Both the position numbers and the translations under genes were made by a program. From Gemmatimonadales bacterium (GTDB taxonomy: Bacteria; Gemmatimonadota; Gemmatimonadetes; Gemmatimonadales; JACORV01): a stretch of DNA of 64,000 bases. Numbering within the stretch: the stretch's first letter is position 1; each line of letters starts with the position of its first letter. The DNA lies in assembly GCA_035502185.1 (NCBI GenBank), contig DATJUT010000011.1, positions 17,228 to 81,227 on the forward strand, in the 5' to 3' direction. Of the stretch, positions 1 through 64,000 are shown one piece after another. Below the pieces are notes generated by a model. It saw only the letters and a list, made by a program, of their open reading frames with translations, had not been told where the DNA came from and did no database searches.

Positions 1-2099
1 AGCAGCTCGTAGAGCTTGGCGGGGATCATCACCTGCTGGTCCTGCGCCAGGACGATCGAGGCCGACGACCCGGCGGCGAGGCGCAGCGCCTCGGCCCGCG
101 ACACCACGCCGGCCAGATGGACGTAGGCCTCGAGTCCGGCGCGGCTCGTCTGCGCGCGCAGGTCCGCCTGCCGGCCCTCGTCCAGGTGTCCGGCGACGTG
201 AATGCGCGCCTCGGCCGGTCCGATCTCCGGATGCCGGTCGAGCAGCGCCCGGAACGCGCTCAGCACCGGGCCGAGGTTGCGCCTGATGTAGAGCGTGCCG
301 GCGTGCACGATGGTGAGCCCGGGCTCCCGCACGGCCTCCACTCCGGGCAGCTGCTCCGGATCCACGCCGTTGCGCACCCAGGTGGCCTTCCGCGCCGGAA
401 ACCGCGCCGCGACCGCCTCGGCCAGCTCGGGCGTGTTCGCGATCGCCTCGCGCGCGACCTCGAACACCCGGCGCTCCAGGCGGCGCGCGAGGGCGCGCGC
501 GATCCCGGACGCGTACAGCTCCGTGAACCAGGGGTCGCGGAAATCCACCACCAGCGGCACCCGCTCCGCCGCACAGGCCCGGGCGCCGACCACGTGCGCG
601 GTGTGCGGCGGGCCGCTGGTGACCACCACGTCCGGCTCGACGGCACGAATCAGCTCGCGGGCCCGCCGCGTCGCGCGCAGCGTCCAGCCGCGGCTCTGAT
701 CCGGGAAGCCGAGGAGCGACGCGAGCCGGCGCCTGAGGCTCGGCGACGCCGGGACCATGGTGCCGTCGCCGCCCTGCGGCGCGGCCGGCGCGGCGCCGGC
801 GCCGGCGGTCCGGCGCCGCAGCAGCCCGCGCGCCTTCCGCGCGAGGGCGTTGTACGCGTCGTTCAGCGTCGCGCGCCGCGGGCAGACGTGCACCTGCACG
901 CCGTCGCGCAGCCCGGCCGGCGTGGCCGTCGAGCCCGTGAGGACGTGGACCTCCCAGCCCTGCCGCACGAGGTACTTCGAGAGGCCCGCCCACCGCAGGC
1001 CTCCGACCGCCCCGTCGGGCGGATAGTGGTAGCTCACGACCAGCAACCGCCTCGGGCGCCGGACGACGAGGGGCGCCGGCCGGCCGGCCGCCGGGCCCGC
1101 CACGCTCGCCGCGCCCGGCGGGCGACGAGCGGCACCCGGCTGGAGCAACGCCGCCTCGCCGACGGTGGCGAACGCGACGCTCGCCGTGCGCGCGAGGCCG
1201 TCGAGGAACCGGGCGATCCAGTCGTGCAGCCGCTCCACGTCAGCGCGCGAGCGCGCGAAGGGCGACAGGCCGGGCCGCAGCGTGGGGCTGTGCAAGGTCA
1301 GATGCAGGTGCGTCACGCCGTGGGCGGCGAGGAGCCTCGCCAGCCGCAGGCCGTCGGCCGGCGAGCTGATCTCGGGGCTCAGCATGACCTTCTGGAGCAG
1401 CCCCAGGCGGGCCGCGACGCCCGCGAGCCGCAGCCGCCGCAGCCCGCTGCCGGTCAGCGCGCCGTGGACGCGCGACCAGCGCTCGAACGGCCAGCGCGTG
1501 TACCCGCAGGACAGCGGGACTTCCACCAGGGGGCCGCCCGCGACCCCGAGGCACGGGTCGGTCGTGCCGTCGAGGGCGTAGATCGAGAGCGGCGCCCCGA
1601 CGAAGTCGGCGCCGTCGTCCATCTCCACCCACGACACCCACGGGGTCACGCTGCTGTCGACGAGGTAGCCCTGCTCGATCAGGGCCTGCGTGGTGTCCCG
1701 GCCCAGGCCGTAGCGGCCGGCCCGGAACGAGGTCGGGCGCACGCCGGTCCCCAGCGCGATGGCACGGGTGAGGCCGGCGAGCTTGGCGCACTGCAGCGGC
1801 GGCGGCAGGTTCTTGGTCATCGAGTTGCGCGCCACGAACTCCTCGTCCAGCGGCGGCGTGTTCCAGGGGTGCAGGTGCGCGCCGACCTCGGCGCGCCCGC
1901 CCTGGGACAGATCTCGCAGGATGCCCGCCGCCCACGGCACGGTGGCAACCTGCCAAGTCGTGAAGTAGGTCGGCCGCAGGCCGAGCCGCTCGCAGCGGGC
2001 CTGGAAGCCGGGCAGCTCGCGGATGTTGTCCACGGTGACGCCGGTGCGCGCGCGTCCCCAGTTGTCCTCTTCCGTGTCCACCGACACCAGCACGGCCAT
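1..2099 (-). CDS. Fusion protein: N-terminal divergent polysaccharide deacetylase-like domain plus C-terminal GT4-type glycosyltransferase (3' end runs off the window)
   Basis: Absent from the ORF track because there is no in-window stop. My minus-strand translation from ATG 2099 reads MAVLVSVDTEEDNWGRARTGVTVDNIRELPGFQARCERLGLRPTYFTTW...HLHPWNTPP. After a linker it continues RRLLVVSYHYPPDGAVGGLRWAGLSKYLVRQGWEVHVLTG...VVTSGPPHTAH...FRDPW, a GT4-like N-terminal Rossmann pattern. The frame stays open to position 1. The start lies 9 nt after the stop of the upstream gene at 2108. Confidence 0.7.
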   Translation of the reverse strand, partial: MAVLVSVDTEEDNWGRARTGVTVDNIRELPGFQARCERLGLRPTYFTTWQVATVPWAAGILRDLSQGGRAEVGAHLHPWNTPPLDEEFVARNSMTKNLPPPLQCAKLAGLTRAIALGTGVRPTSFRAGRYGLGRDTTQALIEQGYLVDSSVTPWVSWVEMDDGADFVGAPLSIYALDGTTDPCLGVAGGPLVEVPLSCGYTRWPFERWSRVHGALTGSGLRRLRLAGVAARLGLLQKVMLSPEISSPADGLRLARLLAAHGVTHLHLTLHSPTLRPGLSPFARSRADVERLHDWIARFLDGLARTASVAFATVGEAALLQPGAARRPPGAASVAGPAAGRPAPLVVRRPRRLLVVSYHYPPDGAVGGLRWAGLSKYLVRQGWEVHVLTGSTATPAGLRDGVQVHVCPRRATLNDAYNALARKARGLLRRRTAGAGAAPAAPQGGDGTMVPASPSLRRRLASLLGFPDQSRGWTLRATRRARELIRAVEPDVVVTSGPPHTAHVVGARACAAERVPLVVDFRDPWFTELYASGIARALARRLERRVFEVAREAIANTPELAEAVAARFPARKATWVRNGVDPEQLPGVEAVREPGLTIVHAGTLYIRRNLGPVLSAFRALLDRHPEIGPAEARIHVAGHLDEGRQADLRAQTSRAGLEAYVHLAGVVSRAEALRLAAGSSASIVLAQDQQVMIPAKLYEL

Positions 2100-2107
2100 C
2101 GGTGCGG

Positions 2108-3670
2108 TCACGCGTCCGCCCCGGAGTCGGATCCGTTGCGCCCCAGCAGCCTCTTCGCCATCCGCTTGACGGGCCGCGGCACGAGCCGCAGCAGGCCGGC
2201 CCATTCCAGCGTCCGGCGCAGGGCGGCCTGGGCGCCGACCTGCGGCCAGCCGTTGATGGGCTCGACCAGCACGTCGGGCCACAGGCGCCGGATCAGGGAC
2301 CGGAAGAGGTAGTAGGCGGGCTCCTGGCGGTAGCGCTCCGAGACGCCGAGCAGCGTGGTGAGCAGGGTGCGGCAGCTGAACGGGGCGAAGGACTCGCGGG
2401 CGATGTCGAGCTCGGCCAGGAGCGCGGCCTGCAGCCGGCCCGCCTCCTGCTCCCAGGCGAACAGGTCCCGCAGCGGCACGTTGTGGCGGTGGGCCCGCGC
2501 GCCCGCGAGCCACCGCTCGAAGGCCGCCAGCGCGAACGGGTGCTCCGGCAGCCGGGTCAGCGCCGCGAGGTCGCGCGCGGTCAGGTCCCCGCCGGCGAAG
2601 CGCCCCGAGGCGTCGTCGCACCGGACGATCTCTCCCGCGTCGCCCGAGACGATCACGCCTCCGTCCGGGGATCCGTCGAGCACCGCCTGTGCCAGCGCGC
2701 AGTACGGCTCGAAGGCGGGGGTGACGTTGCGCCGGTAGGTCGCGGCGAACGCGTCGTCGATCCGGCTCCGGCCGTCGAGGATCGCGTGCCTCAGTCCCAT
2801 GCGCGCCAGCAGCCTGGACGGCACGGTGACGTCGGGTGCGTCCTCCGTCTTCTCACCGAACAGACCCGTGTAGTAGAAGGCACTTCCCGAGGCCGCGCGG
2901 CTCGCCGCCAGCGTGATGCGGCTGTCCCAGCCGGCCGTGAGCGCGGGCATCAGCGCGAACCGCCCGCCCACGCCCTCCATCAGCCCCGTGATGATCTCGA
3001 GGCTGCGGCCGAGCGCCGCCCGGCGCGTCGTCACGGGCACGTCCGTCACCGGCCAGTACCTGGTCGGCCGCCCCGTGCGCAGATCCAGGTAGTGGTTGGG
3101 CAGGAGGACCCGGACCCCGTGGTAGGGCGTGGCGTCGCCGGGGAACCACAGCAGGCTCGTGTGGCGATCCGGGTCGGCCGATGCGAGGAAGGCGGCGGCC
3201 TCATCGTCCGTCCTCGCGCCGACGACCTCGGCCAGCAGCGCGGGCTGGGAGGCGCACCACCGCTGTCCGGGCGCCGGCCCTTCGGTGTAGGCGACCTGGC
3301 GCAGGCCGGCCGCGTCGGCGAACAGGATGGTCCGCTCGCCGTCGTGCACGACGAGCACCCACCGTCCCCCGAGGGAGGCGGTCCGCTCCAGCACGTCGCC
3401 GCCGGCGCGGGCGCCGTCCAGCAGCGCGGCGAGGATCTCGGCGTCGCCGGCCGCGGGGTGCGACGGGTCGACGACGTAGCCCAGCAGGACGGCCGATCGC
3501 TCCCCGGCGGCGACACGGGTGACGCCGAGGTCAGGATGGACGGTCAGCCAGAGGTCGGGGCCGAGAGCGACGTGCTGCCACGAGGGAAAGCGGTCGACCG
3601 CACGGGGGCCGAGGACGAACTGGCGCCGGAACAGCAGCCGCTGGAGCGCCGCCGGATCGTACCGGCTCAT
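2108..3670 (-). CDS. Asparagine synthetase-related protein (no N-terminal Cys nucleophile, degenerate PP-loop)
   Basis: Tracked 520-aa ORF with normal amino-acid composition. It starts MSRYD, so it lacks the Cys2 of glutamine-hydrolysing AsnB. The segment ALTAGWDSRITLAA sits where the SGGxDS PP-loop is expected. It is in an operon with EPS genes. Confidence 0.65.
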   Translation of the reverse strand: MSRYDPAALQRLLFRRQFVLGPRAVDRFPSWQHVALGPDLWLTVHPDLGVTRVAAGERSAVLLGYVVDPSHPAAGDAEILAALLDGARAGGDVLERTASLGGRWVLVVHDGERTILFADAAGLRQVAYTEGPAPGQRWCASQPALLAEVVGARTDDEAAAFLASADPDRHTSLLWFPGDATPYHGVRVLLPNHYLDLRTGRPTRYWPVTDVPVTTRRAALGRSLEIITGLMEGVGGRFALMPALTAGWDSRITLAASRAASGSAFYYTGLFGEKTEDAPDVTVPSRLLARMGLRHAILDGRSRIDDAFAATYRRNVTPAFEPYCALAQAVLDGSPDGGVIVSGDAGEIVRCDDASGRFAGGDLTARDLAALTRLPEHPFALAAFERWLAGARAHRHNVPLRDLFAWEQEAGRLQAALLAELDIARESFAPFSCRTLLTTLLGVSERYRQEPAYYLFRSLIRRLWPDVLVEPINGWPQVGAQAALRRTLEWAGLLRLVPRPVKRMAKRLLGRNGSDSGADA

Positions 3671-3728
3671 GGCGGCGGCCGTCGCGGCGGCGGCAGCGTC
3701 GGGGCGTTCCGGTCGCCGGGGCGCGGCA

Positions 3729-4619
3729 CTAGGCCGTGCGCGCCGCGGCGGGGGCCCCGTCCGCGAGCAGCTCCCCGCCCCAGGCCAGGATCAGGCGCGC
3801 GAGGGCCGCCTGGCTGGCGAGGGTCGTGGCCTGGTGATCGGAGTCGGGCAGGAACTCGACCGGAATGCGGTCGCCGATGCCGAAGGGCGCGAACGTGTCG
3901 CGGAACTGTTCCCGGTAGTTGTAGTGCCGGATCTCGCCACCGGAGTAGACCATCCCCAGCCGGACGCCGCGCGCGAGCAGGACCTTCAACCCCTCGGCGA
4001 ACACCTCCTTGGACGGGATGAAGTTCACCCGGCCGAGCTCCGGGACCGGGTGCTCGGCGGCGATGCGGCCGGCGGGCGGCCGGCGCCAGCGGCCGAGGCC
4101 CGAGAGGCCGCGGCCCACGAAACCGAGGACCCGGCGCGCGAAGTGCGGCTGGCGCAGCGCGGTCAGATAGTGGTAGGCGTGGGTCTTGAAGGTCGGGTAA
4201 CGGTAGGCGTCCAGCATCAGCAGGCCCACCACCCGCTCGTCGGCCAGCGCCGCCCCGTAGCCGTGGTAGGCGCCGGAACAATGCCCGAAGATGCCGAAGC
4301 GCCGGACCTGGGCCGCCGCGCCGAGGGCGTCCATCGCGGCGCGCACGTCCACCACCGCCTGCTCCTCGAACGAGTGCTGGCCCGTGAGCCGCGCGCTGTC
4401 GCCGTGCCCGGCCAGGTCGAAGCGGATGGACGGAATGCCGCGCGCCGCCAGCTGGCGGGAGAGCCGCACGTTGAAGCGATGCGGCCCGACGCGGTGCACC
4501 ATGCCGGCGTTGAACAGCAGGACGCCGATGCCGGCGGCCGCGCCGCCGGGCCCGTCCGGCAGCACGATCGTGCCCACGAGGCCGTCGTCGGCGCCGAAGG
4601 TGACCGACCGCTCGATCAT
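3729..4619 (-). CDS. Alpha/beta-fold hydrolase-like protein with a G-H-C-S-G elbow (Cys at the nucleophile position)
   Basis: This is the 3' part of tracked ORF 3729..6005, starting MIERSVTFGADDGLVGTIVLPDG...FDLAGHGDS...FGIFGHCSGAYHG. ATG 4619 overlaps the upstream stop (ATGA at 4616-4619). Confidence 0.8.
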   Translation of the reverse strand: MIERSVTFGADDGLVGTIVLPDGPGGAAAGIGVLLFNAGMVHRVGPHRFNVRLSRQLAARGIPSIRFDLAGHGDSARLTGQHSFEEQAVVDVRAAMDALGAAAQVRRFGIFGHCSGAYHGYGAALADERVVGLLMLDAYRYPTFKTHAYHYLTALRQPHFARRVLGFVGRGLSGLGRWRRPPAGRIAAEHPVPELGRVNFIPSKEVFAEGLKVLLARGVRLGMVYSGGEIRHYNYREQFRDTFAPFGIGDRIPVEFLPDSDHQATTLASQAALARLILAWGGELLADGAPAAARTA

Positions 4620-7417
4620 GCGTCCTCCGAGAGCGCGGCGACGAGGCTGCGGATGTCGTCCGGCGGGATGAGCGAATCGTTGAGCATGTCGTTGAGCAGC
4701 CACACGACGTCGGAGGCCGTGGTCCGGGTGGCGACGGCGGCGCCGCCGGCGGCCAGCTGCTCCGCGAGGCCGGCCCACGCTTCGCCGGCGCGGGCGCCCA
4801 CCAGGGTCACGCGCCCGGCGCGCGCGCCCCGGAACGACGCGGGCCCGAGCGCGCCCAGCTGCGCCGTGAAGTCCGGGGTCAGCGGGTAGCCGAGCGACTC
4901 GGACTTCGCCTCCTCCAGCGCCTGGGCGCGGAGCCGGCTCTCGGCTTCCCACCGCAGCCCGAAGGCGTCCTTGCGCGCGGCGACGTGCGCCTCGGCCAGC
5001 TCGGCGACGTAGGCCGCCCCGTCGGTCACGGGATCCCACAGCACCAGGCGCCGGGGGGGCCGCGCCGCGTTCCGCGAGGCCAGCGCCGCCAGGGTCGCGC
5101 CGAGCCGCAGGCCGAGCCACGCGACCTGCGACGAGCTGCTGCGGCGCACGATCTCGTCGCTGGCCCGCACGACGTCCTCCGTCCAGACGGCGAGGCTGCC
5201 CTCCTCGTCGGCGCCGGCGGAGTCTCCGGTGCCCAGGTAGTCGAACCGCAGCACGTGCAGGCCGGCGCGCGAGAGGCGGTCGGCGAGGATCCGGAACACG
5301 CGGTGCGAGCGGACCGCCTCCTGGCCGAACGGGTTGCACAGCACGCAGCACTCGCGCCGGTCCTGTCCGCCCGACGGCGGCTGGTAGAGGCCGAACAGCT
5401 CGCGGCCCGGCGGGCCGAAGCGGATCGGCACCGGGTGTGCCTCGCCGGCCGGCGCGGGCGCGGCCACGCTCGGCGGGGCGGCCGCCGGCGCGGGCGGCGC
5501 CGCGGCGGCGGCGGGCCGGCTCTTGCGGCGCGCGGCCTCGAGCGCGGACGCCATCTCGGCGACCGTGGGGTTCTCGAACACCGTCTGGATGTGCAGCGCC
5601 ACGCCGAACGCGGCCTGGATCTGGGTCACCGCGGACACGACCATCAGCGACGTGGCGCCGAGGTCGAAGACGTCGTCCTCGACGCCGACCCGCTCGAGCT
5701 TGAGCAGGTCCGACCACAGCGCCGCGAGCCGCTGCTCGGTCTCGGTGCGCGGCGCGGCGTACGCCTGCGCCCCGGAGGCGTTCTCGTAGGTCGGCGCCGG
5801 CAGCGCCCTCCGGTCCACCTTGCCGTTCTGGGTGAGCGGGAACGTCTCCAGCAGCACGAAGTGCGCGGGCACCATGTACTCGGGCATCCGCTCCTTCAGG
5901 AACCGGCGCAGGTCGTCCGGCGCCGGCGCGCGGTCCGCGCGCGGCACGACGTAGCCCACCAGCTGCTTGTTGCCGGGCGAGTCCTCGCGCAGCAGCACCG
6001 TGCACGAGCGCACGTCGGGCTGGCCCGCGAGCGTCGCCTCGATCTCGCCGAGCTCGATCCGGTAGCCGTGCACCTTGACCTGGTCGTCCACGCGGCCGAG
6101 GTACTCGAGGATCCCGTCGCTGCGCCAGCGCGCGAGGTCACCGGTCTTGTAGAGGCGGGCGCCGGACCGCCCCGAGAAGGTGTCGGGCAGGAAGCGCTGC
6201 TGGGTGAGGTCGGGCCGGTTCAGGTAGCCGCGCGCGACGCCCGCGCCGCCGATGTACAGCTCGCCCATCTCGCCGATCGCGACCGGCTGGAGCGACTCGT
6301 CGAGCACGTACAGCTCGGTATTCGCGATCGGACGCCCGATGGCGATCGCTCCGCTGTCCGGGTCGTCGGGCCGGACCTCGTGGATGCAGCAGCCGACCAC
6401 CGTCTCCGTGGGCCCGTACTCGTTGATCAGGCGCGTCCGGGGCGCCGCCTGCCGCCACAGCCGCAGGCTCTCGGCCGTCAGTGCCTCGCCGCCGATGATG
6501 AAGGCGCGCGTGATGTTGGCCGCCTCGCCCGCGCCGACCTGCTGGTTCAGCAGCTCGAGGTGGGCGGGCGTGATCTTGACCAGCCCGCGCTGCCGGCCGT
6601 CCCGGAGGCTCGCCACCAGGCTCTGCGCCCCGACGTCCTCGGGCACCAGCTCCACGTGCCCGCCCGCGAGCAGCGCCGGAAACAGGCTGGTGACCGTGAG
6701 GTCGAAGGAGATCGAGGAGTGGACCGGGACCGAGTCGCCGGCCACGACGCCGTAGTGCCGGATCGCGTACCACAGGTAGTTGACCAGGCCGCGGTGCTCG
6801 ATCAGCGCGCCCTTGGGCTTGCCGGTCGAGCCGGAGGTGTAGATGACGTAGGCCAGGTTCGCGGGCGTCGCCGCGGCGCCCGGATTCTCGCCGCTCTCGC
6901 GCTCGAGCGCCGCCCAGTCGGTGTCGAGGCACACCAGCTTGTCCTCGAAGCGCGGGAACAGCGGCCGCGCCTTCGCGTCCGCCAGCAGCACGTGCACCGC
7001 CGCGTCGTCCACCAGGAACGCGAGCCGCTCCGGCGGATAGGTGGGGTCGAGCGGCACGTACGCCGCGCCGGCCTTCCACACGCCCAGGAGCCCGGCGACC
7101 ATCAGCGGCGTGCGGTGCAGCGACACCCCCACCAGGGTGTCCGGCCGCACCCCGCGGCGGCGCAGGTGGTGCGCGATCCGGTTCGCCCGCTCGTTCAGCT
7201 CGCCGTAGGTCAGCCGCCCGCCGGGGTGCACCACGGCGGTCGCCGCGGGGTCGCGCGCGACCTGCCGCTCGAACAGCTCGTGCGCGCACGCGTCCGGAAA
7301 CTCGGCCCGCGTGTCGTTCCACTCCTTGAGGATCCGGTCGCGCTCGGCGCCGGCCGGCGCCGGCCGGCCGGGCCCGCCGCCGGCGGACGCCGCGCCGACC
7401 GACGTCAGAGCGACCAC
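4616..7417 (-). CDS. NRPS-like stand-alone adenylation-PCP protein with a C-terminal alpha/beta-hydrolase-fold domain
   Basis: This is the 3' part of tracked ORF 4616..8530. A-domain core motifs are present: LTYGELNERANRIA, YVIYTSGSTGKPKG, FDLTV, NEYGPTE, GELYIGGAGVARGY, YKTGDLARW, GRVDDQVKVHGYRIELGEIE and NGKVDRRAL. The carrier motif is FDLGATSLM. A hydrolase-fold tail follows (FDYLGTGDS...WLGLRLGATLA). The proposed GTG start at 7417 overlaps the acyl-CoA dehydrogenase stop and is uncertain. Confidence 0.85.
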   Translation of the reverse strand: MVALTSVGAASAGGGPGRPAPAGAERDRILKEWNDTRAEFPDACAHELFERQVARDPAATAVVHPGGRLTYGELNERANRIAHHLRRRGVRPDTLVGVSLHRTPLMVAGLLGVWKAGAAYVPLDPTYPPERLAFLVDDAAVHVLLADAKARPLFPRFEDKLVCLDTDWAALERESGENPGAAATPANLAYVIYTSGSTGKPKGALIEHRGLVNYLWYAIRHYGVVAGDSVPVHSSISFDLTVTSLFPALLAGGHVELVPEDVGAQSLVASLRDGRQRGLVKITPAHLELLNQQVGAGEAANITRAFIIGGEALTAESLRLWRQAAPRTRLINEYGPTETVVGCCIHEVRPDDPDSGAIAIGRPIANTELYVLDESLQPVAIGEMGELYIGGAGVARGYLNRPDLTQQRFLPDTFSGRSGARLYKTGDLARWRSDGILEYLGRVDDQVKVHGYRIELGEIEATLAGQPDVRSCTVLLREDSPGNKQLVGYVVPRADRAPAPDDLRRFLKERMPEYMVPAHFVLLETFPLTQNGKVDRRALPAPTYENASGAQAYAAPRTETEQRLAALWSDLLKLERVGVEDDVFDLGATSLMVVSAVTQIQAAFGVALHIQTVFENPTVAEMASALEAARRKSRPAAAAAPPAPAAAPPSVAAPAPAGEAHPVPIRFGPPGRELFGLYQPPSGGQDRRECCVLCNPFGQEAVRSHRVFRILADRLSRAGLHVLRFDYLGTGDSAGADEEGSLAVWTEDVVRASDEIVRRSSSSQVAWLGLRLGATLAALASRNAARPPRRLVLWDPVTDGAAYVAELAEAHVAARKDAFGLRWEAESRLRAQALEEAKSESLGYPLTPDFTAQLGALGPASFRGARAGRVTLVGARAGEAWAGLAEQLAAGGAAVATRTTASDVVWLLNDMLNDSLIPPDDIRSLVAALSEDA

Positions 7418-8556
7418 GCGATCAGCTCCTTCATCGTTTCGTTGGTCCCGGCATAGATGCGCTGCACCCGGCTGTCGGCCCACATCCGGGCGATCGCGTA
7501 CTCGGTCATGTAGCCGTAGCCGCCATGCAGCTGGACGCACTCGTCCACCACGCGGCACTGGGTCTCCGTCATCCAGTACTTGGCCAGCGCCGCCCCGACG
7601 TCGTCGAGCGCGCCGGCGATGAACCGCACGACGCAGTCGTCCACGAACACGCGGCCGACCCGCGCCTGCGCGGCGCATTCCACCAGCTTGAACCGCGCGT
7701 TCTGCAGGTCGAACAGCGGCTTGCCGTACAGGGCCCGCTCCTTGGCGTAGCGGAGCGTGATGGCGACCGCCTCCTCGGCCATCGCGACCGCGCCCACCGC
7801 GATCGACAGCCGCTCGAACGGCAGCCGCTGCATCATCTGGGACATCCCGCGCCCCTCGGCCGCCCCGAGCAGGTTGGCGGCCGGCACCCGCACGTTCTCG
7901 AAGAACAGCTCGCAGGTGTCCTGGCCGTGCATGCCCACCTTCTCGAGCGGCTTGCCGACGCCGTAGCCCTTGAGGTCCTTCGTCTCCACCATCACCAGGG
8001 AGACCGCGCGCATCGGCGGCGCCGCGGGGTTGGTCTTCACCGCCAGGCACACCAGCCCGGCGTGCCAGCCGTTGGTGATCATCGTCTTGGAGCCGTTGAC
8101 GACGTAGTGGTCGCCGTCCCGGACCGCCGTGGTCTTGATGCCGGCGAGGTCCGAGCCCGCGGCCGGCTCGGTCATCGCGATCGCACCCACCAGCTCGCCC
8201 GCGGCCATGCGCGGCAGCCAGGCGCGCTTCTGCTCCTCGGTACCGTAGCCGTGGACGTAGTGCGCCACGGTGCCCTGCACGTTGGAGCCGAAATGCACGC
8301 CGGCGCGCGCCAACTCCTCCAGCACGACGCACTCGTGCGCGAACGTGCCGCCGCCGCCGCCGTACTCGGCCGGCACGTCCGGCAGGAGCAGGCCGACCTC
8401 GCCGGCCTTGCGCCAGTCCGCCGCGTCGGGATGGTGCTGCTCGCGCCACTGGGGCTGGCGCGGGACGAACTCCTCCTGGATGAAGCGCCGGACGCTGTCG
8501 CGGAACAGCCGCAGCTCGTCGTTCATCCACGGAGACTCGTAAGCGGACGACGTCAT
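7405..8556 (-). CDS. Acyl-CoA dehydrogenase family protein
   Basis: Tracked 383-aa ORF. It contains AMTEPAAGSDLAGIKTTA, VVNGSKTMITNG, QLHGGYGYMTEYAIARMWADSRVQRIYAGTNETMKELIA, typical of the ACAD fold. Confidence 0.9.
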   Translation of the reverse strand: MTSSAYESPWMNDELRLFRDSVRRFIQEEFVPRQPQWREQHHPDAADWRKAGEVGLLLPDVPAEYGGGGGTFAHECVVLEELARAGVHFGSNVQGTVAHYVHGYGTEEQKRAWLPRMAAGELVGAIAMTEPAAGSDLAGIKTTAVRDGDHYVVNGSKTMITNGWHAGLVCLAVKTNPAAPPMRAVSLVMVETKDLKGYGVGKPLEKVGMHGQDTCELFFENVRVPAANLLGAAEGRGMSQMMQRLPFERLSIAVGAVAMAEEAVAITLRYAKERALYGKPLFDLQNARFKLVECAAQARVGRVFVDDCVVRFIAGALDDVGAALAKYWMTETQCRVVDECVQLHGGYGYMTEYAIARMWADSRVQRIYAGTNETMKELIAWSL

Positions 8557-8616
8557 GGTGTTCTCTCGCCGATCAAAGACGCGCGCGGCACGCTGGCGCG
8601 CCGCGCGCCCGACGGA

Positions 8617-9474
8617 CTAGGCGCATTCCCGGCCCGGCGGCGCCTCGCCGCCCGCCGGCTCCGCACGGCCGCGGCGCCCCGCGCGCCGCTCCCCGCCCGC
8701 CTCCAGCAGGGCCCCCAGCATCTCCCACGGCCGGGCGCGGATCGCCGTGCCGCGGCCCTCGACCGCCACGGCGCCCACGTAGCCGGGCGCCGGCTGTACG
8801 GCGCGCAGCGTGTAGCGGCCGGGCGCGTCCGGCGCATCCTCGACCCTGAGCAGCCGCGCCGGCTCCCCGGGCACCAGGGTCACGTCGAACGAGTCGAGCG
8901 GCCGCGCCAGGCCCTCGCCCAGCGCCTTGAGGAACGCCTCCTTGCGCGTCCAGCCGGCGAACGCCGCCTGGAGCCGCAACGGCCCCGCGATCGCCGCGAG
9001 CGCGGCCCGCTCCGCCGGCGAGAAGCAGGCGTCGGCCAGGGCGCGGAGGCTGCCGATCTCCCGGATCCGCTCCACGTCGATGCCGACCTCGCGGTCCCGG
9101 CTCACCGCGACCAGCGCGAGATCCTCGGCATGCGAGAGGTTGAAGCGCGGGCCCGGCTGATCGGCCAGGCGCGGCTTCCCGCCGGGGCCCTCCTCGAACG
9201 TGATCTCCCGCGGCCCGCGGCCGACGTACCCGCTCAGCACCAGCCGCAGCAGGCCGTGCGCACATACGTAGCGCCGCCGGTCGGCCGCGTGCACGAAGCG
9301 GTGGGCGCGCGCGACTTCCGCCGCCGACAGGAAGGCCTCCAGCCGATCCTGTGCCGCCCGATCGAGATCGAGCCGGAGCGTCCAGACGTGAACCTCGCCG
9401 TCCCGCAGCAGGCTCGCGGCGCCGCCGTCGCGGTACCGGGCGACGCCCCTGAGGATGTTGTGAATCGTCGTCAC
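8617..9474 (-). CDS. 4'-phosphopantetheinyl transferase (Sfp-type)
   Basis: This is the 3' part of tracked ORF 8617..10998. It contains FNLSHAEDLALVAVS, VGIDVERI and WTRKEAFLKALG. The start is taken as GTG 9474 (VTTIHNILRG...) and is uncertain. Confidence 0.75.
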   Translation of the reverse strand: MTTIHNILRGVARYRDGGAASLLRDGEVHVWTLRLDLDRAAQDRLEAFLSAAEVARAHRFVHAADRRRYVCAHGLLRLVLSGYVGRGPREITFEEGPGGKPRLADQPGPRFNLSHAEDLALVAVSRDREVGIDVERIREIGSLRALADACFSPAERAALAAIAGPLRLQAAFAGWTRKEAFLKALGEGLARPLDSFDVTLVPGEPARLLRVEDAPDAPGRYTLRAVQPAPGYVGAVAVEGRGTAIRARPWEMLGALLEAGGERRAGRRGRAEPAGGEAPPGRECA

Positions 9475-9647
9475 GGAGCCCTGACCTGGTGTGGTCGGGA
9501 CGTCCCATGCGCAAGAACCGCGCACTCGGACGGGCTCGTGCCGGGCGAAACGTAAGTGACCAACAGCCAATGTGCTACGCCGCCCGCCGCGGCGCGCGGC
9601 CATGCGGCGCGCGCGCGAGTCCGTTGCGGAAGCGCAACAACCCGCCG

Positions 9648-10832
9648 TCAGTTGCGCTCGAGCCACGCCGCGAGACGGTCGAGGTCCGCATCGCTCAGCA
9701 GGCCGTGGGTCGGCAGGGTGACGAGACGCTCGGCCAGCGTCCGCGCCCCGGCGAACGGGTCGCGGCGGTTCACCACGCGCGCGGCGAAGCCCGGCAGGTC
9801 GCAGAGCGCCTGCGGGTAGCCCGGCATGATCCCGAGCGCGCGCGCGCCGCTCGAGGCGCCGGCCGCGCGGGCGGCATCCCCGGCGACGAACGGCAGTCGC
9901 AGGTAACCCGCCACGCCGCCCGCCGGCACGCGCACCGGCGTCACGCCCGGGCCTCGCCGCGCGAGCAGGCGGCCCGCGTTGGCGCGACGAATCTCCGCCT
10001 CGGCCTCGCCGAGGGGCAGTGTCACGGCCAGGGCGCGCGCGGCCACCGCGCTCATCGCGCCGGCGGGCGTGGGCGCGTGGTACACGGTTTCGCCCAGCCG
10101 CAGGAACGGCAGCGCCGACGGCAGCGCGTACAGCGAAGGACGTCCGAGCAGCCACTGCGCCTTGAGCTGCACCAGCTCCTTCAGGCCGCCGCCCGGCACG
10201 AGGTCCGCCGTGCCCGAGCCGGCCAGCAGGGCGCGGCCGCGCTCGCCGTTGGCGAGGAGCGCCCCGCCCCGGCCGCCGGTGTTGCCCTTCCCGCGGCCGA
10301 AGCTCAGGACGGCGAGGTCGCCGAACGAGCCGAGGGGACGGCCGCCGAAGCTGGCGCCGGCGCCCTGGGCCGCGTCCTCGATCAGCACCGCGCCCGCCGC
10401 GCGCGCCGCGGCCCGGACCGGCTCCGGGTCCACCGGCACGCCGTAGAGGTGCACGAGTACGACCGCCCGCACGCCGCCGCCGAGGGCCCGCCCCAGCGAC
10501 GCGAGGTCGGGCGCGAGGGTGGCCGGATCGACGTCGTACAGCAGCACCGGGAACCCGGCGCCGTCCGCGGCGGTGGCGACGTCGTAGCAGGCGTAGGCGG
10601 GCAGCGCGACCGGGGCGTCCGGCCGGCCGGCGGCCGAGCCCCGGATGGCGCAGGTCAGCGCGCTGGTGCCGCTGTCGGTGAGCACGACCTCCGCCCCGCC
10701 GTACGATCGCCGCAGCTCCTCCGCGACGCGGACGCGCGCCGCGGCGGCGCCCGCCACGAGGCCGGCCGCGCCCGCGCCGACCGCCCGCAGCGGCAGCGGC
10801 GAGTAGGCGGGCAGCTGGCGCCGCCAGCTCAC
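9648..10832 (-). CDS. DegT/DnrJ/EryC1/StrS-family PLP-dependent aminotransferase
   Basis: This is the 3' part of tracked ORF 9648..11816. It contains VVLTDSGTSALTCAI, VHLYGVPVD, IEDAAQGAGA and LSFGRGKGNTGG (SFxxxK Lys). GTG 10832 forms a GTGA overlap with the upstream stop. Confidence 0.8.
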   Translation of the reverse strand: MSWRRQLPAYSPLPLRAVGAGAAGLVAGAAAARVRVAEELRRSYGGAEVVLTDSGTSALTCAIRGSAAGRPDAPVALPAYACYDVATAADGAGFPVLLYDVDPATLAPDLASLGRALGGGVRAVVLVHLYGVPVDPEPVRAAARAAGAVLIEDAAQGAGASFGGRPLGSFGDLAVLSFGRGKGNTGGRGGALLANGERGRALLAGSGTADLVPGGGLKELVQLKAQWLLGRPSLYALPSALPFLRLGETVYHAPTPAGAMSAVAARALAVTLPLGEAEAEIRRANAGRLLARRGPGVTPVRVPAGGVAGYLRLPFVAGDAARAAGASSGARALGIMPGYPQALCDLPGFAARVVNRRDPFAGARTLAERLVTLPTHGLLSDADLDRLAAWLERN

Positions 10833-11860
10833 GGGATGCCGCGGACGATGTGCGGCCCGAGCGCCGTCGCCACCGGCACCGGCAGCCGGGACCACAGCTT
10901 CGGCCCCCAGCGGTACGCGCCGTCGTCGGGCGAGGGCGTATGGGCATCGCCTCCCCCGGCGGCGCGCTGGTACCAGTGCAGCGGGACGTCGCGTCCACCC
11001 CACTGCTGCTTGAAGCGATGCGTGCCGCTGCCGGGCGTGCACCGGCCGAAGTTGAACAGCGCGACCCCTTCCCGCGCCGCCCGCTCGATGAACGCCCAGT
11101 AGAGCGCCATGTTCGGCGACAGGCGGTTGTAGACGACGAGGGCCGACGCCCACGTCATCTCGAACTCCCCGCCGAAGCGGAAGCCCGCGCCGCACGCGAT
11201 CGGCACGTCGCCGAGATAGGCGCATCCGAACCAGGCGTCGTCCCCGAACTCCGCCGCGATCGCCTCGAACAGGCTCCGCGGCTGGGTGGGCGTGCCGAGG
11301 TCCCGCATGTGCCGCGCGAACACCTGGAAGAACGGCGCCACCTGCTCGCGGCCGAACCGGACCGCGACCCCTTCCTTGGCGGGACGCCGGACCTGGCTCC
11401 TGAGCTTGGCCGGGAACTTCGCGAACACGCCCTCCGGGTTCCCGGGCACCAGATCGAGCACCACGGTGATCTTGCGGTGCGACACCGGCAGATCCACGGG
11501 GAGCGGCTCCCGGCTCCGCAGCTCGAGCAGCTTCACGCCGTCCCGCTCGGCGATGCGGACGGCCTCGTCCGTCAGCGCGCGCACCGCTGCCGCACCGCCC
11601 AGCGGTCCGCCGTAGTTGAGGAACGGCATCGAGACGAGGTAGTGCCCGAACAGCCGGCTCTTGACCCGCACCAGCGGCAGCACGCCCGCGAGCGCGCCGT
11701 CGGCCGTGGCCGCCAGGTAGATGCAGGAGTGGCGATGGGTCCGCTCGAGGACCGGCTTCCAGCCCCACAGGTGGAAGTGGCTCCAGCCGCTCGCCGCGCG
11801 GACGAACGCGTCCCACGCCGCCGGGTCGCCGTCGAACGGCGCCACCACGAGGCCGCTCAC
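10829..11860 (-). CDS. FemAB-like / GNAT-fold peptidyl- or aminoacyl-transferase family protein (PEP-CTERM-locus type)
   Basis: This is the 3' part of tracked ORF 10829..13198. It contains WDAFVRAASGWSHFHLWGWKPVLE...LVSMPFLNYGGPL...FRFGGEFEMTWASA...LYWAFIERAAREG...RFKQQWGG. GTG 11860 forms a GTGA overlap with the deacetylase stop. Confidence 0.8.
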   Translation of the reverse strand: MSGLVVAPFDGDPAAWDAFVRAASGWSHFHLWGWKPVLERTHRHSCIYLAATADGALAGVLPLVRVKSRLFGHYLVSMPFLNYGGPLGGAAAVRALTDEAVRIAERDGVKLLELRSREPLPVDLPVSHRKITVVLDLVPGNPEGVFAKFPAKLRSQVRRPAKEGVAVRFGREQVAPFFQVFARHMRDLGTPTQPRSLFEAIAAEFGDDAWFGCAYLGDVPIACGAGFRFGGEFEMTWASALVVYNRLSPNMALYWAFIERAAREGVALFNFGRCTPGSGTHRFKQQWGGRDVPLHWYQRAAGGGDAHTPSPDDGAYRWGPKLWSRLPVPVATALGPHIVRGIP

Positions 11861-12708
11861 GCCGCGGCGGCTCCCGCGGCCCGCATCCCTTCCGCGACGC
11901 TGACGAAGCGGAACTCGCGCATCAGGCGCTCCAGGCGCCGCCACGTGCCGGCGAGGCCGCCGTAGTGGCGCACCCGGGTGAGGAGCGGCACGTCGAACCG
12001 CGGCTGCCCGGGGTCGATCTCCCAGGGATGCAGGTAGAAGGTCCCCGGCTGCCCGCGCCGCTCGGCGTCGCGCAACGCCGAGCGCACCAGCACGGGCGGC
12101 AGGAGGCGGAAGTACGCTCCACCGGCGGCGGGCAGGTTGAGACCCGCCCGCCGCAGCGTCGTGGGCGGCACCTCGAACAGCTTCCCCGCCGGGCGATCGA
12201 GCCAGTACGGGTCCCGGCCGCCGCCCGCGTAGCCGTAGCCCGGCCGCGTGATCGGGAACAGCGACGAGTCGTAGCGGTAGCCTTCCTCGACCAGGATGTC
12301 GAGCGCCCACTCGCGGCCCGCGACGATCGAGTAGTTGGGCGCGCGATAGCCGAGGCACGGCTGCCCGCTCAGGGCCTCGAGGATCGCCTTGGTGCGCCGG
12401 ACCTGGTCGCGGAACGCCTCGGGCGAGAGCTCCACGACGCGGCGGTGGTCGTAGCCGTGCGACGCCACCTCGTGCCCCGCCGCCGCGATCGCCTTCACCA
12501 TCGCCGGCTGCCGCTCGGCCACCCAGCCGAGAGTGAAGAAGGTGCCCGTGGCGCCGTGGTCGGCCAGCAGCTGCAGCAGCCGGTCCACGTTCCGGGACAC
12601 GCGGCTCTCGAGGGAATCCCAGCGCTCGCGCGCGACCCAGGGCGCCAGCGAGAGCACCTGGAAGTGCTCCTCGACGTCGACGGTGAAGTAGTGGCGGATC
12701 ACGGCCAA
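11857..12708 (-). CDS. Polysaccharide deacetylase (CE4; PEP-CTERM/XrtA-locus subfamily-like)
   Basis: Tracked 283-aa ORF. It contains HYFTVDVEEHFQV, FFTLGWVAE, HEVASHGYDH, GYRAPNYS and FYLHPWEID. Confidence 0.9.
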   Translation of the reverse strand: MAVIRHYFTVDVEEHFQVLSLAPWVARERWDSLESRVSRNVDRLLQLLADHGATGTFFTLGWVAERQPAMVKAIAAAGHEVASHGYDHRRVVELSPEAFRDQVRRTKAILEALSGQPCLGYRAPNYSIVAGREWALDILVEEGYRYDSSLFPITRPGYGYAGGGRDPYWLDRPAGKLFEVPPTTLRRAGLNLPAAGGAYFRLLPPVLVRSALRDAERRGQPGTFYLHPWEIDPGQPRFDVPLLTRVRHYGGLAGTWRRLERLMREFRFVSVAEGMRAAGAAAA

Positions 12709-12781
12709 AGTCTAAGGGCGCGGCGCCGGGCACGCCACCGCGCGCCGCGCGCCGACGCGCGGCCGCGCCGGCCCGGGCCGA

Positions 12782-12811
12782 TTGACCTCGTTCGGGTGGG
12801 CCGCGCATACT
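12782..12811 (+). promoter_or_regulatory. Candidate sigma-70-like promoter for the PIG-L gene (TTGACC, 18 nt, CATACT)
   Basis: TTGACC lies at 12782-12787 and CATACT at 12806-12811, in the 140-bp divergent gap. The match is by eye only, and the promoter consensus of this taxon is unknown. Confidence 0.3.
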
Positions 12812-12848
12812 TGAGGCCCGACCGATCCCTCCAACCCGGTGGAGCCAC

Positions 12849-13523
12849 GTGGGCCGCCAGTCGAATCCGCACGCGCCGCTGCCGCTGACGTTGCCGCACC
12901 GCGGCCGGCTCAAGGTGCTCTGCGTCGGCGCGCACCCGGACGACATCGAGATCGGGTGCGGCGCGACCGTCCTGGACCTCGTCCGCCAGGGCGCGGACGT
13001 CCGGTGGGCCGTCTTCAGCGGCAACGACCGCCGCGCCGAGGAGGCCGCCCACAGCGCGCGACTGTTCCTCGGCAAGGACGCGGCGCGGCGCCTCGTGCTG
13101 CACCAGTTCCGCGACGCGCACTTCCCGGCGCACTTCACCGCGATCAAGGACGCCTTCGAAGCGCTGGCCGCGCGGTTCTCGCCGGACCTCGTCTTCACGC
13201 ACTTCCGCGACGACCGCCACCAGGATCACCGGGTCCTGTCCGACGTCGCCTGGAACACCTTCCGGCGCCAGACCGTCGCGGAGTACGAGATCCCGAAGTG
13301 GGACGGCGACCTCTCCACTCCCAACCTGTACGTGCCGGTCGCCGCCTCCGCGGCGCGGCGCAAGGTCACCAGCCTGATGCGCGCGTTCGCCAGCCAGCGG
13401 CACCGCGACTGGTTCGGCGAGGGCGTCTTCTTCGGGTTGATGCGGCTGCGCGGGATGGAGTGCCGCTCGCGCTCGGGGTTCGCCGAGGCCTTCTTCGGCC
13501 GCAAGCTGGTCTTTCGCCCCTGA
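12849..13523 (+). CDS. PIG-L / LmbE-family N-acetylglucosaminyl deacetylase
   Basis: Tracked 224-aa ORF with a GTG start. It contains VLCVGAHPDDIEIGCG and HQDH. GGTGGAG lies 5 nt upstream. Confidence 0.85.
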   Translation: MGRQSNPHAPLPLTLPHRGRLKVLCVGAHPDDIEIGCGATVLDLVRQGADVRWAVFSGNDRRAEEAAHSARLFLGKDAARRLVLHQFRDAHFPAHFTAIKDAFEALAARFSPDLVFTHFRDDRHQDHRVLSDVAWNTFRRQTVAEYEIPKWDGDLSTPNLYVPVAASAARRKVTSLMRAFASQRHRDWFGEGVFFGLMRLRGMECRSRSGFAEAFFGRKLVFRP

Positions 13524-13556
13524 GGTGAGCCGCCGACACGAGGCGACGCGGTCGCG

Positions 13557-14177
13557 ATGACTCCCGGCGTGCGACGGATCCTGGCGCGGCTCGGCTGGAC
13601 GGGGGAGCCGCCGGCGGCGCCCACCTGGGTCGCCTATGCGATCGTGCCCGGCGACGAGGTCCACAACTTCGTCCGCCGCGCCCAGGCGCGGGTGCTGGCG
13701 CGCTACCGCCCCGGCTCGCTCGACGACTGCCCGCACATCACCATCAAGCAGGCGTTTCAGGTCGAGGCGCTGGAGCCCGCCGAGCGCTACTTCGACCGGC
13801 TGGCGGGCGAGACCGAGCCGTTCGATCTCGAGACCGACGGCGTGGGCCGCTTCGAGGGCCACGGCATCGTGTACCTGGGCATCCGGACGGATCCGCGCCT
13901 GGAGGCGCTGCGCCGCAGGATCCTCGCGGACCTCTCCGCACAGTTCGGCGTCAGGCCCTACCCGCTGGAGGACGACCGCTACCGTTACCATGCGACGCTG
14001 GCCTCCGGTCTCTCGGAGGCGGACGCCGCTGCGGCGCTGCAGGCGCTCGGTGACACCGGCGTCGGACTCCGCCTCCGGTTCGACACGCTGGGGCTGCTGT
14101 GCCGGACCGCGGGCAGGCGCTGGGTCACCTACAAGCGAACCGCGCTGGGGCGCGCGGAGCCGCGGCCTTCCGCGTAG
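13557..14177 (+). CDS. 2H phosphoesterase superfamily protein (LigT-like)
   Basis: Tracked 206-aa ORF. It has two HxT motifs at the spacing typical of the family (CPHITIKQ and YRYHATLA). Confidence 0.7.
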   Translation: MTPGVRRILARLGWTGEPPAAPTWVAYAIVPGDEVHNFVRRAQARVLARYRPGSLDDCPHITIKQAFQVEALEPAERYFDRLAGETEPFDLETDGVGRFEGHGIVYLGIRTDPRLEALRRRILADLSAQFGVRPYPLEDDRYRYHATLASGLSEADAAAALQALGDTGVGLRLRFDTLGLLCRTAGRRWVTYKRTALGRAEPRPSA

Positions 14178-14372
14178 GCCGCGCGGGAGCGCCGGGCGCG
14201 CGGACGGCCGGCGGTGTCGCGCGTGCGCCACGATTGTGGCGGGTCCCGGCCCGGGCGGTCCGCGTGAATCCGAGGCGATCCAGCCGCCGCGCCACGAAAT
14301 CAGGGGAACGATTCCTGCGTTACGGCCGAAGCGATCGTCCGTCGTCGCCACGACGCGGGAGAAGGTCCGACG

Positions 14373-15281
14373 ATGCCTGATGCAGCCGGCGGAGTGCGAG
14401 GACACCCACTGGTGTCGGTGGGCGTTCCGGTCTACAACGCGGAGCGGTTCCTCGCGCGCGCGCTCGACTCGCTGCTCGGCCAGACGCTCTCCGACTTCGA
14501 GCTCATCATCTCGGACAACGCGTCGGCGGACGGAACGGCGGGCATCTGCGAGCAGTACGCGCGCGCGGACCGCCGCGTGCGCTACGTGCGCCAGGCGCGG
14601 AACATCGGCGCCGCGCGCAACTGGAACGTGGTGGCGCGCGAGGCACGCGGCGTGTTCTTCAAGTGGGCCTCGGGGAACGACACCTGCGCACCGACGATGC
14701 TCGAGCAGTGCGTCCGCGCGCTGCAGGCCGATCCCGGCGTGGTGCTGTGCTACGGCCGCACCGAGCTGGTGGACGAGCGGGATCAGCCCATCGAGCGGTA
14801 CGCGGGCGACCTCGCGTTCGAGGAGGAGCGGGCGGCCGAGCGGTTCGAGCGCGTGTGCTCGGAGATGGCGCTGAACAACGCCCAGTGCGGCGTGATGCGG
14901 CGCGACGCCCTGCGGCGCACCGCGCTGGACCGGCCGTTCGCGGCGGGCGACGTGGCCCTGATGGCCGAGCTGGCGTTGTACGGGAAGTTCCGGCTGCTGC
15001 CCGAGGTGCTGCTGTACCGTCGCCAGAGCCCGGGAGCGTTCTCGTTGCTGCTCTCGCCGCTGGAGCGGCGGCGCTTCCACGACCCGCAGGCGAAGGCGCC
15101 GATGAAGCTGTTCCGCGTGCGCCACCACGTGGACCACCTGCGCAGCATCGCACGCGCGCCGCTGCCGGCGCGCGAGAAGCTCCGGGTGTTGGGGACGGCG
15201 CTGCGTCTGGCCCGATGGGACCGGGTGCACATATGGCGCGAGCTGCGCTCGCTGCTCGGGGGCGCGCCGGCGGCGGGATGA
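14373..15281 (+). CDS. Family 2 glycosyltransferase
   Basis: Tracked 302-aa ORF. It contains VSVGVPVYNAERFLARALDSLLGQT and IISDNASADGT. Confidence 0.85.
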   Translation: MPDAAGGVRGHPLVSVGVPVYNAERFLARALDSLLGQTLSDFELIISDNASADGTAGICEQYARADRRVRYVRQARNIGAARNWNVVAREARGVFFKWASGNDTCAPTMLEQCVRALQADPGVVLCYGRTELVDERDQPIERYAGDLAFEEERAAERFERVCSEMALNNAQCGVMRRDALRRTALDRPFAAGDVALMAELALYGKFRLLPEVLLYRRQSPGAFSLLLSPLERRRFHDPQAKAPMKLFRVRHHVDHLRSIARAPLPAREKLRVLGTALRLARWDRVHIWRELRSLLGGAPAAG

Positions 15282-15354
15282 TCCCCGCGGGCGCGCGGGA
15301 CGTGCCGGCGGCGCGGGCCGCGCGAGGCTTGCACCCGTCCCGACGATTGGTACA

Positions 15355-16494
15355 ATGAAGGACCGAAGGGACACCGTGACCATCATGGAGAGCCTGGAAC
15401 AGCTCCTGCACACCGATCTCGAGTACCTCTGCGCCAGCGCCCGCGAGGCGTTCGGCCGGATGGAGGGCCGGCGCCTGCTCCTCACCGGAGGGGCCGGCTT
15501 TCTCGGTTACTACCTGGTGCACGGGGTGCGGCACTGGAATCGCCACCACGCCAAGGCGCCGATCGCGCTGACGGTGTGGGACAACTTCATCCGGGGCACG
15601 CCGGAGTGGCTCACCGCGCTCGGGGCCGAGCCGAACCTCACGATCCGCACGGTGGACCTGATCCAGCCGCTGCCCACGGACATGGGCCAGTACCAGTTCA
15701 TCATCCACGCGGCGGGGATCGCGTCGCCGACCTACTACCGGCGCTACCCCATCGAGACCATGGACGCGAACATCAACGGCCTGCGGGCGCTGCTCGAGTA
15801 CGCGCGGCGCCGCCAGGACTCCCGGGACCCGGTCGAGGGGTTCCTGTTCTTCTCGAGCAGCGAGATCTACGGCGATCCGCCGGCCGACAAGATCCCCACC
15901 TCGGAGGACTACCGCGGCAACGTCTCGTGCACGGGGCCCCGCGCCTGCTACGACGAGTCGAAGCGCTACGGCGAGACGCTGTGCGTCAACTTCGCACACC
16001 AGTACGGGGTGCCGGTCCGCTGCGCGCGGCCCTTCAACAACTACGGCCCGGGCCTGAAGATCTCGGACCGCCGGCTGCTGCCGGACTTCGCGCGCGACGT
16101 CTTCTCGGGGCGCGACATCGTGATGCTCTCCGACGGGTCGCCCACGCGCACCTTCTGCTACAGCGCCGATTCGATCATGGGCTACTACAAGGTCCTGGTG
16201 CAGGGGGGCAAGGGCGAGGCGTACAACATCGGCATCGACCGGCCCGAGATCTCCGTGGCCGAGGTCGCCGAGAAGGTGGTGGCGCTGGCCCGGGACCTCA
16301 TCGGGTACAAGGGCAAGGTGGTGCGCGGCGCCGCGCAGGAGCGGGACTACCTCGTGGACAATCCCGCCCGCCGCTGCCCGAACATCGACAAGGCGCGGCG
16401 CCAGCTGGACTACCACCCCACGGTCCTCGTGGACGAGGGGCTGCGGCGCGCGATGGTCTGGTACAGCTACCACCGCACGGCGGAGGACGCATAG
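15355..16494 (+). CDS. Extended-SDR NAD-dependent epimerase/dehydratase, UDP-glucuronate decarboxylase-like
   Basis: Tracked 379-aa ORF. It contains LLTGGAGFLGYYL, SSSEIYGDP and CYDESKRYGE (YxxxK). It sits directly upstream of UGDH. An alternative start is the MESLEQ Met at 15385. Confidence 0.85.
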   Translation: MKDRRDTVTIMESLEQLLHTDLEYLCASAREAFGRMEGRRLLLTGGAGFLGYYLVHGVRHWNRHHAKAPIALTVWDNFIRGTPEWLTALGAEPNLTIRTVDLIQPLPTDMGQYQFIIHAAGIASPTYYRRYPIETMDANINGLRALLEYARRRQDSRDPVEGFLFFSSSEIYGDPPADKIPTSEDYRGNVSCTGPRACYDESKRYGETLCVNFAHQYGVPVRCARPFNNYGPGLKISDRRLLPDFARDVFSGRDIVMLSDGSPTRTFCYSADSIMGYYKVLVQGGKGEAYNIGIDRPEISVAEVAEKVVALARDLIGYKGKVVRGAAQERDYLVDNPARRCPNIDKARRQLDYHPTVLVDEGLRRAMVWYSYHRTAEDA

Positions 16495-17849
16495 TGCGCA
16501 TCTCGGTGATCGGCACGGGGTACGTCGGACTCGTCTCCGGGGTCTGCCTCTCGGAGAAGGGCCACCAGGTCTGCTGCGTGGACAACGACCAGGCGAAGGT
16601 GGACAAGATCCGCAGCGGGGTCGCTCCGTTCTTCGAGGAGGGGCTCGAGCCCCTGCTCCGCAAGCACCTGGGCCGGGGCCTGACCGTCGCCACCGACATC
16701 CGCGCGTCGGTGCACGACTCCGAGATGACGCTGATCGCGGTCGGCACGCCGTTCGACGGCCGGGAGATCGACCTCAGCACCGTGCGCGAGGTGGCCCGGC
16801 AGATCGGCGCGGCGCTGCGCGACAAGCCGGCCTATCACACGGTCGTGGTCAAGAGCACCGTCGTCCCCGGCACGACGGACGGCCCGGTGCGCGCGATCCT
16901 GGAGAAGGAATCGGGGAAGAAGGCCGGCGCCGACTTCGGCCTGGGGATGAACCCGGAGTTCCTCACCGAGGGCCAGGCCATCGAGGACTTCCTCGAGCCC
17001 GACCGCATCGTCATGGGGGGCATCGACGCGCGCACGGTGGAGGCCCTGGACCGGCTGTACGCGCCGTTCCCCGACACGCCGAAGCTCCGCACCAACTGTC
17101 GCACGGCGGAGATGATCAAGTACACCTCGAACGCGATGCTGGCGACGGCCATCTCGTTCGCCAACGAGGTGGGCAACCTGTGCGAGGCGCTCGGCGGCAT
17201 CGACGTGGTGGAGGTGATGGCGGGCCTGCACCTGGCCGCCTACCTGCGCCCGTACGCGGAGCGGCCGGGCTACGTGCAGGCCCCGCTGTCCGCCTTCTTC
17301 GGCGCGGGGTGCGGCTTCGGGGGCAGCTGCCTCCCCAAGGACGTGAAGGCGCTGATCGCCCACGGCGAGCGGGCGGGCAGCCCGATGCCGGTCCTGGCCG
17401 CCGTGATGGAGACCAACCAGGGGCAGCCGCACCGGATCGAGGCCCTGCTCCGCAAGCACTTCGCCTCGCTCCAGGGCATCCGGGTGGCGGTGCTCGGCCT
17501 GGCCTTCAAGCCGGACACCGACGACATCCGCGAGACGCCGGCCCTGCCCATCATCCGCGACCTGCTCGCCGCCGGCGCGGCGGTGCGGGCGTACGACCCG
17601 GCCGCCGTGGCCAACGCGAAGGCCGCCCTCAGGGACGACCGGGTCGCGTTCGCGGCGTCGCTCGAGGCGTGCATCGCCGACGCGCAGGCCGTCGTCCTGG
17701 TCACCCGGTGGAGCGAGTTCCAGAAGCTCCCGGACCTGCTCGCGGGACGGCCCCAGCCGCCGGTCGTGGTGGACGGGCGCCGGGCGCTGGACAAGACCCG
17801 CATCGCACGCTACGAGGGCATCGGCCTCCGGGCCCAGGAGACCCCATGA
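16494..17849 (+). CDS. ugd: UDP-glucose/GDP-mannose 6-dehydrogenase family protein
   Basis: This is the 3' part of tracked ORF 15576..17849. It begins VRISVIGTGYVGLVSG at GTG 16494 (TAGTG overlap) and contains NPEFLTEG and GFGGSCLPKD. Confidence 0.9.
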   Translation: MRISVIGTGYVGLVSGVCLSEKGHQVCCVDNDQAKVDKIRSGVAPFFEEGLEPLLRKHLGRGLTVATDIRASVHDSEMTLIAVGTPFDGREIDLSTVREVARQIGAALRDKPAYHTVVVKSTVVPGTTDGPVRAILEKESGKKAGADFGLGMNPEFLTEGQAIEDFLEPDRIVMGGIDARTVEALDRLYAPFPDTPKLRTNCRTAEMIKYTSNAMLATAISFANEVGNLCEALGGIDVVEVMAGLHLAAYLRPYAERPGYVQAPLSAFFGAGCGFGGSCLPKDVKALIAHGERAGSPMPVLAAVMETNQGQPHRIEALLRKHFASLQGIRVAVLGLAFKPDTDDIRETPALPIIRDLLAAGAAVRAYDPAAVANAKAALRDDRVAFAASLEACIADAQAVVLVTRWSEFQKLPDLLAGRPQPPVVVDGRRALDKTRIARYEGIGLRAQETP

Positions 17850-18661
17850 AGGTGGTGCTGTTCTGCGGCGGCATGGGCATGCGCCTGCGGGAGTACTCCG
17901 ACGCGGTGCCGAAGCCGATGGTGCCCGTCGGGCCGCGGCCGATCCTCTGGAACCTGATGAAGTACTACGCCCACTACGGGCACAAGGACTTCGTGCTGTG
18001 CCTCGGTCACCAGGGCGAAGTGATCAAGAACTACTTCCTGAACTACAACGAGGCCACGTCGAACGACTTCGTCCTGTCCGCCGGCGGGCGCAAGCTGGAG
18101 CTGATCAACCAGGACATCGACGAATGGACCATCACCTTCGCCGACACCGGCCTGCGCTCGAACATCGGCCAGCGGCTGAAGGCCGTGGAGCGCTACCTCG
18201 AGGGCGAGGACGTGTTCCTGGCGAACTACGCCGACGGGCTGACGGACCTGCCCCTGCCCGACACGATCGCGCACTTCCAGGCCAAGCAGGCCATCGCCAG
18301 CTTCGTGTCCGTGCGTCCGAGCCAGAGCTTCCACGTGGTGCGGATGCGCGACGGCGACGCGGTCGACGCGCTCCAGCACGTGACCAAGACGGACATCTGG
18401 GTGAACGCCGGCTTCTTCACGCTGCGCAAGGAGATCTTCCAGTACCTGCACGAGGGCGAGGAGCTGGTCTACGAGCCCTTCCAGCGGCTGATGAAGGAAG
18501 GCCGCCTCTACTCGTACAAGTACGACGGCTTCTTCCTCGCGATGGACACCTTCAAGGAGAAACAGCAGCTGGACGAGATGTCCGCCCAGGGGAACACGCC
18601 GTGGGAGGTCTGGAGGACCGCGAGGAACCGCCGCGCCGGCGGCGGGAAGCCGGGGGCCTGA
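17846..18661 (+). CDS. rfbF: Glucose-1-phosphate cytidylyltransferase
   Basis: This is the 3' part of tracked ORF 17180..18661. It contains MKVVLFCGGMGMRLREYSDAVPKPMVPVG, RPILWNLMKYY and DGFFLAMDTFKEKQQL. There is an ATGA overlap with the ugd stop. Confidence 0.9.
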   Translation: MKVVLFCGGMGMRLREYSDAVPKPMVPVGPRPILWNLMKYYAHYGHKDFVLCLGHQGEVIKNYFLNYNEATSNDFVLSAGGRKLELINQDIDEWTITFADTGLRSNIGQRLKAVERYLEGEDVFLANYADGLTDLPLPDTIAHFQAKQAIASFVSVRPSQSFHVVRMRDGDAVDALQHVTKTDIWVNAGFFTLRKEIFQYLHEGEELVYEPFQRLMKEGRLYSYKYDGFFLAMDTFKEKQQLDEMSAQGNTPWEVWRTARNRRAGGGKPGA

Positions 18662-18668
18662 CGGGGCG

Positions 18669-19199
18669 ATGATCTTCACCGAGACCGCGATCCCCGGGGT
18701 GGTCATCCTGGACGTCAAGCGGATCGAGGACGCGCGGGGCTGGTTCGGCCGGGTGTGGTGCGAGGACGAGCTGCGCCAGCACGGCATCGAGGCGCGGGTG
18801 GCGCAGGTGAACGCCGCCCACAACCTGCGGCGCGGCACGGTGCGCGGTCTCCACTTCCAGGCGGACCCGCACGCCGAGACGAAGGTCGTGCGCTGCACCC
18901 GCGGGGCCGTGTTCGACGTCGCCGTGGACCTGCGCCCGACCTCGCCGACCCGCACGCAGTGGGTCGGCGTCGAGCTCTCGGCCGACAACGGCCGGATGCT
19001 GGTCGTGCCCCCGGGCTGCGCCCACGGCTACCAGACCCTCGAGGACGACACGGACCTGCTGTACCTCACGTCCGCCCTGTACGCTCCCGCCGCCGCCGGC
19101 GGCGTGCGCCACGACGATCCCGCCTTCGGCGTCCGCTGGCCGCTGCCGGTCGCCGTGATCTCGCCGGCGGACGCCGGCTGGCCGCGGTTCGAGGGCTAA
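18669..19199 (+). CDS. dTDP-4-dehydrorhamnose 3,5-epimerase-family cupin (RfbC-like)
   Basis: Tracked 176-aa ORF. It contains DARGWFGRVW, RGLHFQ, VVRCTRGAVFDVAVDLR and PPGCAHGY. Confidence 0.85.
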   Translation: MIFTETAIPGVVILDVKRIEDARGWFGRVWCEDELRQHGIEARVAQVNAAHNLRRGTVRGLHFQADPHAETKVVRCTRGAVFDVAVDLRPTSPTRTQWVGVELSADNGRMLVVPPGCAHGYQTLEDDTDLLYLTSALYAPAAAGGVRHDDPAFGVRWPLPVAVISPADAGWPRFEG

Positions 19200-19250
19200 T
19201 GGGTCCCGGGTCACCGCATCTCCCTTCCACGGGCAGAGGACGCTGAGGCC

Positions 19251-20534
19251 ATGGTCATCGTCGACGCTGCGCTCGAGGCCCGCCAGGCGGCGGGGAAGCC
19301 GCTGCGGGTCGGACTCGTCGGAGCCGGAGTGATGGGGCGGATGATCGCGCTCCAGTTCCTGACGCCGCTGACGGGCCTGCGCCTGGTGGCCGTCGCGAAC
19401 CGGACCCTGGCGCGCGCCCAACAGGCGTACCGCGAAGGCGGGGTGGACACGACCGTCACGGCGACGTCCGCCGGCGCCCTGGAACGCGCGATCGAGCAGA
19501 ACGTCTGCGCGGTCACCGACGACGCGCGGCTGCTGTGCGAGGCCGGCAACGTCGACGTCGTCATCGACGCCACGGGGGCCGTGGAGTTCGGCGCCGGCAT
19601 CGCCCTCGACGCCATCCGGCACCGCAAGCACGTGGTGTTGGTGAACGCCGAGCTCGACTCGACGCTCGGACCGGTGCTCAAGGCGCACGCCGACCGGGCC
19701 GGCGTCGTGATCACCAACACCGACGGCGACGAGCCCGGCGTGGCGATGAACCTGCTGCGCTACCTGCGCACGCTGGGGCTGCGCCCCGTGGCCGCCGGCA
19801 ACCTCAAGGGCATGATCGACGTCTACCGGACCCCCGAGACGCAGAAGGGATTCGCGGAGAAGTACGGCCAGAATCCCGCGATCGTCACGTCGTTCGCCGA
19901 CGGCACCAAGCTGGCGATGGAGGAGACCATCCTCGCCAACGCGGCGGGCTTCCGGGTGGGCAAGCGCGGGATGTACGGGCCGAAGTGCGCCCACGTGAAC
20001 GAGATCGCCGGCCTGCTCCCGGCCGAGCAGATGCTGGACGGCGGGCTGGTGGACTACGCCCTGGGCGCCGCGCCGTACACCGGGGCGTTCGTGGTGGTGC
20101 ACGAGGTGCACCCCGTCAAGCAGAAGCACCTCGCCTACCTCAAGATGGGCGACGGCCCGTTCTACGTGTTCTACACGCCGTTCCATCTCCCGCACGTGCA
20201 GGTGCCGTCCACGGCGGCGCGCGCGGGCCTGTTCGGCGACGCCACCACCGCGCCGCTCCGGGGGCCGGCCACCGAGGTGATCGCCGTGGCCAAGAAGGAC
20301 CTGGCCAAGGGTGAGCGCCTCGACGGCGTCGGGGGATTCGCCGCCTACGGCGTCATCGAGAACAGCCCGGTGGTGCGGCGCGACGGCCTGCTCCCGATGG
20401 GACTCGCCGAGGGCTGCGTGGTGCAGCGGGCGCTGCCGAAGGACAGCCCCATCCGCCTCGCCGACGTCCAGCGGCCCGCGGGGCGGTTGTGCGACACCCT
20501 GTACGCCGAGCAGTGCGAGCGGTTCCCGAGCTGA
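19251..20534 (+). CDS. NAD(P)-binding oxidoreductase with a C-terminal SAF-like domain (homoserine-dehydrogenase-like fold)
   Basis: Tracked 427-aa ORF. The N-terminus has VGLVGAGVMGRM (Rossmann). The composition is protein-like throughout. The family call comes from overall resemblance only. Confidence 0.65.
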   Translation: MVIVDAALEARQAAGKPLRVGLVGAGVMGRMIALQFLTPLTGLRLVAVANRTLARAQQAYREGGVDTTVTATSAGALERAIEQNVCAVTDDARLLCEAGNVDVVIDATGAVEFGAGIALDAIRHRKHVVLVNAELDSTLGPVLKAHADRAGVVITNTDGDEPGVAMNLLRYLRTLGLRPVAAGNLKGMIDVYRTPETQKGFAEKYGQNPAIVTSFADGTKLAMEETILANAAGFRVGKRGMYGPKCAHVNEIAGLLPAEQMLDGGLVDYALGAAPYTGAFVVVHEVHPVKQKHLAYLKMGDGPFYVFYTPFHLPHVQVPSTAARAGLFGDATTAPLRGPATEVIAVAKKDLAKGERLDGVGGFAAYGVIENSPVVRRDGLLPMGLAEGCVVQRALPKDSPIRLADVQRPAGRLCDTLYAEQCERFPS

Positions 20535-20579
20535 TCGCCCTTCGCGCCTCCCGGTGAGGCGCCCTTCAGGAGCGTCACC

Positions 20580-21887
20580 ATGGGTTTCGAGAAGTCGCTG
20601 CGCCTCCGGCCCCGCTTCAACGAGATCATCCCGGGCGGGTGCCACACCTACGCCAAGGGCGACGACCAGTTCCCCGAGTTCTGCGCCCCGTACATCGTGC
20701 GCGGCAAGGGCTCGCACCTCTGGGACGTCGACGGCAACGAGTACATCGAGTACGGCATGGGCCTGCGGTCCGTGACCCTCGGGCACGCCTACCCGGCCGT
20801 GGTCGAGGCCGCGCACGCCCAGATGCTGCTGGGCAACAACTTCAACCGGCCCGCCACGATCGAGCTGGAGTGCGCCGAGGACCTGCTCGGCTTCATCGCG
20901 GGCGCGGAGATGGTGAAGTTCGCGAAGAACGGCTCGGACGTGCTCAACGGAGCGGTGCGGCTGGCCCGGGCGCACACCGGGCGCGACCTCATCGCCATCC
21001 CCGCCGAGCATCCGTTCTTCTCCGTCGAGGACTGGTTCATCGGGACGACGGCAATCAACGCCGGCATCCCGCAGGCCATCAAGGACCTGACGGTGAAGTT
21101 CCACTACAACGACATCGCCAGCGTCAAGGCGATGTTCGAGGCCCACAAGGGCAAGATCGCCTGCGTCATCCTCGAGGCGGAGCGCGAGACCCCGCCGAAG
21201 GACAACTTCCTCCACGAGCTGCAGCGCCTGTGCCGGGAGAACGGCACCGTGTTCGTGATCGACGAGATGATCACCGGGTTCCGCTGGGACAACGGCGGCG
21301 CACAGAAGGTCCACGGCATCGTGCCCGACCTGTCCACCTTCGGCAAGGCGATCGCCAACGGCTTCTCGCTCGCCGCCCTGGTGGGGAAGAAGGAGCTGAT
21401 GGAGGTGGGCGGGCTGCACCACAAGAAGGAACGGGTGTGGCTGCTGTCGCTGACGCACGGCGCCGAGAACCACTCGCTGGCGGCGGCCCGGGCCACGATG
21501 CAGATCTACCGCACCGAGCCCGTGATCGAGACGCTGCGTCAGCGGGGCGAGCAGCTGCGCGCCGGCATCGAGCGCTCGGTCGCGGAGCTGAAGCTCGACG
21601 GGTACTTCGGCGTGATGGGGAAGGCCTGCTGCCTGCTGTACTTCACCCGCGACCCCGAGAAGAAGCCCTCGCAGCCGTTCCGGACGCTGTTCCTGCAGGA
21701 GACGATCAAGCGCGGGCTCCTGGCGCCGCAGCTGATCGTCAGCTACTCGCACAGCGAGGCCGACGTCCGCCGCACCGTCGAGGCGATCCACGAGGCGCTG
21801 GTGGTGTACCGCAAGGCGCTGGACGAGGGGGTCGGCAAGTACCTCGTCGGCCGCCCGGTGGCACCGGTGTACCGGAAGTTCAACTAG
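20580..21887 (+). CDS. Class-III aminotransferase (glutamate-1-semialdehyde aminomutase-like)
   Basis: Tracked 435-aa ORF. It contains IPGGCHTYAKG, GSHLWDVDGNEYIEY, VFVIDEMITGFR and DLSTFGKAIANG (PLP Lys). Confidence 0.8.
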   Translation: MGFEKSLRLRPRFNEIIPGGCHTYAKGDDQFPEFCAPYIVRGKGSHLWDVDGNEYIEYGMGLRSVTLGHAYPAVVEAAHAQMLLGNNFNRPATIELECAEDLLGFIAGAEMVKFAKNGSDVLNGAVRLARAHTGRDLIAIPAEHPFFSVEDWFIGTTAINAGIPQAIKDLTVKFHYNDIASVKAMFEAHKGKIACVILEAERETPPKDNFLHELQRLCRENGTVFVIDEMITGFRWDNGGAQKVHGIVPDLSTFGKAIANGFSLAALVGKKELMEVGGLHHKKERVWLLSLTHGAENHSLAAARATMQIYRTEPVIETLRQRGEQLRAGIERSVAELKLDGYFGVMGKACCLLYFTRDPEKKPSQPFRTLFLQETIKRGLLAPQLIVSYSHSEADVRRTVEAIHEALVVYRKALDEGVGKYLVGRPVAPVYRKFN

Positions 21888-21969
21888 CCCGCGCCAGTCA
21901 CCCGACCGCCGGGACCATGACCACCGACGCCACCGCGCCAGCCGGCCGGCGCGCCCACCCGGGCGCGCC

Positions 21970-23553
21970 ATGACGACGCCCGCCGGGACGACGCCCGCCG
22001 CAACGGCGCCCGCCGGCCAGCGCGTGACGCGCCCCCGGACCACGCGCAACGTCCTGCTCGCGTGGGCGGCGTTCGCGTTCAACGTCGTCATCTCCTTCTT
22101 CCTCTCCCCGTTCATCGTCCACCGGCTCGGCAACGCCGAGTACGGCGTGTGGGTGCTGCTGGGCTCCCTGGTGGGCTACATGGGGCTGCTCGACCTCGGC
22201 GTCCGCAGCGCCGTGATGCGCTACGTCGCGCGGCACCACGCCCGGGGCGAGGACGAGGACGCCGGCCGCGTCGCCTCCGCCGGCCTGATGATCTTCACGG
22301 CGGCCGGCCTGGTCGCCGTCACCGGCTCGGTGGTGATCGCGGTGCTGCTGGAGCACCTGTTCAAGATCCCCCCCGAGACGCTGCTCATCGCGCGGATCGT
22401 GGTGATCGTCGGGGGCCTCAACGTGGCGGTCTCCCTGGTGACCGGCGTGTTCGGGGGGACGGTCACCGCGATGCAGCGGTTCGACCTGGACGCGGTCATC
22501 GGCATCGCAATCGGCGCGGTGCGCACGGTCACGCTGGTGGCGGCGCTGCGGGCCGGGGGCGGCCTGCTCGCCCTCGCGTTCATCCAGCTCGGCTGCACGG
22601 TGCTCCAGGGCGGCGTGTACTTCGCCGTGACCCGGCGGCTGTACCCGCAGCTCCGCTACCGCCTGCACAAGCTCCGGCGCGACGAGCTGCGCACCATCTT
22701 CTCCTTCAGCATCTACTCGAGCCTGATCAACCTCTCGTCGGTGCTGACGTTCTCGCTGAACTCCGTCATCATCGGGGCCAATCTGCCGGTCGCCATGATC
22801 ACGTTCTACGCGATTCCGGCCACGCTCATGGACTACACCCGCTCGATCATCAGCGCCATCTCGCAGACGATGACGCCGCGGGCCAGCGCCCTGGACGGTC
22901 TGGGCGCGCACCGGGAACTCGAGAAGGTGTTGTTGCAGGCCGGCATGATCTCGTCGCTGGTGGCGCTGCCGATCACCATCACGTTCATGCTCAGGGGCAG
23001 CGCCTTCATCGGGCTGTGGATGGGGCCCAGCTACGCCGCGACCTCCGGCCAGATCCTGCTCATCCTGGCGGTGGCGCTCTCGATGGCCGCCGGCCGGCAG
23101 GTGGTCGGCAGCACGATGATCGGCGTGAATCGCCACCGCGACCTGGTGCCGTTCTACCTCGGCGAGGGGCTGATCAACCTCGGTCTCAGCGTCTACTGGA
23201 TCCGCAGCCTCGGGCTGCTGGGCGTCGCGCTCGGCACGGCCGTGCCGAACCTGGTGACCACGCTGCTCGTGGCGCCGTGGATCGTGCACCGGGTGCTCGG
23301 CACGCCGGTGCGCACCATGATGACCGCGCTGTGGCTGCGCCCGCTCGCGGCGATGATCCCGTTCACGGCGGCCACCTGGGCCGTGGAGCGCCTGTGGCCC
23401 GCCCGGGGGCTGCTGACCTTCTTCGCCGGCGTCGCCGTCACGCTTCCGGTCGCCGCCGCCGGCGCGTGGTTTCTCGCCATTTCCCCCGCCGAGCGGAGCA
23501 GTCTGGCGGCCTCGCTGCGGCGGCTGGTGCGCTCCACCCTGGGGCGCGGCTAG
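21970..23553 (+). CDS. Polysaccharide flippase (MOP/Wzx-like), paralog 1
   Basis: Tracked 527-aa ORF, strongly hydrophobic with multiple predicted TM segments. It is collinear with the paralog at 25098..26672. Confidence 0.8.
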   Translation: MTTPAGTTPAATAPAGQRVTRPRTTRNVLLAWAAFAFNVVISFFLSPFIVHRLGNAEYGVWVLLGSLVGYMGLLDLGVRSAVMRYVARHHARGEDEDAGRVASAGLMIFTAAGLVAVTGSVVIAVLLEHLFKIPPETLLIARIVVIVGGLNVAVSLVTGVFGGTVTAMQRFDLDAVIGIAIGAVRTVTLVAALRAGGGLLALAFIQLGCTVLQGGVYFAVTRRLYPQLRYRLHKLRRDELRTIFSFSIYSSLINLSSVLTFSLNSVIIGANLPVAMITFYAIPATLMDYTRSIISAISQTMTPRASALDGLGAHRELEKVLLQAGMISSLVALPITITFMLRGSAFIGLWMGPSYAATSGQILLILAVALSMAAGRQVVGSTMIGVNRHRDLVPFYLGEGLINLGLSVYWIRSLGLLGVALGTAVPNLVTTLLVAPWIVHRVLGTPVRTMMTALWLRPLAAMIPFTAATWAVERLWPARGLLTFFAGVAVTLPVAAAGAWFLAISPAERSSLAASLRRLVRSTLGRG

Positions 23554-23613
23554 GGCGACCGCTCCGGCGGGACGCCGGCCCGGCGCGGGGCCCGACCCGA
23601 CGCGAGCGTCTGG

Positions 23614-24999
23614 CTAGAAGAGCTGGAGGGCCGGCTGCGGCGTCGGCAACCCGGACGATGCGGCCGCGGTCCCCGCCAGGCAAAGCAGGTGATCGTACTG
23701 GACCAGGAGCTCGGCGAGGTCGCGTCCGCGCCGCTCCGCCAGAGCGGCCCGCACGGACGGCAGATCCGACGCCAACCGCTTCACCCGCTCGAGCAGCGCC
23801 GACCCGCTCAATCCCTCGATCGCGAGACACCAGGCTCCGAGGCCGAAGTGCTCCATAAGGTCGCGCGTCTTGGGATGGTACGCGACCGCCACCGTCGGCA
23901 CGCCCGACGCGAGGGCCAGCAGGACGCCGTGGTAACGCGTCGCGACCGCGAGGTCGAAGCCCTCGATCAGCTCGAGCAGGCCCGTCACCTCCGAGATGCC
24001 GGTCGCAGTCTCGACCGCGCGCGCCGCGTCCGGTGCGAGGGAGCGCAGGCGCTCGACCACGTCGCGGATCGGCTCGGGATCCATGACGATCTGGGTGCCG
24101 AACAGCACCACGCGCCACCCCTGCTCGACGAGGCCGCGCGCCGCCACGGCGTGCGCCTCCACGTAGGCGTCGTAGGGTGCGCGGTCGTGCAGCTGCCAGT
24201 TCGCCCCGCCGTAGATCGACAGCGGGTTGATGCCCACGCAGGGCGTCCGCGCGGCGCGCGCCGGCAGCGCGGATGCGGCGAGCCGCGGGTGACTGAGGGC
24301 CAGGTCCCGCACCAGGAGGTTGGGCTCCGGCGCGCCGAGGCCGCGGGCGACCGCCAGCGAGGTCGGGTCGCGAAACGAGCGGTGGGCCGCGAGCCGCAGC
24401 GCGAGACGGAGGAACAGCCGGCCCAGGCGGGTGTCCGCGGGGCCGGCGCCCATGCTCGCGATGCTGACCGCCGCGCCCCGGAGCCGGGCCAGGACCGACC
24501 AGCGCAGGACCGTCAGGGGATAGGCGAACGGGCCGCCCACGTCGTCGCTCAGCTGGGCGGACCCCGTGAAGACCACCACCCGCACGCGCCGCAGGCGCCG
24601 ATACGACTGGACGTCGAAGCGGAGCTCGCGCCCGACGCCGATCGCGGCGCGCACCACGAGGGCCGCGGGTCGCAGCAGCGCCTTGAGCCACCGGATCCGC
24701 CGGACGCGATCGGCGGCGCGAGCGGTCCAGGCGCGCGGGCCGTCGGCCTGCGGCTCCGGGCCGCGAGCCGCCGACAGCGGGCGGATCGGGAACGCCGGGA
24801 CCCCGTGACGCGCGGCGGTGTCCGGCGGGTTCGACGTGAACGCCGTCAGCTCCACGCCGGGTGCCGCCGCCCGCAGCCGCGCCACGACCGCGGCGACGAT
24901 GGTTTCGTCGCCGAGGTTGCCGTTCCCGACGTGGCCGAGCAGGGCGATGCGCGGCGTCGCAGTCACTCGGTGCGTCCCCCCCCCGCGGTGGACAACCAT
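23614..24999 (-). CDS. Polysaccharide pyruvyl transferase family protein
   Basis: Tracked ORF 23614..25032. It contains IALLGHVGNGNLGDE near the N-terminus and ATRYHGVLLALASGVPTVAVAYHPKTRDLM near the C-terminus. The start is uncertain (ATG 25032, ATG 24999 or GTG 24966). Confidence 0.75.
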   Translation of the reverse strand: MVVHRGGGTHRVTATPRIALLGHVGNGNLGDETIVAAVVARLRAAAPGVELTAFTSNPPDTAARHGVPAFPIRPLSAARGPEPQADGPRAWTARAADRVRRIRWLKALLRPAALVVRAAIGVGRELRFDVQSYRRLRRVRVVVFTGSAQLSDDVGGPFAYPLTVLRWSVLARLRGAAVSIASMGAGPADTRLGRLFLRLALRLAAHRSFRDPTSLAVARGLGAPEPNLLVRDLALSHPRLAASALPARAARTPCVGINPLSIYGGANWQLHDRAPYDAYVEAHAVAARGLVEQGWRVVLFGTQIVMDPEPIRDVVERLRSLAPDAARAVETATGISEVTGLLELIEGFDLAVATRYHGVLLALASGVPTVAVAYHPKTRDLMEHFGLGAWCLAIEGLSGSALLERVKRLASDLPSVRAALAERRGRDLAELLVQYDHLLCLAGTAAASSGLPTPQPALQLF

Positions 25000-25097
25000 C
25001 CTAACTCCGGGGCGCCCCGGGGGACAACGCACGGCCGTGTATCGGACCTGTCACGGCCCCTGGCGGGGGCGGCACGCCCCTGGTTACGGTTGCTGCC

Positions 25098-26672
25098 GTG
25101 CAACAGCCCGGCGATCAGGCCGCCCAGCCGCGTTCCGAGCGCGTGACCACGCCGCGCACCGCCCGCAACGTGCTCCTGGCGTGGGCCGCGTTCGCGTTCA
25201 CCGTCGTCGTCAACTTCTTCCTCTCCCCGTTCATCGTCCACACGCTGGGCAACACCGAGTACGGCGTGTGGGTGCTGCTCGCGTCGCTGGTGGGTTACAT
25301 GGGGCTCCTCGACCTCGGCGTCCGGGGCGCCGTGTCGCGCTACATCGCGCGCCACCACGCCCGGGTCGAGGACGAGGAGGCCGGCCGCGTCGCGTCCGCC
25401 GGCCTGGCCATCTTCTCCGCCGCCGGCCTGGTCGCCCTCGCCGCCTCGGTGGTGATCGCGCTCGCGCTCGAGCACCTGTTCAAGATCCCGCCCGGGACGC
25501 TGCTCGTCGCCCGGATCGTGGTAGTCCTGGGCGGGCTCAACGTCGCGGTCTCGCTGGTGAGCGGGGTGTTCGGCGGCGCGGTGACCGCGATGCAGCGGTT
25601 CGACCTCGACGCGGTGGTCGGCATCGGCATCGGCGCACTGCGCGCGGTGGCCCTCCTGGCGGCGCTGAGCGCGGGGGGCGGCCTGCTCGCGCTGGCGCTG
25701 GTCCAGCTCGGCTGCACGCTGCTCCAGACCCTGGTGTACTTCGTGCTGACGGCCCGACTGTATCCGGAGCTGCGCTACCGCCTGCGCGGCCTCGACGGCG
25801 CCGAGCTGCGGAAGATCTTCTCCTTCAGCGTCTACTCCAGCCTGCTGCACTTCTCGGCGGCGCTGATCTACTCGGCCGACGCGCTGGTCATCGGGGCCTT
25901 CCTTCCGGTCGCCAGCGTCACCTACTTCGCCATCGCGTCCACGCTCACGGACTACACCCGCTCCATCATCGGCGCCATCTCGAGAACGATGACCCCGCGG
26001 GCCAGCGCCCTCGACGGCCTCGGCGCGCGGCAGGAGCTGGAGCAGGTCCTCCTCAAGGCCGGCGCGGTCTCCTCGCTGGTGACGCTCCCGATCACGATCA
26101 CCTTCATCCTGCGGGGCGGCGCGTTCATCGGGCTGTGGATGGGGCCGGGCTACGCGGCGACCTCGGGCCGGATCCTGGTCATCCTCGCCGTCGCGCTCTC
26201 CCTGGCCGCGGGCCGGCAGGTGGTGGCGAGCACGGTGATCGGCGTGAACCGCCACCGCGAGATGGTGCCGTTCTACATCGCCGAGGCGCTCATCAACGTC
26301 GGCCTCAGCGTGTACTGGATCCGCAGCCTCGGCCTGGTGGGCGTCGCCCTCGGCACCACCGTGCCGAACCTGGTCACGACCCTGCTGGTGACGCCCTGGA
26401 TGGTGCGCCGGGTGATGGGCACCCCGCTGCGGACCATCTGGCGGGAGATGTGGCTGCGGCCCATCGCCGCGATGGTCCCGTTCGCGGCGGCGACCTGGGC
26501 CGTGGAGCACCGGTGGCCCGCGCACGGGCTCGCGTCGTTCTTCGCCGGCGTCGTCCTCACCCTCCCGGTCGCCGCCGCCGGCGCCTGGCTCGTCGCGCTC
26601 ACCGCCGACGAGCGGCGGGCGCTCCGCTCCGCGCTGCGCCGGCTCCCCCCGTTCGCGGCGAGTCGCGCCTGA
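25098..26672 (+). CDS. Polysaccharide flippase (MOP/Wzx-like), paralog 2
   Basis: Tracked 524-aa ORF. It aligns without gaps by eye to the 21970..23553 product over almost its full length. Confidence 0.8.
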   Translation: MQQPGDQAAQPRSERVTTPRTARNVLLAWAAFAFTVVVNFFLSPFIVHTLGNTEYGVWVLLASLVGYMGLLDLGVRGAVSRYIARHHARVEDEEAGRVASAGLAIFSAAGLVALAASVVIALALEHLFKIPPGTLLVARIVVVLGGLNVAVSLVSGVFGGAVTAMQRFDLDAVVGIGIGALRAVALLAALSAGGGLLALALVQLGCTLLQTLVYFVLTARLYPELRYRLRGLDGAELRKIFSFSVYSSLLHFSAALIYSADALVIGAFLPVASVTYFAIASTLTDYTRSIIGAISRTMTPRASALDGLGARQELEQVLLKAGAVSSLVTLPITITFILRGGAFIGLWMGPGYAATSGRILVILAVALSLAAGRQVVASTVIGVNRHREMVPFYIAEALINVGLSVYWIRSLGLVGVALGTTVPNLVTTLLVTPWMVRRVMGTPLRTIWREMWLRPIAAMVPFAAATWAVEHRWPAHGLASFFAGVVLTLPVAAAGAWLVALTADERRALRSALRRLPPFAASRA

Positions 26673-28123
26673 TGCGGCGGCCCGGCGGGGCGTGGCTCGC
26701 CTGCTGCGCCGCCGCGCTGCTGGCGGCCTGTGACCCCGGGACGCCCTGGCGCCCGCCGGCGCGGACGCCCGCGTCCGGCCCGCTGCGCGTCTCCGCGCGG
26801 AACCCCCGCTACTTCGCCGACCCGTCGGGCCGCATCGTGCTGCTCGCCGGGGACCACGACTGGACCGACTTTCAGGACTACGGCTACGGCGACCCGCCGC
26901 CGCGGTTCGACTACGGCGCGTTTCTCGACACGCTGGCGGGCTACCGGGAGAACTTCTTCCGGCTGTGGCGGTGGGAGCAGGCGACCTGGCAGACCGAGGT
27001 CCGCGAGCCCTACTACTTCGCGCCGCAGCCCTACCTGCGCACCGGCCCCGGCCTCGCCAACGACGGCAAGCCGAAGTTCGACCTCACCCGCTTCGACCAG
27101 TCGTACTTCGACCGCATGCGCGAGCGGATCGTGGAGGCGGGCCGGCGTGGCATCTACGTGTCGGTGATGCTGTTCGACGGCTGGAGCGTGGCGCCGATCG
27201 GCGCCGGCCTCGGGAATCCGTGGCGCGGCCATCCCTACAACCGCGCCAACAACGTCAACGGCGTGGACGGGGACCCCGCGGGCACCGGCTCCGGGAACGC
27301 GGCGCACACGCTCCTGGTGCCGGCCGTGGTGCGCTTCGAGGAGCAGTACGTCGCCAAGGTGGTCGAGACGGTGGGCGACCTCGACAACGTGCTGTACGAG
27401 GTCTCCAACGAGAGCCCGCCCGGGTCCGCGCCGTGGCAGTACCACATGATCACGTTCGTCAAGTCGCTGGAGGCGCGGCGGCCCGAGCAACACCCCGTGG
27501 GGATGACGGCGACGTTCGAGGGCGACGACTCGGTGCTGTGGGCGAGCCCGGCCGACTGGATCTCGCCCAGCGCGCCGAAGGGCGCGATGGAGGCGCCGCC
27601 GCCGGCCGACGGGCGCAAGGTGGTGCTGTGGGACACCGACCACTTCTGCGGCGTGTGCGGCGATCGCGTCATCCCGTGGGCCGCGCTGACGCGCGGGGCG
27701 AATCCCGTCTTCATGGACCCGTTCGACCGCACGGCACCGGAGATGGACGCGGACCTGCGGCCGGTGGGCTACGATCCGCACGCGCCGAACTGGGACGAGA
27801 TGCGCCGCAACCTCGGCTACGCGCTCGCCTACGGCGACCGCCTCGGCCTCGCGCGGGCGGTTCCCTCGCCCGCCGCCTGCTCCACGGGCTTCTGCCTCGT
27901 GGTCCCGGCGCCCGGCGCGCGGTACCTCGTCTACGCACCGCGCCGCGGCCCCGTCACCGTGGACCTCACGGCGACGCCGGGACGCTTCGATGTCGAGTGG
28001 CTCAGCCCCAAGACGGGGCACGTGGTGCTGGGGGCGCGCACCGACGGGGGCGCGCGGCGGACGTTCGCGCCGCCGTTCCTGCGGGATGCGGTGTTGTACC
28101 TATCGGAGGAGGCGGCGCGCTAG
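26672..28123 (+). CDS. Lipoprotein, TIM-barrel glycoside-hydrolase-like (clan GH-A style NE motif)
   Basis: This is the 3' part of tracked ORF 24818..28123. It begins MRRPGGAWLACCAAALLAAC (lipobox) and contains LYEVSNESPPGS. There is a TGATG overlap with the flippase-2 stop. The family assignment is tentative. Confidence 0.6.
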   Translation: MRRPGGAWLACCAAALLAACDPGTPWRPPARTPASGPLRVSARNPRYFADPSGRIVLLAGDHDWTDFQDYGYGDPPPRFDYGAFLDTLAGYRENFFRLWRWEQATWQTEVREPYYFAPQPYLRTGPGLANDGKPKFDLTRFDQSYFDRMRERIVEAGRRGIYVSVMLFDGWSVAPIGAGLGNPWRGHPYNRANNVNGVDGDPAGTGSGNAAHTLLVPAVVRFEEQYVAKVVETVGDLDNVLYEVSNESPPGSAPWQYHMITFVKSLEARRPEQHPVGMTATFEGDDSVLWASPADWISPSAPKGAMEAPPPADGRKVVLWDTDHFCGVCGDRVIPWAALTRGANPVFMDPFDRTAPEMDADLRPVGYDPHAPNWDEMRRNLGYALAYGDRLGLARAVPSPAACSTGFCLVVPAPGARYLVYAPRRGPVTVDLTATPGRFDVEWLSPKTGHVVLGARTDGGARRTFAPPFLRDAVLYLSEEAAR

Positions 28124-28153
28124 CGCCGCCGGGAGGCGCCGGGTCCCGCGCCC

Positions 28154-30292
28154 CTAGTGCTTCACCAGGTCGGCGGGCGACCTCGGCTTGAGCGTCCAGG
28201 TGCCCGAGCCGGTGGGCACGAGTATCCCGACGATGTCGAACACGTTGCTGACCACGTACACGCCCGGGACGACGAACCCGCCCAAGGCATCCAGGACGAC
28301 CGTGAGGTTCCCGCTGCCGTCCGAGACGGTCATCGTGTAGTTGCCCAGGACCAGGGCGGTCGCGCTCACCGTGGCGTTCAGCACCAGCACGAGCTGCGCG
28401 TCGCGCGTCCCGCCCACCGCGTTCGCCGCCGCCGCCGTGGTCAGCGTCGGCGCCGCCGGGAAGAGCCCGCGCCCGAGCGCCGTCGCGGTGCCGCCGTCCA
28501 GCGTCGGCTGGCCGCTCCGCGTGGACGTCACGCCCTGCACGCGCACGGAGTCGCCCGCCGCGACGGTGGTCCGCAGCCGCGTCAGCCGGATCGCCCCCGA
28601 CGTGTCGGCCAGGCTCACGGTGGTATCCGAGTAGGTGCTCGAGCTGTTGAGCGCCGTGCCGATCACCGTCACCGTCAGTCCCGGCCCGAGCAACCGCGCC
28701 GCCCGGATGCTGATGGGCGTCGGCGGAATCAGGGTCAGGTCCGCGGACGACCGCGGCCTCAGCTGCCACACGCCGGGGCCGGTGGCCGCCAGCACCCCCA
28801 GCAGGTTGAACTTGGCGCCCGGCACGTACTTCCCGGGCAGCTGGGCAGGCTGGAAGGCCGCGTCGGCGGTCCCGTCCAGCTGGACCTGCAGCGGCCCGCT
28901 GCCGTCGCTCACGGTGAGCAGGAAGCTGGTCGAGGTGCGCGACGTGTCGGTGATCGTCGCGTTGTTCACGATCACCATCTGGGCGTCGCGGGCGCCGCCG
29001 GCCGCGCCCGCGGCGACGAAGGTCGTCAGCGTCGCCGCCGTGGGGAAGAAGCCGCGACCCAGGGCGGTGGTCGTGCCGCCGTCGAGGGTCGGCTGGCCGT
29101 TGCGGCTGGCCGTCGTGCCCCGGACCCGCACCGAGTCCCCCGCCGTCACCGTCGTGCGCAGCCGGGTCAGCCGGATCGCGCCCGAGGTGTCGGCGATGAA
29201 CACGCTGCTGTCGGCGAAGGTCGTGGAGCCGTTGAGCGCGACGCCGACGACCGACGCCGTCCGGCCGGTGGGGAGCAGGCGCGCGGCGGCGATGCTGATC
29301 ACCGGGGGTGGAATCAGGCTCGCGTCCACGGCCGAGCGCGGCCGCAGCCGCCAGGTTCCCGTCCCCGTGGGCACCAGGACGCCGAGCAGGTTGAAGCTGC
29401 TCCCCGGCACGAAGTTGCCCGGGAGGTTCACCGTCGTGAACGCCGGATCGGCCGTCTGGTCCAGCTGTACCACCAGCGATCCGCTGGCGTCGGCCACGGT
29501 CAGCACGAAGCTCTGGGGCGTCCGGGCCGTGTCGGTGACGGTGACGCCACTCACGCTCACCAGCTGGGCGTCCAGGGTGCCGCCGGCGGCCGCCGCCGCC
29601 GCCGCCGCCGTCAGGCCCGTGGCGGTCGGGAGGTGCCCCGGCCCCAGCGCGAACACGGTCGGGTCGTTCAGCACCGGCTGGCTGTCGCGCACGCCGAGGG
29701 TGCCGAGCAGCCGCAGGCTGTCGCCCGCCGCGAAGGCGGAGCGCGCGCGCGCCACCCGGAGGCCGCCGGACGTGTCGGCGATGTCGGTCGTCGTGTCGGC
29801 GAACGCCGTGCCGGACGCGAGGGCGACGCCGACCACGAAGACCTTGCGGCCGGCCGGCAGCGCCCGCGCCTGCGCCATCGTCACCAGCGGGCGGCCGGCC
29901 AGGACGTTGATCCGCGAGGTGGCACCGGGCGCCACCGTGAAGGTCTGGCTGTCGGTCCGCACCAGCACCAGGGTGTCGGCGAAGGTCGTGGTATCGAGCA
30001 CCAGCGAGTAGTCGCCCACGGGAACCGCGCTGAACACGAAGGTCCCGTTGGCGGCGGTGGTCTGCGTCAGGCCGATGTCCTGCCCGCCGGAGTGCACCAG
30101 CCGCACCTTGACGTGGCCCAGCGAGTCGTCGCCGGCGTCGATCACGCGGGAGCCGTTGGCGTCCAGCAGGACGGCCCCGGTCACCGTCCCGGTGCTGCCG
30201 AGCGACGTGACGTGGTTCTCGCCGGCGTTGGTGCAGCCCAGCACCGCGCCGGCGGCGACGGCCAGGGCCCGGAGCAGCGCGGCGCGCCGCAT
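28154..30292 (-). CDS. Lipoprotein with an N-terminal CarboxypepD_reg-like beta-sandwich and three tandem ~190-aa repeats
   Basis: This is the 3' part of tracked ORF 28154..30619. It begins MRRAALLRALAVAAGAVLGC (lipobox). The repeats end in ...WRLRPRSAVDASLI, ...WQLRPRSSADLTLI and ...WTLKPRSPADLVKH. There is a TGATG overlap with the upstream OMP stop. Confidence 0.75.
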   Translation of the reverse strand: MRRAALLRALAVAAGAVLGCTNAGENHVTSLGSTGTVTGAVLLDANGSRVIDAGDDSLGHVKVRLVHSGGQDIGLTQTTAANGTFVFSAVPVGDYSLVLDTTTFADTLVLVRTDSQTFTVAPGATSRINVLAGRPLVTMAQARALPAGRKVFVVGVALASGTAFADTTTDIADTSGGLRVARARSAFAAGDSLRLLGTLGVRDSQPVLNDPTVFALGPGHLPTATGLTAAAAAAAAGGTLDAQLVSVSGVTVTDTARTPQSFVLTVADASGSLVVQLDQTADPAFTTVNLPGNFVPGSSFNLLGVLVPTGTGTWRLRPRSAVDASLIPPPVISIAAARLLPTGRTASVVGVALNGSTTFADSSVFIADTSGAIRLTRLRTTVTAGDSVRVRGTTASRNGQPTLDGGTTTALGRGFFPTAATLTTFVAAGAAGGARDAQMVIVNNATITDTSRTSTSFLLTVSDGSGPLQVQLDGTADAAFQPAQLPGKYVPGAKFNLLGVLAATGPGVWQLRPRSSADLTLIPPTPISIRAARLLGPGLTVTVIGTALNSSSTYSDTTVSLADTSGAIRLTRLRTTVAAGDSVRVQGVTSTRSGQPTLDGGTATALGRGLFPAAPTLTTAAAANAVGGTRDAQLVLVLNATVSATALVLGNYTMTVSDGSGNLTVVLDALGGFVVPGVYVVSNVFDIVGILVPTGSGTWTLKPRSPADLVKH
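28157..29893 (-). repeat. Three tandem coding repeats of about 580 bp (aa 134-327, 328-522, 523-712 of the lipoprotein)
   Basis: Blocks recur in the protein, for example ADTSGAIRLTRLRTTV(T/A)AGDSVRV and FNLLGVL...TG.G.W.L.PRS. In the DNA the boundary strings gatcaccgggggtggaatcagg (~29.3 kb) and gatgggcgtcggcggaatcagg (~28.7 kb) are about 580 bp apart. Confidence 0.8.
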
Positions 30293-33222
30293 CAGAAGTT
30301 GAACCTCAGGCCCGCCTGCACCGTCGCGCCGGGCGTGCTGCGGGCGAGCACCTTGCCGAAGTTCGGGTTCGCCACCAGCGGCACGGTCACGACGCCCACG
30401 CCGTTGGTGGTGAGCGCCCGGGTCGGATCGATCAGGTACAGGGCCCGGTCGATGACGCCGGTGTTGGTGCTCACCAGGTTGAGGCCGTCGACGACCAGCG
30501 ACAGCGGAGCGTGCACCAGCGTGGACAGGCCGATCACCAGCCGCGCGTCCAGGCTGGTCACCGCCGGCCCGCGGCACGAGTTGCGGGACGCGAACTGCCC
30601 GACCTGCGACTTGAGGCACGACTGCCCGCCCACCACCGCGGCCGCGCCCGACACGGTGTCCGAGACGAAGGCGGGGTCGTTGCCCGCCGCGCCGTCCCCG
30701 TTGGCGTCCACGCCGTCACGGAAACCCGGCGTGAAGGGCAGGCCCGACTGGTACCGCACCAGGCCGGCCAGCTTCACCGAGCCGCTCGACCACTCGAAGC
30801 CCGCGAGCGCGCGGTGCGGCACGTCGAGATCCGACCGCCCGTTCCGCCAGTCGGTGGTGCCGGCGCCGGTCGTGAGCGGCGGCGCCATCTGCGCGTCCGG
30901 CACGCTGCCCCCGAGGCCCGGCAGGTTGTCGGTCGTGTGCGAGAACGTGTAGCTCGCCCACACGCTGAGGCCCTGCTCCCGCAGGCGCTCCAGCGAGATC
31001 GTCAGGCCCCAGTAGTCCGAGGAGCCCGTCGGGTCGAGCGCCCACACGCGGTCGAACGCGCCGAACTGCCGGTTGCTCCCCGGCGTCGCCACCAGCAGGG
31101 AGCCGTCCTGCTGCAGCGTCCCGTAGATCGCGCGGCCGAACTGATCGGTGAACTGCGGGCTGGTGAGGAGGTTCAGGTCGGTGCGCCGCGGCAGGAAGTC
31201 GGTGTGGCGGTACTGGCCGGCGACCTGGACCGACGTCCCGGACGCGAGCGCATGCGCGATGCTGAAGCCGGCCCGGGAGGTCCGCGGTGCCTGGAAGTGC
31301 GAGTTCACGAGGCTCAGCACCGGCCCCGTGATCGGCGCGGCGGTGAAGTCCGGGACGGCCGGCCAGGGGCCGAACACGCCGACGCCGCGCCGCATCTCCG
31401 CGGTGCCGTCGTGGTTGAGGACCTCGGCCAGCACCGAGGGATCGACGCTCTCCGACGCGGTTCCCGCGTCCCCGCGCAGCAGCCAGTCACGCCGGGCGCC
31501 GGCGGACCACACGAACGAGAACCGCGGGTTCACCTGCGTCTTGAGCGACGGGATGCCCTGGTTGGGGATGCCGCTGACCCGGAGCCAATCCGCGTCCGGC
31601 GTGACGCCGCCGGTGGGCCAGTGCTCGCGCTCGAGCCGCAGGCCGACCAGCATGTCGAGGCCCGCGACCGGCGACCACGAGTCCTGGGCGAAGAAGGCGG
31701 TCGCGCTGATGGTGAACGTGGCGTCGGGCACGCCGCCCACCGACTGGACGAACGCGCCGCGGCCGAGGCCGAGATCGGCGGTGCTCCCGAACAGGAACTC
31801 GCCGCTCCGCAACGGATCGTAGGTGATGTCGTGGTTGGTCCAGTCGGCTGCAGCGCCGAACTTGAGCGCGTGGATGCCGAGGCGGTACAGCAGGGCCGCC
31901 GACGCCCGAGTCGCGTCGCGCTCGAACCGGCCGGGCACCGCCCCGTCGGCGCCGGCCGACAGCCCGTCCGCGGTCAGCACGGTGAGCGGCAGCGACGGCG
32001 CGGAGTAGTCGCGCAGGCTGCGATCGATGGCGAGCGACACCTCGGAGCCGAGGCGGGCGTTGAAGCGCGAGTTGAACGCCAGCGAGGCGGAGACGTCGCG
32101 CGCGTCGAGCGAGGTACCGAGTCCGGTGAAGCGCCCCTCGCCGAGGCCGACGTCGCTGGCCGTGGCGTTGGTCACGGCCGCCCGCAGCGCGATCGACTGC
32201 CCGCGCGCGATCTCCCAGTCGAACCGGCCGAAGGCGGTGATCACGTCGGTCTGCTGGGTCAGCGCCTTGAGGTACTCCGAGAGCTGCGGCGCGGCCGCGA
32301 CCACCGCGCTCGCCCCCGTGTCGTCCGGCCACGGCGACTTGAGCGGCGTGTTGATGCGCCGGGCGTCCACCCCGACCAGCCCCCACGCGGTGTCGCGCAC
32401 CACCGGCCCGCCGGCCACCACGGCGCCCCGATACCCGTTGGTGCCGGCGTCGGCGAAGCCCCGCACCTGCCCGGAGCGCGGCCCGCGCGCGCTGAACGCG
32501 CTGAGGAGCTCGCCGCCGATGCCCGGCCACTCGACGTCGGTTCCCGACGCCAGCTCCACGTGCTGCAGGCTCGCCAGCGGCAGCCCCAGCGTCGACCAGT
32601 CGGAACGCGACACGCCGGGGCTCGCCGCCGCGGTCCGCGGAATGCCGTCCACGCCCACCCAGCCGAGCCGGTCCGGGAGTCCCTCCATCGCGAGGCCGCC
32701 CGTGGTGGCCGACGCCAGGGCGGCGACCGACGAGACGCGGCCCAGCGGATCCACCAAATCGGCGAGGTCCGTTCCCGGATCCCACGTCCCGCGGGCGAGC
32801 GACGCGTGGAGCGCGCCCTCGACGAAGGACATCGTATCCGCCTGGGTGACCGGAGGATCCGCCGGCGTGAGCCGCAGGTCGAGCGTGACCACCGCGGCCG
32901 GGCTCACCGACACGTCGAGCACGATCAGCGGGCGGTAGCCCAGGCGCTCGGCCCGGATGTCGTAGCGCCCGGGCAGCAGCGCCGGGCTGCGGTACGCGCC
33001 GAGGCCGTCCGAGAGGACCGACCGCGCCCACGCCGTGGCGTGGTGCGTCATCGTGACGCGAACTCCCGCGATGATCTGACCGGAGGTGGAGACCGCGGCG
33101 CCGCGGATGGCGCCCGTCGTGACCGTCTGCGCCCGGGCTCCGGGAGCGGCCACGAGGCCGATCGCGATCGCACCCGCGATGGCCGGCACCATCCACTCCC
33201 GTGACAGGCGCGGCAAGCTCAT
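30292..33222 (-). CDS. Outer-membrane beta-barrel protein, TonB-dependent-receptor-like with an N-terminal CarboxypepD_reg domain
   Basis: Tracked ORF 30292..33306; the start is taken at MSLPRLSREWMVPAIAGAIAIGLVAAPGARAQ (signal peptide). It contains GVRVTMTH...LLPGRYDIRAERLGY (Cna/CarboxypepD-like). The C-terminus GLRFNF ends in an aromatic residue, as in OMP barrels. Confidence 0.7.
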   Translation of the reverse strand: MSLPRLSREWMVPAIAGAIAIGLVAAPGARAQTVTTGAIRGAAVSTSGQIIAGVRVTMTHHATAWARSVLSDGLGAYRSPALLPGRYDIRAERLGYRPLIVLDVSVSPAAVVTLDLRLTPADPPVTQADTMSFVEGALHASLARGTWDPGTDLADLVDPLGRVSSVAALASATTGGLAMEGLPDRLGWVGVDGIPRTAAASPGVSRSDWSTLGLPLASLQHVELASGTDVEWPGIGGELLSAFSARGPRSGQVRGFADAGTNGYRGAVVAGGPVVRDTAWGLVGVDARRINTPLKSPWPDDTGASAVVAAAPQLSEYLKALTQQTDVITAFGRFDWEIARGQSIALRAAVTNATASDVGLGEGRFTGLGTSLDARDVSASLAFNSRFNARLGSEVSLAIDRSLRDYSAPSLPLTVLTADGLSAGADGAVPGRFERDATRASAALLYRLGIHALKFGAAADWTNHDITYDPLRSGEFLFGSTADLGLGRGAFVQSVGGVPDATFTISATAFFAQDSWSPVAGLDMLVGLRLEREHWPTGGVTPDADWLRVSGIPNQGIPSLKTQVNPRFSFVWSAGARRDWLLRGDAGTASESVDPSVLAEVLNHDGTAEMRRGVGVFGPWPAVPDFTAAPITGPVLSLVNSHFQAPRTSRAGFSIAHALASGTSVQVAGQYRHTDFLPRRTDLNLLTSPQFTDQFGRAIYGTLQQDGSLLVATPGSNRQFGAFDRVWALDPTGSSDYWGLTISLERLREQGLSVWASYTFSHTTDNLPGLGGSVPDAQMAPPLTTGAGTTDWRNGRSDLDVPHRALAGFEWSSGSVKLAGLVRYQSGLPFTPGFRDGVDANGDGAAGNDPAFVSDTVSGAAAVVGGQSCLKSQVGQFASRNSCRGPAVTSLDARLVIGLSTLVHAPLSLVVDGLNLVSTNTGVIDRALYLIDPTRALTTNGVGVVTVPLVANPNFGKVLARSTPGATVQAGLRFNF

Positions 33223-33290
33223 TGGTCCGGGCAAACTTAGAGCCGGGGACCCAAAGGGGCAATGCGCCGCCCGGGAGCAGGCGCGGCAAC

Positions 33291-33896
33291 GTGACGCAGG
33301 ATACATTCGTGGCTGTGGCGCCCGAAGAGCTGCCGTCCCCGCCGCGCACCGCGCCGAACTTGCCCGGGCGCGTACTGCACTGGTGGCGGCGCCGGACGGC
33401 CCTGCGACGCCTGTCCCGGCGTCCTCACCCGCCCCCGCTGCTGTTCCTCTGCCACGGCAACCTGTGCCGCAGCCCGTTCGCCGCGGGCGTGGCGCGCCAG
33501 CTGCTCCCCTCGTGGGTCGACGTCGCCTCGGCCGGGTTCCTGGCGCCGGGACGCCGTTCGCCGCCCGAGGCGCTCGCGGCCGCGGGCGAGTTCGGCGTCG
33601 ACCTCTCGGCTCACCGCTCGGAGATCCTGACCGTCGACCATCTTCGCAACACGGACCTCGTGGTGGTGATGGACCGCGACCAGCGCCGCCGCCTCGTCAC
33701 CATGCAGCCCGCCCTCGCGAGCCGCGTCGTGCTCCTCGGCGACCTCGATCCCGTGCCCACGGCCGAGCGCGACGTGCCGGACCCCGTCAACCAGCCGCTC
33801 GACGCATTTCGCTCAGCCTACGGCCGCATTCACCGCTGCGTCCGCGCCCTCGCCGGCGCGTGGAGCCAGCAAGCCGGCACCCAGCCCCGCGGCTGA
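33291..33896 (+). CDS. Low-molecular-weight protein tyrosine phosphatase
   Basis: Tracked ORF 33201..33896. It has the C(X)5R(S) P-loop LLFLCHGNLCRSP and a DP motif (VPDPV). I prefer in-frame GTG 33291, because ATG 33201 would overlap the divergent OMP start. The start is uncertain. Confidence 0.8.
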   Translation: MTQDTFVAVAPEELPSPPRTAPNLPGRVLHWWRRRTALRRLSRRPHPPPLLFLCHGNLCRSPFAAGVARQLLPSWVDVASAGFLAPGRRSPPEALAAAGEFGVDLSAHRSEILTVDHLRNTDLVVVMDRDQRRRLVTMQPALASRVVLLGDLDPVPTAERDVPDPVNQPLDAFRSAYGRIHRCVRALAGAWSQQAGTQPRG

Positions 33897-35018
33897 GGCC
33901 GCGAGCTGCGCGGCCGGCGTGGGCAGCAGACCCACCACCGGCGCCAGCGCGGCGACGCCGCCCAGCGCGACGAGCGCCGTCACGGCGCCCGCGCCGTTCC
34001 TCCTCACCAGCAGTCCCACCGGCAGCAGGAGCAGCGCCGCGAACCCGCAGTCGAGCGCAGCCTCCGCGGCGGCCGGCAGGCCGGGGACGAAGCGCACCAG
34101 CGCCCACGCCCGCCCGGCCGGATAGCCCAGGCCGCAGCGCTCGCGGCCGTCGAGCGCGAGGCAGTAGCCGGATCTCCCGCGGCGCGCCTCCAGCGCGAGC
34201 GTGTCGCCCGGACGGGCGGCCGCGAGCGCGCCGCGCCACCGCAGGTCCGGCTGAAAGAGACCCAGGTCCGCCGCCCGACGGCGCACCCGGAGCACCAGGT
34301 CGTCGCGGTCCGCCCCCACGACCAGGATCTCCCGGTAGGCGGAGTCGGCGACGCTGAACAGCGGCGCGAGCCGCGCGGTGCGCGGACCCGCGACGGCCCG
34401 CACGACCAGCGGCTCGCCCGCCGCCAGGCGCTCGCGCGCCCCACGCGAATCGTCGAGACGCCCGTCGCCGAGCGGCGTGCCGCCGAGGGCGACGCTCAGC
34501 AGCCGGCCCCGGTACCACTCGAACTGCCCCAGCGCCGCCGTCCACTGGCCGTACCAGACGGTCGGGGGCAGGCTCGGGCGCAGGGCGAAGCCGGTGGCCG
34601 CGATCACCGCCCAGGCGGCCGCAGCGGCGAGCAGCCCGGCGCGCGCGGAGCGGCGCGCGGCCCACCGGCGCCGCGCGAGCACGACCAGCGCCGCGCCCAG
34701 CGTGGCCGCGACGACGTCGCCCAGGGTGGAGTCGCGGCCCGGGATGGCCAGCTGCGCGATCTCGATCAGCGCCGCGAGGAGGAACGCGGCCGCCACGATC
34801 CGCCGGCCGGCCACGCCGGACCACACGAGCCCGGCGGCGAGCGGCACGAACAGCAGCACGTTGGCGATGAAGTCGGACAGGCCGAGGTCGCCGCACAGCA
34901 GGCACCAGCGGAACGTCCCGGCATCGGGGCCGGCCGCCGGCGTGAGCGTGAGGCCCAGGACCAGAGCGAGTCCCGCCGCGGCGACCGCGACGCCGATCGC
35001 GCGCCGTCCGCCGATCAC
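33813..35018 (-). CDS. VanZ-like membrane protein with a C-terminal domain of unknown function
   Basis: This is the 3' part of tracked ORF 33813..36374. It contains LSDFIANVLLFVPLAAGL and IEIAQLAIPGRDSTLGDV (VanZ-like) and several hydrophobic helices. The GTG 35018 start is tentative. Confidence 0.6.
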   Translation of the reverse strand: MIGGRRAIGVAVAAAGLALVLGLTLTPAAGPDAGTFRWCLLCGDLGLSDFIANVLLFVPLAAGLVWSGVAGRRIVAAAFLLAALIEIAQLAIPGRDSTLGDVVAATLGAALVVLARRRWAARRSARAGLLAAAAAWAVIAATGFALRPSLPPTVWYGQWTAALGQFEWYRGRLLSVALGGTPLGDGRLDDSRGARERLAAGEPLVVRAVAGPRTARLAPLFSVADSAYREILVVGADRDDLVLRVRRRAADLGLFQPDLRWRGALAAARPGDTLALEARRGRSGYCLALDGRERCGLGYPAGRAWALVRFVPGLPAAAEAALDCGFAALLLLPVGLLVRRNGAGAVTALVALGGVAALAPVVGLLPTPAAQLAASAAGLGAGLLAPRAGEGADAAVNAAVG

Positions 35019-35056
35019 GGCGCGCGCCTGGTTCGGCCGGGGCCGGAACCCATCGT

Positions 35057-36283
35057 CTACGGGCGGGCGGGTGCGGCCGGCAGGGGGCCGGGCGCGAACG
35101 CCACCACCCGGGGATGGAGGTTCGCGATCCCCCGCACGTCGCGGTCGGCCGCGACGATCAGCGACGCGGCGGGGAACCAGCGATCGTACTCCCGCTGGAC
35201 GTCGTAGCGGACCAGGGCCGCTCCGACGTGGAAGGTGCCGGGCGCGAGGTGCAGGTCGAGCTCCACCGAGCAGTGGAAGGACTCGCCGGCCGGGAGGCTG
35301 ATGGCCTCCAGGCCGAGCCGCTGGGTGGAGGTGTCGAACACCCCGACCGCGCTCCCGTCCTGCAGGTACAGGGTGACGGACATCCGGTCGCAGGCCGTGC
35401 GTGCGGCGATCTCCACGTCCACCCACGCGCGCTCGCCGGACTGGAATACCGTGCGCGGGCCGTCGGCGCCGCGGACGGCGACGCGCGCCACGTACGCGTC
35501 GCGGCCTTCCACGTCGTGGCGGCCGGCGAGCGCGCCGACCAGGTACGCCTCGACCACCCGCTCCGGCTCGCCCGCCGCGGCGACCCGGCCGTGGTCGAGC
35601 AGGAGCGCCCGGCTGCACAGGTCGGTCACCGCGCGCAGGTTGTGCGACACGAACACCACCGTGGTGCCCTGGCGGATCACCTCGCGCATCCGCTCCATGC
35701 AGCGCCGCTGGAAGACGAGGTCGCCGACGCTGAGGACCTCGTCCACCAGGAGCACGTCGGGATCCACGTGCGCCGCGACGGAGAACCCGAGGCGGGCGAA
35801 CATCCCCGACGAGTAGCGCTTCACCGGCGTGTCCATGAACTCCTCGAGGCCCGAGAACGCGACGATCGCGTCGAACCGGCGGCGGATGTCCTCGCGCGCC
35901 ATCCCGAGGATGGTGCCGTAGAGGAACACGTTCTCGCGCCCGGTGAGGTCGGGATGGAACCCGGCGCTGACCTCGATCAGCGCCGAGAGCCGGCCATGGA
36001 TGCGCACCGCGCCGCGCGTGGGCCGCAGGATGCCGCCCAGCAGCTTGAGGAGGGTGCTCTTGCCCGCGCCGTTGCCGCCCACCACGCCGAGCGCCTCGCC
36101 GCGGCCCACGGCGAACGACACGTCGTGCAGCGCCCAGAACTCGCGGGCCGCCAGCTCCGGCGGCGGGCCCCGGCGCACCACGCGGCGCACCAGCGCGGGC
36201 ACCAGGTCGCGGAGCGAATCGTGCAGCTCGCCGCGGCGGAACTTCTTGGAGACGCGCTCGACCTCGACGGTGGTGTCGACCAT
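35057..36283 (-). CDS. ABC transporter ATP-binding protein, Wzt/TagH-type, with a ~160-aa C-terminal extension
   Basis: This is the 3' part of tracked ORF 35057..36643. It begins MVDTTVEVERVSKKF and contains GVVGGNGAGKSTLL (Walker A), YSSGMFARLGF (signature-like) and LLVDEVLSVGD (Walker B). A beta-rich tail follows (VDVEIAAR...SVELDLHLAPGTFHVGAALV). Confidence 0.9.
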   Translation of the reverse strand: MVDTTVEVERVSKKFRRGELHDSLRDLVPALVRRVVRRGPPPELAAREFWALHDVSFAVGRGEALGVVGGNGAGKSTLLKLLGGILRPTRGAVRIHGRLSALIEVSAGFHPDLTGRENVFLYGTILGMAREDIRRRFDAIVAFSGLEEFMDTPVKRYSSGMFARLGFSVAAHVDPDVLLVDEVLSVGDLVFQRRCMERMREVIRQGTTVVFVSHNLRAVTDLCSRALLLDHGRVAAAGEPERVVEAYLVGALAGRHDVEGRDAYVARVAVRGADGPRTVFQSGERAWVDVEIAARTACDRMSVTLYLQDGSAVGVFDTSTQRLGLEAISLPAGESFHCSVELDLHLAPGTFHVGAALVRYDVQREYDRWFPAASLIVAADRDVRGIANLHPRVVAFAPGPLPAAPARP

Positions 36284-36288
36284 CGGGC

Positions 36289-37083
36289 TCAGATCCGCTC
36301 CGCGAACCAGGGCTCGAGCCGCCGGAAGGCGAGCACGCCGCCCGCGCAGCAGGCCGCCGCCACGCCCAGCGCATACGCGGTCCACGCCGGATCCGGCGCC
36401 CGGCGGCTCACCACGGCGTCGGCCAGGCCCACCAGGAGCGGCGCCACCGGGTTGAGGAGCGCCGTCGTGGCGTGGCGGCCGAAGATCTCGACCGGGTAGA
36501 ACACCGGCGTGAAGAAGACCGCGAAGGTGATCACCACGTCCACCAGGTACTTCACGTCCCGAAAGAACAGCGCCGCGGCCGACAGGAACATCCCCAGGCC
36601 GAGGCACAGCACCACCAGGCCGAGCACCAGCAGCGGCACCCACAGGAGCGCCAGGCTCGCGCCGACGCCCGCCAGCGCGAGGACCACCGTCAGCACGGCC
36701 GTGGCCACGCCGAAGTCGGCGAACTGCGACAGCACCGCCGCGACCGGGAACACCTCACGCGGCAGGTAGACCTTCGTCACCAGCTCGCTGTTGGCGATCA
36801 GGCTGTTGGTGGCGAAGCGCAGCGACGCGACGAAGAACGCCCACGGCACGGACTTGACCGCCACCGCCGCGAGGTTCCGGGTGTCCACGCTCCGGCCCGC
36901 GTACCAGCCCAGACCGTACTGGACCGCGACGCCGGCCCCGACCACCAGCGCGGGCATCAGGATGGCCCACAGGAATCCCATCACGGACTGCTTGTACTTG
37001 ATCCGGATGTCGCGCCAGGCCAGCATCGCCACCAGGTCCCACCAGCGCCGGAGGCCGCGGCGGCCGCTCACCGGCTGGCTCAT
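36289..37083 (-). CDS. ABC-2 type transporter permease (Wzm/TagG-like)
   Basis: This is the 3' part of tracked ORF 36289..38085. It begins MSQPVSGRRGLRRWWDLVAMLAWRDIRIKYKQSVMGFLWAILMP and has 6 hydrophobic segments. There is an ATGA overlap with the upstream stop. Confidence 0.9.
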   Translation of the reverse strand: MSQPVSGRRGLRRWWDLVAMLAWRDIRIKYKQSVMGFLWAILMPALVVGAGVAVQYGLGWYAGRSVDTRNLAAVAVKSVPWAFFVASLRFATNSLIANSELVTKVYLPREVFPVAAVLSQFADFGVATAVLTVVLALAGVGASLALLWVPLLVLGLVVLCLGLGMFLSAAALFFRDVKYLVDVVITFAVFFTPVFYPVEIFGRHATTALLNPVAPLLVGLADAVVSRRAPDPAWTAYALGVAAACCAGGVLAFRRLEPWFAERI

Positions 37084-38207
37084 GCGGCCCTCCCTCGCGC
37101 GCGTTCGCGCGCCACGGCGCGCCAGCCGCGATATGCCAGGCGCGCCACCCGGCCGGCAGCCCAGCGACGCGCCTGCCTCAGCGGACCCGTGCCCTCCACC
37201 ACCGGCGTGGCCGCGATGCCGAGCTCCGTGCGCGTCCCCTCCTCGAGCAGCCGCTCCCGGAAGCCGTCGCCACCGCGGCCGCCCAGGACCGTCAGCCTCC
37301 ACGCCAGCGCGCGGGCCACGTCGAACTCCGGCGCGTCCCCGCTCACCGGCGCCGGCGGCGGCCCGGCCAGGTCGGCGGCGGCCCGCAGCCACGCCCGCGC
37401 CAGGCGCGGGTCCACCTCCGCGCCGGTCGCGACTCGCGCAGCGAGCCGTTCCCAGTCGAGCGGCAAGCCCGAGGCGAGGATGGCCGCGGCGTCCAGGAAG
37501 CAGCGCAGCCGGAAGCCGGAGGCGCCGGCGACGAGCGCGTGAGTGAGTCCGTGCCACAGCAGCTCGGTCGCGGGCGGCACCCGGACGCGCACGCCGTGCC
37601 ACTCCAGCTCGTCGCCGCCGCTCGCCCTGAGCCAGGCCTCCGCGGCCGGGACCGCGCCTCCCGTGGACCGGTGCAGCTCCACGCCCACGCCGTGCGGCCC
37701 CTGCAGCGGCGGCGGATGGTAGTGGCCCGCCGGAGTGCGGGACGGGCTGCCGGCGAACGGCCAGCCGCGCGCCCGGAGGTCGTCCCAGACCCCCTGCACG
37801 TGCTCCGCCGGCAGCAGCACGTCCACGTCCACCGTCAGGCGCGCGTCGGCGCCCGGGTAGCGGGAGGCCGCCGCGCGCCGCGCCGTGCCCTTGATGAGCA
37901 CGCACGGAACGCCGCGCTCGCCCAGGTAGCGCACCAGCCCCTCCGCCTCGGCGTCCACGAGCAGGCATCGCGCCTGCTCGGCCGCCGCCCGGCCGCGGAG
38001 CGCCGTGCGCAGCTCGGCGGGAAGCGCGTCCTCGATGCCCAGCGCCCCGAGGCGCCGCAGCAGCCACTGCGTTCCGCCTTCCCACGCCAGCGCGCGCGCC
38101 ATCGGACGGCCGGCCACCCGGCTCCAGGCCGCGCGCAGGTCCGCCCCGTCCGGCGCCCCGCGGAGCCTGAGGGTGCGCACCAGGGTCACGGCTCCCTCCG
38201 CGATCAT
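37080..38207 (-). CDS. Nucleotidyltransferase-fold protein (uncharacterised NTP_transf_5 / PF14907-like)
   Basis: This is the 3' part of tracked ORF 37080..38426. It begins MIAEGAVTLVRTL and contains LIKGTARR...LTVDVDVLLPAEH...HHPPPL...VELH, as in that family. There is an ATGA overlap with the B2-like stop. Confidence 0.7.
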   Translation of the reverse strand: MIAEGAVTLVRTLRLRGAPDGADLRAAWSRVAGRPMARALAWEGGTQWLLRRLGALGIEDALPAELRTALRGRAAAEQARCLLVDAEAEGLVRYLGERGVPCVLIKGTARRAAASRYPGADARLTVDVDVLLPAEHVQGVWDDLRARGWPFAGSPSRTPAGHYHPPPLQGPHGVGVELHRSTGGAVPAAEAWLRASGGDELEWHGVRVRVPPATELLWHGLTHALVAGASGFRLRCFLDAAAILASGLPLDWERLAARVATGAEVDPRLARAWLRAAADLAGPPPAPVSGDAPEFDVARALAWRLTVLGGRGGDGFRERLLEEGTRTELGIAATPVVEGTGPLRQARRWAAGRVARLAYRGWRAVARERARGRAA

Positions 38208-38551
38208 CCGGCCGCCGGCGATGGGAACCGCGCGATCTCGGTGAATCGCGCGCTGTGCGCCGGATCCGGCTCGAGGTAGGGCGCCCCGTCCTTCACCAGC
38301 CACGCGTGCGCCGCCAGCGCGCCCGCCTCGTCCTTGCGCACGCCGATGTGCAGCGCCACCGGCCGGCCGGCCCGGCGCAGCAGCCAGTAGAGCACGACGC
38401 CGCGCTTGAGGCAGGTGTAGCGCCACGGCGGCGGCAGGCGATACAGCAGCTGGCCCACGTAGGCGGCCAGCAGGGTGTCCTCGGGCGCGGTAGGGCTCGC
38501 GCGCCGCGGCGTCGCGGCGGCCGCCCGCGCGATCCGCTCGAGCGAAACCAC
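38204..38551 (-). CDS. Transglutaminase-like cysteine protease, lasso-peptide B2-like (PF13471-like)
   Basis: Tracked 115-aa ORF with a GTG start. It contains YTCLKRGVVLYWLLRRAG...LHIGV...LAAHAWLVKDG (Cys...His pattern of McjB-C/B2 proteins). The frame is open upstream of the GTG with plausible N-terminal sequence but no ATG/GTG/TTG, so the 5' end is uncertain. Confidence 0.7.
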   Translation of the reverse strand: MVSLERIARAAAATPRRASPTAPEDTLLAAYVGQLLYRLPPPWRYTCLKRGVVLYWLLRRAGRPVALHIGVRKDEAGALAAHAWLVKDGAPYLEPDPAHSARFTEIARFPSPAAG

Positions 38552-38622
38552 CGACAGCAGCGGCGGAAGCGCGGCGCAGGCCGCCAGCGCACGCAGGCGC
38601 CAGGCGGGCGGGAGGTCCCCGC

Positions 38623-38898
38623 TCAGGGGCGCTCCTCCACCACCAGCACGCCCGTCTTCACGCCGCGCTCGACGAACTCGCGGGTCGTGTCGGTCGCCAC
38701 CGCCTCGGTCACCTCGTACCTGGCCGTGAGCACCGCCACCAGCTCGTCCAGGGTCTTCGGCGTCGCGAGCGCCTCGAGCAGGTCGAGGCCGCTCTCGCTC
38801 ACCGTGTAGTAGCGCCGCGTGCCGAGGTGGAGGGCCACGCCCTCGCCCTCGAGCGCCGTCAGCCTCAGCTCGGGATGCCGCCGGTAGCGGCGCGTCAT
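38623..38898 (-). CDS. PqqD-family peptide chaperone (RRE; lasso B1-like)
   Basis: This is the 3' part of tracked ORF 38623..39837. Its sequence is MTRRYRRHPELRLTALEGEGVALHLGTRRYYTVSESGLDLLEALATPKTLDELVAVLTARYEVTEAVATDTTREFVERGVKTGVLVVEERP. There is an ATGA overlap with the kinase-like stop. Confidence 0.75.
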   Translation of the reverse strand: MTRRYRRHPELRLTALEGEGVALHLGTRRYYTVSESGLDLLEALATPKTLDELVAVLTARYEVTEAVATDTTREFVERGVKTGVLVVEERP

Positions 38899-39815
38899 GG
38901 CACGAGCTCCATCAGCAGGTCGCGGCGGCGGAACAGGTCGGGCGCCAGGGCGACGCGGTAGCACCGCGCCTGGCGCGCGAGCGCGGTGAGCAGATCGAGA
39001 TGCTCCTGCGCCAGCTCCGGCTCGAGCACCACCCAGGCCGACCAGCGCACCAGCTCCGCCAGCGCCTCCCGCGCCGGGACCGGCGCCGCACTGGTGCGCT
39101 CGCCCTCGATCCGCGGGAACACCAGGATGCGAGGCTCCACGCGCGGCGCCCAGGTGCCGCCGAGATCCTCGGGGAAGAACGCACTCTTCCGACCGCCGCG
39201 CGCGGCGGTGCCTCCCGCGAGGCCGAGCAGCGCGCGGCCGGCGGGCCGCAACGCGACCGGGGCGCGCTGCGCCACGGCCTCGACGCTCGCCCGGCTCCGC
39301 ACCAGGAAGGCGGCGTCGTCGCACCCCACGGCCCAGCCCCACGAGGCCAGCAGCGCCGCCGTGGTGGACTTGCCCGACTGGGCGTTGCCCGCGAACAGCC
39401 AGTCGCGGCCCCGCGGGTCGCGGGCGAGGGCCGCGTGCACGTGGTGCCAGCCGGCGCGCCGCAACAGCAGGATCAGGACCACCGAGAAGAAGCTCTGCGC
39501 CAGCGGCTCCGGGTCCGCCAGCGCCGCGGGCGTGACCTCGACGACGGCGTCGTGCGCGCCGCCCGCGATCCGCGCGCGCGCCGGTGCGGCCAGCCAGCGG
39601 ACCCGGACGTCGCCCTGCGGCGGGCCGCTGCGGATCTCGATCCCGGGCTGCAGAAACGGCGCCCGCTCGTCCACCTCGTCTTCGGAAAGCGCCGGCACGG
39701 CCCGCAGCTCGATGCCCAGGGGCACCGGCGGCGCCAGGCGCATGCCGTCGATCCACGCCGCGACCCAGCTCACCAGCGCGTCGTCGTCCCCCGTCACCCC
39801 GATTCCCGCGCGCAT
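38895..39815 (-). CDS. HPr-kinase-C-terminal-like P-loop protein (HprK-related kinase)
   Basis: Tracked 306-aa ORF. It contains HVHAALARDPRGRDWLFAGNAQSGKSTTAALLASWGWAVGCDDAAF (Walker-A-like GKST followed by DD), as in HprK-related kinases of RiPP and EPS loci. Confidence 0.75.
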   Translation of the reverse strand: MRAGIGVTGDDDALVSWVAAWIDGMRLAPPVPLGIELRAVPALSEDEVDERAPFLQPGIEIRSGPPQGDVRVRWLAAPARARIAGGAHDAVVEVTPAALADPEPLAQSFFSVVLILLLRRAGWHHVHAALARDPRGRDWLFAGNAQSGKSTTAALLASWGWAVGCDDAAFLVRSRASVEAVAQRAPVALRPAGRALLGLAGGTAARGGRKSAFFPEDLGGTWAPRVEPRILVFPRIEGERTSAAPVPAREALAELVRWSAWVVLEPELAQEHLDLLTALARQARCYRVALAPDLFRRRDLLMELVP

Positions 39816-39834
39816 CAGCTAAGGGTGCGGGGGG

Positions 39835-39870
39835 CAAAGCAAACGCGCCAGCCCGCGAGGGGCTGGCGCG
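39835..39870 (-). terminator. Intrinsic-terminator-like hairpin between the small peptide ORF and the kinase-like gene
   Basis: An 11-bp perfect GC-rich stem (39844-39854 cgcgccagccc pairing with 39860-39870 gggctggcgcg) has a 5-nt loop. On the minus strand it is followed by TTTGCTTTG (39843-39835). It begins 24 nt after the peptide stop and ends 19 nt before ATG 39815. Confidence 0.5.
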
Positions 39871-39893
39871 TCCGCGACGCTACACTTCCGACG

Positions 39894-39995
39894 CTAGGTG
39901 GGGAGTCCGCCGCCGCCGGTTTCGCTCACCAGCGTCACCTCAGCCAGCGAGGCCTCCTCATTCAACGTCGGTGGCACGAAGGGCTTCCTCTCCAT
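39894..39995 (-). CDS. Candidate RiPP precursor peptide, 33 aa: MERKPFVPPTLNEEASLAEVTLVSETGGGGLPT
   Basis: It is too short for the ORF track; I translated it codon by codon from ATG 39995 to TAG 39894-39896. AAGGAGG at 40013-40007 lies 11 nt upstream. F6/P9/L11/T21 match the lasso leader positions Y-17/P-14/L-12/T-2 if cleavage follows L22. It sits directly upstream of the K-B1-B2 genes on the same strand. Confidence 0.55.
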   Translation of the reverse strand: MERKPFVPPTLNEEASLAEVTLVSETGGGGLPT

Positions 39996-40006
39996 AGACG
40001 GCTGTG

Positions 40007-40013
40007 CCTCCTT
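40007..40013 (-). promoter_or_regulatory. Shine-Dalgarno sequence (AAGGAGG) for the small peptide ORF
   Basis: The minus strand reads CCTCGGAAGGAGGCACAGCCGTCTATG. This is one of the clearest Shine-Dalgarno matches I noted by eye in the window. Confidence 0.5.
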
Positions 40014-40029
40014 CCGAGGGGCTGAAGTT

Positions 40030-40058
40030 CCGGATTCAGGGGACGTCGGTGAATCCGG
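40030..40058. repeat. Perfect 9-bp inverted repeat (ccggattca, 11 nt, tgaatccgg) just upstream of the peptide-gene RBS
   Basis: Read directly: 40030-40038 and 40050-40058 are exact reverse complements. The spacer contains a gacgtc palindrome. It lies in a locally less GC-rich stretch (caattcgcaattgg follows). Confidence 0.7.
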
Positions 40059-40270
40059 TGACCATCAATTCGCAATTGGCGGGCCCGATCGCACGCCTCG
40101 ACCCGCGCCACGCTAATCCGTTGTGCGACAGGCCATTACGATCCAGGGTCGGAGACCGCCCGTCGCCCGACCGTCGCGCTCGCGCAACGAAACCTGTGCT
40201 CCGGACGCACCGAGGTGCGTAGTGGCCGCAGCAGACCCGCCCCGGGGCCGCGGCTCGACCGCCGGCGCGG

Positions 40271-42247
40271 CTACCCGGCCCGCTCGACCTTCCAGTACAC
40301 GACGTACCGCTGGTCGAGTACCGAGTGGAACGGCGCGAGCGTGACGTCCTGCGCCTGCCCCGTGGTCCGGAACGCCAGCGGCTGCGGCTCGCCCGCGCGG
40401 CCCGAGGGTGCGCGGGTGCTCGAGGCGGCGCCGTCCGCGCCTCCGCTCACTCGCTCGATCCAGGTCGCCGGATCGTCGGACCGCACGCGCAGCGCCGGCA
40501 CGGGCGGCGGCTGGTAGGTGAACTCCGGCACCCTCCCCGGCCTGGTGGGCTCGGCCCGGCGGTTCGCGTCGGTGATGCCCTCGGTGCCCAGCATCCCGAC
40601 CAGCACGAGCGGTCCGTACATCACGGCCTGCACGGTCGGGTCGTCCGGCATCGCGTGCATGTGGAGCCCCATGGGCAGAGCGACCTCGAGCCGGTCGCCG
40701 TCCTTCCAGACGCGGTCCACGACGAAGTAGCCGCCGGGCGCGGCGAAGCCGTCGAGCGTTCTCCCGTTGAGCGCGGCCCCGCCGCCCCTGGTCCACGCCG
40801 GCACCCGCACCCGCAGCGCGAAGCGCGCGGGCCGCGCGCCGCGCACGGTGATGGCGGTGCCCGCCGCGTCGGGGAAGCGCGTGTCCTGCACCAGCCGCAC
40901 TCCCTTCTCGGCCCACTCCACCTCCGAGGCGATGAACTGGTTCACCCACACGCCGTCGTCGTCGTGGAACCAGATGCTGTCGCCGAACTTCGACGCCGAC
41001 TCGCTGCCGGTGCCGGTGCAGCACCAGAAGTCGTGGAGCGGCGTGCCGAACAGCTTCCAGTAGCCGCTCGCCAGCGGGACGTAGTAGAGCTTCTCGCCGT
41101 CCGCCGGGTGCTGGGTGCCGAGCACGCCGTTCCACAGCAGGCGCTCGTAGTAGTCGGCCGCCGCGGGATCCGCGGTCCAGCCGAACACGTGGCGGGCGAG
41201 CTTCAGCATGTTGTAGCTGGTGCAGCACTCCTGCGTGTCGCTGCTCAGCTCGGCCGCCAGGACGCCGGGCTCCGTGTTCCACCCCTCGCCGTTGCTGGTG
41301 CCGCCGGTGCAGTAGGCGCGCCGGGTCGAGACCTCGCGCCAGAAATACTCCGCCACGTCGCGGTAGCGTGCCTCGCCCGTCAGCTCGTAGCGGCGGGCGG
41401 CGCCGATGATCTTGGGAATGGTGGTGTTGACATGCAGGCCCTTCAGCTCGTCGCGCCCCGCCGCCAGCGGGCCGAAGACACGTTCGTGATCGAAGCGGTG
41501 GGCCAGCTCGGCATACCAGGCCGTGCCCGTGACGGCGGTGAGGTTGTACAGCAGCTCGTTCATCCCGCCGTACTCGCGCTCCAGCACGCGCGCCATCGCC
41601 TCGTCGCCCAGCGGCTGCGCCCACCCGGCGGTCCAGCGCGCCATCCCCTTCAGCACGTCCAGCGCCTGCGCGTTGCCCGTCAGCGTATGCATGTCCAGCA
41701 GGCCGGCCATGATCTTGTGGAGCGTGTAGAACGGCGCCCATACCGGGCGGCCCGCGCGCAGCCGGTCGAAGAACTCCTCCGGGAACGCGCTCAGGTACCC
41801 GTTGCCGAGCGCGTGCTGGCAGCGCGCCAGCTCCGCCACCATCAGGTCGCCGCGTGCCTTCACGTCGGCATCGCCCAGGCTCGTGGACATCAGCGCGCAC
41901 GCCGAGAGGTAGTGGCCGGTGTAGTGGCCGCGCAGCTCGTTCTCCGGCGCCTCCCAGCCGCCGAGCGGCACGGCCGCGGTGGGCAGTCCGGCGGTGAGGC
42001 GGAAGGTGTGCAGCAGGCGGTCGGGGTCGAGCCCCATCAGGTAGCGCCGATTCACCTGCATCGCGTCGAGAAACGGGCCGGGCAGGAGGCGCACCCGCGC
42101 CAGGTCGAACGGGCGCGCGACGGGCGCCGGGGCGGCGTCGCCGGCCGGCAGCGCCGGGGCAAGCCGCGCGCCGAGGCGCAGCCGGGCCAGGGGGACCGTC
42201 GCGGCCGCCGCCGCCAGGAAGTCCCTGCGTCTCATGGTACGCTCCAC
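40271..42247 (-). CDS. GH127-family beta-L-arabinofuranosidase-like protein (DUF1680), Tat signal
   Basis: Tracked 658-aa ORF. It has MRRRDFLAAAAA (twin-Arg). It contains YTGHYLSA, FYTLHKIMAGL, TQECCTSYNM and FWCCTGTGSE (Glu/Cys cluster as in the GH127 Zn/Cys site). Confidence 0.85.
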   Translation of the reverse strand: MERTMRRRDFLAAAAATVPLARLRLGARLAPALPAGDAAPAPVARPFDLARVRLLPGPFLDAMQVNRRYLMGLDPDRLLHTFRLTAGLPTAAVPLGGWEAPENELRGHYTGHYLSACALMSTSLGDADVKARGDLMVAELARCQHALGNGYLSAFPEEFFDRLRAGRPVWAPFYTLHKIMAGLLDMHTLTGNAQALDVLKGMARWTAGWAQPLGDEAMARVLEREYGGMNELLYNLTAVTGTAWYAELAHRFDHERVFGPLAAGRDELKGLHVNTTIPKIIGAARRYELTGEARYRDVAEYFWREVSTRRAYCTGGTSNGEGWNTEPGVLAAELSSDTQECCTSYNMLKLARHVFGWTADPAAADYYERLLWNGVLGTQHPADGEKLYYVPLASGYWKLFGTPLHDFWCCTGTGSESASKFGDSIWFHDDDGVWVNQFIASEVEWAEKGVRLVQDTRFPDAAGTAITVRGARPARFALRVRVPAWTRGGGAALNGRTLDGFAAPGGYFVVDRVWKDGDRLEVALPMGLHMHAMPDDPTVQAVMYGPLVLVGMLGTEGITDANRRAEPTRPGRVPEFTYQPPPVPALRVRSDDPATWIERVSGGADGAASSTRAPSGRAGEPQPLAFRTTGQAQDVTLAPFHSVLDQRYVVYWKVERAG

Positions 42248-42302
42248 GTGGGGTGGATGTCCTGCACCCTATGGGCCGCGCCGGCGCCGGTCAAGTCGCG
42301 GC

Positions 42303-44111
42303 TCAGCCCCCGATGCCCGCCCAGGCCGCGGCCCGCCGGACGACCGCGTCCATCTCCGGCTGGTGCGCGCCGAAGGTGTCGTCCACCACGCTGAGCGTGG
42401 GGATGAGGCCCTCGCGCCGTGCGAGGGAGAGGCTGTCCGGGTCGAAGCGCCCGAAGCCCGACTCGTGCACGCCGCTGGAGCCGCGGCCGGGCGCGGGATG
42501 GCTGAGGTGCGAGAACGCGCGCACGTACGGCGCGAGCCGCGGCCAGTACACCTGGTGGAGCGGGAGACAGGCCGCCAGCGCGTCATAGAGGAACTCGCCG
42601 CAGGCCAGCACGCCCGGATGGCGCTCGCGCAGGCCGGCCACCAGGCGCCGCAAGCCCTCGTGCATGTCCGCCTGCGGGTTGTTCATCCACCCGCCCGTGA
42701 TGTCCAGGAAATAGGCGTCCACGCCGTAGCGCTCGATCGTCTCGGCGATGCGGCCGGTGAGCCAGGTGCGCCACGAGTCCACGCCGAGGTTCATGTACGA
42801 GAGCCAGCCCTCCTCGTGACGGTCGTTGTCCCAGTCCACCCAGTTCAGGTCGAAGCGGTCGCCGTCGACCTTGCTCGTCGCCGCGTCCGCGATCCCGGGC
42901 CACACCGCCTGCCGCCGGTTGGCGGCATTGGCACCGAACATCGGCATGAAGCGGAACCCGAGCCGCTGGCCCTCGCGCACCAGGCGCACGAACCCGCGCT
43001 CGCCGCCGAGGCGCTCGGCGGGCCGGTAGACCGGGTAGTCCCAGTAGTAGCGCCCGTCCCACGCGGGCAGGAAGACGAGCACGCGCTGCGGCGGAATCCG
43101 CGCGGCCACCCACTGCAGGATCTCGAGCATCCGGGCGAAGTCGTTGAACACGTAGCCGGTGTAGTGCATGCCGTGCAGCGCGACCACGAGCGCGGTCTCG
43201 TGCAGCCAGGCCGGCGCGTCGGCGCGGTCGGCGAAGCGCGGAATGCGATACGCCTTCTCCAGGTGGTCGAAGTGCGGCTGCGCGGCGGCCTCGAGTGACG
43301 CCGCGCGGCCCGCCCGCCACGTCGGCACGCGAACCTCGCGCCGGTCGAGCCAGCCCTCCGCCTCGAACACGCACTCCACCCGGTAGCCGCTCTCGCCGGG
43401 CTCGAAGTAGAAGCGCTTGGCGCGCACCTGGTCGTCGAGCGACGAGAGGAAGAAGCAGTCGCCGCCGCCCGCCTGCACGATCACCAGGGGCGTGCCGGCG
43501 CTCCACGCGGTGTTGCCCCCGTACAGGTCGCCGGCGCCGAACGGGTAGCCGACCAGCACCTCGTCGTCGTGCACGTCCACCGCGCCGCCACCCGCGACCG
43601 AGATCTTCCCGCGCGGCACGCCCCGGAGCACGGTCGTGACCGCCTTCACGGGCTGGTCCAGCGCGGCCGTGACGTCCCACTCGATCCAGTCCCCGCTGGT
43701 GCGCAGCCGCGCCTCCAGGCGCCCCGGGGCACGCTCCTGACCGCCCGCCCAGACGAGCTCCGGGGCGGTGACGACCAGGTCGCCGCCATCGACCTCCGCC
43801 CGGAGGTGGTCGGGGCTGACGCCGTAGACGTTTTCGCGGCTGAAGACGAGGAAGCCGAACCGCAGGCCGCCGTACTCGACCGACGGCTCGGGGAAGTCGA
43901 AGCTGAACTTCTGGAGCGAGTCCCCGCGCGGCGGAACGAACACCTCGCTCGTGGAGGTCAGCGGGAGGATCCGGGCCTGCGGGGGCCGGCCGTGCAGGGC
44001 GTCCGGCCCCCGGCCCAGCAGGGGGATGGCGGCGGCGGCGCCGGCGGCCTTCAGGAGATCGCGGCGCGAGATGGGGTCGGGCATGGGCTCCTCGGGCTCT
44101 CCTCTTTCCAT
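42303..44111 (-). CDS. Tat-signal secreted protein of unknown family (possible glycoside-hydrolase-like)
   Basis: Tracked 602-aa ORF with normal composition. It contains ISRRDLLKAAGAAAA (twin-Arg). An alternative start is ATG 44084 (MPDPISRRDLL). The function is not recognisable by eye. Confidence 0.6.
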   Translation of the reverse strand: MERGEPEEPMPDPISRRDLLKAAGAAAAIPLLGRGPDALHGRPPQARILPLTSTSEVFVPPRGDSLQKFSFDFPEPSVEYGGLRFGFLVFSRENVYGVSPDHLRAEVDGGDLVVTAPELVWAGGQERAPGRLEARLRTSGDWIEWDVTAALDQPVKAVTTVLRGVPRGKISVAGGGAVDVHDDEVLVGYPFGAGDLYGGNTAWSAGTPLVIVQAGGGDCFFLSSLDDQVRAKRFYFEPGESGYRVECVFEAEGWLDRREVRVPTWRAGRAASLEAAAQPHFDHLEKAYRIPRFADRADAPAWLHETALVVALHGMHYTGYVFNDFARMLEILQWVAARIPPQRVLVFLPAWDGRYYWDYPVYRPAERLGGERGFVRLVREGQRLGFRFMPMFGANAANRRQAVWPGIADAATSKVDGDRFDLNWVDWDNDRHEEGWLSYMNLGVDSWRTWLTGRIAETIERYGVDAYFLDITGGWMNNPQADMHEGLRRLVAGLRERHPGVLACGEFLYDALAACLPLHQVYWPRLAPYVRAFSHLSHPAPGRGSSGVHESGFGRFDPDSLSLARREGLIPTLSVVDDTFGAHQPEMDAVVRRAAAWAGIGG

Positions 44112-44297
44112 AGGTATAGGTCATAGGCGGCCGGGGGCCGGCGCGCAAACGGGCGCCGGCGGCCCCGGCCGACCTCTATGGCGAGGGCCCGCCCGCGCGT
44201 TACCTTTCGGCCGCCGGGCGCGTCGGAACCGCAGAGGTCGGTCGCTCCATCCCTCCGGTCGGTTTCTGGGTCTTTCGGCACGCTAGGAGGCCTCCCG

Positions 44298-46220
44298 ATG
44301 TTCCGCACGCTCCTCTCTCACGCCCGCGTCCTGGGCGTCGTCGCCGCGCTCGTCGCATTCACCGCGACCTGCAACGCCGGCGAGAAGACCGTCGCGCCGC
44401 CGCCCTCCTCCACCCTGACCAAGCTCGGCGGCGACGCGCAGACCGGACCCGCCGGTGATCCGCTGCCCACTCCGCTCGCCGTGCAGGTGGCGGATTCGGC
44501 CGGCCACGGCGTGGCCGGCGTGACCGTGACCTGGGCCGTGACCGCGGGTGGCGGCCACACGAGCGCCCGCACCAACTCCACCGACGCCTCGGGCGCCGCC
44601 TCCACGGCCTGGACCCTCGGCACCACCGTCGGCGCGAACAGCGCCACGGCCACCGTCAGCGGCCTGGCGCCGCTCACGTTCCACGGGACGGCCGTCGCCG
44701 GGCCGGCCGCCAAGCTGGTCTTCATCGCGCAGCCCGCGGGCGGGACGGCGGGAACCGCCTTCAGCCCGCCGGTGCAGGTCGCCGTCCGGGACTCGTTCGG
44801 GAACGCGGAGTCCGGGGCCGCCACCAGCGTGGGCGTCGCCATCACGACCGGGACGGGGTCGGCCGGCGCGACCCTGTCCGGCACGACGACCCGGACGGCC
44901 TCGGGCGGCACGGCCTCGTTCAACGATCTCAGCATCGACAAGGCGGCCTCGGGCTACACGCTGACGGCGACGGCGGCCGGCCTGGTGAACGGCGTGAGCG
45001 GCTCGTTCACGGTGGCCGCCGGGGCGCCCGCGAGCGTGGCGCAGCAGGCGGGCGACAGCCAGACCGCCGCGGCCGGCGCTCCGGTGGCGACCGCGCCGGC
45101 GGTGGTGGTGAGGGACGCGCTCGGCAACCCGAAGCCGGGGGTCACGGTGACGTTCACCGTCGCGTCCGGCGGCGGCACGATCAGCGGCGGGAGCCAGACG
45201 ACGAACGCCAGCGGCATCGCCAAGGTCGGCAGCTGGACGCTAGGAAGCGCGGGCACCAACACGCTGACGGCGGCCGTCACCGGCTCGGGGATCGCGGGCA
45301 ATCCCGTCACGTTCACGGCGACGGCGACGGGCGGCGGCGGGGGCGGGGGCGGGGGCGCGACCACGCTGTTCCAGGAGGACTTCGACGACGCGAACCTCGC
45401 CTCCCGCGGGTGGTACGACACGCCGACCGCCAGCGGCGTCAGCGCCAGCGCGATCACGACCGCGCAGCACGCGCCGGGGAGCACGGCGTCGCTGCAGATC
45501 AGCTTCGCGCAGGGCGGCACCACGCCCAACCCGCCGACCGCCGCCCGCCACAAGTTCACGCCGTCGAGCACGGTGTACGTGCGCTACTGGGTGAAGTACG
45601 ACTCGAACTGGGTCGGGTCGGGGCAGCCGTACCATCCGCACGAGTTCTACATCCTCAGCAACCTGGACGGCGACTACGACGGGCCGGCCTTCAACTACCT
45701 GACGGCCTACATCGAGCACAACTACCAGAACGGCGGCTACGCCATCCTCCAGACCCAGGACGGCAAGAACATCGACCAATCGAAGATCGGCGTGAACCTG
45801 GTCGGCGTGACGGAGAGCCGCGCCGTGTCCGGGTGCAACGGGACGCCCGACAGCACGGCGGACGTGCAGGTCATCTGCTACGTCAACGGCACGGCCTACG
45901 ACAACGGCAAGACCTGGAAGAGCGCCCAGCCGGTGTTCAAGCCCAACCCGGGGCCGGGGTACAAGGGCGACTGGCACATGGTCGAGGCCTACTTCCAGAT
46001 GAACTCGATCGTGAACGGCATCGGGCAGCTGGACGGCGTCGCGCAGTACTGGATCGACAGCACGCTCGTGATCGACAAGCACAACGTGCTGTTCCGCACC
46101 GGCGCCCATCCCACGATGCAGTTCCAGCAGTTCATGATGGGCCCCTACATCGGCGACGGCTCGCCCGTGGCGCAGCGCGCCTGGATCGACGACCTGGTCG
46201 TCATGACGGCCCGGCCGTAG
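44298..46220 (+). CDS. Lipoprotein: three Ig-like (Big-type) repeats, poly-Gly linker, C-terminal concanavalin-like / polysaccharide-lyase-like domain
   Basis: Tracked ORF 44178..46220. I start it at ATG 44298 (MFRTLLSHARVLGVVAALVAFTATC lipobox), which has AGGAGG 7 nt upstream. Blocks of the form V(T/A)VTW/F.V..GGG...T.ASG.A recur. A G9 run is followed by TLFQEDFDD...YVRYWVKYD...WHMVEAYF...WIDD. Confidence 0.7.
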   Translation: MFRTLLSHARVLGVVAALVAFTATCNAGEKTVAPPPSSTLTKLGGDAQTGPAGDPLPTPLAVQVADSAGHGVAGVTVTWAVTAGGGHTSARTNSTDASGAASTAWTLGTTVGANSATATVSGLAPLTFHGTAVAGPAAKLVFIAQPAGGTAGTAFSPPVQVAVRDSFGNAESGAATSVGVAITTGTGSAGATLSGTTTRTASGGTASFNDLSIDKAASGYTLTATAAGLVNGVSGSFTVAAGAPASVAQQAGDSQTAAAGAPVATAPAVVVRDALGNPKPGVTVTFTVASGGGTISGGSQTTNASGIAKVGSWTLGSAGTNTLTAAVTGSGIAGNPVTFTATATGGGGGGGGGATTLFQEDFDDANLASRGWYDTPTASGVSASAITTAQHAPGSTASLQISFAQGGTTPNPPTAARHKFTPSSTVYVRYWVKYDSNWVGSGQPYHPHEFYILSNLDGDYDGPAFNYLTAYIEHNYQNGGYAILQTQDGKNIDQSKIGVNLVGVTESRAVSGCNGTPDSTADVQVICYVNGTAYDNGKTWKSAQPVFKPNPGPGYKGDWHMVEAYFQMNSIVNGIGQLDGVAQYWIDSTLVIDKHNVLFRTGAHPTMQFQQFMMGPYIGDGSPVAQRAWIDDLVVMTARP

Positions 46221-46284
46221 CATCGCGGCAGTCCCGGCGCGCCCGCGCTTGCGGGCGCGCCGCCGCGCGACGACGTTTGCGCCC

Positions 46285-47907
46285 ATGGCCATCTACGTCG
46301 GCTTCGACCTCAGCACCCAGGGCCTCACGGCGATCGCGATCGAAGTCGAAGGGTCGCGGCGCGAGGTTGTCTTCGAGCGCTCCCTCAACTACGACGCCGA
46401 TTTCCCGGCCTACGGCACCACCCACGGCGTGCTCCCGCGCGAGGACCCGCTCGTCGCGACCTCCTCGCCGCTGATGTGGGCCGAGGCGCTCGACCGGATG
46501 ATGGGCGTCATCGCCGGGAGCGGACTCGACCTCTCGCGGGTCCGCGCTGTTTCGGGCTCCGGCCAGCAGCACGGCAGCGTTTACCTCAACGGCCACGCCC
46601 GGACCGTGCTGGCCGCGCTGGACCCGGGGCGGCCGCTGGTCGAGCAGCTCGCCGGTGTCTTCACGCGCAAGGCCTCCCCGATCTGGATGGACTCCAGCAC
46701 CGCGCGGCAGTGCGAGCAGATCACGCGGGCGCTCGGCGGCGCGGAGGCGGTGTCGCGCCTGACGGGCTCCATCGCGTTCGAGCGCTTCACGGGACCGCAG
46801 ATCCGGAAGTTCTACGAGTACGACCCGGCCGGGTACACGCGCACGGCGATGATCCACCTCGTGAGCTCGTACGGCGCGTCGCTGCTGGCGGGCCGGCACG
46901 CCCCGATCGATCCGGGCGACGGCGCGGGAATGACCCTGATGGACCTGGCGCGGAAGCAGTGGGCGCCCGCGGCGCTGGACGCGACCGCTCCGGACCTGGC
47001 GCCCAGGCTCCCGCCGCTCGCTCCGTCCTGGTCGATCGTCGGGCCGCTGGCCGACTACTGGTGCCGGCGCCACGGCTTTCCTTCCGCGCAGGTGGTGGCG
47101 TGGTCCGGCGACAATCCCTGCAGCCTGGTCGGCGTCGGGCTCGCCGGCGAGGGCGAGGTCGCGATCTCGCTCGGCACCAGCGACACGCTGTTCGGGACGA
47201 TGCGGGAGGCGCGCACCGACCCGTCCCTGGCGGCGAGCGTGTTCGGCGCGCCGACCGAGGGCTACATGGCGCTGCTGTGCTTCAAGAACGGCTCGCTCGC
47301 CAGGGAGCGCGTCCGCGACCGGGCGCGGCTCGACTGGGCGGGCTTCTCCCGCGCGCTGCGCGAGACGCGGCCGGGCAACGGCGGGGCCCTGATGCTGCCG
47401 TGGTTCGAGGCGGAGATCACGCCGACCGTGCTCACGCCCGGCGTCCGGCGCTACGGCCTGGATCCCGCGGACGCGGCCGGAGAGGTGCGCGCGGTGGTCG
47501 AGGCGCAGATGATGGCCCTGGCGACCCACTCGAGCTGGATGGGCGTGCGCGTGCAGGAGATCCGCGCCACCGGCGGCGCGGCTGCCAACCGGGAGATCCT
47601 GCAGGTCATGGCGGACGTGTTCGGCGCGCGGGTGCGGCGGCTCAAGGTGGGCAACTCCGCCTGCCTCGGCGCCGCGCTGCGCGCCTGGCACGCCGACGAG
47701 CTGGCGCGTGGACGGCGGCTGCCGTGGGGCGAGGTGGCCGCGGGATTCGTCGAGCCCGAAGAGCCGGGAGTGCGCCCGGCCCCGGCCAGCGTTCCGGTCT
47801 ATGCCGCGCTCAAGGACGTGTACGCGGCGTGCGAGGCGGACGCACTGGGCAAGGGGCCGGATCCTGGCCCGCTGATCGCAGGGTTCCGGGCCAGGTTCGG
47901 GACATGA
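46285..47907 (+). CDS. xylB: Xylulokinase (FGGY carbohydrate kinase family)
   Basis: Tracked ORF 46249..47907, started at MAIYVGFDLSTQGL. It contains GSGQQHGSVYL, WMDSST and GGAAANREILQVMADVFG. Confidence 0.85.
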   Translation: MAIYVGFDLSTQGLTAIAIEVEGSRREVVFERSLNYDADFPAYGTTHGVLPREDPLVATSSPLMWAEALDRMMGVIAGSGLDLSRVRAVSGSGQQHGSVYLNGHARTVLAALDPGRPLVEQLAGVFTRKASPIWMDSSTARQCEQITRALGGAEAVSRLTGSIAFERFTGPQIRKFYEYDPAGYTRTAMIHLVSSYGASLLAGRHAPIDPGDGAGMTLMDLARKQWAPAALDATAPDLAPRLPPLAPSWSIVGPLADYWCRRHGFPSAQVVAWSGDNPCSLVGVGLAGEGEVAISLGTSDTLFGTMREARTDPSLAASVFGAPTEGYMALLCFKNGSLARERVRDRARLDWAGFSRALRETRPGNGGALMLPWFEAEITPTVLTPGVRRYGLDPADAAGEVRAVVEAQMMALATHSSWMGVRVQEIRATGGAAANREILQVMADVFGARVRRLKVGNSACLGAALRAWHADELARGRRLPWGEVAAGFVEPEEPGVRPAPASVPVYAALKDVYAACEADALGKGPDPGPLIAGFRARFGT

Positions 47908-47911
47908 GGCA

Positions 47912-48008
47912 GGGGGTTGGGGATTGGGGGTTGGGGTTTGGGGAGCCGGAAGTCTGAAGACCGCGGTCTGAGAACTCCCCAATCCCCAAACCCCAATGCC
48001 CAAACCCC
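47912..48008. repeat. Imperfect 32-nt inverted repeat of telomere-like G-tracts (GGGGTT/GGGGATT/GGGGTTT) flanking a central palindrome; probable bidirectional terminator
   Basis: 47912-47943 reads gggggttggggattgggggttggggtttgggg and 47977-48008 reads ccccaatccccaaaccccaatgcccaaacccc. The arms are complementary at 28 of 32 positions by my alignment. The centre contains agaccgcggtct (47958-47969). The element sits between convergent stops at 47907 and 48013. Confidence 0.85.
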
Positions 48009-48012
48009 GTAC

Positions 48013-48636
48013 TCAGGCCACCAACCGATCGAAGGTGTCGAGCACCAGCTCCGTCAGCGAGCCGACGCTCACCTCGCCACCGGCGACGCCGCCCACGCCG
48101 ATCGCCCGCATCCCGCCGCGACGCGCGGCCTCGATGCCGTGCTCCGCGTCCTCCACCACCACGCGGCGCGCCGCCGGCACGCCGAGCCGCTGCGCCGCAG
48201 TGAGGAACACCTCGGGGTCCGGCTTGCCGTGGCGGACGTCCTCGGCGGAGACCAGCGCGCCGAAGCAGCGCTCCAGGCCGATCACCCGCAGCACCACCTC
48301 GACGTTGAGCCGCGGCGCCGACGAGGCGATGGCCTGCCGCCATCCCGCCGCCGCCAGCCGCTGAACCCAGTCCCTGACCCCGGTGAGAGGTGAGAGGCCC
48401 TGCGCGACCACGAGTCGGCGGTAGGTCTCCTCCTTCGCGTCGCCGATGCTGCGGATCCGCTCGGGCGTCGCGCCCTCGCCCAGCCAGGCGCGCAGGATCC
48501 GGTCGTTGCGCTGGCCGAACGTGGCGCGAAACTGCGCCTCGGATACCGTCACCCCGCCGGCCGCCAGCGCCTCCTGCCAGGAGCGCCAGTGGTGCGCGCG
48601 CGAGTCCACCAGCGTGCCGTCCATGTCCCACAGCAC
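48013..48636 (-). CDS. HAD-superfamily hydrolase (beta-phosphoglucomutase-like subfamily)
   Basis: Tracked 207-aa ORF with a GTG start. It contains LWDMDGTLVDS (DxDG), ASSAP, GKPDPEVF and VVEDAEHGIEAARRGGM. Confidence 0.8.
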   Translation of the reverse strand: MLWDMDGTLVDSRAHHWRSWQEALAAGGVTVSEAQFRATFGQRNDRILRAWLGEGATPERIRSIGDAKEETYRRLVVAQGLSPLTGVRDWVQRLAAAGWRQAIASSAPRLNVEVVLRVIGLERCFGALVSAEDVRHGKPDPEVFLTAAQRLGVPAARRVVVEDAEHGIEAARRGGMRAIGVGGVAGGEVSVGSLTELVLDTFDRLVA

Positions 48637-48655
48637 GGCCCGCGGAAGCGCCGCC

Positions 48656-49360
48656 TCACTGCTGCCCGTAGTAGGCGTCCTTGCCGTGCTTGCGGAGATA
48701 GTGCTTGTCCACCAGGTACGGCTCGGGGCCGGAGAGATCCGCCGCCAGGAGCCGCGCCGTCCGCTCCATCCGCGCCAGGACCTCGAGCACCCGGGCGTGC
48801 TCGACCGCGGCGAAGGGATCCGCGCCCCAGGTGAAGGGGCCGTGGCTGGCCACCAGCACCGCGGGGATCTCCTCGGCCGCGCGGGGGCTGCCGCCGAAGG
48901 CCTCGACGATCACCAGGCCGGTGTGGCGCTCGTAGTCCGTGGCCACCTCCGCGCGCGTCAAGGCGCGCGTCACGGGGACGTCGCCGCGGAAGTAGTCCGC
49001 GTGGGTGGTGCCGAGGCAGCGGATCGGAAGCCGCGCCTGGGCGAACGCGGTGGCCACCTCGGAGTGCGAGTGGGCGACGCCGCCGCAGCGGAACGCGCGG
49101 TACAGCTCGAGGTGGGTCGGCGTGTCCGAGGAGGGACGGAGCTCGCCCTCGAGCACCGCGCCGGTGCCGAGCGAGACCGGGACCATGCGATCCGGCGTCA
49201 GCTCCGCGTACGGGACGCCGCTGGGCTTGATCACCATGATGCCGTCCTGCCGGTCCACGCCGGAGACGTTCCCGAACGTCCCGAGCGCCAGGCCGCACTC
49301 GAACAGCTCGAGGTTGGCGCGGCACACCATCTCCCGCAGCTTCGGGGCGACCTCGCTCAT
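48656..49360 (-). CDS. araD: L-ribulose-5-phosphate 4-epimerase (class II aldolase fold)
   Basis: This is the 3' end of the giant tracked ORF 48656..53980. It contains MSEVAPKLREMVCRANLEL...GNVSGVDR...MVIKPSGV...PSSDTPTHLELY...GVAHSHS...GTTHADYF...LVASHGPFTWG. There is an ATGA overlap with the araB stop. Confidence 0.9.
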   Translation of the reverse strand: MSEVAPKLREMVCRANLELFECGLALGTFGNVSGVDRQDGIMVIKPSGVPYAELTPDRMVPVSLGTGAVLEGELRPSSDTPTHLELYRAFRCGGVAHSHSEVATAFAQARLPIRCLGTTHADYFRGDVPVTRALTRAEVATDYERHTGLVIVEAFGGSPRAAEEIPAVLVASHGPFTWGADPFAAVEHARVLEVLARMERTARLLAADLSGPEPYLVDKHYLRKHGKDAYYGQQ

Positions 49361-51045
49361 CGTGACTCCTCCCGCAGCGCGAGCAGCCGCTTCATCAGTC
49401 CGCCGAAGTCCGCCCCCGCGCCGGCGACGCCGCCGAAGGCGTCGTGCAGCTGGCGGTACAGCTCGTACAGCTCGCCGTAGACCCGGTGGGCACCGCCGTC
49501 GGGCGCGAACCGCTGGTCCTTCAGCGACGTCATGTGCCGCTGCGCGTCCTCGAACCGGTCGTACCCGCCGGCGGCGGCGCCCGCCGCCACGGCGCCCGCG
49601 ATCGCCGCGCCCAGCGCCGGCGTCTGCGGCGAGCCGGCGACGAGCATCGGGCGGCCCAGCACGTCGGCGTACACCTGCATGAACAGAGCGTTCTTCTCCG
49701 CGATGCCGCCGCAGCACACCACCCGCTCGATCGGGACCCGGTACGCGGTCAGTCGCTCCACGATCGTCCGCGCGCCGAACGCGGTCGCCTCGATCAGCGC
49801 GCGGTACACCTCCGCGGGCGAGGTATGCAGGGTCTGGCCGACCAGCAGCCCGGTGAGCCGCTGGTCGACGAGGATCGTACGGTTGCCGTTGTTCCAGTCC
49901 AGCGCCAGGAGCCCGGACTCGCCCGGCCGGAGGCGGGCGGCGCCGGACGTGAGCCGCGCGTGCACGTCCTCGCTCCCGCCCGCCGCCAGCTCGCCCCACC
50001 AGCCGAGCAGGTCCCCGACGGCGGACTGGCCCGCCTCGATGCCGTAGTAGCCCGGCATCACCGAGCCGGGCACGATGCCGCAGATGCCCGGGATGTCGGC
50101 GAGCCGCTCCTCGGCCGCGGCGACGGCGACGTCGCAGGTCGAGGTGCCGATGATCTTGACCAGCGTGCCCGCCGCCACCCCCGCGCCGACGGCGCCGTAG
50201 TGGGCGTCGAACCCGCCCATCGCCACGGGGATGCCGGCCCGCAGGCCGAGCGCGCCGGCCCACTCGGCGCACAACCGTCCCGCCGGGCGGTCGGCCGGCC
50301 ACGCTCTCGCGTAGAGGCGACCGCGCAGCTCCCCGAGCCGCGGATCGAGCCGCGCCAGGAACTCCGCCGACGGGAGGCCGCCCCAGGCGTCCGCGTACAT
50401 CGCCTTGTGCCCCGCCGCGCACACGCAGCGCTGGATCGCGGCGGGCTCCGTCACGCCGGCCAGGACCGCGGGCACGAAATCGGCCAGCTCCACCCAGCTC
50501 GCGGCGGCGTCGAACACCTCGGGCGCCACCTTGAGGCAGCGCCAGATCTTCGACCAGAACCACTCGGACGAATAGCGGCCGCCGATCGGCGCGAGGTACT
50601 CCGGCGCGTGCCGGGCCGCGGTGGCCGTGATGGCCTCGGCTTCCGCGGCGCCGGTGTGGTCCTTCCACAGCCACGCCTGCGCCGCGAGGTGGTCCCGCCA
50701 CCGCGGGTCGAGGGCGAGCGGCCGGTTGGCCGCGTCCACCGGCAGCGGCGTCGAGCCGGTGGTGTCGGTCCCGATCGCGATCACGCGGCCGGGCGAGCAG
50801 CCGCTCCGCGGGTCCGCCCCGGCCTCGGCGAGGGCGCCGCGCACCGACGCGCGGAGCCCGTCCAGGTAGTCTCCGGGATGCTGGCGCGCCAGGTGCGGCT
50901 CGCGCGCGTCCAGCAGCACGCCGCGCTCGCCCGACCGGTAGTCCGCCACCGCCGTCCCCACCGTCCGGCCGTCGGCGCAGTCCACCACGACGGCCCGCAC
51001 CGAGTTGGTGCCGAAGTCGACCCCGATCGTGAACGCGGGGGCCAC
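49357..51045 (-). CDS. araB: Ribulokinase (FGGY family)
   Basis: Tracked 562-aa ORF. It contains FTIGVDFGTNSVRAVVVD, WKDHT, GGIAEKNALFMQVYADVLGRP. Confidence 0.9.
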   Translation of the reverse strand: MAPAFTIGVDFGTNSVRAVVVDCADGRTVGTAVADYRSGERGVLLDAREPHLARQHPGDYLDGLRASVRGALAEAGADPRSGCSPGRVIAIGTDTTGSTPLPVDAANRPLALDPRWRDHLAAQAWLWKDHTGAAEAEAITATAARHAPEYLAPIGGRYSSEWFWSKIWRCLKVAPEVFDAAASWVELADFVPAVLAGVTEPAAIQRCVCAAGHKAMYADAWGGLPSAEFLARLDPRLGELRGRLYARAWPADRPAGRLCAEWAGALGLRAGIPVAMGGFDAHYGAVGAGVAAGTLVKIIGTSTCDVAVAAAEERLADIPGICGIVPGSVMPGYYGIEAGQSAVGDLLGWWGELAAGGSEDVHARLTSGAARLRPGESGLLALDWNNGNRTILVDQRLTGLLVGQTLHTSPAEVYRALIEATAFGARTIVERLTAYRVPIERVVCCGGIAEKNALFMQVYADVLGRPMLVAGSPQTPALGAAIAGAVAAGAAAGGYDRFEDAQRHMTSLKDQRFAPDGGAHRVYGELYELYRQLHDAFGGVAGAGADFGGLMKRLLALREESR

Positions 51046-51051
51046 GGCGGC

Positions 51052-52185
51052 TCAGCCGAGCAGGACCGGGCTCACCACGTCGAGCACGTCCGGGCCGGTG
51101 CCCGCCGCGCGCGCCCTGGCGATGTCGTCCTGACGCGCATACAGCCGCACCGCCTTCAGCGCGAGGTGGGCGAAGTTCACCAGGCTGCGCTCCATCGCCC
51201 GCGTCGGGTCGTCGCGGTAGGTGAACTGGTCCTGGCTGTACCAGCCGCGGAAGTCGCGCACGAAGGTGGTGTACAGGTACTCGACCGCCTCGGGCACCGA
51301 GATCGTGCCGAACATCAGGTCCTGGTCGTTGCGGCCCTGGCGCGCGTCGTTGACGTCGAACTTGTGGATCGGGACCCCGGCGTACGCCGCGAGGTCGCAC
51401 GCGGTGGACGCGGTGGTGCCTTCCATCTTCTGGTGGCCGTAGTCCACCGTGAGGCCGCAGTTCGTGCCGCCGCAGGTGTCGTTCACCCGCTGCGCCACCA
51501 GGATCGCGCTCGCCGCGGTGGGGACGATCATGAACAGCTCGCGCGGCTCGTACGGCTTCGGCTCGATCGCGAGCTTCACCCCGGCCTTCACGCATTCCTT
51601 GTTCACCGCCACCAGGGCCTCGGTGAACCACTCGAGCGACTGCCGGTAGTCGATCTGGAAGTGGTAGTCCGCGCCGTCGGAGCCCGGCCACACGCTCAGC
51701 ACCGGGATCTTGAGCGCCTTGCAGATCTCGACCGCCTTGAGGATCTCCTCGAGCGCGGCGCGCCGCAGCTCGGGCCTGGGGTTGCAGGGCCCGCCGAGCT
51801 TGAAGCGCGGGTTGGTCCAGGTGTTGATGTTGCACGCGGGCACCGTCATCCCCAGCTCGGCGAGGAAGCCGCCCTTCGCCCGCTCGATGGCCGCGGGATC
51901 CAGGTCGCCGTTCAGGGACTTCTCGAACACGTGCTGGTGGATCTCGATGGCGTCGATTCCCGCGGCCTTGGTCCGGCGACACTGCCCCTCGAAGTCGTTC
52001 CTGAACTTCGGGTCGTCGGAGTTGTAGCCCGGCGGCGCGAAGCGGTCCACGAAGTCGCCGGCCGACCAGTGGCCGACGCTCATCCGGATGTCCATCGCCT
52101 TGAGAAAGGTCAGTGCCTCGGCCCGGCCCATCGGCGTCCGGGTGGCGAGGGCGAGCTTGATCTGGTCTGCCGTGAAGCGCGGCAT
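51052..52185 (-). CDS. Xylose-isomerase-like TIM-barrel sugar isomerase (divergent XylA-type)
   Basis: Tracked ORF 51052..52272, started at MPRFTADQ (ATG 52185), with GGAGGAGG upstream. It contains SVWPGSDGADY (compare WGGREG), KLAIEPKPYEPR (compare IEPKPxEP), DYGHQKMEG and KFDVNDARQG. Confidence 0.75.
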   Translation of the reverse strand: MPRFTADQIKLALATRTPMGRAEALTFLKAMDIRMSVGHWSAGDFVDRFAPPGYNSDDPKFRNDFEGQCRRTKAAGIDAIEIHQHVFEKSLNGDLDPAAIERAKGGFLAELGMTVPACNINTWTNPRFKLGGPCNPRPELRRAALEEILKAVEICKALKIPVLSVWPGSDGADYHFQIDYRQSLEWFTEALVAVNKECVKAGVKLAIEPKPYEPRELFMIVPTAASAILVAQRVNDTCGGTNCGLTVDYGHQKMEGTTASTACDLAAYAGVPIHKFDVNDARQGRNDQDLMFGTISVPEAVEYLYTTFVRDFRGWYSQDQFTYRDDPTRAMERSLVNFAHLALKAVRLYARQDDIARARAAGTGPDVLDVVSPVLLG

Positions 52186-52251
52186 CGGGTCCTCCTCCCG
52201 CAGTGGCCCTAAGGTGGCGCGGCGGCGCGCGGCTCCGCAAGCGCCGGCGGA

Positions 52252-52279
52252 TTGACGCGGGCGCGCCCGCATGTAGTCT
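52252..52279 (+). promoter_or_regulatory. Candidate sigma-70-like promoter for the symporter gene (TTGACG, 16 nt, TAGTCT)
   Basis: TTGACG lies at 52252-52257 and TAGTCT at 52274-52279, in the 130-bp divergent gap. The match is by eye only. Confidence 0.3.
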
Positions 52280-52315
52280 CAAGGAGCTTTTCTCCCTCGC
52301 GCCCAAGGGGACGGC

Positions 52316-54079
52316 ATGCAAGCGCTCGACTGGCTGGTGGTGCTGGCCTACTTCATGGTGATCCTCGGCCTCGCCTGGTGGGTGTTCAAGCGCGGCAAGG
52401 ACACGGCCGACGACTACTTCCTGGCGAACCGCAACCTGGGCTGGTTCATCGTCGGGGCCTCGATCTTCGCCTCCAACATCGGCTCGGAGCACCTGGTGGG
52501 GCTCGCCGGCTCGGGCGCCACCAGCGGCGTGGCCCTGGCCCACTACGAGCTGCACGCCTGGGCGATCCTGGTCCTCGGCTGGCTGTTCGTCCCCTTCTAC
52601 ATGCGCTCCCGCGTGTTCACGATGCCCGAGTTCCTGGAGCGGCGCTTCTCGCCCTCCTCGCGGGTCATCCTCTCGATCACGTCGCTGCTGACGCACGTGC
52701 TCACCAAGTTCGCGGTCAGCATCTTCGCCGGCGGCGTGGTGTTCCGCGCCCTGCTGCCGGAGCTGCACGTCACCCTCCTCGGGCACGACTGGAACGCGTT
52801 CTGGATCGGGTCGGTGCTGATCGTGCTCCTCACCGGCGTCTACACGGTGCTGGGCGGGATGCGGGCGGTGGCGTACACCGAGGCCATGCAGACCTTCGTG
52901 CTGGTCTTCGGCTCCGCCCTGCTGACGATCTTCGGGCTGATCAAGATCGGCGGCTGGCACGCGTTCCGCTCGGCTCTCGATCCCGACCTGTTCAACCTGT
53001 GGAAGCCGCTGATCCCGCACGGCCTGGCGTCCACCTGGGCGCCGGTCAAGGAAGCGGGCCGGCAGGCCTGGTACTTCAACACCAACTACCCGTGGCTGGG
53101 GATGCTGTTCTGCGCCCCCATCATCGGGCTGTGGTACTGGTGCACCGACCAGTACATCGTGCAGCGGGCCCTCGGCGCGCCCGACGAGAAGACCGCGCGC
53201 CGCGGCTCCATCTTCGCCAGCTACATCAAGCTGCTGCCGGTGTTCATCTTCATCATCCCCGGGATGATCTCGTTCGCGCTCGCCAGGTCCGGCAAGATCG
53301 CGGCGCTCGCCACGATGGTCGGGCCCGACGGGAAGGCGATCCCGATGATCGCCCAGTCCGCCTACCCGATGCTGGTGATGTCGGTCCTGCCGGTCGGCAT
53401 CCGCGGGATCGTCGTGGCGGGCCTCATCGCCGCACTGATGAGCTCGATGGCCGGCGCGTTCAACGCGTCGAGCACCCTGTTCACGATGGACCTCTACCAG
53501 AAGCTCCGGCCCAACTCCTCCCAGCACGAGCTGGTCTGGATGGGCCGCGTCGCCACGGCGGTGATGGTGCTGGTGGCCCTGCTGTGGATCCCGGTGATCG
53601 AGGGCGCGCGCGGACTGTACGAGTACCTCCAGAGCGTGCAGGGCTACCTCGCGCCGCCCATCTTCACCGTGTTCTTCTTCGGCATCTTCAACAAGCGCCT
53701 CAACACCAAGGGGTGCATCTCGGCGCTGGTGGTGGGATTCCTGCTCGGCACGTTCCGGCTGCTCGTGGACACGCCGGTCGCGCTGCACCTCGCCGGCTAC
53801 GAGAACGGCTACACCCAGGGCTCGTTCCTGTGGGTGGTGAACAACATCTACTTCCAGTACTACAGCCTGCTCGTGTTCGTGGTGTCGGTCGTGGTGATGG
53901 TCGGGGTGAGCTACTCGACCGCCGCGCCGGCCACCGAGCGGCTCACCGGCCTGACCTTCGCCACGATCACCGACGAGCACCGGCAGGAGTCCCGCTCCAG
54001 CTGGGACTGGCGCGACGTGTTCGCATCGGCGCTGGTGGTGGTGCTGATCGTGTGCGTGTACCTGTACTTCCGGGGCTGA
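52316..54079 (+). CDS. Sodium:solute symporter family sugar transporter (SGLT-like)
   Basis: Tracked 587-aa ORF. It contains DYFLANRNLGWFIVGASIFASNIGSEHLVGLAG and RRGSIFASYIKLLP, and is hydrophobic throughout (about 13-14 TM). Confidence 0.9.
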   Translation: MQALDWLVVLAYFMVILGLAWWVFKRGKDTADDYFLANRNLGWFIVGASIFASNIGSEHLVGLAGSGATSGVALAHYELHAWAILVLGWLFVPFYMRSRVFTMPEFLERRFSPSSRVILSITSLLTHVLTKFAVSIFAGGVVFRALLPELHVTLLGHDWNAFWIGSVLIVLLTGVYTVLGGMRAVAYTEAMQTFVLVFGSALLTIFGLIKIGGWHAFRSALDPDLFNLWKPLIPHGLASTWAPVKEAGRQAWYFNTNYPWLGMLFCAPIIGLWYWCTDQYIVQRALGAPDEKTARRGSIFASYIKLLPVFIFIIPGMISFALARSGKIAALATMVGPDGKAIPMIAQSAYPMLVMSVLPVGIRGIVVAGLIAALMSSMAGAFNASSTLFTMDLYQKLRPNSSQHELVWMGRVATAVMVLVALLWIPVIEGARGLYEYLQSVQGYLAPPIFTVFFFGIFNKRLNTKGCISALVVGFLLGTFRLLVDTPVALHLAGYENGYTQGSFLWVVNNIYFQYYSLLVFVVSVVVMVGVSYSTAAPATERLTGLTFATITDEHRQESRSSWDWRDVFASALVVVLIVCVYLYFRG

Positions 54080-54091
54080 CGCGAGCCGGCG

Positions 54092-56566
54092 CTATTCGCG
54101 CAGCACCTCGACCGGGCTGACCCGGGCGGCCCGCAGCCCGGGCACCCAGCAGGCCACCAGCGCCAGCGCCACGAGCACGGCCGCCGCGGCGACCACGGTC
54201 GCGGGGTCCATCGCGCCGACGCCGAACAGGAGCGACCGGAGCCACCGGCCCTCGAGCAGCGAGAGCCCCAGGCCGATCGCCGTCCCCGCCGCGACGTAGG
54301 CCATCCCGCGCCCCACGACGAGCCGGGTCAGCGACGCCGGCGCCGCGCCCAGCGCGAGCCGGACGCCAATCTCCCGGCGGCGCTGCCGGACCACGTACGA
54401 CATCAGCCCGAAGATGCCGAGCGCGGCGAGGAGTGCGGCCGCCGCCGCGAAGCCGCCCAGCACGCCCGTCCAGCGCTTCGGCTCGGCGAGCGACGCCTCG
54501 AGGCGGCCCCGGAGCGTCGTTTCGGTCACCGGCAGCTCGGGGTCGAGGGCGCCGACCGACTCCCGCAGGGTCCGGAAGATCGTGCCCGGCCGCGCCGCCG
54601 TGCGGACCACGAGGTCCACGGCCCGGCCGTTGCTCTGCGTCAGGGGATCGTAGACCGCCTCGCCGGAGCCCGCCATCCCGGCGTACTTCACGTCGCCCAC
54701 GACGCCGACGATCGTGGTGCGTGGACAGGCGTAGCAGCCTCCCGAGACCAGCTGCTTGCCGACCGCGGACTCGCGTGGATAGTAGTGCTCGGCCCACGAC
54801 CGGCTCACGACGACGACCGGAGGCGCGCTCCCGGAGTCGCCGTCCGTGAACAGCCGGCCGTCGAGCAACGGCACGCCCAGCGTCCGGAAGTAGCTCGCGG
54901 TCGCCGCCATCCACGGGGCCACCGGCTCGGCCACCCCCGCCGGCACCGGCCGATCCACCAGGTTGAAGTTGTTGGTTCCGCCCCCGTTGTCCGGAGGCAG
55001 CGCGTCCGTGAGCCCCACGGCCTCGACGCCCGGCACCCGGGCCGCCTGCTGCTCCAGCCTGCGGAAGAAGGCCTGTGCGCCGGCGTAGTCCGGGTAGCGC
55101 GCCGCGGGCAGGGCCACGCCGACGCCCAGCAGGCCGGCCGGATCGAAGCCCGGATTCACGCGCTCGAGCCGCAGGAAGCTGTTGAGCAGCAGCCCCGCCC
55201 CCAGCAGCAGCGGCAGGGCGAGCGCGAACTCGGCGGCCACCAGCGCCCCGCGCATCAGGTTGGTCGGCCGGCTCGTGCCCGACCGCACGCTCTGGGCCGG
55301 GGCCGCGCCCGCGACGCCGCCGCCGACCACCGCGAGCACCGGCGGGATGGTCACCAGCGCGCCGCTCACCAGCGTCGCGATCGCGATCAGGGCGACCAGA
55401 CGCGTGTCGAACGCGACCTCGGCGAGCAAGGGGAGGTTCGGCGCCACCGCGCCGACGCCGCGCAGGGCCGCGGCGGCTACGCCCAGCCCCACGAGGGCGG
55501 ACAGCGCCGCGAGCAGCGCGCCCTCGGTGGCCACCAGGCGGGCCAGGCGACGGCGCGACGCGCCGAGCGCGGCGCGGACCCACAGCTCCTGCCGGCGCGC
55601 CGTCGCCCGCACCAGCAGCAGCGTGGCCACGTTGGCCACCGCCGCCAGCAACACCAGCGTCACGGCCAGTGCCACCAGCGTCACCGGCTGGTCAGCCTTG
55701 CCGACGATGGCCTCGCGCAGCGGGACCGGCGTGAGCTGCGCCGTGCTGTCGTGCCAGTCCCCGTACAGCGGCAGCATCCGGCGGCTGATGGCCGCCAGGT
55801 CGCGCCGCGCGTCCTCCCGCGTGAGGCCCGCGCGCAGCCGGGCGACGCCGCGCAGCCAGAACGGCCCGCGCCGCGTCGGCGGCCGCGGCTGAAGCGCCGG
55901 CCAGGCCGCGGCCGGGACGCCCGCCAGCTCGTCCACGCCCGGGGGCAGGACGCCGATCACCGCGTGGCTGACGCCGTCGATGCTCACGGCGCGACCGATC
56001 GCGGCGGACCCGCCACCGAATGCACGGTCCGCGAACCGGTGCGAGACGACCACGACGGCCGGCGCCCCGGGCGTCTCGTCGCGCGCCGCGAGGAGCCGGC
56101 CGACCTCCGGCCGCACGCCGAGCGCCGCGAAGAACCCCGCCGTGGCGCGACCGACCTTGATCCGCTCGGGAGCGCCCGCGCCCGACAGGGCCGCGTCGCC
56201 CCGCTGCACCACGCCGAACGCGTCGAAGCTCCGCTGCTGGTCACCGATCGCCCGGTAGTCCGCCGTGGACAGCGCCCAGACGTTGGTCGGCGAGTTCCGC
56301 TCGACGATCTGCACCAGCCGAGCGGCGTCCGGATACGGCAGGTCGGACAGCAACAGGGCGTCCGCGACCCGGTACACCGAGGCGCTGGCGCCGATCCCCA
56401 GCCCGAGCACGGCGACGACCGCCGCCGCGAACCCGGGATTGCGACGCAGGGCGCGCAACGCGAAGCGCAGGTCGGCCGCCACCTCCTCGAGCCGGCCACC
56501 GGCTCGGGCGCCGCGCCAGCGCTCCCCGCTGCCGCCGTGAGGGTGCGGAACACGCGCGCGCGTCAT
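54092..56566 (-). CDS. Duplicated FtsX/MacB-type ABC permease (ADOP family-like)
   Basis: Tracked ORF 54092..56662, started at MTRARV (ATG 56566). It contains DLRFALRALRRNPGFAAAVVAVLGLGIGASA and two FtsX-like C-terminal blocks (..RRRELWVRAALGA.. and ..RRREIGVRLALGA..). Confidence 0.85.
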   Translation of the reverse strand: MTRARVPHPHGGSGERWRGARAGGRLEEVAADLRFALRALRRNPGFAAAVVAVLGLGIGASASVYRVADALLLSDLPYPDAARLVQIVERNSPTNVWALSTADYRAIGDQQRSFDAFGVVQRGDAALSGAGAPERIKVGRATAGFFAALGVRPEVGRLLAARDETPGAPAVVVVSHRFADRAFGGGSAAIGRAVSIDGVSHAVIGVLPPGVDELAGVPAAAWPALQPRPPTRRGPFWLRGVARLRAGLTREDARRDLAAISRRMLPLYGDWHDSTAQLTPVPLREAIVGKADQPVTLVALAVTLVLLAAVANVATLLLVRATARRQELWVRAALGASRRRLARLVATEGALLAALSALVGLGVAAAALRGVGAVAPNLPLLAEVAFDTRLVALIAIATLVSGALVTIPPVLAVVGGGVAGAAPAQSVRSGTSRPTNLMRGALVAAEFALALPLLLGAGLLLNSFLRLERVNPGFDPAGLLGVGVALPAARYPDYAGAQAFFRRLEQQAARVPGVEAVGLTDALPPDNGGGTNNFNLVDRPVPAGVAEPVAPWMAATASYFRTLGVPLLDGRLFTDGDSGSAPPVVVVSRSWAEHYYPRESAVGKQLVSGGCYACPRTTIVGVVGDVKYAGMAGSGEAVYDPLTQSNGRAVDLVVRTAARPGTIFRTLRESVGALDPELPVTETTLRGRLEASLAEPKRWTGVLGGFAAAAALLAALGIFGLMSYVVRQRRREIGVRLALGAAPASLTRLVVGRGMAYVAAGTAIGLGLSLLEGRWLRSLLFGVGAMDPATVVAAAAVLVALALVACWVPGLRAARVSPVEVLRE

Positions 56567-56768
56567 CGTCGCTCTCCTGCGGCTCGGGGACGGATCACTC
56601 GTGGTTAGACGGGAAGGCGGCCCGGAGGGTTGCACGGCCCGCGTCGATGGGCATGGCGGCAAACGGGTATGGCGGCAGACGGGGAGAACGCTCTACGCCT
56701 TCCGGCCGCCGGGGACCGATCGCGATCCGCATCGGTCCGGCCCGTCCGGCAGCCGCACGGCCCGCTGA

Positions 56769-58112
56769 CTACGCCTCGCTGACCCCGGCCCGGTACTTCT
56801 TCAGCTTGTCGTACAGCGTCCTGAGCCCGATGCCGAGCCGGTCGGCCGCCGCGCGGCGGTTCCCGCCCACCGCTGCCAGCGCGCGCTCGATCGCAGCACG
56901 CTCGATCTCGTCCAGCGTGACCGCCCCGTTGCCGCCCGCGGCGCCCGGGTGCACGCTCTCGCCCAGCTCCAGATGCTCCTCCCGGATCTCGCCGCCGTCG
57001 CCCAGGATGGCCGCCCGCTCGAGCACGTTCGCCAGCTCGCGGACGTTGCCCGGCCACGGGGCGGCGACGATGCGCCGCTGCGCCCCGGCGGACAGCACCA
57101 GGTGCGGCCGGCCGATGGCCGCGCCGCTCCTGGCCAGCAACCGCTCGGCCAGGGGCACGATGTCGCGCGGTCGCTCCCGCAGCGGCGGCAGCCGGACCGG
57201 GAACACCGCGAGACGGTGGTACAGGTCCTCGCGCAGCGTGCCGGCCGCGCGCAGGGCGTCCACGCCGCGGTTGGTCGCGGCCACCCAGCGCACGTCGGCC
57301 TCGATGGTGCGCGTCCCGCCCACCCGCTCGAAGCGGCGGTCCTCGAGCACCCGCAGCAGCTTCGCCTGCACCGCGAGCGGCATCTCCCCGATCTCGTCGA
57401 GGAAGAAGGTGCCGCCGTCCGCGAGCTCGATGCGCCCGCGGCGCGCGCTCACCGCGCCCGTGAAGGCGCCCTTCTCGTGGCCGAACAGCTCGCTCTCGAG
57501 CAGGGTTTCCGGAATGGCGGCGCAGTTCACGGCCACGAACGGACCGCCGGCGCGCGGGCTCCAGGCGTGCAGCGTGCGGGCCGCGACCTCCTTGCCGGTG
57601 CCGCTCTCGCCCATCAGGAGCACCGTGGAGTTGGTGGGCGCGACCTTGCGCAGCGCGTCCACCACCGGCTCCATCGCCGGATCCCCGTAGGAGAGCGGCG
57701 GCAGCTCGGGGGCGTCGCGGGTGGCCCGGTCCCGCGCCGCGAGGAGGGCGCGGTGCTCGAGCGCCCGCCGGGCCAGCAGCCGGAGCTCGGCCGGGCCGCC
57801 GATCGGCTTCTGGAGGTAGTCGAACGCGCCGAGCTTCATCGCCTCGACGGCCGTGTCCACGGTGCCGAAGGCGGTGAGCACGATGACCTCCAGCTCGGGC
57901 TGGTCGGCGCGCATCTGCCTCAGCAACGCCATCCCGTCGAGCCGCGGCATCCGGAGGTCGGTGATGAGCAGGTCGAAGCCCTCGCGCGCCAGGCGGCCCG
58001 CGGCCTCGCCTCCGTCGGCGGCCTGCACGACGGCGTGGCCGTCGTCCTCCAGCGCCTCGGCGATGAAGCCGCGCACGCCCCGCTCGTCGTCCGCCACCAG
58101 GATGCGCGCCAT
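56769..58112 (-). CDS. Sigma-54-dependent response regulator (NtrC family)
   Basis: This is the 3' part of tracked ORF 56769..59408. It has a receiver domain ([10 protein letters not shown]...LLITDLRMP). The AAA+ domain contains [26 protein letters not shown] and [11 protein letters not shown]. The C-terminus has an HTH ([19 protein letters not shown]). Confidence 0.9.
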
Positions 58113-58120
58113 CGGCCGCC

Positions 58121-59413
58121 TCACCCGCCGGGGAGCGTGATGCGGAACACGGCGCCCCCGTCGGGATGGTTGGCGGCGACGATCGTGCCGCCGTGCAGCT
58201 CCACCACCCGCTGCGCCACGGCGAGGCCGAGCCCGGTGCCCGAGACCCGGGTCGTGTAGAAGGGCGAGAAGATCTTCCGCTCGTCGCCCGGCGGGATGCC
58301 CGCTCCGAAGTCGCGCACGGTGAACACCAGGGAACCGTCGCTGCGGCCGGCCGCGACCTCGGGCCGCGTGCCCTCGGGCGTCGCCTGGCGCGCGTTGCGG
58401 AGCACGTTGGTCAGGGCCTGGCGGATCCGCCGCTCGTCGAGCGGCCACTGGTGGGGCGTCCCCTCCGCGCGCACCTCGAAGGCGTCGCGGCCCACCTCGT
58501 CCACGCACGCGGCCAGCAGCGCCGCGGGGTCCGTGGGCCTGAGGTCCATCGGCCCGCTGCGCGCGAAGTCCAGCAGGTCGCTGGTCAGCGCCTCGAGCCG
58601 CCGCGCCTCGGTGACCACCAGGTCCGCCTTGCCGCGGTCCGGGCTGCGGCTGCCGAGGCGCTCGGCCAGGAGCTGCGCGTTCCCCTTGAGCGAGGCGAGC
58701 GGATTGCGGAGCTCGTGCGCGAGCACCGCCGACATCTCGCCGAGCGCACCGAGGCGGCGCTGCTCCTCGAGCCGGTGCTCGATCTGCTCCTGGCGGATCG
58801 AGAGCCGCCAGAATCCCACCGCCGCGGCCAGCAGCGCCGCCGCCATCAGCACGGAGAGCGCGAACGTGCTGGTCGCCTCGCCGGCCAGGCGCTCGGCCAC
58901 CAGCGGCTCGAATTCCATCACGAAGGTGAGGCGTCGCGGCCGCGCGGCCCCCGCCGGCCGGGATCCGCCCGCCGCCTGGCCGGACTCGGGCGGCGGCGGC
59001 GCCAGTCCGGCATACCCCCACAGCCGCACGCGGTCCCCGATCGTCTCCAGGACCGGCGGCCCGGGCGGGCGGCGCACCGGCGAGCGAATCGGCACGGCCG
59101 GCTTGCCCGCCTGCGCGACGGGCGAGCCCGAAGAGTCGAAGAAGGCGAGGTAGCTGAGGCCCGCCGCCTGGTGCTGCCGCAGGATCGTGTCGAGCTGCGC
59201 CGGCTCCGGCGGCTCCGACAGGGCCCGCGCCTGCTGGCGGATGGACTCGAAGAGCACCAGGCTCTGCCCGCGGTTCAAGGTCGTGGCGGCCGCCACCGCC
59301 CGCTGCCGCCCCACCCACGCCGTCGCCACGAGCGCCGCGCCGAGCGCCACCGTGGTGGCGAGCCATCCCCACCGCACCCAGCGGCCGAGCGGCGCCTTCA
59401 TGGGCCACGGCAT
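58121..59413 (-). CDS. Sensor histidine kinase
   Basis: Tracked ORF 58121..59548. The start is taken at ATG 59413 or 59401, before the first TM segment. The H-box is [12 protein letters not shown] and the ATPase part contains [17 protein letters not shown] and GTGLGLAV. Confidence 0.85.
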
Positions 59414-59549
59414 CCGCGCAACGGCAGCGTCCCGGGTCGCATCACCGCGCGAATATATCCGCCCCCCCGGAGCCCGCGAGCCCGCCGCCTCGGGCGCGGG
59501 CGGGGCCGCGGCCGTGGCCGTCGCCGGCGTGCCGCCGCCGTCCGGCATC

Positions 59550-60767
59550 TCACACGCCTCCGGGCGGCGGCGGGCCGCCGTTGCCGCTCGAGCGGGTGCT
59601 CTGGAACGGGCTCGCCGCCCCGGTCGCAGCCGCGGCGCCGTTCGAGCCCGCGCCGGCGATGACGCGCAGCCCCGCGACGACGCCGGTGCCCGAGATCGCC
59701 GTGCTCACGCCGTCGCTCAGGCCGGTGCGCACCGTGAGGATGCCGGGCCGCCCGCCGGCGTCGAGGACCCACAGCCGGGCCATCGAGTCCGACAGGCCCG
59801 CGGACGCCGCCGCGAGCGGCTCCGGATGCGCCGCCCGCCACTCCGCGACCAGCGCGGCGGGGGCCTGGAAGCGCAGCGCCGCGTTCGAGACCTTCAGCAC
59901 GTCCGTCACCCTGGCCACCTCGAAGGCGACCGTCGCCGTCATCCCTGGCAGGAGCGCGAGATCGGGATTGGCGACCCCCACCACCGCCGTGTAGCTGACC
60001 ACGTTGTTGGACGTCGCGGACTTCAGCCGGACCTGCCGCACCGTGCCGGTGAAGGTCCGGTTCGGGTACGCCTCCACGGTGAAGCTCACCGGCTGCCCGA
60101 CCCGGATCGCGCCGATGTCCGCCTCGTCGACCGACACGAGGATCTGCATCTCCCTGAGGTCGGCGGCGATGAGGAAGAGCTGTGGCGCGGAGAAGCTCGC
60201 CGCCACCGTCTGGCCGACGTCCACGTTCCGCTCGATCACGGTGCCCCCGATGGGGGCGTAGATGTAGACGTAGCTGAGGCTCTGCCGCGCCTTGGCCAGG
60301 CTCACCTCCGCCGAGGTGAGGGCGGCCTGCGCCGCCTCGTTGGCCGCGTGGGCCGTGACGTAGTCGGCGCGCGACATCAGGCCGGCCTCGAAGAGGGGCT
60401 GCGCCTGGTCGAGGGCGAATTGCTTCACGACCGAGTCGGCCCGGGCCTGCCGCACGACCGCCTCCACCTGGCGGACCTCGAGCCAGAGCAAGGTCGAGTC
60501 GAGCCGCGCGATCAGCTCGCCCCGGCTCACGCGGGAGTTGAAATCCGCCTTGAGCTCGGCGATCTGTCCGGATACCTGCGTGCCCACCTGCACCGTGCTC
60601 ACCGCGCCCAGCGTCCCCGTCGAGCTGACCGTGGCGGCGATGGCGCCGCGCTCCACCGCTACCGTGCGGTACGTCGTCCCGTGCGCGGCCCGGCCGTGCA
60701 GTGCAACGGCGGCGGCCGCGCCGCCGGCGGCGCACGTCATCACCACGACGGAGAGGAACCGTTTCAT
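59550..60767 (-). CDS. Efflux periplasmic adaptor (HlyD/MacA-like), paralog 2
   Basis: Tracked 405-aa ORF. It contains VGTQVSGQIAELKADFNSRVSRGELIARLD, YVYIYAPIGGTVIERNV and LLPGMTATV. Confidence 0.85.
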   Translation of the reverse strand: MKRFLSVVVMTCAAGGAAAAVALHGRAAHGTTYRTVAVERGAIAATVSSTGTLGAVSTVQVGTQVSGQIAELKADFNSRVSRGELIARLDSTLLWLEVRQVEAVVRQARADSVVKQFALDQAQPLFEAGLMSRADYVTAHAANEAAQAALTSAEVSLAKARQSLSYVYIYAPIGGTVIERNVDVGQTVAASFSAPQLFLIAADLREMQILVSVDEADIGAIRVGQPVSFTVEAYPNRTFTGTVRQVRLKSATSNNVVSYTAVVGVANPDLALLPGMTATVAFEVARVTDVLKVSNAALRFQAPAALVAEWRAAHPEPLAAASAGLSDSMARLWVLDAGGRPGILTVRTGLSDGVSTAISGTGVVAGLRVIAGAGSNGAAAATGAASPFQSTRSSGNGGPPPPGGV

Positions 60768-60789
60768 GCCCCTGCGCCCTTCCGCGCCC

Positions 60790-62010
60790 CTACTCGTAGC
60801 GGAGCGCCTGGATCGGATCCAGCGCCGCGGCCTTGCGCGCCGGATAGAAGCCGAAGAAGATGCCGACGGCGGCGGAGAAGCCGAGGGCGACGAACACCAT
60901 CTGCGGCGCGATCGCCGTCTGCCATCCCGTCGCCTTGGAGAGGATCGCGGCGCCCGCGAAGCCGATGCCGACGCCGATCGCCCCCCCGATCAGGCTCATC
61001 ACGATGCTCTCCACCAGGAACTGCGTCAGCACGTCGCCGCCACGCGCCCCGATGGCCATGCGGATCCCGATCTCCCGCGTCCGTTCCGTGACCGACACCA
61101 GCATGATGTTCATGATCCCGATCCCGCCCACGAGCAGCGAGATGCTCGCGATCGCCGCGAGGAGCATCGTCATCACGTTCGTCGTGCCCTGCGCGGCCTC
61201 CGCCAGGTCGTCCTGGTTCCGGACGGTGAAGTCGTTGTCGGCGTAGCTCGGCAGCTTGTGCGAGCCACGCAGGATCTGCGTGATCTCCTGCTCCGCCGCC
61301 GGGAGATCCTCCTTGTTGGCCGTGCTGGCCAGGATCTGCGGGAGGAAGCTGAACCCGCCCGCGAGCCGCGTGTGCACCGTGGTGTACGGCGCGAGGATCA
61401 GGTCGTCCTGGTCCGTGCCCTCCGCCGTCTGCCCCTTCGGCGACAGCACCCCGATCACCTGGAACGGCTCGTTGCGGATGCGGATCTGCGCCCCCACCGC
61501 GTCCTGCCCCGGGAAGAGGTTGTCCGACACCGTCTTGCCGATCACCGCCACCTTGCGGTTGGCCTGCAGATCGCCCTGGTCAAAGAACCGGCCCGACGAG
61601 ACCGTCCAGTCGCGGATGCCCTGGTAGTCGAGCGACACGCCGTCCACCAGCGTCCGCCAGTTGTTGGCGCCGCCGATGATCTGGCTCGGGGCCACCAGGA
61701 CCGGGGAGACGTGCGAGAGCAGCAGCCCCTCCTTCACCAGCGCCGCGTAGTCGTCGAGCGTCAGGCGGCCCGACGTCCCCGCCCCGCCGCTCACCCCACC
61801 CTGCCGGGTCGCCGCCTGCGTGACCACGATCATGTTGGTGCCGAGGTTGTCGATGCGCCGCTGGATCTCCGACTTGGCGCCCTGCCCCACCGCGACCATC
61901 ACGATCACCGCGCCCACGCCGATGATGATGCCCAGCATCGTGAGCAACGTCCGCAGCTTGTTCTTCAGGATGCTCTTGGTGGCGATGTCCACCAGCCGCG
62001 TCGCCTTCAT
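60790..62010 (-). CDS. MacB/FtsX-type ABC transporter permease
   Basis: This is the 3' part of tracked ORF 60790..62118, started at [36 protein letters not shown]. It contains [15 protein letters not shown]. The start follows the ATPase stop by 1 nt. Confidence 0.9.
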
Positions 62011-62011
62011 G

Positions 62012-62812
62012 TCAGTCCACCTCTTCCGGCTGCAACTCGCCCAGGTCCGCCGCCGCCACGTGCCGGTCGCTGATGGCCGTGTCGCGGACGACATGCCCGT
62101 CCCGCAGCTCCACCACACGCCGGCAGTACTGCGCGATGTCGTGCTCGTGCGTGACCAGCACGATGGTGATGCCCTGCTGGTTCAGCTCCTGGAACACCGA
62201 GAGCACCTCGACGGAGGTGCGCGTGTCGAGGTTGCCGGTCGGCTCGTCCGCCAGCACGAGGGCCGGCTGCGTGACCAGCGCCCGCGCGATCGCCACCCGC
62301 TGCTGCTGGCCACCCGACAGCTCGCTCGGCTCGTGATGGGTGCGGTCGCCGAGGCCGACGCGTTCCAGCGCCTCGCGCGACATCGCCTTGGTGTCCAGCT
62401 TCTTCCCGCTGCGATCGTACAGCAGCGGCAGCTCGACGTTGTCGAGCGCCGTGGTCCGCGCCAGGAGATTGAAGCCCTGAAACACGAACCCGATCTTCGC
62501 GTTGCGGATGTCGGCGAGCTGGTTCTTGCTCATGCCGTCCACCCGCACGCCGTCGAGCCAGTAGCTGCCCGACGTGGGCTGGTCGAGACAGCCGAGGATG
62601 TTCATCAGCGTGGACTTGCCGGAGCCCGAGGCCCCCATGATGGCGACCATCTCGCCCCGCTCGATCCTGACGTTCACGCCGCGCAGCGCGTGCACTTCGG
62701 TCTTGCCGGTGAAGTACGTCTTCTTGATCGCCTCCACCCGGATGACCGCGGTGTCGGTCGCCGCCGCCTCGACCTTCGGCGCGCCGCGCGAGGGAATCAG
62801 CTGGATCGCCAT
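62012..62812 (-). CDS. ABC transporter ATP-binding protein (MacB/LolD-type)
   Basis: Tracked 266-aa ORF. It contains [37 protein letters not shown]. Confidence 0.9.
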
Positions 62813-62814
62813 GG

Positions 62815-64000
62815 CTACAACACCCGGTTCCGGAACCCGTTGTTCTGCTGCTGCTGGAACGGGTTGCTGGCGCCGCCGGCCTTCTCGTTCGTCACGGCGG
62901 CGATGATCTTCATGCCCTCCTTGAGGGTCGGGCCGGTGATCTCCGTCAGCTGGCCGTCGGTGAGCCCGGTGTGCACGCGCACCGGCGTCGGCTTGCCGTT
63001 GGCGTCGAGGGTCCAGAGGACCGCGGTGTTGTTGGCGCCGGCGCCGGCCTGACCGCCCATGGCGCCCGTGCCGCCCTGCCGCTGGCCGCCGCCGAATCCG
63101 CCACCCTGGCCGCCGCCCATCGTGACCGCGCCGCCGCCCTGCGCACGCTGCGCCATCATCTGGCGGAAGCGGGCCGAGTCGGCGGCCGTGAACTGGCGCC
63201 GCCCCGTCCCCGAGTCCGCCCCGGCCGCGCCCGGCCGGCGCTGCGGAAGGTCGGCCGCCGCCAGCATCGCCTCGGAGGGCCGGAACCGCAGCGCCGCGTT
63301 CTGGATCCGCAACACGCTCGCCGCCTTGGCCGTCTCGAAGTTCACCGTCGCCGTCATCCCCGGCAGCAACGTCCCATCCGGGTTGTTCACGTACACCACC
63401 ACCGTGTAGTCCACCACGTTCTGCACCGTGGCGGACTGCAGCCGCACCTGGTGGACCGTGCCGTGGTAAGTCCGGTTCGGGTACGACTCGACCGTGAACT
63501 GCACGTCCTGGCCCTGCTTGATCTGGCCGATGTCCGCCTCATCCACCTGCACCAGGATCTGCATCCTGCTGAGATTGGACGCGATCACGAACAGCTGCGG
63601 AGCCGCGAAGCTCGAGGCCACCGTCTGGCCCACCTGCACATCGCGCTCCTGCACCACGCCGTCGATCGGCGCGTAGATGTACGTGTACGCCAAGTCCTGC
63701 TCGGCTCTCGCCAGGCCGACGCGCGCCGAGAGCAGGTTGGCCTTCGACTGCTCGAACGCGGCCTGCGCCGCCACGTAGTCGTTATCCGTCATCATCCCGC
63801 TGGCGTGGAGCGGCGTCGCCTGGGTGAGCGTGAACGACTTCAACATCGAGTCCGCGACATCCTGCGCCACCTGGGCCTGCGCCGTCCTCACCTCCAGCTC
63901 CGACGGTCGCGGGTCGAGCCGCGCGAGCAGCTCACCCTTCTTCACGTGACTGTTGTAGTCGGCGAACAGCTGGGTGATCTGGCCCGAGACCTGCGCTCCC
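62815..64000 (-). CDS. Efflux periplasmic adaptor (HlyD/MacA-like), paralog 1; 5' end beyond the window
   Basis: Tracked ORF 62815..63945 begins at an internal GTG. The frame stays open to 64000 and reads ...AQVSGQITQLFADYNSHVKKGELLARLD, collinear with the paralog at 59550..60767. Confidence 0.85.
   Translation of the reverse strand, partial: GAQVSGQITQLFADYNSHVKKGELLARLDPRPSELEVRTAQAQVAQDVADSMLKSFTLTQATPLHASGMMTDNDYVAAQAAFEQSKANLLSARVGLARAEQDLAYTYIYAPIDGVVQERDVQVGQTVASSFAAPQLFVIASNLSRMQILVQVDEADIGQIKQGQDVQFTVESYPNRTYHGTVHQVRLQSATVQNVVDYTVVVYVNNPDGTLLPGMTATVNFETAKAASVLRIQNAALRFRPSEAMLAAADLPQRRPGAAGADSGTGRRQFTAADSARFRQMMAQRAQGGGAVTMGGGQGGGFGGGQRQGGTGAMGGQAGAGANNTAVLWTLDANGKPTPVRVHTGLTDGQLTEITGPTLKEGMKIIAAVTNEKAGGASNPFQQQQNNGFRNRVL

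What the first reader, a model, noticed from the sequence alone, without database searches (positions are those of the whole stretch)
33813..40058. Cyclase-less lasso-type peptide-maturation cassette (peptide, HprK-like kinase, PqqD/B1, B2 protease, nucleotidyltransferase) coupled to a Wzm/Wzt glycan-type exporter
Sequence: eight same-strand genes are packed with ATGA start/stop overlaps (38895-38898, 38204-38207, 37080-37083) or gaps of only 5-71 nt. The order is a 33-aa peptide ORF, a hairpin, an HPr-kinase-like P-loop protein, PqqD, a transglutaminase-like Cys protease, a PF14907-like nucleotidyltransferase, an ABC-2 permease, a Wzt-like ATPase and a VanZ-like protein. Established knowledge: lasso peptide clusters use B1 (PqqD RRE) plus B2 (Cys protease) to remove the leader. 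A subset (paeninodin, pseudomycoidin types) adds an HPr-kinase homolog that phosphorylates the C-terminal Ser, and a nucleotidyltransferase-fold enzyme that further decorates the phosphate. All of them need an asparagine-synthetase-like cyclase (C). Here no C gene is in or next to the cassette, and the predicted core (VSETGGGGLPT) has no Asp/Glu at position 7-9. Inference: this may be an undescribed RiPP-like route to a short linear peptide that loses its leader and is phospho- or glyco-modified on its C-terminal Thr. Because of the exporter type and the EPS context, the peptide may be tied to polysaccharide export or priming. Curated family names such as HprK-related kinase A/B and HPr-rel-A system PqqD chaperone exist for EPS-associated trios; as far as I recall they have no assigned substrate peptide.
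Basis: partly seen in the sequence, partly recalled or inferred. Interest (0 to 1): 0.88.

Follow-up and report, generated by a model that had tools for sequence, protein, structure and literature searches.

The report
Lasso-derived linear phosphopeptide gene cassette
A soil-type Gemmatimonadales bacterium carries a conserved operon that looks like a lasso-peptide pathway with the ring-forming enzyme missing; it most likely makes a short, leader-trimmed, phosphate-decorated linear peptide, a kind of product first described only in 2026 and only in Bacillota.

Summary
Eight minus-strand genes at 33813-39995 encode a 33-aa peptide, an HprK-like P-loop kinase (K), a PqqD RRE (B1), a lasso-type Cys protease (B2), a PF14907 nucleotidyltransferase (N), Wzm, Wzt carrying a Wzt_C domain, and a VanZ-like protein. 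No asparagine-synthetase-like cyclase is present in the 64-kb window or within 10 kb of 57 related loci.

The small ORF is real. A leader, (K/R)KPFVxPxLxEEASLxxVTL, followed by a hypervariable core lies upstream of K in 44 other loci. It shows third-codon-position variation and is followed by a conserved hairpin. The cores (4-40 aa) cannot form lasso rings.

The cassette is not without precedent. Popov et al. (Nat Commun, May 2026) described cyclase-less "linear polyphosphorylated peptides" (LPP) in Bacillota. LPP clusters use a kinase, an RRE, an NTP-transferase, an SpI-type peptidase and an MsbA-type pump. The leader here matches the LPP motif in exact register, including the Ser three residues after the conserved Thr, which is the LPP phosphorylation site. 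That points to core Ser2 as the likely modified residue, not the C-terminal Thr.

I class this as a new variant of a known kind: it uses a B2 protease and a Wzm/Wzt exporter, and it occurs in Gemmatimonadota. A link to polysaccharide export remains speculative.

The parts
39894..39995 (-). Precursor peptide gene (33 aa): MERKPFVPPTLNEEASLAEVTL | VSETGGGGLPT. The bar marks the predicted split between leader and core.
   Evidence: ATG start with an AAGGAGG ribosome-binding site 11 nt upstream. An independent pipeline also called this ORF. A leader HMM hits 62 ORFs in 44 other loci plus this window, all upstream of K on the same strand. Codon-position entropy is 0.75/0.62/1.44.
40007..40013 (-). 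Shine-Dalgarno-like AAGGAGG upstream of the precursor gene.
   Evidence: Read directly from the sequence.
39839..39875 (-). GC-rich hairpin (16-bp stem, 5-nt loop) followed by TTTG. Likely a partial terminator or attenuator between the precursor gene and the enzyme genes.
   Evidence: MFE -40.1 kcal/mol for the 78-nt spacer, z = -2.4. A GCCAG...CTGGC hairpin occurs at the same place in nearly all related loci, with compensatory pair changes. The strict terminator scan did not call it, and no Rfam family matches.
38895..39815 (-). K: HprK/PEPCK-fold P-loop kinase-like protein (306 aa).
   Evidence: H125, H127, K149 (in GKS), D166 and D167 are invariant across 121 homologues. The profile's best PDB matches are HPr kinases. 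The AF2 model has pLDDT 94.3, and its top Foldseek hits are PEPCK. NCBIfam hits to ScmC and HprK_rel_A reach only 24-25 bits, below cutoff.
38623..38898 (-). B1: discrete PqqD-type RiPP recognition element (91 aa).
   Evidence: PF05402, E = 5e-12. Lasso PqqD NCBIfam models score below cutoff. The best PDB sequence matches are a lasso PqqD chaperone (9x90_B) and TbiB1.
38204..38626 (-). B2: lasso-type transglutaminase-like Cys protease. The likely start is the CTG at 38626, overlapping the B1 stop; the GTG at 38551 is the alternative.
   Evidence: PF13471, E = 4e-20. NF033537 (lasso B2) scores 70.7 bits against a cutoff of 33. C72, H107 and E119 are at least 95% conserved, and homologue N-termini align to the CTG position.
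37080..38207 (-). N: PF14907 nucleotidyltransferase-fold enzyme (375 aa), the counterpart of PsmN and LppN.
   Evidence: PF14907, E = 3e-25. K106-G107, D127-x-D129, E177 and H179 are at least 95% conserved in 38 homologues.
36289..37083 (-). Wzm-like ABC-2 permease (264 aa). Its start overlaps the N stop (ATGA).
   Evidence: PF01061, E = 4.6e-10. The galactan Wzm model scores below cutoff.
35057..36283 (-). Wzt-like ABC ATPase with a C-terminal Wzt_C domain (408 aa).
   Evidence: ABC_tran E = 2.7e-19 and Wzt_C E = 1.4e-10. The partner ATPases in other loci also carry Wzt_C.
33813..35018 (-). VanZ-like membrane protein (401 aa). It travels with the Wzm/Wzt pair only in the window's own sub-clade, so it is probably not a core part of the system.
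   Evidence: PF04892, E = 1.7e-9 over residues 50-114. Homologues occur only in L002, L003, L048, L052 and L058.

Best explanation
This is a cyclase-less RiPP operon descended from the paeninodin/pseudomycoidin type of lasso-peptide cluster. It works like the recently described linear polyphosphorylated peptide (LPP) pathway.

Proposed pathway:
1. The 33-aa precursor is made in excess over the enzymes. The hairpin after its gene probably attenuates read-through (inferred).
2. The leader motif FVxPxL is bound by the PqqD-type RRE B1 (inferred by homology).
3. The HprK-like kinase K transfers one or more phosphates from ATP to a core Ser. The most likely site is the Ser three residues after the invariant Thr, which is Ser2 of the core VSETGGGGLPT (inferred from conservation and from register identity with the mapped LPP site).
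4. The PF14907 enzyme N may extend the phosphate with a sugar or nucleotide, as PsmN does in pseudomycoidin (inferred; weakest step).
5. The B1/B2 pair cuts after Thr-Leu, releasing a short linear modified peptide (inferred from the lasso rule that Thr sits at position -2).
6. The Wzm/Wzt ABC-2 pump exports the product. Its Wzt_C domain possibly recognises the phosphate or sugar decoration (speculative).

Shown here: gene content, gene order, conservation, catalytic residues, precursor family and absence of a cyclase. Not shown: any chemistry.
For: Gene order:
- The order A-K-B1-B2-N-exporter equals the psm cluster order C-A-K-B1-B2-N-D minus C (PMC6993621 read).

Conservation of the cassette and precursor:
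- K-B1-B2-N is conserved in 48 of 57 Gemmatimonadota loci at 39-92% K identity.
- There are 52 unique precursors, with 1-3 copies per locus. Thr(-2) is invariant and Leu(-1) occurs in 51 of 52; the cores are hypervariable.
- The small ORF shows purifying selection.

Incompatibility with a lasso product:
- Core lengths are 4-40 aa. Only 9 of 52 have Asp/Glu at positions 7-9, and only 3 of 52 start with G/A/S/C.
- No PP-loop (Asn-synthase) motif is found in 815 kb, and no Asn_synthase domain in the fully annotated window.

Likely modification site:
- Core position 2 is Ser or Thr in 44 of 52 precursors, against an 18% background.
- The leader aligns without gaps to the LPP motif YxxPxVLxHQxIxFETxxS: aromatic at 0, P at 3, V/L at 5, I/L at 11, T at 15, S at 18. 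In LPP, S18 (core S3) is the polyphosphorylated residue (PMC13381572).

Catalytic residues:
- The His-Lys-Asp-Asp residues defined for lasso-tailoring kinases (PMC9266682) are invariant in K.
- The B2 Cys-His pair with an acidic third residue (E119) and the N DxD motif are conserved.

Exporter:
- An ABC-2 permease plus a Wzt_C-bearing ATPase follows N in 19 of 32 loci that have enough downstream sequence.
Against: - No product has been observed; all chemistry is by analogy.
- K is only remotely similar to characterised kinases by sequence (24 bits to HprK_rel_A; no Pfam hit at E < 0.01).
- Lasso-associated kinases phosphorylate the C-terminal Ser, so the site could differ. Eight of 52 cores lack Ser or Thr at position 2.
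- LppN showed no activity in the only LPP reconstitution, so the role of N is unknown.
- Thirteen of 32 loci lack the adjacent exporter.
- A cyclase elsewhere in the genome cannot be excluded from a 64-kb window.
Confidence: 0.65

Rival explanations
1. This is an ordinary lasso-peptide cluster whose cyclase (C) is encoded elsewhere in the genome and acts in trans.
For: B1 and B2 are lasso-type. B2 passes the NCBIfam lasso B2 cutoff. The leader has the canonical lasso spacing with Thr at -2. Lasso BGCs have been reported in some Gemmatimonadota MAGs (PMC11316326). Only 64 kb of this genome was seen.
Against: The cores cannot form a 7-9-residue macrolactam. Lengths go down to 4-7 aa, Asp/Glu at positions 7-9 occurs in only 9 of 52, and a G/A/S/C first residue in only 3 of 52. 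The window core has Glu only at position 3. No PP-loop motif lies within 10 kb in any of 57 loci.
Confidence: 0.03
2. The linear peptide is modified on its C-terminal Ser or Thr, as the first reader proposed and as in paeninodin and pseudomycoidin, rather than on core Ser2.
For: PadeK, ThcoK, SyanK and PsmK all phosphorylate the C-terminal Ser of their precursors (PMC9266682; PMC6993621). The window core ends in Thr, and 26 of 52 cores end in Ser or Thr.
Against: Half of the cores end in G, L, A, V, P, M, I, F, Q, N, C or D, so the C-terminal hydroxyl is not a family feature. In lasso clusters with kinases the terminal Ser is described as extremely conserved. The only cyclase-less relative that has been studied is phosphorylated at core S3, and its S3T variant was not phosphorylated. 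That argues against Thr as an acceptor.
Confidence: 0.15
3. The peptide is not a free secreted product. Instead it is a carrier or primer for a glycan. K and N would build a phospho-sugar linkage on the peptide, EPS enzymes would extend it, and the conjugate would leave through the glycan-type Wzm/Wzt pump.
For: - The exporter is of the O-antigen/teichoic-acid type, with a Wzt_C carbohydrate-end-binding domain, in 19 of 32 loci.
- PsmN-dependent hexose is added on the phosphate in pseudomycoidin.
- The window cassette abuts a 28-kb EPS locus and an LMW-PTP gene.
- A K+N pair sits beside a Wzy_C gene, without B1/B2, in the Armatimonadota locus L057.
- LPP and paeninodin clusters in Bacilli are often embedded in capsule loci.
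Against: Polysaccharide genes are not conserved next to the cassette. Flanking genes elsewhere include galK-, selA-, valS- and purH-like genes (judged from their translated sequences only, not profile-tested) and Ser/Thr kinase and DUF4097 genes (Pfam-confirmed). Thirteen of 32 loci have no adjacent Wzm/Wzt. No glycosyltransferase belongs to the conserved set.
Confidence: 0.1
4. The cassette is a decaying remnant of a lasso cluster that lost its cyclase and no longer makes anything.
For: The cyclase is absent. The B2 gene in this window lacks a canonical start codon. One relative (L012) has its N gene split by an insertion.
Against: All four enzymes and the precursor are conserved across more than 45 species-level genomes. 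Catalytic residues are intact. The precursor is under purifying selection. Precursor genes are duplicated with diversified cores. The genes are translationally coupled.
Confidence: 0.02

Closest known systems
Linear polyphosphorylated peptides (LPP) of Bacillota (Popov et al., Nat Commun 2026, PMC13381572)
   Same: - Cyclase-less RiPP cluster with one to three precursors that have a conserved [Y/W/F]xxP leader and variable C-termini.
- Same core enzymes: an HprK-like kinase, a discrete PqqD RRE and a PF14907 NTP-transferase, plus an ABC exporter.
- The leader motif aligns in identical register, including the Thr and the Ser three residues later (the phosphosite in LPP).
- Frequently next to polysaccharide loci.
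   Different: - The leader peptidase here is the lasso-type Cys protease B2, not an SpI/SipW-like serine peptidase. The predicted cut is after Thr-Leu, not directly after Thr.
- The exporter is a two-component ABC-2 Wzm/Wzt with Wzt_C, not an MsbA-like half-transporter.
- The aromatic leader residue is Phe.
- The host phylum is Gemmatimonadota, whereas LPP was stated to be restricted to Bacillota.
- Many cores are much shorter (4-40 aa, against 45 aa in the studied LppA).
Paeninodin/pseudomycoidin-type phosphorylated lasso peptide clusters (pade, psm; PMC6993621, PMC9266682)
   Same: Same gene set and order (A-K-B1-B2-N-exporter). The B1/B2 split leader peptidase, the kinase with the His-Lys-Asp-Asp residues and the PsmN-like enzyme are all present. 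The leader carries Thr at -2.
   Different: There is no macrolactam synthetase C. The cores lack the ring-forming N-terminal residue and the Asp/Glu acceptor. There is no conserved C-terminal Ser. The exporter class differs.
HprK-related kinase A/B and HPr-rel-A PqqD systems (NCBIfam TIGR04352, TIGR04355 and partners)
   Same: A distant HprK-like P-loop kinase is paired with a PqqD protein and a PF14907 enzyme, often in EPS neighbourhoods, and no substrate is known for these systems. The second-tier relatives of K found here hit TIGR04352 best.
   Different: K scores 24 bits against a cutoff of 200. B1 does not hit an HPr-rel-A PqqD model at E < 0.01. The family here has an identifiable precursor and a B2 protease.
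Wzm/Wzt O-antigen, teichoic-acid and galactan ABC-2 exporters
   Same: ABC2_membrane permease plus an ATPase with a Wzt_C terminal domain. The best NCBIfam hits are TagH, galactan Wzt and galactan Wzm.
   Different: All scores are far below the equivalog cutoffs. The pair is operonic with, or convergent on, a RiPP cassette rather than glycosyltransferases, so the cargo is more likely the modified peptide.

Membership tests
Lasso peptide biosynthetic gene cluster | Precursor with a YxxPxL...T(-2) leader | tested here: met
   The leader is F/Y-V-x-P-x-L/I/V...T-L, with Thr(-2) in 52 of 52 precursors and canonical spacing.
Lasso peptide biosynthetic gene cluster | B1 (PqqD RRE) and B2 (transglutaminase-like Cys protease) | tested here: met
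   PF05402, E = 5e-12. PF13471, E = 4e-20. NF033537 scores 70.7 bits, above its cutoff of 33. The Cys/His residues are conserved.
Lasso peptide biosynthetic gene cluster | Asparagine-synthetase-like macrolactam synthetase (C) | tested here: not met
   No Asn_synthase domain in any called gene of the 64-kb window. No SGGxDS motif in six frames of the window plus 57 loci. The rest of the genome was not seen.
Lasso peptide biosynthetic gene cluster | Core with a G/A/S/C first residue and Asp/Glu at position 7, 8 or 9 | tested here: not met
   A G/A/S/C first residue occurs in 3 of 52 cores and Asp/Glu at 7-9 in 9 of 52. Five cores are 7 aa or shorter. The window core VSETGGGGLPT fails both criteria.
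Linear polyphosphorylated peptides (LPP) | Core set: HprK-like kinase, discrete RRE and PF14907 NTP-transferase, with no cyclase | tested here: met
   with the family definition taken from PMC13381572. Orthology of K to LppK was not tested directly.
Linear polyphosphorylated peptides (LPP) | Archaeal-type SpI (SipW-like) leader peptidase LppS, the family's discovery marker | tested here: not met
   No signal-peptidase domain in the cassette or anywhere in the annotated window. It is also absent from the conserved neighbour families. B2 occupies the peptidase role.
Linear polyphosphorylated peptides (LPP) | Leader motif YxxPxVLxHQxIxFETxxS, with the Ser as phosphosite | tested here: inconclusive
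   The anchor positions match in register (aromatic 0, P3, V/L5, I/L11, T15, S18), and Ser or Thr occupies the S18 position in 44 of 52 precursors (motif). The intervening residues differ, and phosphorylation cannot be tested in silico.
Linear polyphosphorylated peptides (LPP) | MsbA-like exporter LppD | tested here: not met
   The exporter is a separate ABC-2 permease plus a Wzt-like ATPase.
Linear polyphosphorylated peptides (LPP) | Product carries 1-4 phosphates on one Ser | not testable with these tools
   This needs expression and mass spectrometry.
HprK-related kinase A / HPr-rel-A system (NCBIfam) | Kinase scores above the TIGR04352 or TIGR04355 cutoff (200 bits) | tested here: not met
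   K scores 24.1 bits to TIGR04352 and has no hit to TIGR04355 at E < 0.01.
Wzm/Wzt glycan ABC-2 exporter | ABC2_membrane permease plus an ABC ATPase with a Wzt_C domain | tested here: met
   PF01061 E = 4.6e-10, PF00005 E = 2.7e-19, PF14524 E = 1.4e-10. Met at domain level only; the equivalog cutoffs are not reached.
Wzm/Wzt glycan ABC-2 exporter | Cargo is an undecaprenyl-linked glycan | not testable with these tools
   No glycosyltransferase belongs to the conserved set. The cargo is unknown.

The most novel reading that the evidence does not exclude
The phospho-Ser peptide is the ribosomally made anchor of a peptide-phosphoglycan conjugate. K would phosphorylate Ser2 and N would attach the first sugar to the phosphate. 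The conjugate would then be recognised by the Wzt_C domain and exported by a glycan-type Wzm/Wzt pump, directly linking RiPP and exopolysaccharide biology. A second, more modest novel reading is also open: the Gemmatimonadales family may be one branch of a very large, phylum-spanning class of cyclase-less kinase/PF14907/PqqD/B2 cassettes, of which Bacillota LPP is a small corner. The K profile finds 1,582 clusters (at 50% identity) at E <= 1e-10.
Probability: 0.1. Interest if true: 0.9.

Novelty: new variant of a known kind. Interest (0 to 1): 0.6.

Why it matters
LPPs were described in 2026 as a Bacillota-restricted family defined by an SpI-type leader peptidase, and their final structure and biological role are unknown. 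This cassette shows the same cyclase-less kinase/RRE/PF14907 logic in a different phylum. Here it is built on the lasso B1/B2 protease and a glycan-type ABC-2 exporter.

If the prediction is confirmed, three things follow:
- Linear phosphopeptide RiPPs would be far more widespread than reported and would have arisen from lasso machinery more than once.
- Automated 'lasso B2' annotation in these genomes would be misleading.
- The very short cores (for example VSETGGGGLPT, or 4-8-aa cores in relatives) would be simple substrates for working out what the kinase and the enigmatic PF14907 enzyme do.

The recurrent Wzt_C exporter gives a concrete, testable handle on the suspected link between these peptides and capsule or biofilm biology.

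Tried and rejected
- Canonical lasso cluster: rejected, because there is no cyclase and the cores are incompatible.
- Chance small ORF: rejected by conservation, strand and position specificity, and codon-position entropy.
- Membership in HprK_rel_A/B or the ScmC SynChlorMet families: rejected, because scores are far below cutoff.
- EPS context as a conserved feature: rejected. The flanks differ between sub-clades and look mostly like housekeeping genes.
- Strict intrinsic-terminator and sigma-70 promoter scans around the precursor found nothing. Rfam found nothing in the window.
- One literature search was wasted on the ambiguous term 'ScmC'.
- N has no sequence relative in the PDB.
- I did not obtain PadeK, PsmK or LppK sequences, so direct kinase orthology was not tested.

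Full report
**1. What is in the window**

The window has 70-76% GC. Its best protein matches come from Gemmatimonadales metagenome-assembled genomes. A GC3 frame plot and ORF translations support eight consecutive minus-strand genes:
- a 33-aa ORF (39894-39995)
- K (38895-39815)
- B1 (38623-38898)
- B2 (38204-38551 or 38204-38626)
- N (37080-38207)
- a permease (36289-37083)
- an ATPase (35057-36283)
- a VanZ-like protein (33813-35018)

The peptide ORF has an AAGGAGG ribosome-binding site. It is followed by a 16-bp GC-rich hairpin at 39839-39875.

One detail needs correction. The 71-nt B1-B2 gap is probably illusory. B2's frame is open back to the B1 stop, residues upstream of the GTG are conserved, and homologues start exactly where the window has a CTG inside CTGA.

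**2. Domain assignments**

Pfam and NCBIfam give:
- B1: PqqD, E = 5e-12.
- B2: Transglut_core3, E = 4e-20. It also scores 70.7 bits on the curated lasso B2 model, above the cutoff of 33.
- N: NTP_transf_5 (PF14907), E = 3e-25.
- Permease: ABC2_membrane.
- ATPase: ABC_tran plus Wzt_C.
- Last gene: VanZ.

K is the weak point by sequence. It has no Pfam hit at E < 0.01 and only 24-25 bits to the ScmC and HprK_rel_A models. Four further lines make it an HprK-like kinase:
- A 121-sequence profile finds HPr kinases as four of its five PDB matches, including the two best, aligned over the P-loop and the Asp-Asp segment.
- The AF2 model (pLDDT 94.3, pTM 0.90) matches PEP carboxykinases. By established structural classification, these share the HprK catalytic fold.
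- Second-tier relatives found with the profile hit HprK_rel_A, HprK_rel_B and genuine HPr(Ser) kinase models.
- The His-Lys-Asp-Asp residues shown to be essential in lasso-tailoring kinases (PMC9266682; PsmK D158/D159 in PMC6993621) correspond to invariant H125/H127, K149 and D166-D167.

B2 keeps Cys72 and His107 plus an acidic residue. N keeps KG and D127-x-D129.

**3. No cyclase**

Every called gene in the 64-kb window was scanned against Pfam, and none has an Asn_synthase domain. The PP-loop signature SGGxDS, shared by asparagine synthetase B and lasso cyclases (established knowledge), is absent from all six frames of the window and of 57 related loci with up to 10 kb of flank (815 kb). A looser pattern gave one irrelevant match.

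**4. Related loci**

A scan of one genome per species found 57 loci. Fifty-six are from Gemmatimonadota and one from Armatimonadota.
- tblastn shows K-B1-B2-N in the same order in 48 of them.
- Clustering all called neighbour proteins shows that only these four genes and an ABC-2 permease/ATPase pair recur.
- The other flanking genes differ by sub-clade. Ser/Thr kinase and DUF4097 genes were confirmed with Pfam. galK-, selA-, valS- and purH-like genes were judged by eye from their translated sequences only.
- The exporter pair lies within 3.5 kb after N in 19 of 32 loci with enough downstream sequence. It is co-directional in 3, including this window, and convergent in 16.
- The three convergent ATPases scanned (L013, L018, L025) also carry Wzt_C.
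- The VanZ-like gene is confined to the window's sub-clade.

**5. The precursor family**

A leader of the form (K/R)KPFVxPxLxEEASLxxVTL, followed by a variable tail, lies upstream of K.
- An HMM of the leader finds 62 ORFs in 44 loci plus the window. All are on K's strand and upstream of it, with one to three copies per locus.
- Most loci without a hit have K at a contig end.
- Codon-position entropy across 52 unique sequences is 0.75/0.62/1.44. For example, the Thr codon is fixed at positions 1-2 and variable at position 3. This shows selection on the protein.
- A GCCAG...CTGGC hairpin follows the last precursor gene in nearly every locus. It has compensatory changes: pair 2 CG to TA, pair 4 AT to GC, and pair 6 varies among GC, CG and AT. 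This fits an attenuator that sets a high precursor-to-enzyme ratio. That function is inferred.

**6. Why the product is not a lasso peptide**

The leader spacing matches the lasso rule (aromatic-x-x-P-x-L, then Thr at -2). The predicted cores do not:
- Lengths are 4-40 aa, and five are 7 aa or shorter (SIVS, VSPPPV, QTSAVL, FTGLNT, MLISITL).
- The first residue is G/A/S/C in only 3 of 52.
- Asp or Glu at positions 7-9 occurs in only 9 of 52.

**7. What is already known**

The psm (pseudomycoidin) cluster is ordered C-A-K-B1-B2-N-D. PsmK polyphosphorylates the C-terminal Ser, and PsmN adds hexose on the phosphate (PMC6993621). The window cassette has the same order minus C.

In May 2026, Popov et al. 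(PMC13381572) reported 'linear polyphosphorylated peptides' (LPP) in Bacillota:
- The clusters have a precursor, an HprK-like kinase, a discrete RRE, an SpI-like peptidase, an MsbA-like pump and a PF14907 NTP-transferase, and no cyclase.
- They often sit in capsule loci.
- The kinase places 1-4 phosphates on core Ser3.
- LppN was inactive in the heterologous host.
- The final product and its role are unknown.
- The authors state that LPP and paeninodins are restricted to Bacillota.

Their leader motif YxxPxVLxHQxIxFETxxS aligns without gaps to the Gemmatimonadales leader FVxPxLxEEASLxxVTLxS: aromatic at 0, P at 3, V/L at 5, I/L at 11, T at 15 and S at 18. In LPP, S18 is the phosphosite. In the present family that position (core residue 2 if B2 cuts after Thr-Leu) is Ser or Thr in 44 of 52 precursors, against an 18% background. 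The C-terminus is Ser or Thr in only 26 of 52.

**8. Interpretation**

The cassette is best read as an LPP-like pathway that kept the lasso B1/B2 leader peptidase. B1 binds the leader and K (poly)phosphorylates core Ser2. N possibly extends the phosphate, B2 releases the core, and Wzm/Wzt exports it. None of the chemistry is shown here. I give this reading 0.65 overall and about 0.5 for the specific site.

Rivals:
- C-terminal modification (0.15).
- A peptide-glycan conjugate exported as a glycan (0.10).
- A trans-acting cyclase (0.03).
- A decayed remnant (0.02).

**9. Beyond this family**

The K profile finds, among 1.84 billion cluster representatives, 48 at E <= 1e-30 (the tight family), 1,582 at E <= 1e-10 and 5,957 at E <= 1e-3. 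Six second-tier members were looked up; a seventh look-up (P0181) returned only ~1.2-1.4-kb contigs with nothing informative.
- Four sit beside PqqD, Transglut_core3, NTP_transf_5 or a radical SAM gene in various orders. A fifth (P0190) is on a 1.5-kb contig whose only informative neighbour is the upstream ORF noted below, and a sixth (P0170) sits with NTP_transf_5 and a GT1.
- No Asn_synthase is visible in any of these contexts.
- Two have upstream small ORFs with the same kind of motif: RKQFVEPEV... and KKAYVKPEI....

This small sample suggests that cyclase-less kinase/PF14907 cassettes are widespread. It is not a census.

**10. Verdict**

The overall logic is right, the pathway is not unprecedented, the likely modification site differs from the one proposed, and the polysaccharide link is unproven.
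- Novelty: a new variant of a known kind.
- Interest: 0.6.

Noticed in passing
window 38621-38628: B2 appears to start at a CTG codon embedded in CTGA, overlapping the B1 stop. There is no ATG, GTG or TTG in frame upstream of 38551, yet conserved residues (R12, P22) lie upstream of it, and homologues start with GTG or ATG at the aligned position.
   Followed up: yes
window 3-28123: A large polysaccharide locus. It holds GT4 and GT2 glycosyltransferases and a fused AMP-ligase/carrier-protein/hydrolase gene next to a PPTase gene. It also holds an acyl-CoA dehydrogenase, DegT and class-III aminotransferases, and a FemAB-like GNAT. A DUF3473 polysaccharide deacetylase and a PIG-L deacetylase are present as well. 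Sugar-nucleotide enzymes, two Polysacc_synt_3 flippase-like genes and a pyruvyl transferase complete the set. The composition resembles exosortase-type EPS loci (from memory; not tested).
   Followed up: partly
window 33222-33896 (+): A low-molecular-weight phosphotyrosine phosphatase gene (PF01451, E = 3e-25) converges on the VanZ-like gene and overlaps its 3' end by 84 nt. The same neighbour recurs in the window's sub-clade (L048, L052, L058).
   Followed up: partly
window 28154-33234 (-): Two large genes with CarboxypepD_reg domains separate the cassette from the EPS locus; only the 980-aa one (30292-33234) also has an outer-membrane beta-barrel domain. They are syntenic in the window's sub-clade only.
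   Followed up: no
L018, L019, L022, L026, L029, L034, L035, L037, L038, L040, L056 (precursor genes upstream of K): In one sub-clade the cores start ISGGG/VSGGG. They continue into long Gly/Arg/Asn/His-rich tails ending in GHGHGHGHSS-like repeats, which suggests metal binding or a follower region. A semi-conserved SGGGxPT element is shared with the window core (GGGGLPT).
   Followed up: partly
L012:11615-13805: In the complete Longimicrobiales chromosome, the N gene is split by an inserted 328-aa ORF. I guessed this may be transposase-like from its sequence alone; no profile search was run. The locus may be an inactivated copy.
   Followed up: no
L057:9656-13715: Armatimonadota locus: a K homologue (36% identity) is followed by a PF14907 enzyme and a Wzy_C (O-antigen ligase-like) protein. 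There is no B1, B2 or recognisable precursor. The kinase/PF14907 pair therefore also occurs in a purely glycan-type context.
   Followed up: partly
L062:1590-11584: Metagenomic second-tier relative. Two small ORFs (63 and 67 aa) share ...R(K/R)QFVEPEVS.AIKVLKATQFFQQFSDNG..., and each follows a large LTD-domain protein. They lie next to an HprK-like kinase, a GT1 and a PF14907 gene, with no PqqD or B2 in 13 kb.
   Followed up: no
window 39839-39875 and the equivalent site in related loci: The outer stem of the post-precursor hairpin (CGCGCCAG...CTGGCGCG) is conserved in sequence as well as in pairing across distant loci. It could double as a palindromic protein-binding site.
   Followed up: partly
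window 54092-63945: Two MacB/FtsX-type permeases with HlyD-family adaptors flank a sigma-54 response regulator and a histidine kinase. They appear unrelated to the cassette.
   Followed up: no

What the first reader, a model, noticed from the sequence alone, without database searches (positions are those of the whole stretch)
35057..37083. The exporter of the peptide cassette is a Wzm/Wzt ABC-2 pair whose ATPase has a C-terminal beta-rich extension, not a RiPP-type exporter
Sequence: the permease has the ABC-2 (Wzm/TagG) layout, and the ATPase carries about 160 extra C-terminal residues (VDVEIAAR...SVELDLHLAPGTFHVGAALVRYD...). Established knowledge: in ABC-dependent O-antigen systems the Wzt C-terminal domain is a carbohydrate-binding module. 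It recognises a chain-terminating modification (for example the methyl-phosphate added by the WbdD kinase/methyltransferase in E. coli O9a). Lasso and other RiPP clusters normally use McjD/half-transporter type exporters. Inference: the kinase and nucleotidyltransferase products may create the terminal tag read by this Wzt tail. The tag could be on a glycan, on the peptide, or on a peptide-glycan conjugate. Either way the combination is unusual.
Basis: partly seen in the sequence, partly recalled or inferred. Interest (0 to 1): 0.55.

Follow-up and report, generated by a model that had tools for sequence, protein, structure and literature searches.

The report
Glycan-type exporter beside lasso-like peptide cassette
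A transporter of the kind that normally exports sugar polymers, including its sugar-recognising tail, sits in the same operon as a small peptide-modifying gene set in Gemmatimonadota bacteria, and the pairing recurs across many genomes, so the transporter may export a phosphate- and sugar-tagged peptide rather than, or as well as, a polysaccharide.

Summary
Wzm is 36289..37083(-), 264 aa, with an ABC-2 permease domain. Wzt is 35057..36283(-), 408 aa, with intact ATPase motifs. Its residues 262-386 match Pfam Wzt_C above the curated cut-off. The AlphaFold model of the tail (pLDDT 90.8) matches only solved Wzt carbohydrate-binding domains at the top (TM about 0.70).

The pair follows a cassette of precursor, HprK-like kinase (K), PqqD (B1), protease (B2) and nucleotidyltransferase (N), with a 4-bp N/Wzm overlap. 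No cyclase was found, so this is not a lasso cluster.

The cassette is a Gemmatimonadota family. In 16 of 39 informative loci a Wzm/Wzt pair with a Wzt_C tail lies next to it. Two unrelated Wzt lineages are involved. Searched on its own, the second lineage is cassette-linked in 33 of 34 loci, in at least five different genomic contexts, and the contexts annotated contain no glycan-synthesis genes. Four other loci have a classical half-transporter in the same slot.

Against this, the window's own Wzt lineage is closest to exporters inside glycan clusters. Those clusters share genes with the EPS locus next door, and the binding-pocket motif is generic.

Verdict: the unusual link is real. Peptide export via a K/N-made phospho-sugar tag is the best but unproven reading (about 0.45).

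The parts
39894..39995 (-). Precursor peptide gene A (33 aa, MERKPFVPPTLNEEASLAEVTL|VSETGGGGLPT). The leader carries the lasso-type motif F-17, P-14, L-12, T-2. The predicted core is 11 aa with Ser at position 2.
   Evidence: ORF with a GGAGG ribosome-binding site. It was called independently on the source contig. Homologous peptides lie upstream of K in many loci.
39835..39870 (-). Hairpin followed by UUUGCUUUG, between A and K. It looks like a terminator or attenuator.
   Evidence: 16-bp stem; MFE -40.4 kcal/mol for the 71-nt segment; z = -3.4 against shuffles.
38895..39815 (-). K: HprK-like P-loop kinase (306 aa, GNAQSGKS).
   Evidence: Weak NCBIfam hits to ScmC and HprK_rel_A. Precomputed PF27840 ScmC, weak. 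The family has about 264 members, nearly all Gemmatimonadota. P-loop residues are invariant.
38623..38898 (-). B1: PqqD-type RRE (91 aa), overlapping K by 4 bp.
   Evidence: Pfam PqqD E 5e-12. Weak NCBIfam hits to lasso PqqD models.
38204..38551 (-). B2: transglutaminase-like Cys protease (115 aa as called; the start may lie up to 38638).
   Evidence: Pfam Transglut_core3 E 4.6e-20.
37080..38207 (-). N: nucleotidyltransferase (375 aa, DVD motif at residue 127). It overlaps B2 by 4 bp and Wzm by 4 bp.
   Evidence: Pfam NTP_transf_5 PF14907 E 3.2e-25. Motif. Junctions.
36289..37083 (-). Wzm: ABC-2 permease (264 aa).
   Evidence: Pfam ABC2_membrane 39.8 bits. Weak NCBIfam hit to galactan Wzm. Multiple hydrophobic segments.
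35057..36283 (-). Wzt: ATPase (residues 1-249) plus carbohydrate-binding-domain tail (residues about 250-408).
33813..35018 (-). VanZ-like membrane protein, co-directional, 38 nt after Wzt. It may be the last gene of the operon.
   Evidence: Pfam VanZ E 1.7e-9. It is syntenic in L002, L004 and L119.
28154..33896 (.). Wzb-like low-molecular-weight phosphatase (33222..33896 +) and two CarboxypepD_reg outer-membrane barrel proteins (30292..33234 -, 28154..30715 -). This is the conserved block next to Wzm/Wzt and the edge of the EPS locus.
   Evidence: The same OMP pair occurs in the glycan cluster L118.

Best explanation
The region encodes a functional O-antigen-type ABC-2 exporter: the Wzm permease and the Wzt ATPase with a C-terminal jelly-roll carbohydrate-binding domain. 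It is the exporter module of a cyclase-less, lasso-derived peptide cassette (A-K-B1-B2-N).

Proposed mechanism. B1 binds the lasso-type leader of the 33-aa precursor. K phosphorylates a Ser or Thr of the core; the conserved Ser at core position 2 is the best candidate. N adds sugar to that phosphate, as PsmK and PsmN do in pseudomycoidin. B2 removes the leader. The Wzt tail docks the resulting phospho-sugar mark and Wzm/Wzt moves the short linear phosphoglycopeptide across the inner membrane.

What is shown: the gene identities, the operon junctions, the fold of the tail, and the recurrent genomic linkage. What is inferred: the substrate, the modified residue, and that the tail reads the K/N product.
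For: (1) Architecture and fold are established.

(2) Operon structure: K/B1, B2/N and N/Wzm each overlap by 4 bp, Wzm and Wzt are 5 nt apart, and no convincing terminator lies inside the operon. L002 has the same N/Wzm overlap.

(3) Slot logic: the order A-K-B1-B2-N-exporter matches psmA-K-B1-B2-N-D. In L011, L014, L032 and L066 the slot holds an ABC half-transporter; ABC_membrane+ABC_tran was confirmed by Pfam for L014 and L066.

(4) Recurrence: of 39 species-representative cassette loci with at least 2.5 kb downstream, 16 have a Wzm/Wzt pair adjacent.

(5) Two lineages: the convergent 'group 2' Wzt shares only about 48% (ATPase domain) and about 17% (tail) identity with the window protein and forms a separate clade. 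It still carries Wzt_C above the cut-off.

(6) Reverse test: searching metagenomes with the group-2 tail alone gave 34 loci with enough flank, and 33 have N-B2-B1-K next to the transporter. These span at least 5 different flanking contexts. The contexts annotated (L070, L042, L023, L110, L101) hold no glycan-synthesis genes.

(7) Group-2 and transporter-less loci can share the same flanks (DUF4097 and a protein kinase). The pair therefore comes and goes as a unit beside the cassette.

(8) Every locus of the window's own Wzt clade (at least 73% identity) with upstream sequence shows the cassette: window, L002, L003, L007, L004 and L119.

(9) No methyltransferase or WbdD-like cap enzyme was found among about 55 window ORFs scanned, whereas the glycan-cluster relatives have methyltransferases beside Wzt.

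(10) The neighbouring EPS locus has two Wzx-type flippases of its own.

(11) Published K and N homologues make Ser-phosphate-hexose on a peptide.
Against: The window's Wzt is 63-64% identical to Wzts that sit inside classical glycan clusters (L005, L118). Those clusters share PIG-L, DUF6298, pyruvyl transferase and the same OMP pair with the window's EPS locus. The window pair could therefore simply be part of that locus.

The putative pocket motif (TST-x-R, RYD, YD-x-W, hinge Tyr) is near-invariant in 121 homologues whatever their context. The tail shows no sign of specialising for a peptide-borne ligand.

In L004 and L119 two opposite-strand genes separate N from Wzm. In L061 and L069 the cassette abuts VanZ-PTP-OMP with no Wzm/Wzt. 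23 of 39 loci have no ABC-2 pair. The cassette is far more diverged than the transporter between the window and L004 (K 44% against Wzm 84%).

Known Wzm/Wzt substrates are lipid-linked polymers, and no peptide substrate is known. Homology of N to PsmN rests on a shared family description and gene position; it was not tested by direct comparison.
Confidence: 0.45

Rival explanations
1. This is an ordinary glycan exporter. Wzm/Wzt belongs to the adjacent EPS/glycan locus (about 1-37 kb) and exports a capped, lipid-linked polysaccharide. The peptide cassette merely sits at the edge of that locus, and its product uses no dedicated transporter or uses another one.
For: The closest relatives outside the cassette-linked clade (P0024/L118 and P0028/L005, 63-64% identity) lie within glycan clusters carrying GT2s, methyltransferases, PIG-L, DUF6298, pyruvyl transferase and the same OMP pair as in the window. 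The pocket motif is shared with all generic homologues. The window carries a large EPS locus with exosortase-type markers. Wzm/Wzt always lies beside VanZ/PTP/OMP in this clade. N and Wzm are separated by opposite-strand genes in L004 and L119. The cassette exists without any ABC-2 pair in 23 of 39 loci.
Against: It does not explain why a second, unrelated Wzm/Wzt lineage is cassette-linked in 33 of 34 loci, in at least 5 contexts, with no glycan-synthesis genes in the contexts annotated. It does not explain the 4-bp N/Wzm overlap in the window and L002. The EPS locus already has two Wzx flippases. No cap-forming methyltransferase or kinase other than K and N was found in the window.
Confidence: 0.3
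2. The substrate is a peptide-glycan conjugate. K and N install a phospho-sugar on the core peptide, glycosyltransferases of the neighbouring locus extend it, and Wzm/Wzt exports the resulting glycopeptide or peptide-primed glycan. The tail reads the glycan terminus.
For: This reading reconciles both data sets: a generic glycan-type pocket and conserved linkage to the cassette. PsmN-dependent addition of one or two hexoses to phospho-Ser has been shown. In this clade the cassette sits beside glycan-locus components, and in L119 beside a PEP-CTERM protein. L105 has a Wza-like OPX protein next to the group-2 Wzm, which suggests polymer-type export.
Against: The group-2 loci that were annotated have no glycosyltransferases nearby. 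No peptide-primed polysaccharide is known. The reading is entirely inferential.
Confidence: 0.15
3. The pair is a self-protection (immunity) pump. Like the LanFEG-type pumps of lanthipeptide clusters, it expels the mature peptide from the producer's membrane and is not the primary exporter.
For: ABC-2 transporters serve as immunity pumps in several RiPP classes (general knowledge, not tested here). Many cassette loci lack any transporter, so the pair behaves as an accessory gene.
Against: A carbohydrate-binding tail is not a feature of known immunity pumps. The cytoplasm-facing tail points to recruitment of a cytoplasmic substrate. The cores are short and mostly Gly/Ser-rich, which is not typical of membrane-active peptides.
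Confidence: 0.05

Closest known systems
CBD-dependent O-antigen ABC transporters WzmWzt (A. aeolicus 7K2T/8DKU; E. coli O9a 2R5O; K. pneumoniae/R. terrigena O12 5HNO)
   Same: Separate ABC-2 permease. ATPase with the YSSGM signature. C-terminal jelly-roll domain with TM about 0.70 to all three solved CBDs. The hinge-helix Tyr and the pocket Trp of the A. aeolicus protein are conserved (Y247, W369).
   Different: The operon partners are a RiPP-type precursor, RRE, protease, kinase and nucleotidyltransferase, not glycosyltransferases plus a WbdD-type terminator. The two cap-contacting His of A. aeolicus (H350, H355) are both Val here (V358, V362), and Asn313 is Ser. The substrate is unknown.
Pseudomycoidin / paeninodin-type lasso clusters (A-K-B1-B2-N-D with cyclase C)
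   Same: Same gene order K-B1-B2-N-exporter. Lasso-type leader motif. HprK-like kinase. Nucleotidyltransferase of the 'uncharacterised' family with a DxD motif.
   Different: No cyclase in the 64-kb window or in seven Pfam-annotated related loci. Most cores lack the Asp/Glu needed for a macrolactam. The conserved acceptor candidate is Ser at core position 2, not a C-terminal Ser. The exporter is Wzm/Wzt with a CBD instead of the half-transporter D.
Teichoic-acid exporters TagGH/TarGH and mycobacterial galactan Wzm-Wzt
   Same: These give the best NCBIfam hits for the ATPase domain (TagH 198 and 182 bits; galactan Wzt 180 bits), and the permease is also ABC-2.
   Different: All scores are far below the curated cut-offs (538, 320, 400). 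The TagH/TarH and galactan Wzt (RfbE) chains matched in the PDB are 260-280 residues long and align only with the ATPase domain.
HprK-related kinase A / SynChlorMet ScmC cassettes (NCBIfam TIGR04352, TIGR04249)
   Same: P-loop kinase of the HprK superfamily encoded next to a PqqD-like protein.
   Different: K scores 24-25 bits against cut-offs of 200 and 125, so it is not a member.

Membership tests
Wzm/Wzt ABC-2 glycan exporter with carbohydrate-binding domain | Separate ABC-2 type permease (PF01061) | tested here: met
   39.8 bits against cut-off 26.9.
Wzm/Wzt ABC-2 glycan exporter with carbohydrate-binding domain | ATPase with intact Walker A/B, signature and H-loop | tested here: met
   GGNGAGKS, VLLVDE, YSSGM, SHN. 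ABC_tran E 2.7e-19.
Wzm/Wzt ABC-2 glycan exporter with carbohydrate-binding domain | C-terminal Wzt_C jelly-roll domain | tested here: met
   PF14524 41.8 bits against 30.4. Model pLDDT 90.8. The top 17 PDB matches are all Wzt CBDs.
Wzm/Wzt ABC-2 glycan exporter with carbohydrate-binding domain | Cap-binding pocket residues as in solved CBDs | tested here: inconclusive
   W362 maps to W369, D354 to D361 and hinge Y233 to Y247, all conserved. H350 maps to V358, H355 to V362 and N313 to S319, all changed. The pocket motif is shared with 121 homologues.
Wzm/Wzt ABC-2 glycan exporter with carbohydrate-binding domain | Encoded with glycosyltransferases and a chain-terminating cap enzyme (WbdD-like kinase/methyltransferase or Kdo transferase) | tested here: not met
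   The operon partners are A, K, B1, B2, N and VanZ. No methyltransferase was found among about 55 window ORFs. Glycosyltransferases do exist 10-35 kb away in the EPS locus.
Wzm/Wzt ABC-2 glycan exporter with carbohydrate-binding domain | Transports an undecaprenyl-linked capped polysaccharide | not testable with these tools
   Needs biochemistry or genetics.
Lasso peptide biosynthetic cluster | Precursor with the YxxPxL...Tx leader motif | tested here: met
   F-17, P-14, L-12 and T-2 in the window peptide, conserved across loci.
Lasso peptide biosynthetic cluster | B1 (PqqD RRE) and B2 (transglutaminase-like protease) | tested here: met
   PqqD E 5e-12 and Transglut_core3 E 4.6e-20.
Lasso peptide biosynthetic cluster | Asparagine-synthetase-like lasso cyclase (C), and a core with Asp/Glu at position 7-9 | tested here: not met
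   No Asn_synthase hit in any window ORF scanned or in the precomputed Pfam lists of L001, L002, L004, L070, L071, L072 and L119. Cores such as VSPPPV, QTSAVL and TSGGGGGGAT have no acidic residue. A cyclase elsewhere in the genome cannot be excluded.
Lasso peptide biosynthetic cluster | ABC half-transporter D (ABC_membrane + ABC_tran) | tested here: not met
   Absent beside the cassette in the window. Present in relatives L011, L014, L032 and L066.
Pseudomycoidin-type phosphoglycosylation (K + N) | HprK-like kinase and PsmN-like nucleotidyltransferase adjacent to B1/B2 | tested here: inconclusive
   The K P-loop and the N PF14907 hit with a DVD motif are present, and the gene order is identical. 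Direct sequence comparison with PsmK and PsmN was not possible.
Pseudomycoidin-type phosphoglycosylation (K + N) | C-terminal Ser as phosphate acceptor | tested here: not met
   The window core ends in Thr, and C-termini vary across the family. The conserved hydroxyl residue is Ser at core position 2.
HprK-related kinase A system (TIGR04352) | Score above the curated cut-off | tested here: not met
   24.1 bits against 200.

The most novel reading that the evidence does not exclude
A carbohydrate-binding-domain Wzm/Wzt transporter has been recruited at least twice in Gemmatimonadota to export a ribosomal peptide. An HprK-like kinase and a nucleotidyltransferase mark that peptide with a phospho-sugar. 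The phospho-sugar on the peptide plays the role that the chain-terminating cap plays on O-antigens. This would be a new export route for RiPPs and the first non-polysaccharide ligand for a Wzt tail. A stronger form is that the peptide primes a glycan and the conjugate is exported.
Probability: 0.4. Interest if true: 0.8.

Novelty: new variant of a known kind. Interest (0 to 1): 0.6.

Why it matters
Wzt carbohydrate-binding tails are understood only as readers of polysaccharide chain-end caps. RiPP export is understood mainly through half-transporters and immunity pumps. A conserved pairing of the two would link the fields. It suggests that phospho-glycosylation by K and N, whose purpose in pseudomycoidin is still unclear, can serve as an export address. 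It also defines a widespread, uncharacterised family of short linear phospho(glyco)peptides in a poorly studied soil phylum. The hypothesis can be tested directly with a six-gene heterologous construct and one purified 160-residue domain.

Tried and rejected
(1) A tail HMM built only from the window-type homologues did not detect the group-2 tails. Pfam later showed that those tails are Wzt_C. The 'no tail' result was an artefact of a narrow profile.

(2) The sigma-70 promoter scan found nothing in 33-40.5 kb. The terminator scan missed the strong hairpin after the precursor gene, which folding confirmed.

(3) The NCBIfam equivalogs (TagH, galactan Wzt/Wzm, HprK_rel_A, ScmC, lasso PqqD) were all far below their cut-offs. 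No membership was claimed.

(4) Literature searches for Wzt together with RiPP, for cyclase-less lasso cassettes, and for PF14907 returned nothing relevant. A search for lasso peptides or RiPPs in Gemmatimonadota listed only general genome-mining surveys and reviews, none of which was read.

(5) I considered that K and N might cap a glycan directly, as WbdD does. I rejected this as the lead reading because A, B1 and B2 are strictly co-conserved with K and N, and because the characterised homologues act on the peptide.

(6) I considered that the group-2 linkage is only inherited synteny. I rejected this because the module recurs in at least 5 flank contexts.

(7) A call with mis-framed coordinates and a seven-term literature query failed. 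The first was repeated correctly and the second reworded.
Full report
**1. What is at the coordinates**

The window is about 74% G+C, so genes were called by codon-position G+C. The interval 35057..37083 holds exactly two minus-strand genes. Wzt is 35057..36283 (408 aa) and Wzm is 36289..37083 (264 aa). The gene calls on the source metagenome contig (ENA ERZ27256612, 95 kb) are identical.

Pfam gives ABC2_membrane for Wzm. For Wzt it gives ABC_tran (residues 52-183) plus Wzt_C PF14524 (residues 262-386, E 1.4e-10, 41.8 bits against a 30.4 cut-off). The ATPase motifs are intact.

The whole Wzt, tail included, aligns to the solved full-length A. aeolicus Wzt (8DKU/7K2T, E 1.2e-62). An AlphaFold2 model of residues 250-408 is confident (pLDDT 90.8, ten beta strands). 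Its 17 best PDB matches are all Wzt carbohydrate-binding domains, from A. aeolicus, the O12 system and E. coli O9a, with TM about 0.70.

**2. The surroundings**

Reading the minus strand from 39995, the genes are as follows.
- A 33-aa precursor gene with a GGAGG ribosome-binding site.
- A strong hairpin plus U-run.
- K, an HprK-like P-loop kinase.
- B1, a PqqD-type RRE.
- B2, a transglutaminase-like protease.
- N, an NTP_transf_5 nucleotidyltransferase with a DVD motif.
- Wzm, Wzt and a VanZ-like protein.

K/B1, B2/N and N/Wzm each overlap by 4 bp, and Wzm and Wzt are 5 nt apart.

No asparagine-synthetase-like cyclase was found among about 55 ORFs scanned across the 64 kb.

Beyond VanZ lie a Wzb-like phosphatase, two CarboxypepD_reg outer-membrane barrels and DUF6298. 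After those comes a large EPS locus with two Wzx-type flippases, a pyruvyl transferase, sugar-nucleotide enzymes and exosortase-type markers (DUF3473 deacetylase, FemAB-like GNAT, AMP-ligase-ACP-hydrolase).

**3. The cassette is a family, and it is not a lasso cluster**

K has only about 264 detectable homologues, nearly all from Gemmatimonadota. A scan of species-representative genomes with a K alignment returned 63 loci. Almost all carry K-B1-B2-N in the same order.

Upstream peptides share the leader M..KPFVxPTLxEEASLAxVTL. In the window peptide this places F at -17, P at -14, L at -12 and T at -2, which is the lasso leader recognition motif. The cores are short and variable, and many have no acidic residue, so they cannot form a lasso macrolactam. 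Ser at core position 2 is nearly invariant.

Seven related loci with precomputed Pfam lists also lack a cyclase. The product is therefore most likely a short linear modified peptide.

Published work on pseudomycoidin shows that PsmK phosphorylates a Ser of the peptide and that PsmN is required to add one or two hexoses to that phosphate. The psm gene order is A-K-B1-B2-N-D.

**4. Is Wzm/Wzt linked to the cassette?**

- *Forward test.* Of 39 loci with N and at least 2.5 kb downstream, 16 have a Wzm/Wzt pair adjacent. Two are co-directional, as in the window. Fourteen are convergent, with about 75-85 nt between N and the Wzt reading frame.
- *Different lineage.* The convergent 'group 2' Wzt proteins are about 400 aa and carry Wzt_C above the cut-off. 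They share only about 48% (ATPase domain) and about 17% (tail) identity with the window protein and form a separate clade.
- *Reverse test.* A metagenome scan with the group-2 tail alone gave 34 loci with enough flank. In 33 of them N-B2-B1-K lies next to the transporter.
- *Contexts.* The group-2 loci fall into at least five unrelated flanking contexts. The annotated ones hold housekeeping genes, not glycan synthesis.
- *Gain and loss as a unit.* Loci with and without the pair can share the same flanks (DUF4097 plus a protein kinase).
- *Exporter slot.* In four loci the position after the cassette is occupied by a classical half-transporter. ABC_membrane plus ABC_tran was confirmed by Pfam in L014 and L066.
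- *The window's own clade.* Every locus of this Wzt clade (at least 73% identity) with upstream sequence shows the cassette. In L004 and L119, however, two opposite-strand genes, one of them a PEP-CTERM protein, separate N from Wzm.

**5. Evidence pulling the other way**

The next relatives of the window Wzt (63-64% identity, L005 and L118) sit inside classical glycan clusters. These carry GT2s, methyltransferases, PIG-L, DUF6298, pyruvyl transferase and the same OMP pair that flanks the window's transporter.

The residues that map onto the A. aeolicus cap pocket belong to motifs (TST-x-R, RYD, YD-x-W, hinge Tyr) that are near-invariant in 121 homologues from several phyla, whatever their context. 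The window tail therefore shows no special adaptation.

In L061 and L069 the cassette abuts VanZ-PTP-OMP with no Wzm/Wzt. Cassette proteins are much more diverged than the transporter between the window and L004 (K 44% against Wzm 84%).

On the other side of the balance, the window's EPS locus has its own Wzx flippases. No cap-forming methyltransferase was found, whereas L005 and L118 have methyltransferases right beside Wzt.

**6. Mechanism and weights**

- *Best reading (about 0.45).* Wzm/Wzt is the exporter module of the cassette. K and N put a phospho-sugar on the core peptide, probably on Ser2. B2 removes the leader. The cytoplasm-facing tail docks the mark, as it docks O-antigen caps between tail and ATPase domain, and the peptide is translocated.
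- *Rival 1 (about 0.30).* An ordinary glycan exporter of the adjacent locus.
- *Rival 2 (about 0.15).* A peptide-glycan conjugate is the substrate.
- *Rival 3 (about 0.05).* An immunity pump.

The genes, folds, junctions and genomic statistics are shown. The substrate and the ligand of the tail are inferred.

**7. Comparison with what is known, and novelty**

In architecture the pair is a member of the CBD-type Wzm/Wzt family. It fails the contextual criterion of that family, namely glycosyltransferases and a terminator enzyme in the same operon.

The cassette works like the K/N part of pseudomycoidin-type clusters. It is not a lasso cluster: it has no cyclase, the cores are unsuitable, and the acceptor position differs.

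No paper in the searchable library links Wzt with RiPPs or describes cyclase-less lasso-type cassettes.

I file this as a new variant of a known kind, with interest 0.6. The link is real and testable, but its functional meaning is unproven.

Noticed in passing
window 39894..39995 (-) and loci L007-L069: The cassette family has lasso-type leaders but no cyclase. The cores are short and often lack any Asp/Glu, and Ser at core position 2 is nearly invariant. This looks like an uncharacterised class of linear, lasso-derived RiPPs in Gemmatimonadota.
   Followed up: partly
L025, L026, L030, L033, L035, L042, L067 (upstream of K): Precursors of the loci with the convergent (group-2) transporter have longer cores ending in His/Gly-rich tails (GHGHGHGH..., NYHGHGHNS). 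This is reminiscent of metal-binding peptides. The window-type cores lack such tails.
   Followed up: no
window 39835..39870 (-): A strong hairpin (16-bp stem, z = -3.4) followed by UUUGCUUUG lies between the precursor gene and K. It looks like an attenuator that sets the precursor-to-enzyme ratio. The consensus terminator scan missed it.
   Followed up: yes
L105:3440-4228 (+): A Wza/KpsD-like outer-membrane polysaccharide export protein (Poly_export + SLBB) lies about 1.2 kb upstream of the group-2 Wzm in one context. GlmS lies beside it. This hints at polymer-type export across the outer membrane.
   Followed up: no
L119:4170-4865 (-), L004 8070-8825 (-): Two opposite-strand genes are inserted between N and Wzm in one sub-lineage. 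In L119 one of them has a PEP-CTERM sorting signal, which links the site to exosortase systems.
   Followed up: partly
window 1..12711: Exosortase-type EPS markers are present: polysaccharide deacetylase with DUF3473, a FemAB-like GNAT, an AMP-ligase/ACP/hydrolase fusion, an acyl-CoA dehydrogenase and a 4'-phosphopantetheinyl transferase. No exosortase gene itself was seen in the window.
   Followed up: no
L066:10001-13133; L015; L024: Some loci have reduced cassettes. L066 shows K-B1 followed directly by the half-transporter, with no detectable B2 or N. L015 shows K then N with no B1/B2 hit. L024 lacks a B2 hit.
   Followed up: no
L073, L075, L077-L079, L085, L042:3642-4802: A galactokinase gene lies about 1 kb upstream of the precursor and K in the commonest group-2 context. 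It could supply sugar-1-phosphate for N, or it may simply be a syntenic neighbour.
   Followed up: no
window 33813..35018 (-); L061, L069, L117: A VanZ-like membrane protein with a long C-terminal extension accompanies the cassette and transporter in this clade. It persists, inverted, where Wzm/Wzt is absent. Its function is unknown.
   Followed up: no
group-2 Wzt tails (alignment A3): The group-2 tails share an invariant, Arg/His-rich motif, W-H-V-L-H-G-T-R-x-N-R-Q-G. It is absent from the window-type tail. A phosphate-binding site is one possibility, but this was not examined structurally.
   Followed up: no
window 40271..47907 and 54092..63999: Upstream of the cassette are a GH127 beta-L-arabinofuranosidase-like enzyme, a TAT-signal protein, a Big_1 protein and FGGY sugar kinases. 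Further on are MacB/FtsX-HlyD efflux systems and a sigma-54 two-component pair.
   Followed up: no

What the first reader, a model, noticed from the sequence alone, without database searches (positions are those of the whole stretch)
47912..48008. Telomere-like G-tract inverted repeat (G-quadruplex motif on both strands) between convergent genes
Sequence: 5 nt after the xylulokinase stop the plus strand reads GGGGGTTGGGGATTGGGGGTTGGGGTTTGGGG, five runs of four or more G with 2-3 nt loops. A 33-nt spacer centred on the palindrome AGACCGCGGTCT follows. Then comes CCCCAATCCCCAAACCCCAATGCCCAAACCCC, ending 5 nt before the HAD gene stop. The arms pair at 28/32 positions, so either transcript can form a long hairpin. 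Each strand also carries a canonical G4 motif, and its complement carries an i-motif-capable C-tract. The units TTGGGG/TTTGGGG are ciliate telomere repeats. I saw no second copy in the window. Inference: this is a bidirectional terminator whose function may involve competition between G4 and hairpin folding, or a member of a dispersed REP-like family.
Basis: seen in the sequence. Interest (0 to 1): 0.55.

Follow-up and report, generated by a model that had tools for sequence, protein, structure and literature searches.

The report
G-rich heptamer-repeat hairpin between convergent genes
The 97-base element is real and far beyond chance, but it is a new example of an already described class of bacterial G-rich seven-base repeat pairs, here in a probable Gemmatimonadota genome, where it most likely gives two converging genes a shared 3'-end hairpin rather than acting as a telomere-like or mobile element.

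Summary
Window 47912-47943 is (GGGGGTT)(GGGGATT)(GGGGGTT)(GGGGTTT)GGGG, 47977-48008 is its imperfect complement (28/32), and a 33-nt spacer lies between. The element fills the 105-nt gap between the stops of an FGGY kinase (+) and a HAD hydrolase (-).

It is the longest inverted repeat in the window and has no second copy there. The repeat period is strictly 7 nt, so the likeness to ciliate telomeres is superficial.

It matches a published class: G-rich heptamer repeats of Xanthomonas and Nostoc (Rehm 2015). These often occur as convergent inverted pairs just after stop codons and form G4 and i-motif structures in vitro; their function is unknown. My scan found the same architecture in many phyla, always with the G arm 5' of the C arm (26:0).

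The element is inherited at this locus. An 87%-identical relative carries a homologous copy with different unit counts. Other relatives carry none, or an unrelated non-G4 repeat hairpin at the same junction. The spacer core has no dispersed copies.

The best reading is a slippage-built 3'-end hairpin shared by both transcripts. G4 folding is physically plausible but is not the feature kept at this junction. Function is inferred, not shown. Verdict: new member of a known kind, modest interest.

The parts
47905..47907 (+). Stop codon (TGA) of the FGGY-family sugar kinase gene (about 46285-47907)
   Evidence: Pfam FGGY_N/FGGY_C. The 540-aa product is 100% identical to P0001, and the called gene end on L001/L002 matches.
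47908..48012 (.). Whole intergenic gap between the convergent stops (105 nt), entirely taken up by the element plus 4-nt flanks (GGCA and GTAC)
   Evidence: Orthologous junctions in relatives have gaps of 1-4 nt with no element.
47912..47943 (+). G arm: (GGGGGTT)(GGGGATT)(GGGGGTT)(GGGGTTT)GGGG. It has a 7-nt period, is a duplicated 14-mer, and contains no C. This is the G4-capable tract of the + strand transcript.
   Evidence: A four-layer G4 is predicted in the nascent RNA.
47944..47976 (.). 33-nt spacer, AGCCGGAAGTCTGAAGACCGCGGTCTGAGAACT. It forms the apical part of the hairpin and has a small inner stem-loop.
   Evidence: It is 82% identical to the spacer of the homologous element in L125. 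Its core is unique in metagenome contigs.
47958..47969 (.). Palindrome AGACCGCGGTCT inside the spacer. It is not conserved in the relative (CGACCGCGTACT), so it is probably incidental.
47977..48008 (+). C arm: (CCCCAAT)(CCCCAAA)(CCCCAAT)(GCCCAAA)CCCC. On the - strand this is the G-rich arm of the HAD transcript, with one interrupted G run.
48013..48015 (-). Stop codon (TGA, read as TCA on +) of the HAD-family hydrolase gene (48013-48624). It is the last gene of a FGGY-aldolase-HAD operon on the - strand.
   Evidence: Pfam HAD_2/Hydrolase. Called genes on L001/L002.

Best explanation
The element is an inverted pair of G-rich heptamer simple-sequence repeats (unit GGGG + 3 A/T). This is the same kind of structure as the GGGAATC pairs of Xanthomonas and the GGGGA(C/T)T arrays of Nostoc. 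It sits exactly between the stop codons of two convergent sugar-metabolism genes in a probable Gemmatimonadales genome.

Shown: it is inherited vertically at this locus and is not mobile. Its arms change by gain and loss of whole 7-nt units.

Inferred origin: the arms change by replication slippage, and arm-to-arm template switching keeps them complementary.

Inferred function: it acts at the RNA level as a shared 3'-end hairpin. Either convergent transcript first makes the C-free G-rich arm and then the C-rich arm, and they fold into a stem of about 30 bp that starts 4-5 nt after the stop codon. Such a stem would hold back read-through into the antisense of the partner gene and protect the mRNA 3' end from 3'-to-5' exonucleases. 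This is what E. coli REP elements do (a dual terminator and stabiliser). It would also fix where converging polymerases meet.

A G-quadruplex in the nascent G arm (or in the displaced non-template DNA) is physically plausible and may delay hairpin closure. It is not the property conserved at this junction.
For: Anatomy and stability.

Class membership. Of 128 arrays read on the G strand, 26 had a complementary C arm within 300 nt downstream and 0 had one upstream. Spacers were 10-250 nt and not homologous between taxa. Most paired elements abut a stop codon. Tight convergent fits include L018, L086 (Gemmatimonadaceae) and L124. Rehm et al. 2015 (PMC4692102) described the class: a preference for four units, convergent inverted pairs, an average of 28 nt from the upstream ORF, arrays that are transcribed, and G4 and i-motif formation shown by CD.

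Locus history. The same strain on L001/L002 has an identical element. The 87% relative (L125-127) has a homologous element with two changed units in the G arm, one C unit fewer, and 82% overall identity, against 72-74% at third codon positions of the flanking genes. A rough NJ tree makes one loss the most parsimonious account of the element-less relatives.

Structure rather than sequence is kept. Of 11 syntenic lineages, 2 have GGGGKWT pairs, 1 has a GGGGYCA pair, 3 have long GTGATGA-type repeat hairpins (-67 to -88 kcal/mol, no canonical G4), 1 has a mini TAGGGG..CCCCTA hairpin, and 4 have none.

Functional analogies from the literature. REP325 acts as a partly Rho-dependent terminator and an mRNA stabiliser, and REPs between convergent genes correlate with higher expression of both (bioRxiv 10.64898/2026.03.23.713779). 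A nascent stem-loop is needed to position programmed RNA polymerase collisions at bidirectional terminators (bioRxiv 10.1101/2022.10.23.513370).
Against: There are no expression data, so termination and stabilisation are inferred. There is no U-tract and the simple terminator scan found nothing. From my own knowledge, hairpins without U-tracts terminate poorly in vitro in the high-GC bacteria that have been tested.

The element is dispensable. Close relatives have 1-4 nt between the same two stops. Two other convergent junctions in this window have no unusual fold (the gene calls there are crude).

A hairpin alone does not explain the strict G-arm-first polarity. The conservation excess over third codon positions rests on 106 nt and one pairwise comparison.
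Confidence: 0.5

Rival explanations
1. Neutral by-product. The arrays are simple-sequence repeats that expanded by polymerase slippage from a small GGGG..CCCC seed hairpin made by the convergent gene ends. They are tolerated because the site is non-coding and have no function of their own.
For: The element is absent from close relatives with the same synteny. Unit number and unit sequence vary between lineages. A 16-nt TAGGGGCCAGCCCCTA mini-hairpin in L135 looks like a seed or a remnant. Other convergent junctions in the window have no such structure. Rehm et al. could not assign a function.
Against: Long repeat-armed hairpins recur at this one junction in 6 of 11 lineages, with two clearly unrelated repeat types (G-rich heptamers and GTGATGA-type units). 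Polarity is strict at 26:0 across phyla. The element fits within 4 nt of both stops. It is more conserved than third codon positions (0.82 against 0.72-0.74). Independent slippage in two arms would not by itself keep them complementary.
Confidence: 0.3
2. G-quadruplex-dependent switch. The nascent G arm, or the displaced non-template DNA strand, folds into a G4 before the C arm is made. The G4/hairpin competition, possibly with Rho loading on the freed C-rich arm or R-loop formation, sets termination efficiency.
For: With G-quadruplex terms, a four-layer G4 is the minimum-energy fold of the growing + strand transcript until the C arm is almost complete. The full hairpin wins only at the end (-69.6 against -67.1 kcal/mol). 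(GGGGATT)3GGGG DNA forms a K+-dependent G4 with T1/2 above 95 C, and (CCCCAAT)3CCCC forms an i-motif up to pH 6.5 (PMC4692102). The G-arm-first polarity on both transcripts is what this model needs. A G4-hairpin switch has been proposed for E. coli intergenic motifs (PMC5100583).
Against: Three related lineages have equally long hairpins at the same junction built from GTGATGA-type repeats, with no canonical G4 (G4Hunter about 1.3). On the - strand one G run is interrupted, and the hairpin overtakes the G4 early. G4 energies in the model are approximate. There is no in vivo evidence for any member of the class.
Confidence: 0.12
3. Non-autonomous mobile element (REP/REPIN or MITE) that inserted between the two genes.
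For: Presence/absence polymorphism, with junctions of only 1-4 nt in relatives. A REPIN-like layout of two inverted units of about 30 nt around a spacer. In some Gammaproteobacteria MAGs similar arrays carry a conserved inner anchor, TAGTCGGAA, at several loci of one genome.
Against: The spacer core AGCCKGAAGTCTGAMGACCGCG occurs only on the source contig in metagenome contigs, plus one unrelated chance hit. There is no second copy in 64 kb. The flanks GGCA and GTAC are not a target-site duplication. There is no GTAG head. The element is orthologous and diverging in place in an 87% relative. Spacers of paired arrays in other taxa are unrelated.
Confidence: 0.05
4. DNA-level element: a cruciform or an array of protein-binding sites (nucleoid protein, recombinase or replication-related) that works independently of transcription.
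For: The DNA strand also folds far better than shuffles (-37.8 kcal/mol, z -6.5). The regular 7-nt spacing of GGGG blocks could be read by a protein.
Against: There is no associated gene and no conserved spacing or sequence between lineages at the junction. The position tracks stop codons, not any known DNA-processing site. Arrays of the class are transcribed (PMC4692102).
Confidence: 0.03

Closest known systems
G-rich heptameric simple-sequence repeats of Xanthomonas (GGGAATC) and Nostoc/Anabaena (GGGGA(C/T)T), including their convergent inverted pairs (Rehm et al. 2015, PLoS One, PMC4692102)
   Same: 7-nt unit of a G run plus an A/T-rich loop. About four units per array. Intergenic, within tens of nt of the upstream stop codon. 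Two arrays in convergent orientation around a short unrelated spacer. Unit number varies between relatives while the pair type is kept. G4 and i-motif capable; GGGGATT and CCCCAAT units occur here verbatim.
   Different: The host is a probable Gemmatimonadales bacterium at 73% G+C. Units are mixed (GGGGGTT/GGGGATT/GGGGTTT). Only one copy is visible in 64 kb, so genome-wide abundance is unknown. Here the pair exactly fills a convergent gene junction; in Xanthomonas only 16% of arrays lie between convergent ORFs.
Cyanobacterial STRR1 short tandemly repeated repetitive sequences, CCCCA(A/G)T (Mazel et al. 1990; from my own knowledge, cited as ref. 39 in PMC4692102)
   Same: The same heptamer (CCCCAAT/ATTGGGG) in tandem, in intergenic DNA.
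   Different: STRR arrays are mostly solo, often long, and were described in heterocystous cyanobacteria. About half of my scan hits were such cyanobacterial arrays.
REP/BIME elements and REPINs of Enterobacteria and Pseudomonas
   Same: Extragenic hairpin-forming inverted repeats at 3' ends of genes and between convergent genes. Proposed dual role as partial terminator and mRNA stabiliser. Present or absent between strains.
   Different: REPs are near-identical dispersed copies with a GTAG head and are mobilised by RAYT transposases. Here the core is unique, there is no GTAG, and the arms are simple tandem repeats.
Bidirectional intrinsic terminators between convergent genes (E. coli; Ju et al. 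2019 from my own knowledge; Wang et al. 2022 preprint)
   Same: One stem-loop between convergent genes, usable by both transcripts.
   Different: Canonical ones are short GC stems flanked by an A-tract and a U-tract. This element has a repeat-built stem of about 30 bp and no flanking U/A tracts.
E. coli G-quadruplex-hairpin-duplex switch motifs (Kaplan et al. 2016, PMC5100583)
   Same: Intergenic G4 motifs found in pairs on opposite strands with a complementary C-rich segment. Hairpin and G4 are both feasible.
   Different: Those are conserved dispersed motifs with fixed loops and a 5' C-rich flank. They are not heptamer arrays and have no G-arm-first long stem.
Ciliate telomere repeats (TTGGGG, TTTTGGGG)
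   Same: G4T2-4 composition and G4-forming ability.
   Different: Those have a period of 6 or 8 nt, not 7. They sit at chromosome ends, in one orientation, over hundreds of bp, and are made by telomerase. None of this applies here.

Membership tests
G-rich heptamer SSR class (Rehm 2015) | Tandem 7-nt units with a conserved G run and an A/T-rich remainder, at least 2 units, typically about 4 | tested here: met
   Period 7, 4.7 copies per arm, 14-nt super-period. Units are GGGGGTT/GGGGATT/GGGGTTT.
G-rich heptamer SSR class (Rehm 2015) | Intergenic, close (up to 50 nt) to the stop of the upstream ORF, with the G-rich strand on that ORF's coding strand | tested here: met
   The G arm starts 4 nt after the FGGY stop. 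On the - strand the G-rich arm starts 4 nt after the HAD stop.
G-rich heptamer SSR class (Rehm 2015) | Paired form: two arrays on opposite strands in convergent orientation (G arm 5' of C arm) around a short spacer | tested here: met
   The same polarity holds in 26 of 26 paired arrays from many phyla and the opposite in 0.
G-rich heptamer SSR class (Rehm 2015) | Many arrays dispersed over the genome (tens to hundreds) | not testable with these tools
   Only 64 kb of the source genome is available, with one element. Related Gemmatimonadota loci do carry further G-heptamer arrays (L139 29-67 and 15975-16024; L086; L115).
G-rich heptamer SSR class (Rehm 2015) | K+-dependent G4 (G strand) and i-motif (C strand) formation in vitro | not testable with these tools
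   Published for (GGGGATT)3GGGG and (CCCCAAT)3CCCC, not for this exact mixed-unit sequence. The model predicts a four-layer RNA G4.
REP / REPIN | Multiple near-identical copies of the unit in the genome | tested here: not met
   No other copy in the window. The spacer core is unique among 241 million metagenome records apart from the source contig. The whole genome is not available, so this is not absolute.
REP / REPIN | Conserved GTAG head at the 5' end of each unit, and an associated RAYT transposase | tested here: not met
   There is no GTAG at either end. I did not search for a RAYT gene.
MITE | Terminal inverted repeats flanked by a target-site duplication, in multiple copies | tested here: not met
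   The flanks GGCA and GTAC are not direct repeats. The core is single-copy. The element is orthologous and diverging in place.
Canonical intrinsic (Rho-independent) terminator | GC-rich stem-loop followed directly by a U-tract | tested here: not met
   The terminator scan found none in 46000-50000. The stem is followed by GUACUCAGG on + and by CUGCCUCAUG on -.
Bidirectional terminator (functional class) | Transcript 3' ends of both convergent genes map to the two feet of one hairpin | not testable with these tools
   No RNA data are available. Only position and fold are consistent.
Telomeric repeat (ciliate type) | Uniform 6- or 8-nt unit, one orientation, at the end of a linear replicon | tested here: not met
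   7-nt period, inverted pair, internal position between two genes.
Any Rfam family | Score at or above the family's gathering threshold | tested here: not met
   The only hits were generic hairpin matches to miRNA precursor models at 17-35 bits, against thresholds of 45-110.

The most novel reading that the evidence does not exclude
The strict G-rich (C-free) arm-first polarity seen in every paired array across phyla may mark a distinct, factor-assisted type of bidirectional terminator. The same purine-rich-arm-first polarity also holds in the non-G4 repeat hairpins at the same junction. In this model the nascent G-rich arm first folds on its own, as a G4 or a stable R-loop with the non-template strand. 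This leaves the following C-rich arm briefly single-stranded as a Rho or RNase entry site. Hairpin closure then seals the 3' end. Such hairpins would be born repeatedly at convergent stop codons by mirrored slippage.
Probability: 0.12. Interest if true: 0.6.

Novelty: new member of a known kind. Interest (0 to 1): 0.3.

Why it matters
The function of bacterial G-rich heptamer repeats has been open since they were described. This locus offers a clean natural comparison. The same convergent gene junction occurs in related lineages with a G4-type repeat hairpin, with a non-G4 repeat hairpin, with a mini hairpin, or with no spacer at all. That makes two questions directly testable with reporters and 3'-end mapping: whether hairpin or G4 is the selected property, and why the G arm always comes first. 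It also extends the class to Gemmatimonadota and other little-studied phyla. By itself, though, the element is one more instance of a described repeat type and not a new system.

Tried and rejected
- **Rfam** at a permissive E-value gave only sub-threshold miRNA-precursor hairpin matches. I rejected these as generic hairpin hits.
- **Consensus terminator and promoter scan** found nothing.
- **Telomere reading** rejected: the period is 7 nt, the arrays are inverted, and the site is internal.
- **Mobile-element reading** rejected. The spacer-core scan of metagenome contigs found only the source contig, plus L142. L142 is an unrelated lower-GC sequence with no G arrays, so it is a chance hit. There is no target-site duplication and no GTAG.
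- **Spacer palindrome AGACCGCGGTCT** as a functional site rejected, because it is not conserved in L125.
- **A universal terminator type for this genome** rejected: two other convergent junctions fold no better than shuffles.
- **Stop codons in all frames** as the rationale for heptamers fits the GTGATGA-type arms of relatives, but the window's units contain no stops (inspection).
- **Weak likeness** of the inner junction GGGG-AGCCGGAAG to the TAGTCGGAA anchor of gammaproteobacterial arrays (7 of 9) I judged probably chance.
- **My ORF-based gene calls** are crude, so context counts from them are approximate.

Full report
**1. The observation**

The FGGY kinase gene ends with TGA at 47905-47907. 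After GGCA comes GGGGGTTGGGGATTGGGGGTTGGGGTTTGGGG (47912-47943). A 33-nt spacer follows (47944-47976), then CCCCAATCCCCAAACCCCAATGCCCAAACCCC (47977-48008), then GTAC, then the HAD hydrolase stop on the minus strand (48013-48015).

Pfam confirms FGGY_N/FGGY_C and HAD_2 for the flanking genes. Gene calls on two public contigs of the same strain give the same ends and a 105-nt gap. The arms pair at 28 of 32 positions.

Two details need correcting. The palindrome AGACCGCGGTCT is at 47958-47969, 3.5 nt off the centre of symmetry. The repeat has a strict 7-nt period, each arm being a duplicated 14-mer. So the units are heptamers and not the 6- or 8-nt ciliate telomere units.

The element is far beyond chance.
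- A three-unit pattern gives six hits in the window, all inside the element, against 0.01 expected.
- The RNA folds are -72.1 kcal/mol (z -5.4) on the plus strand and -68.8 (z -6.0) on the minus strand. The DNA fold is -37.8 (z -6.5). No shuffle folded as well.
- It is the longest inverted repeat in the 64 kb.
- It has no second copy in the window.

**2. Host and context**

The window has 70-77% G+C. The kinase is 100% identical to a protein on two soil metagenome contigs. It is 84% identical to one that NCBI names as coming from a Gemmatimonadales MAG. The host is therefore probably a Gemmatimonadota bacterium.

On the minus strand the HAD gene is the last gene of a FGGY-aldolase-HAD operon. 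The element thus lies between the 3' ends of two convergent sugar-metabolism transcription units. Rfam gives only sub-threshold generic hairpin hits. A consensus scan finds no canonical terminator, and there is no U-tract.

**3. A known class**

About half are cyanobacteria. The rest include Planctomycetota, Acidobacteriota, Gammaproteobacteria (including Stenotrophomonas), Chloroflexota, Streptomyces and three Gemmatimonadota.

I read every array on its G strand. Of 128 arrays, 26 have a complementary C arm within 300 nt downstream and none has one upstream. Two elements whose two arms both match the pattern are counted twice, so about 24 are distinct. When paired, the layout is therefore always 5'-G arm, spacer, C arm-3' on both strands. 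Spacers range from 10 to 250 nt and are unrelated between taxa. Most pairs abut a stop codon. Several fill a convergent junction just as here, for example L018, L086 (Gemmatimonadaceae) and L124.

This class is published. Rehm et al. 2015 (PMC4692102) reported the following.
- 186 GGGAATC arrays in Xanthomonas campestris, with 70 cases of two arrays in convergent orientation.
- 89 GGGGA(C/T)T arrays in Nostoc PCC 7120.
- A preference for four units.
- Arrays on average 28 nt from the upstream ORF.
- Evidence that the arrays are transcribed.
- Unit number varies between related species while the pair type is kept.
- CD evidence that (GGGGATT)3GGGG forms a K+-dependent G4 with T1/2 above 95 C.
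- CD evidence that (CCCCAAT)3CCCC forms an i-motif up to pH 6.5.
- No function could be assigned.

The cyanobacterial arrays correspond to the older STRR1 repeats (from my own knowledge; the paper cites that work). The window's element meets every sequence-level criterion of the class. Genome-wide abundance cannot be tested on 64 kb.

**4. History at this locus**

I recovered the orthologous FGGY|HAD junction from 11 syntenic relatives.

| Lineage | Kinase identity to window | State of the junction |
|---|---|---|
| L001, L002 (same strain) | 100% | Identical element |
| L125-127 | 87% | Homologous element |
| L131-134 | 78% | GGGGYCA pair that overlaps both ORF ends |
| L138 | 78% | Long GTGATGA-type repeat hairpin |
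| L144 | 76% | Long GTGATGA-type repeat hairpin |
| L139/L140 | 75% | Long GTGATGA-type repeat hairpin |
| L135 | 79% | 16-nt TAGGGGCCAGCCCCTA only |
| L004 | 86% | No spacer (1-4 nt gap) |
| L128 | 84% | No spacer (1-4 nt gap) |
| L137 | 78% | No spacer (1-4 nt gap) |
| L143 | 79% | ORFs overlap, no element |

A further relative, L003 (88%), has a different downstream gene, so its synteny is broken and it is not counted.

The L125-127 element keeps the same flanks and a recognisably homologous spacer. Two units in its G arm are changed and its C arm has one unit fewer. Overall identity is 82%, against 72-74% at third codon positions of the flanking genes.

The GTGATGA-type hairpins fold at -67 to -88 kcal/mol. 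They have no canonical G4.

A rough neighbour-joining tree puts the two element-bearing lineages as the earliest branches of the clade that holds the empty junctions. One loss is therefore the simplest account.

The spacer core is unique in metagenome contigs apart from the source contig and one unrelated chance hit. The element is thus inherited and remodelled in place. It is not a mobile copy.

**5. How it most likely works**

*Shown.* Both transcripts can form a stem of about 30 bp that begins 4-5 nt after their stop codons. The arms change by whole heptamers. A long repeat-armed hairpin is a recurrent feature of this junction, and its sequence, including G4 capacity, is not.

*Inferred.* The hairpin serves both convergent transcripts as a 3'-end structure that limits read-through into the partner's antisense and shields the 3' end from exonucleases. 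The analogy is to REP elements, for which a dual role as partly Rho-dependent terminator and mRNA stabiliser has been reported, along with higher expression of convergent pairs. A second analogy is to the stem-loops needed to position polymerase collisions at bidirectional terminators. Arm growth by slippage, with template switching between arms to keep them complementary, is inferred from established quasipalindrome mutagenesis (my own knowledge).

*Against a strong functional claim.* There is no U-tract. Close relatives manage with a 1-nt junction. Two other convergent junctions in the window have ordinary folds. I put 0.5 on this explanation and 0.3 on a purely neutral repeat expansion.

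**6. The G4 question**

With G-quadruplex terms in ViennaRNA, a four-layer G4 is the minimum-energy fold of the growing plus-strand transcript until the C arm is nearly complete. The full hairpin wins only narrowly at the end (-69.6 against -67.1 kcal/mol). On the minus strand, where one G run is interrupted, the hairpin wins early.

But the non-G4 hairpins at the same junction in three lineages argue that G4 is not what is kept here. I give the G4-switch model 0.12.

**7. Verdict**

Its main value is as a natural comparative series for testing what these repeat pairs do and why the G arm always comes first.

Noticed in passing
L138 3120-3260; L139 11620-11740; L144 2820-2940: At the junction orthologous to the window's element, three relatives carry long hairpins (-67 to -88 kcal/mol). 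Their arms are tandem GTGATGA-type units (17-nt repeat GGAGGTGATGAAGTGAK in L138). The units contain TGA on one arm and TCA on the other and run into both ORF ends. They have no canonical G4.
   Followed up: partly
L071 2880-2915 and 4350-4531; L088 5612-5650; L110 4236-4391; L084 7486-7618; L015 about 6030: In several Gammaproteobacteria MAGs, heptamer arrays end in a conserved inner anchor, (GGGGTTA)n-GTCGGAA, mirrored as TTCCGAC-(TAACCCC)n, around unrelated 90-120 nt spacers. A different heptamer, (GTGATTA)n, ends in the same anchor. This may be a true dispersed family, or a seed motif from which the arrays grow.
   Followed up: partly
L046 7500-7622; L026 5282-5341; L059 6481-6512; L102 5919-5964; L042 6-44; L043 6-30: Several heptamer arrays sit at the very end of their contigs. 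Long arrays may break short-read assemblies. I did not examine whether any marks a real replicon end.
   Followed up: no
L095 4339-4551 (Stenotrophomonas sp.): A composite array, about nine GGGGATT units followed by about twelve CGGGATT units, with a short complementary arm 30 nt downstream. It links the GGGG-type units seen here to the GGGAATC type of Xanthomonadaceae.
   Followed up: no
window 45316-45357; also L003 2043-2073, L004 2047-2070, L128 459-489: A G-run tract (GGGCGGCGGCGGGGGCGGGGGCGGGGG here; GGGGGT or GGGGGC hexamers in relatives) lies inside the Big_1-domain gene upstream of the kinase. It is a coding, presumably glycine-rich, stretch that also matches a G4 motif, and its unit varies between relatives.
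   Followed up: no
L139 29-67 and 15975-16024; L137 17746-17764: Relatives of the source organism carry further solo G-rich heptamer arrays. (GGGKCTA)n lies 7 nt upstream of a gene start on its non-coding strand, and (GGGGCAC[A])n lies in a divergent intergenic region. This suggests such repeats are common in this Gemmatimonadota lineage.
   Followed up: partly
window 48656-53980 (-): The mechanical 1774-aa ORF is an artefact of high G+C. Only its last 190 or so residues match Aldolase_II. Gene calls on the identical contig L001 show separate aldolase (234 aa) and second FGGY kinase (562 aa) genes.
   Followed up: partly
L131 3105-3225: In the 78% relative the G-heptamer and C-heptamer arrays (GGGGCCAGGGGTCAGGGGCTAG ... 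CTATCCCCTAGCCCC) form the last codons of both convergent ORFs. The repeat units there are translated and contain the stop codons.
   Followed up: no
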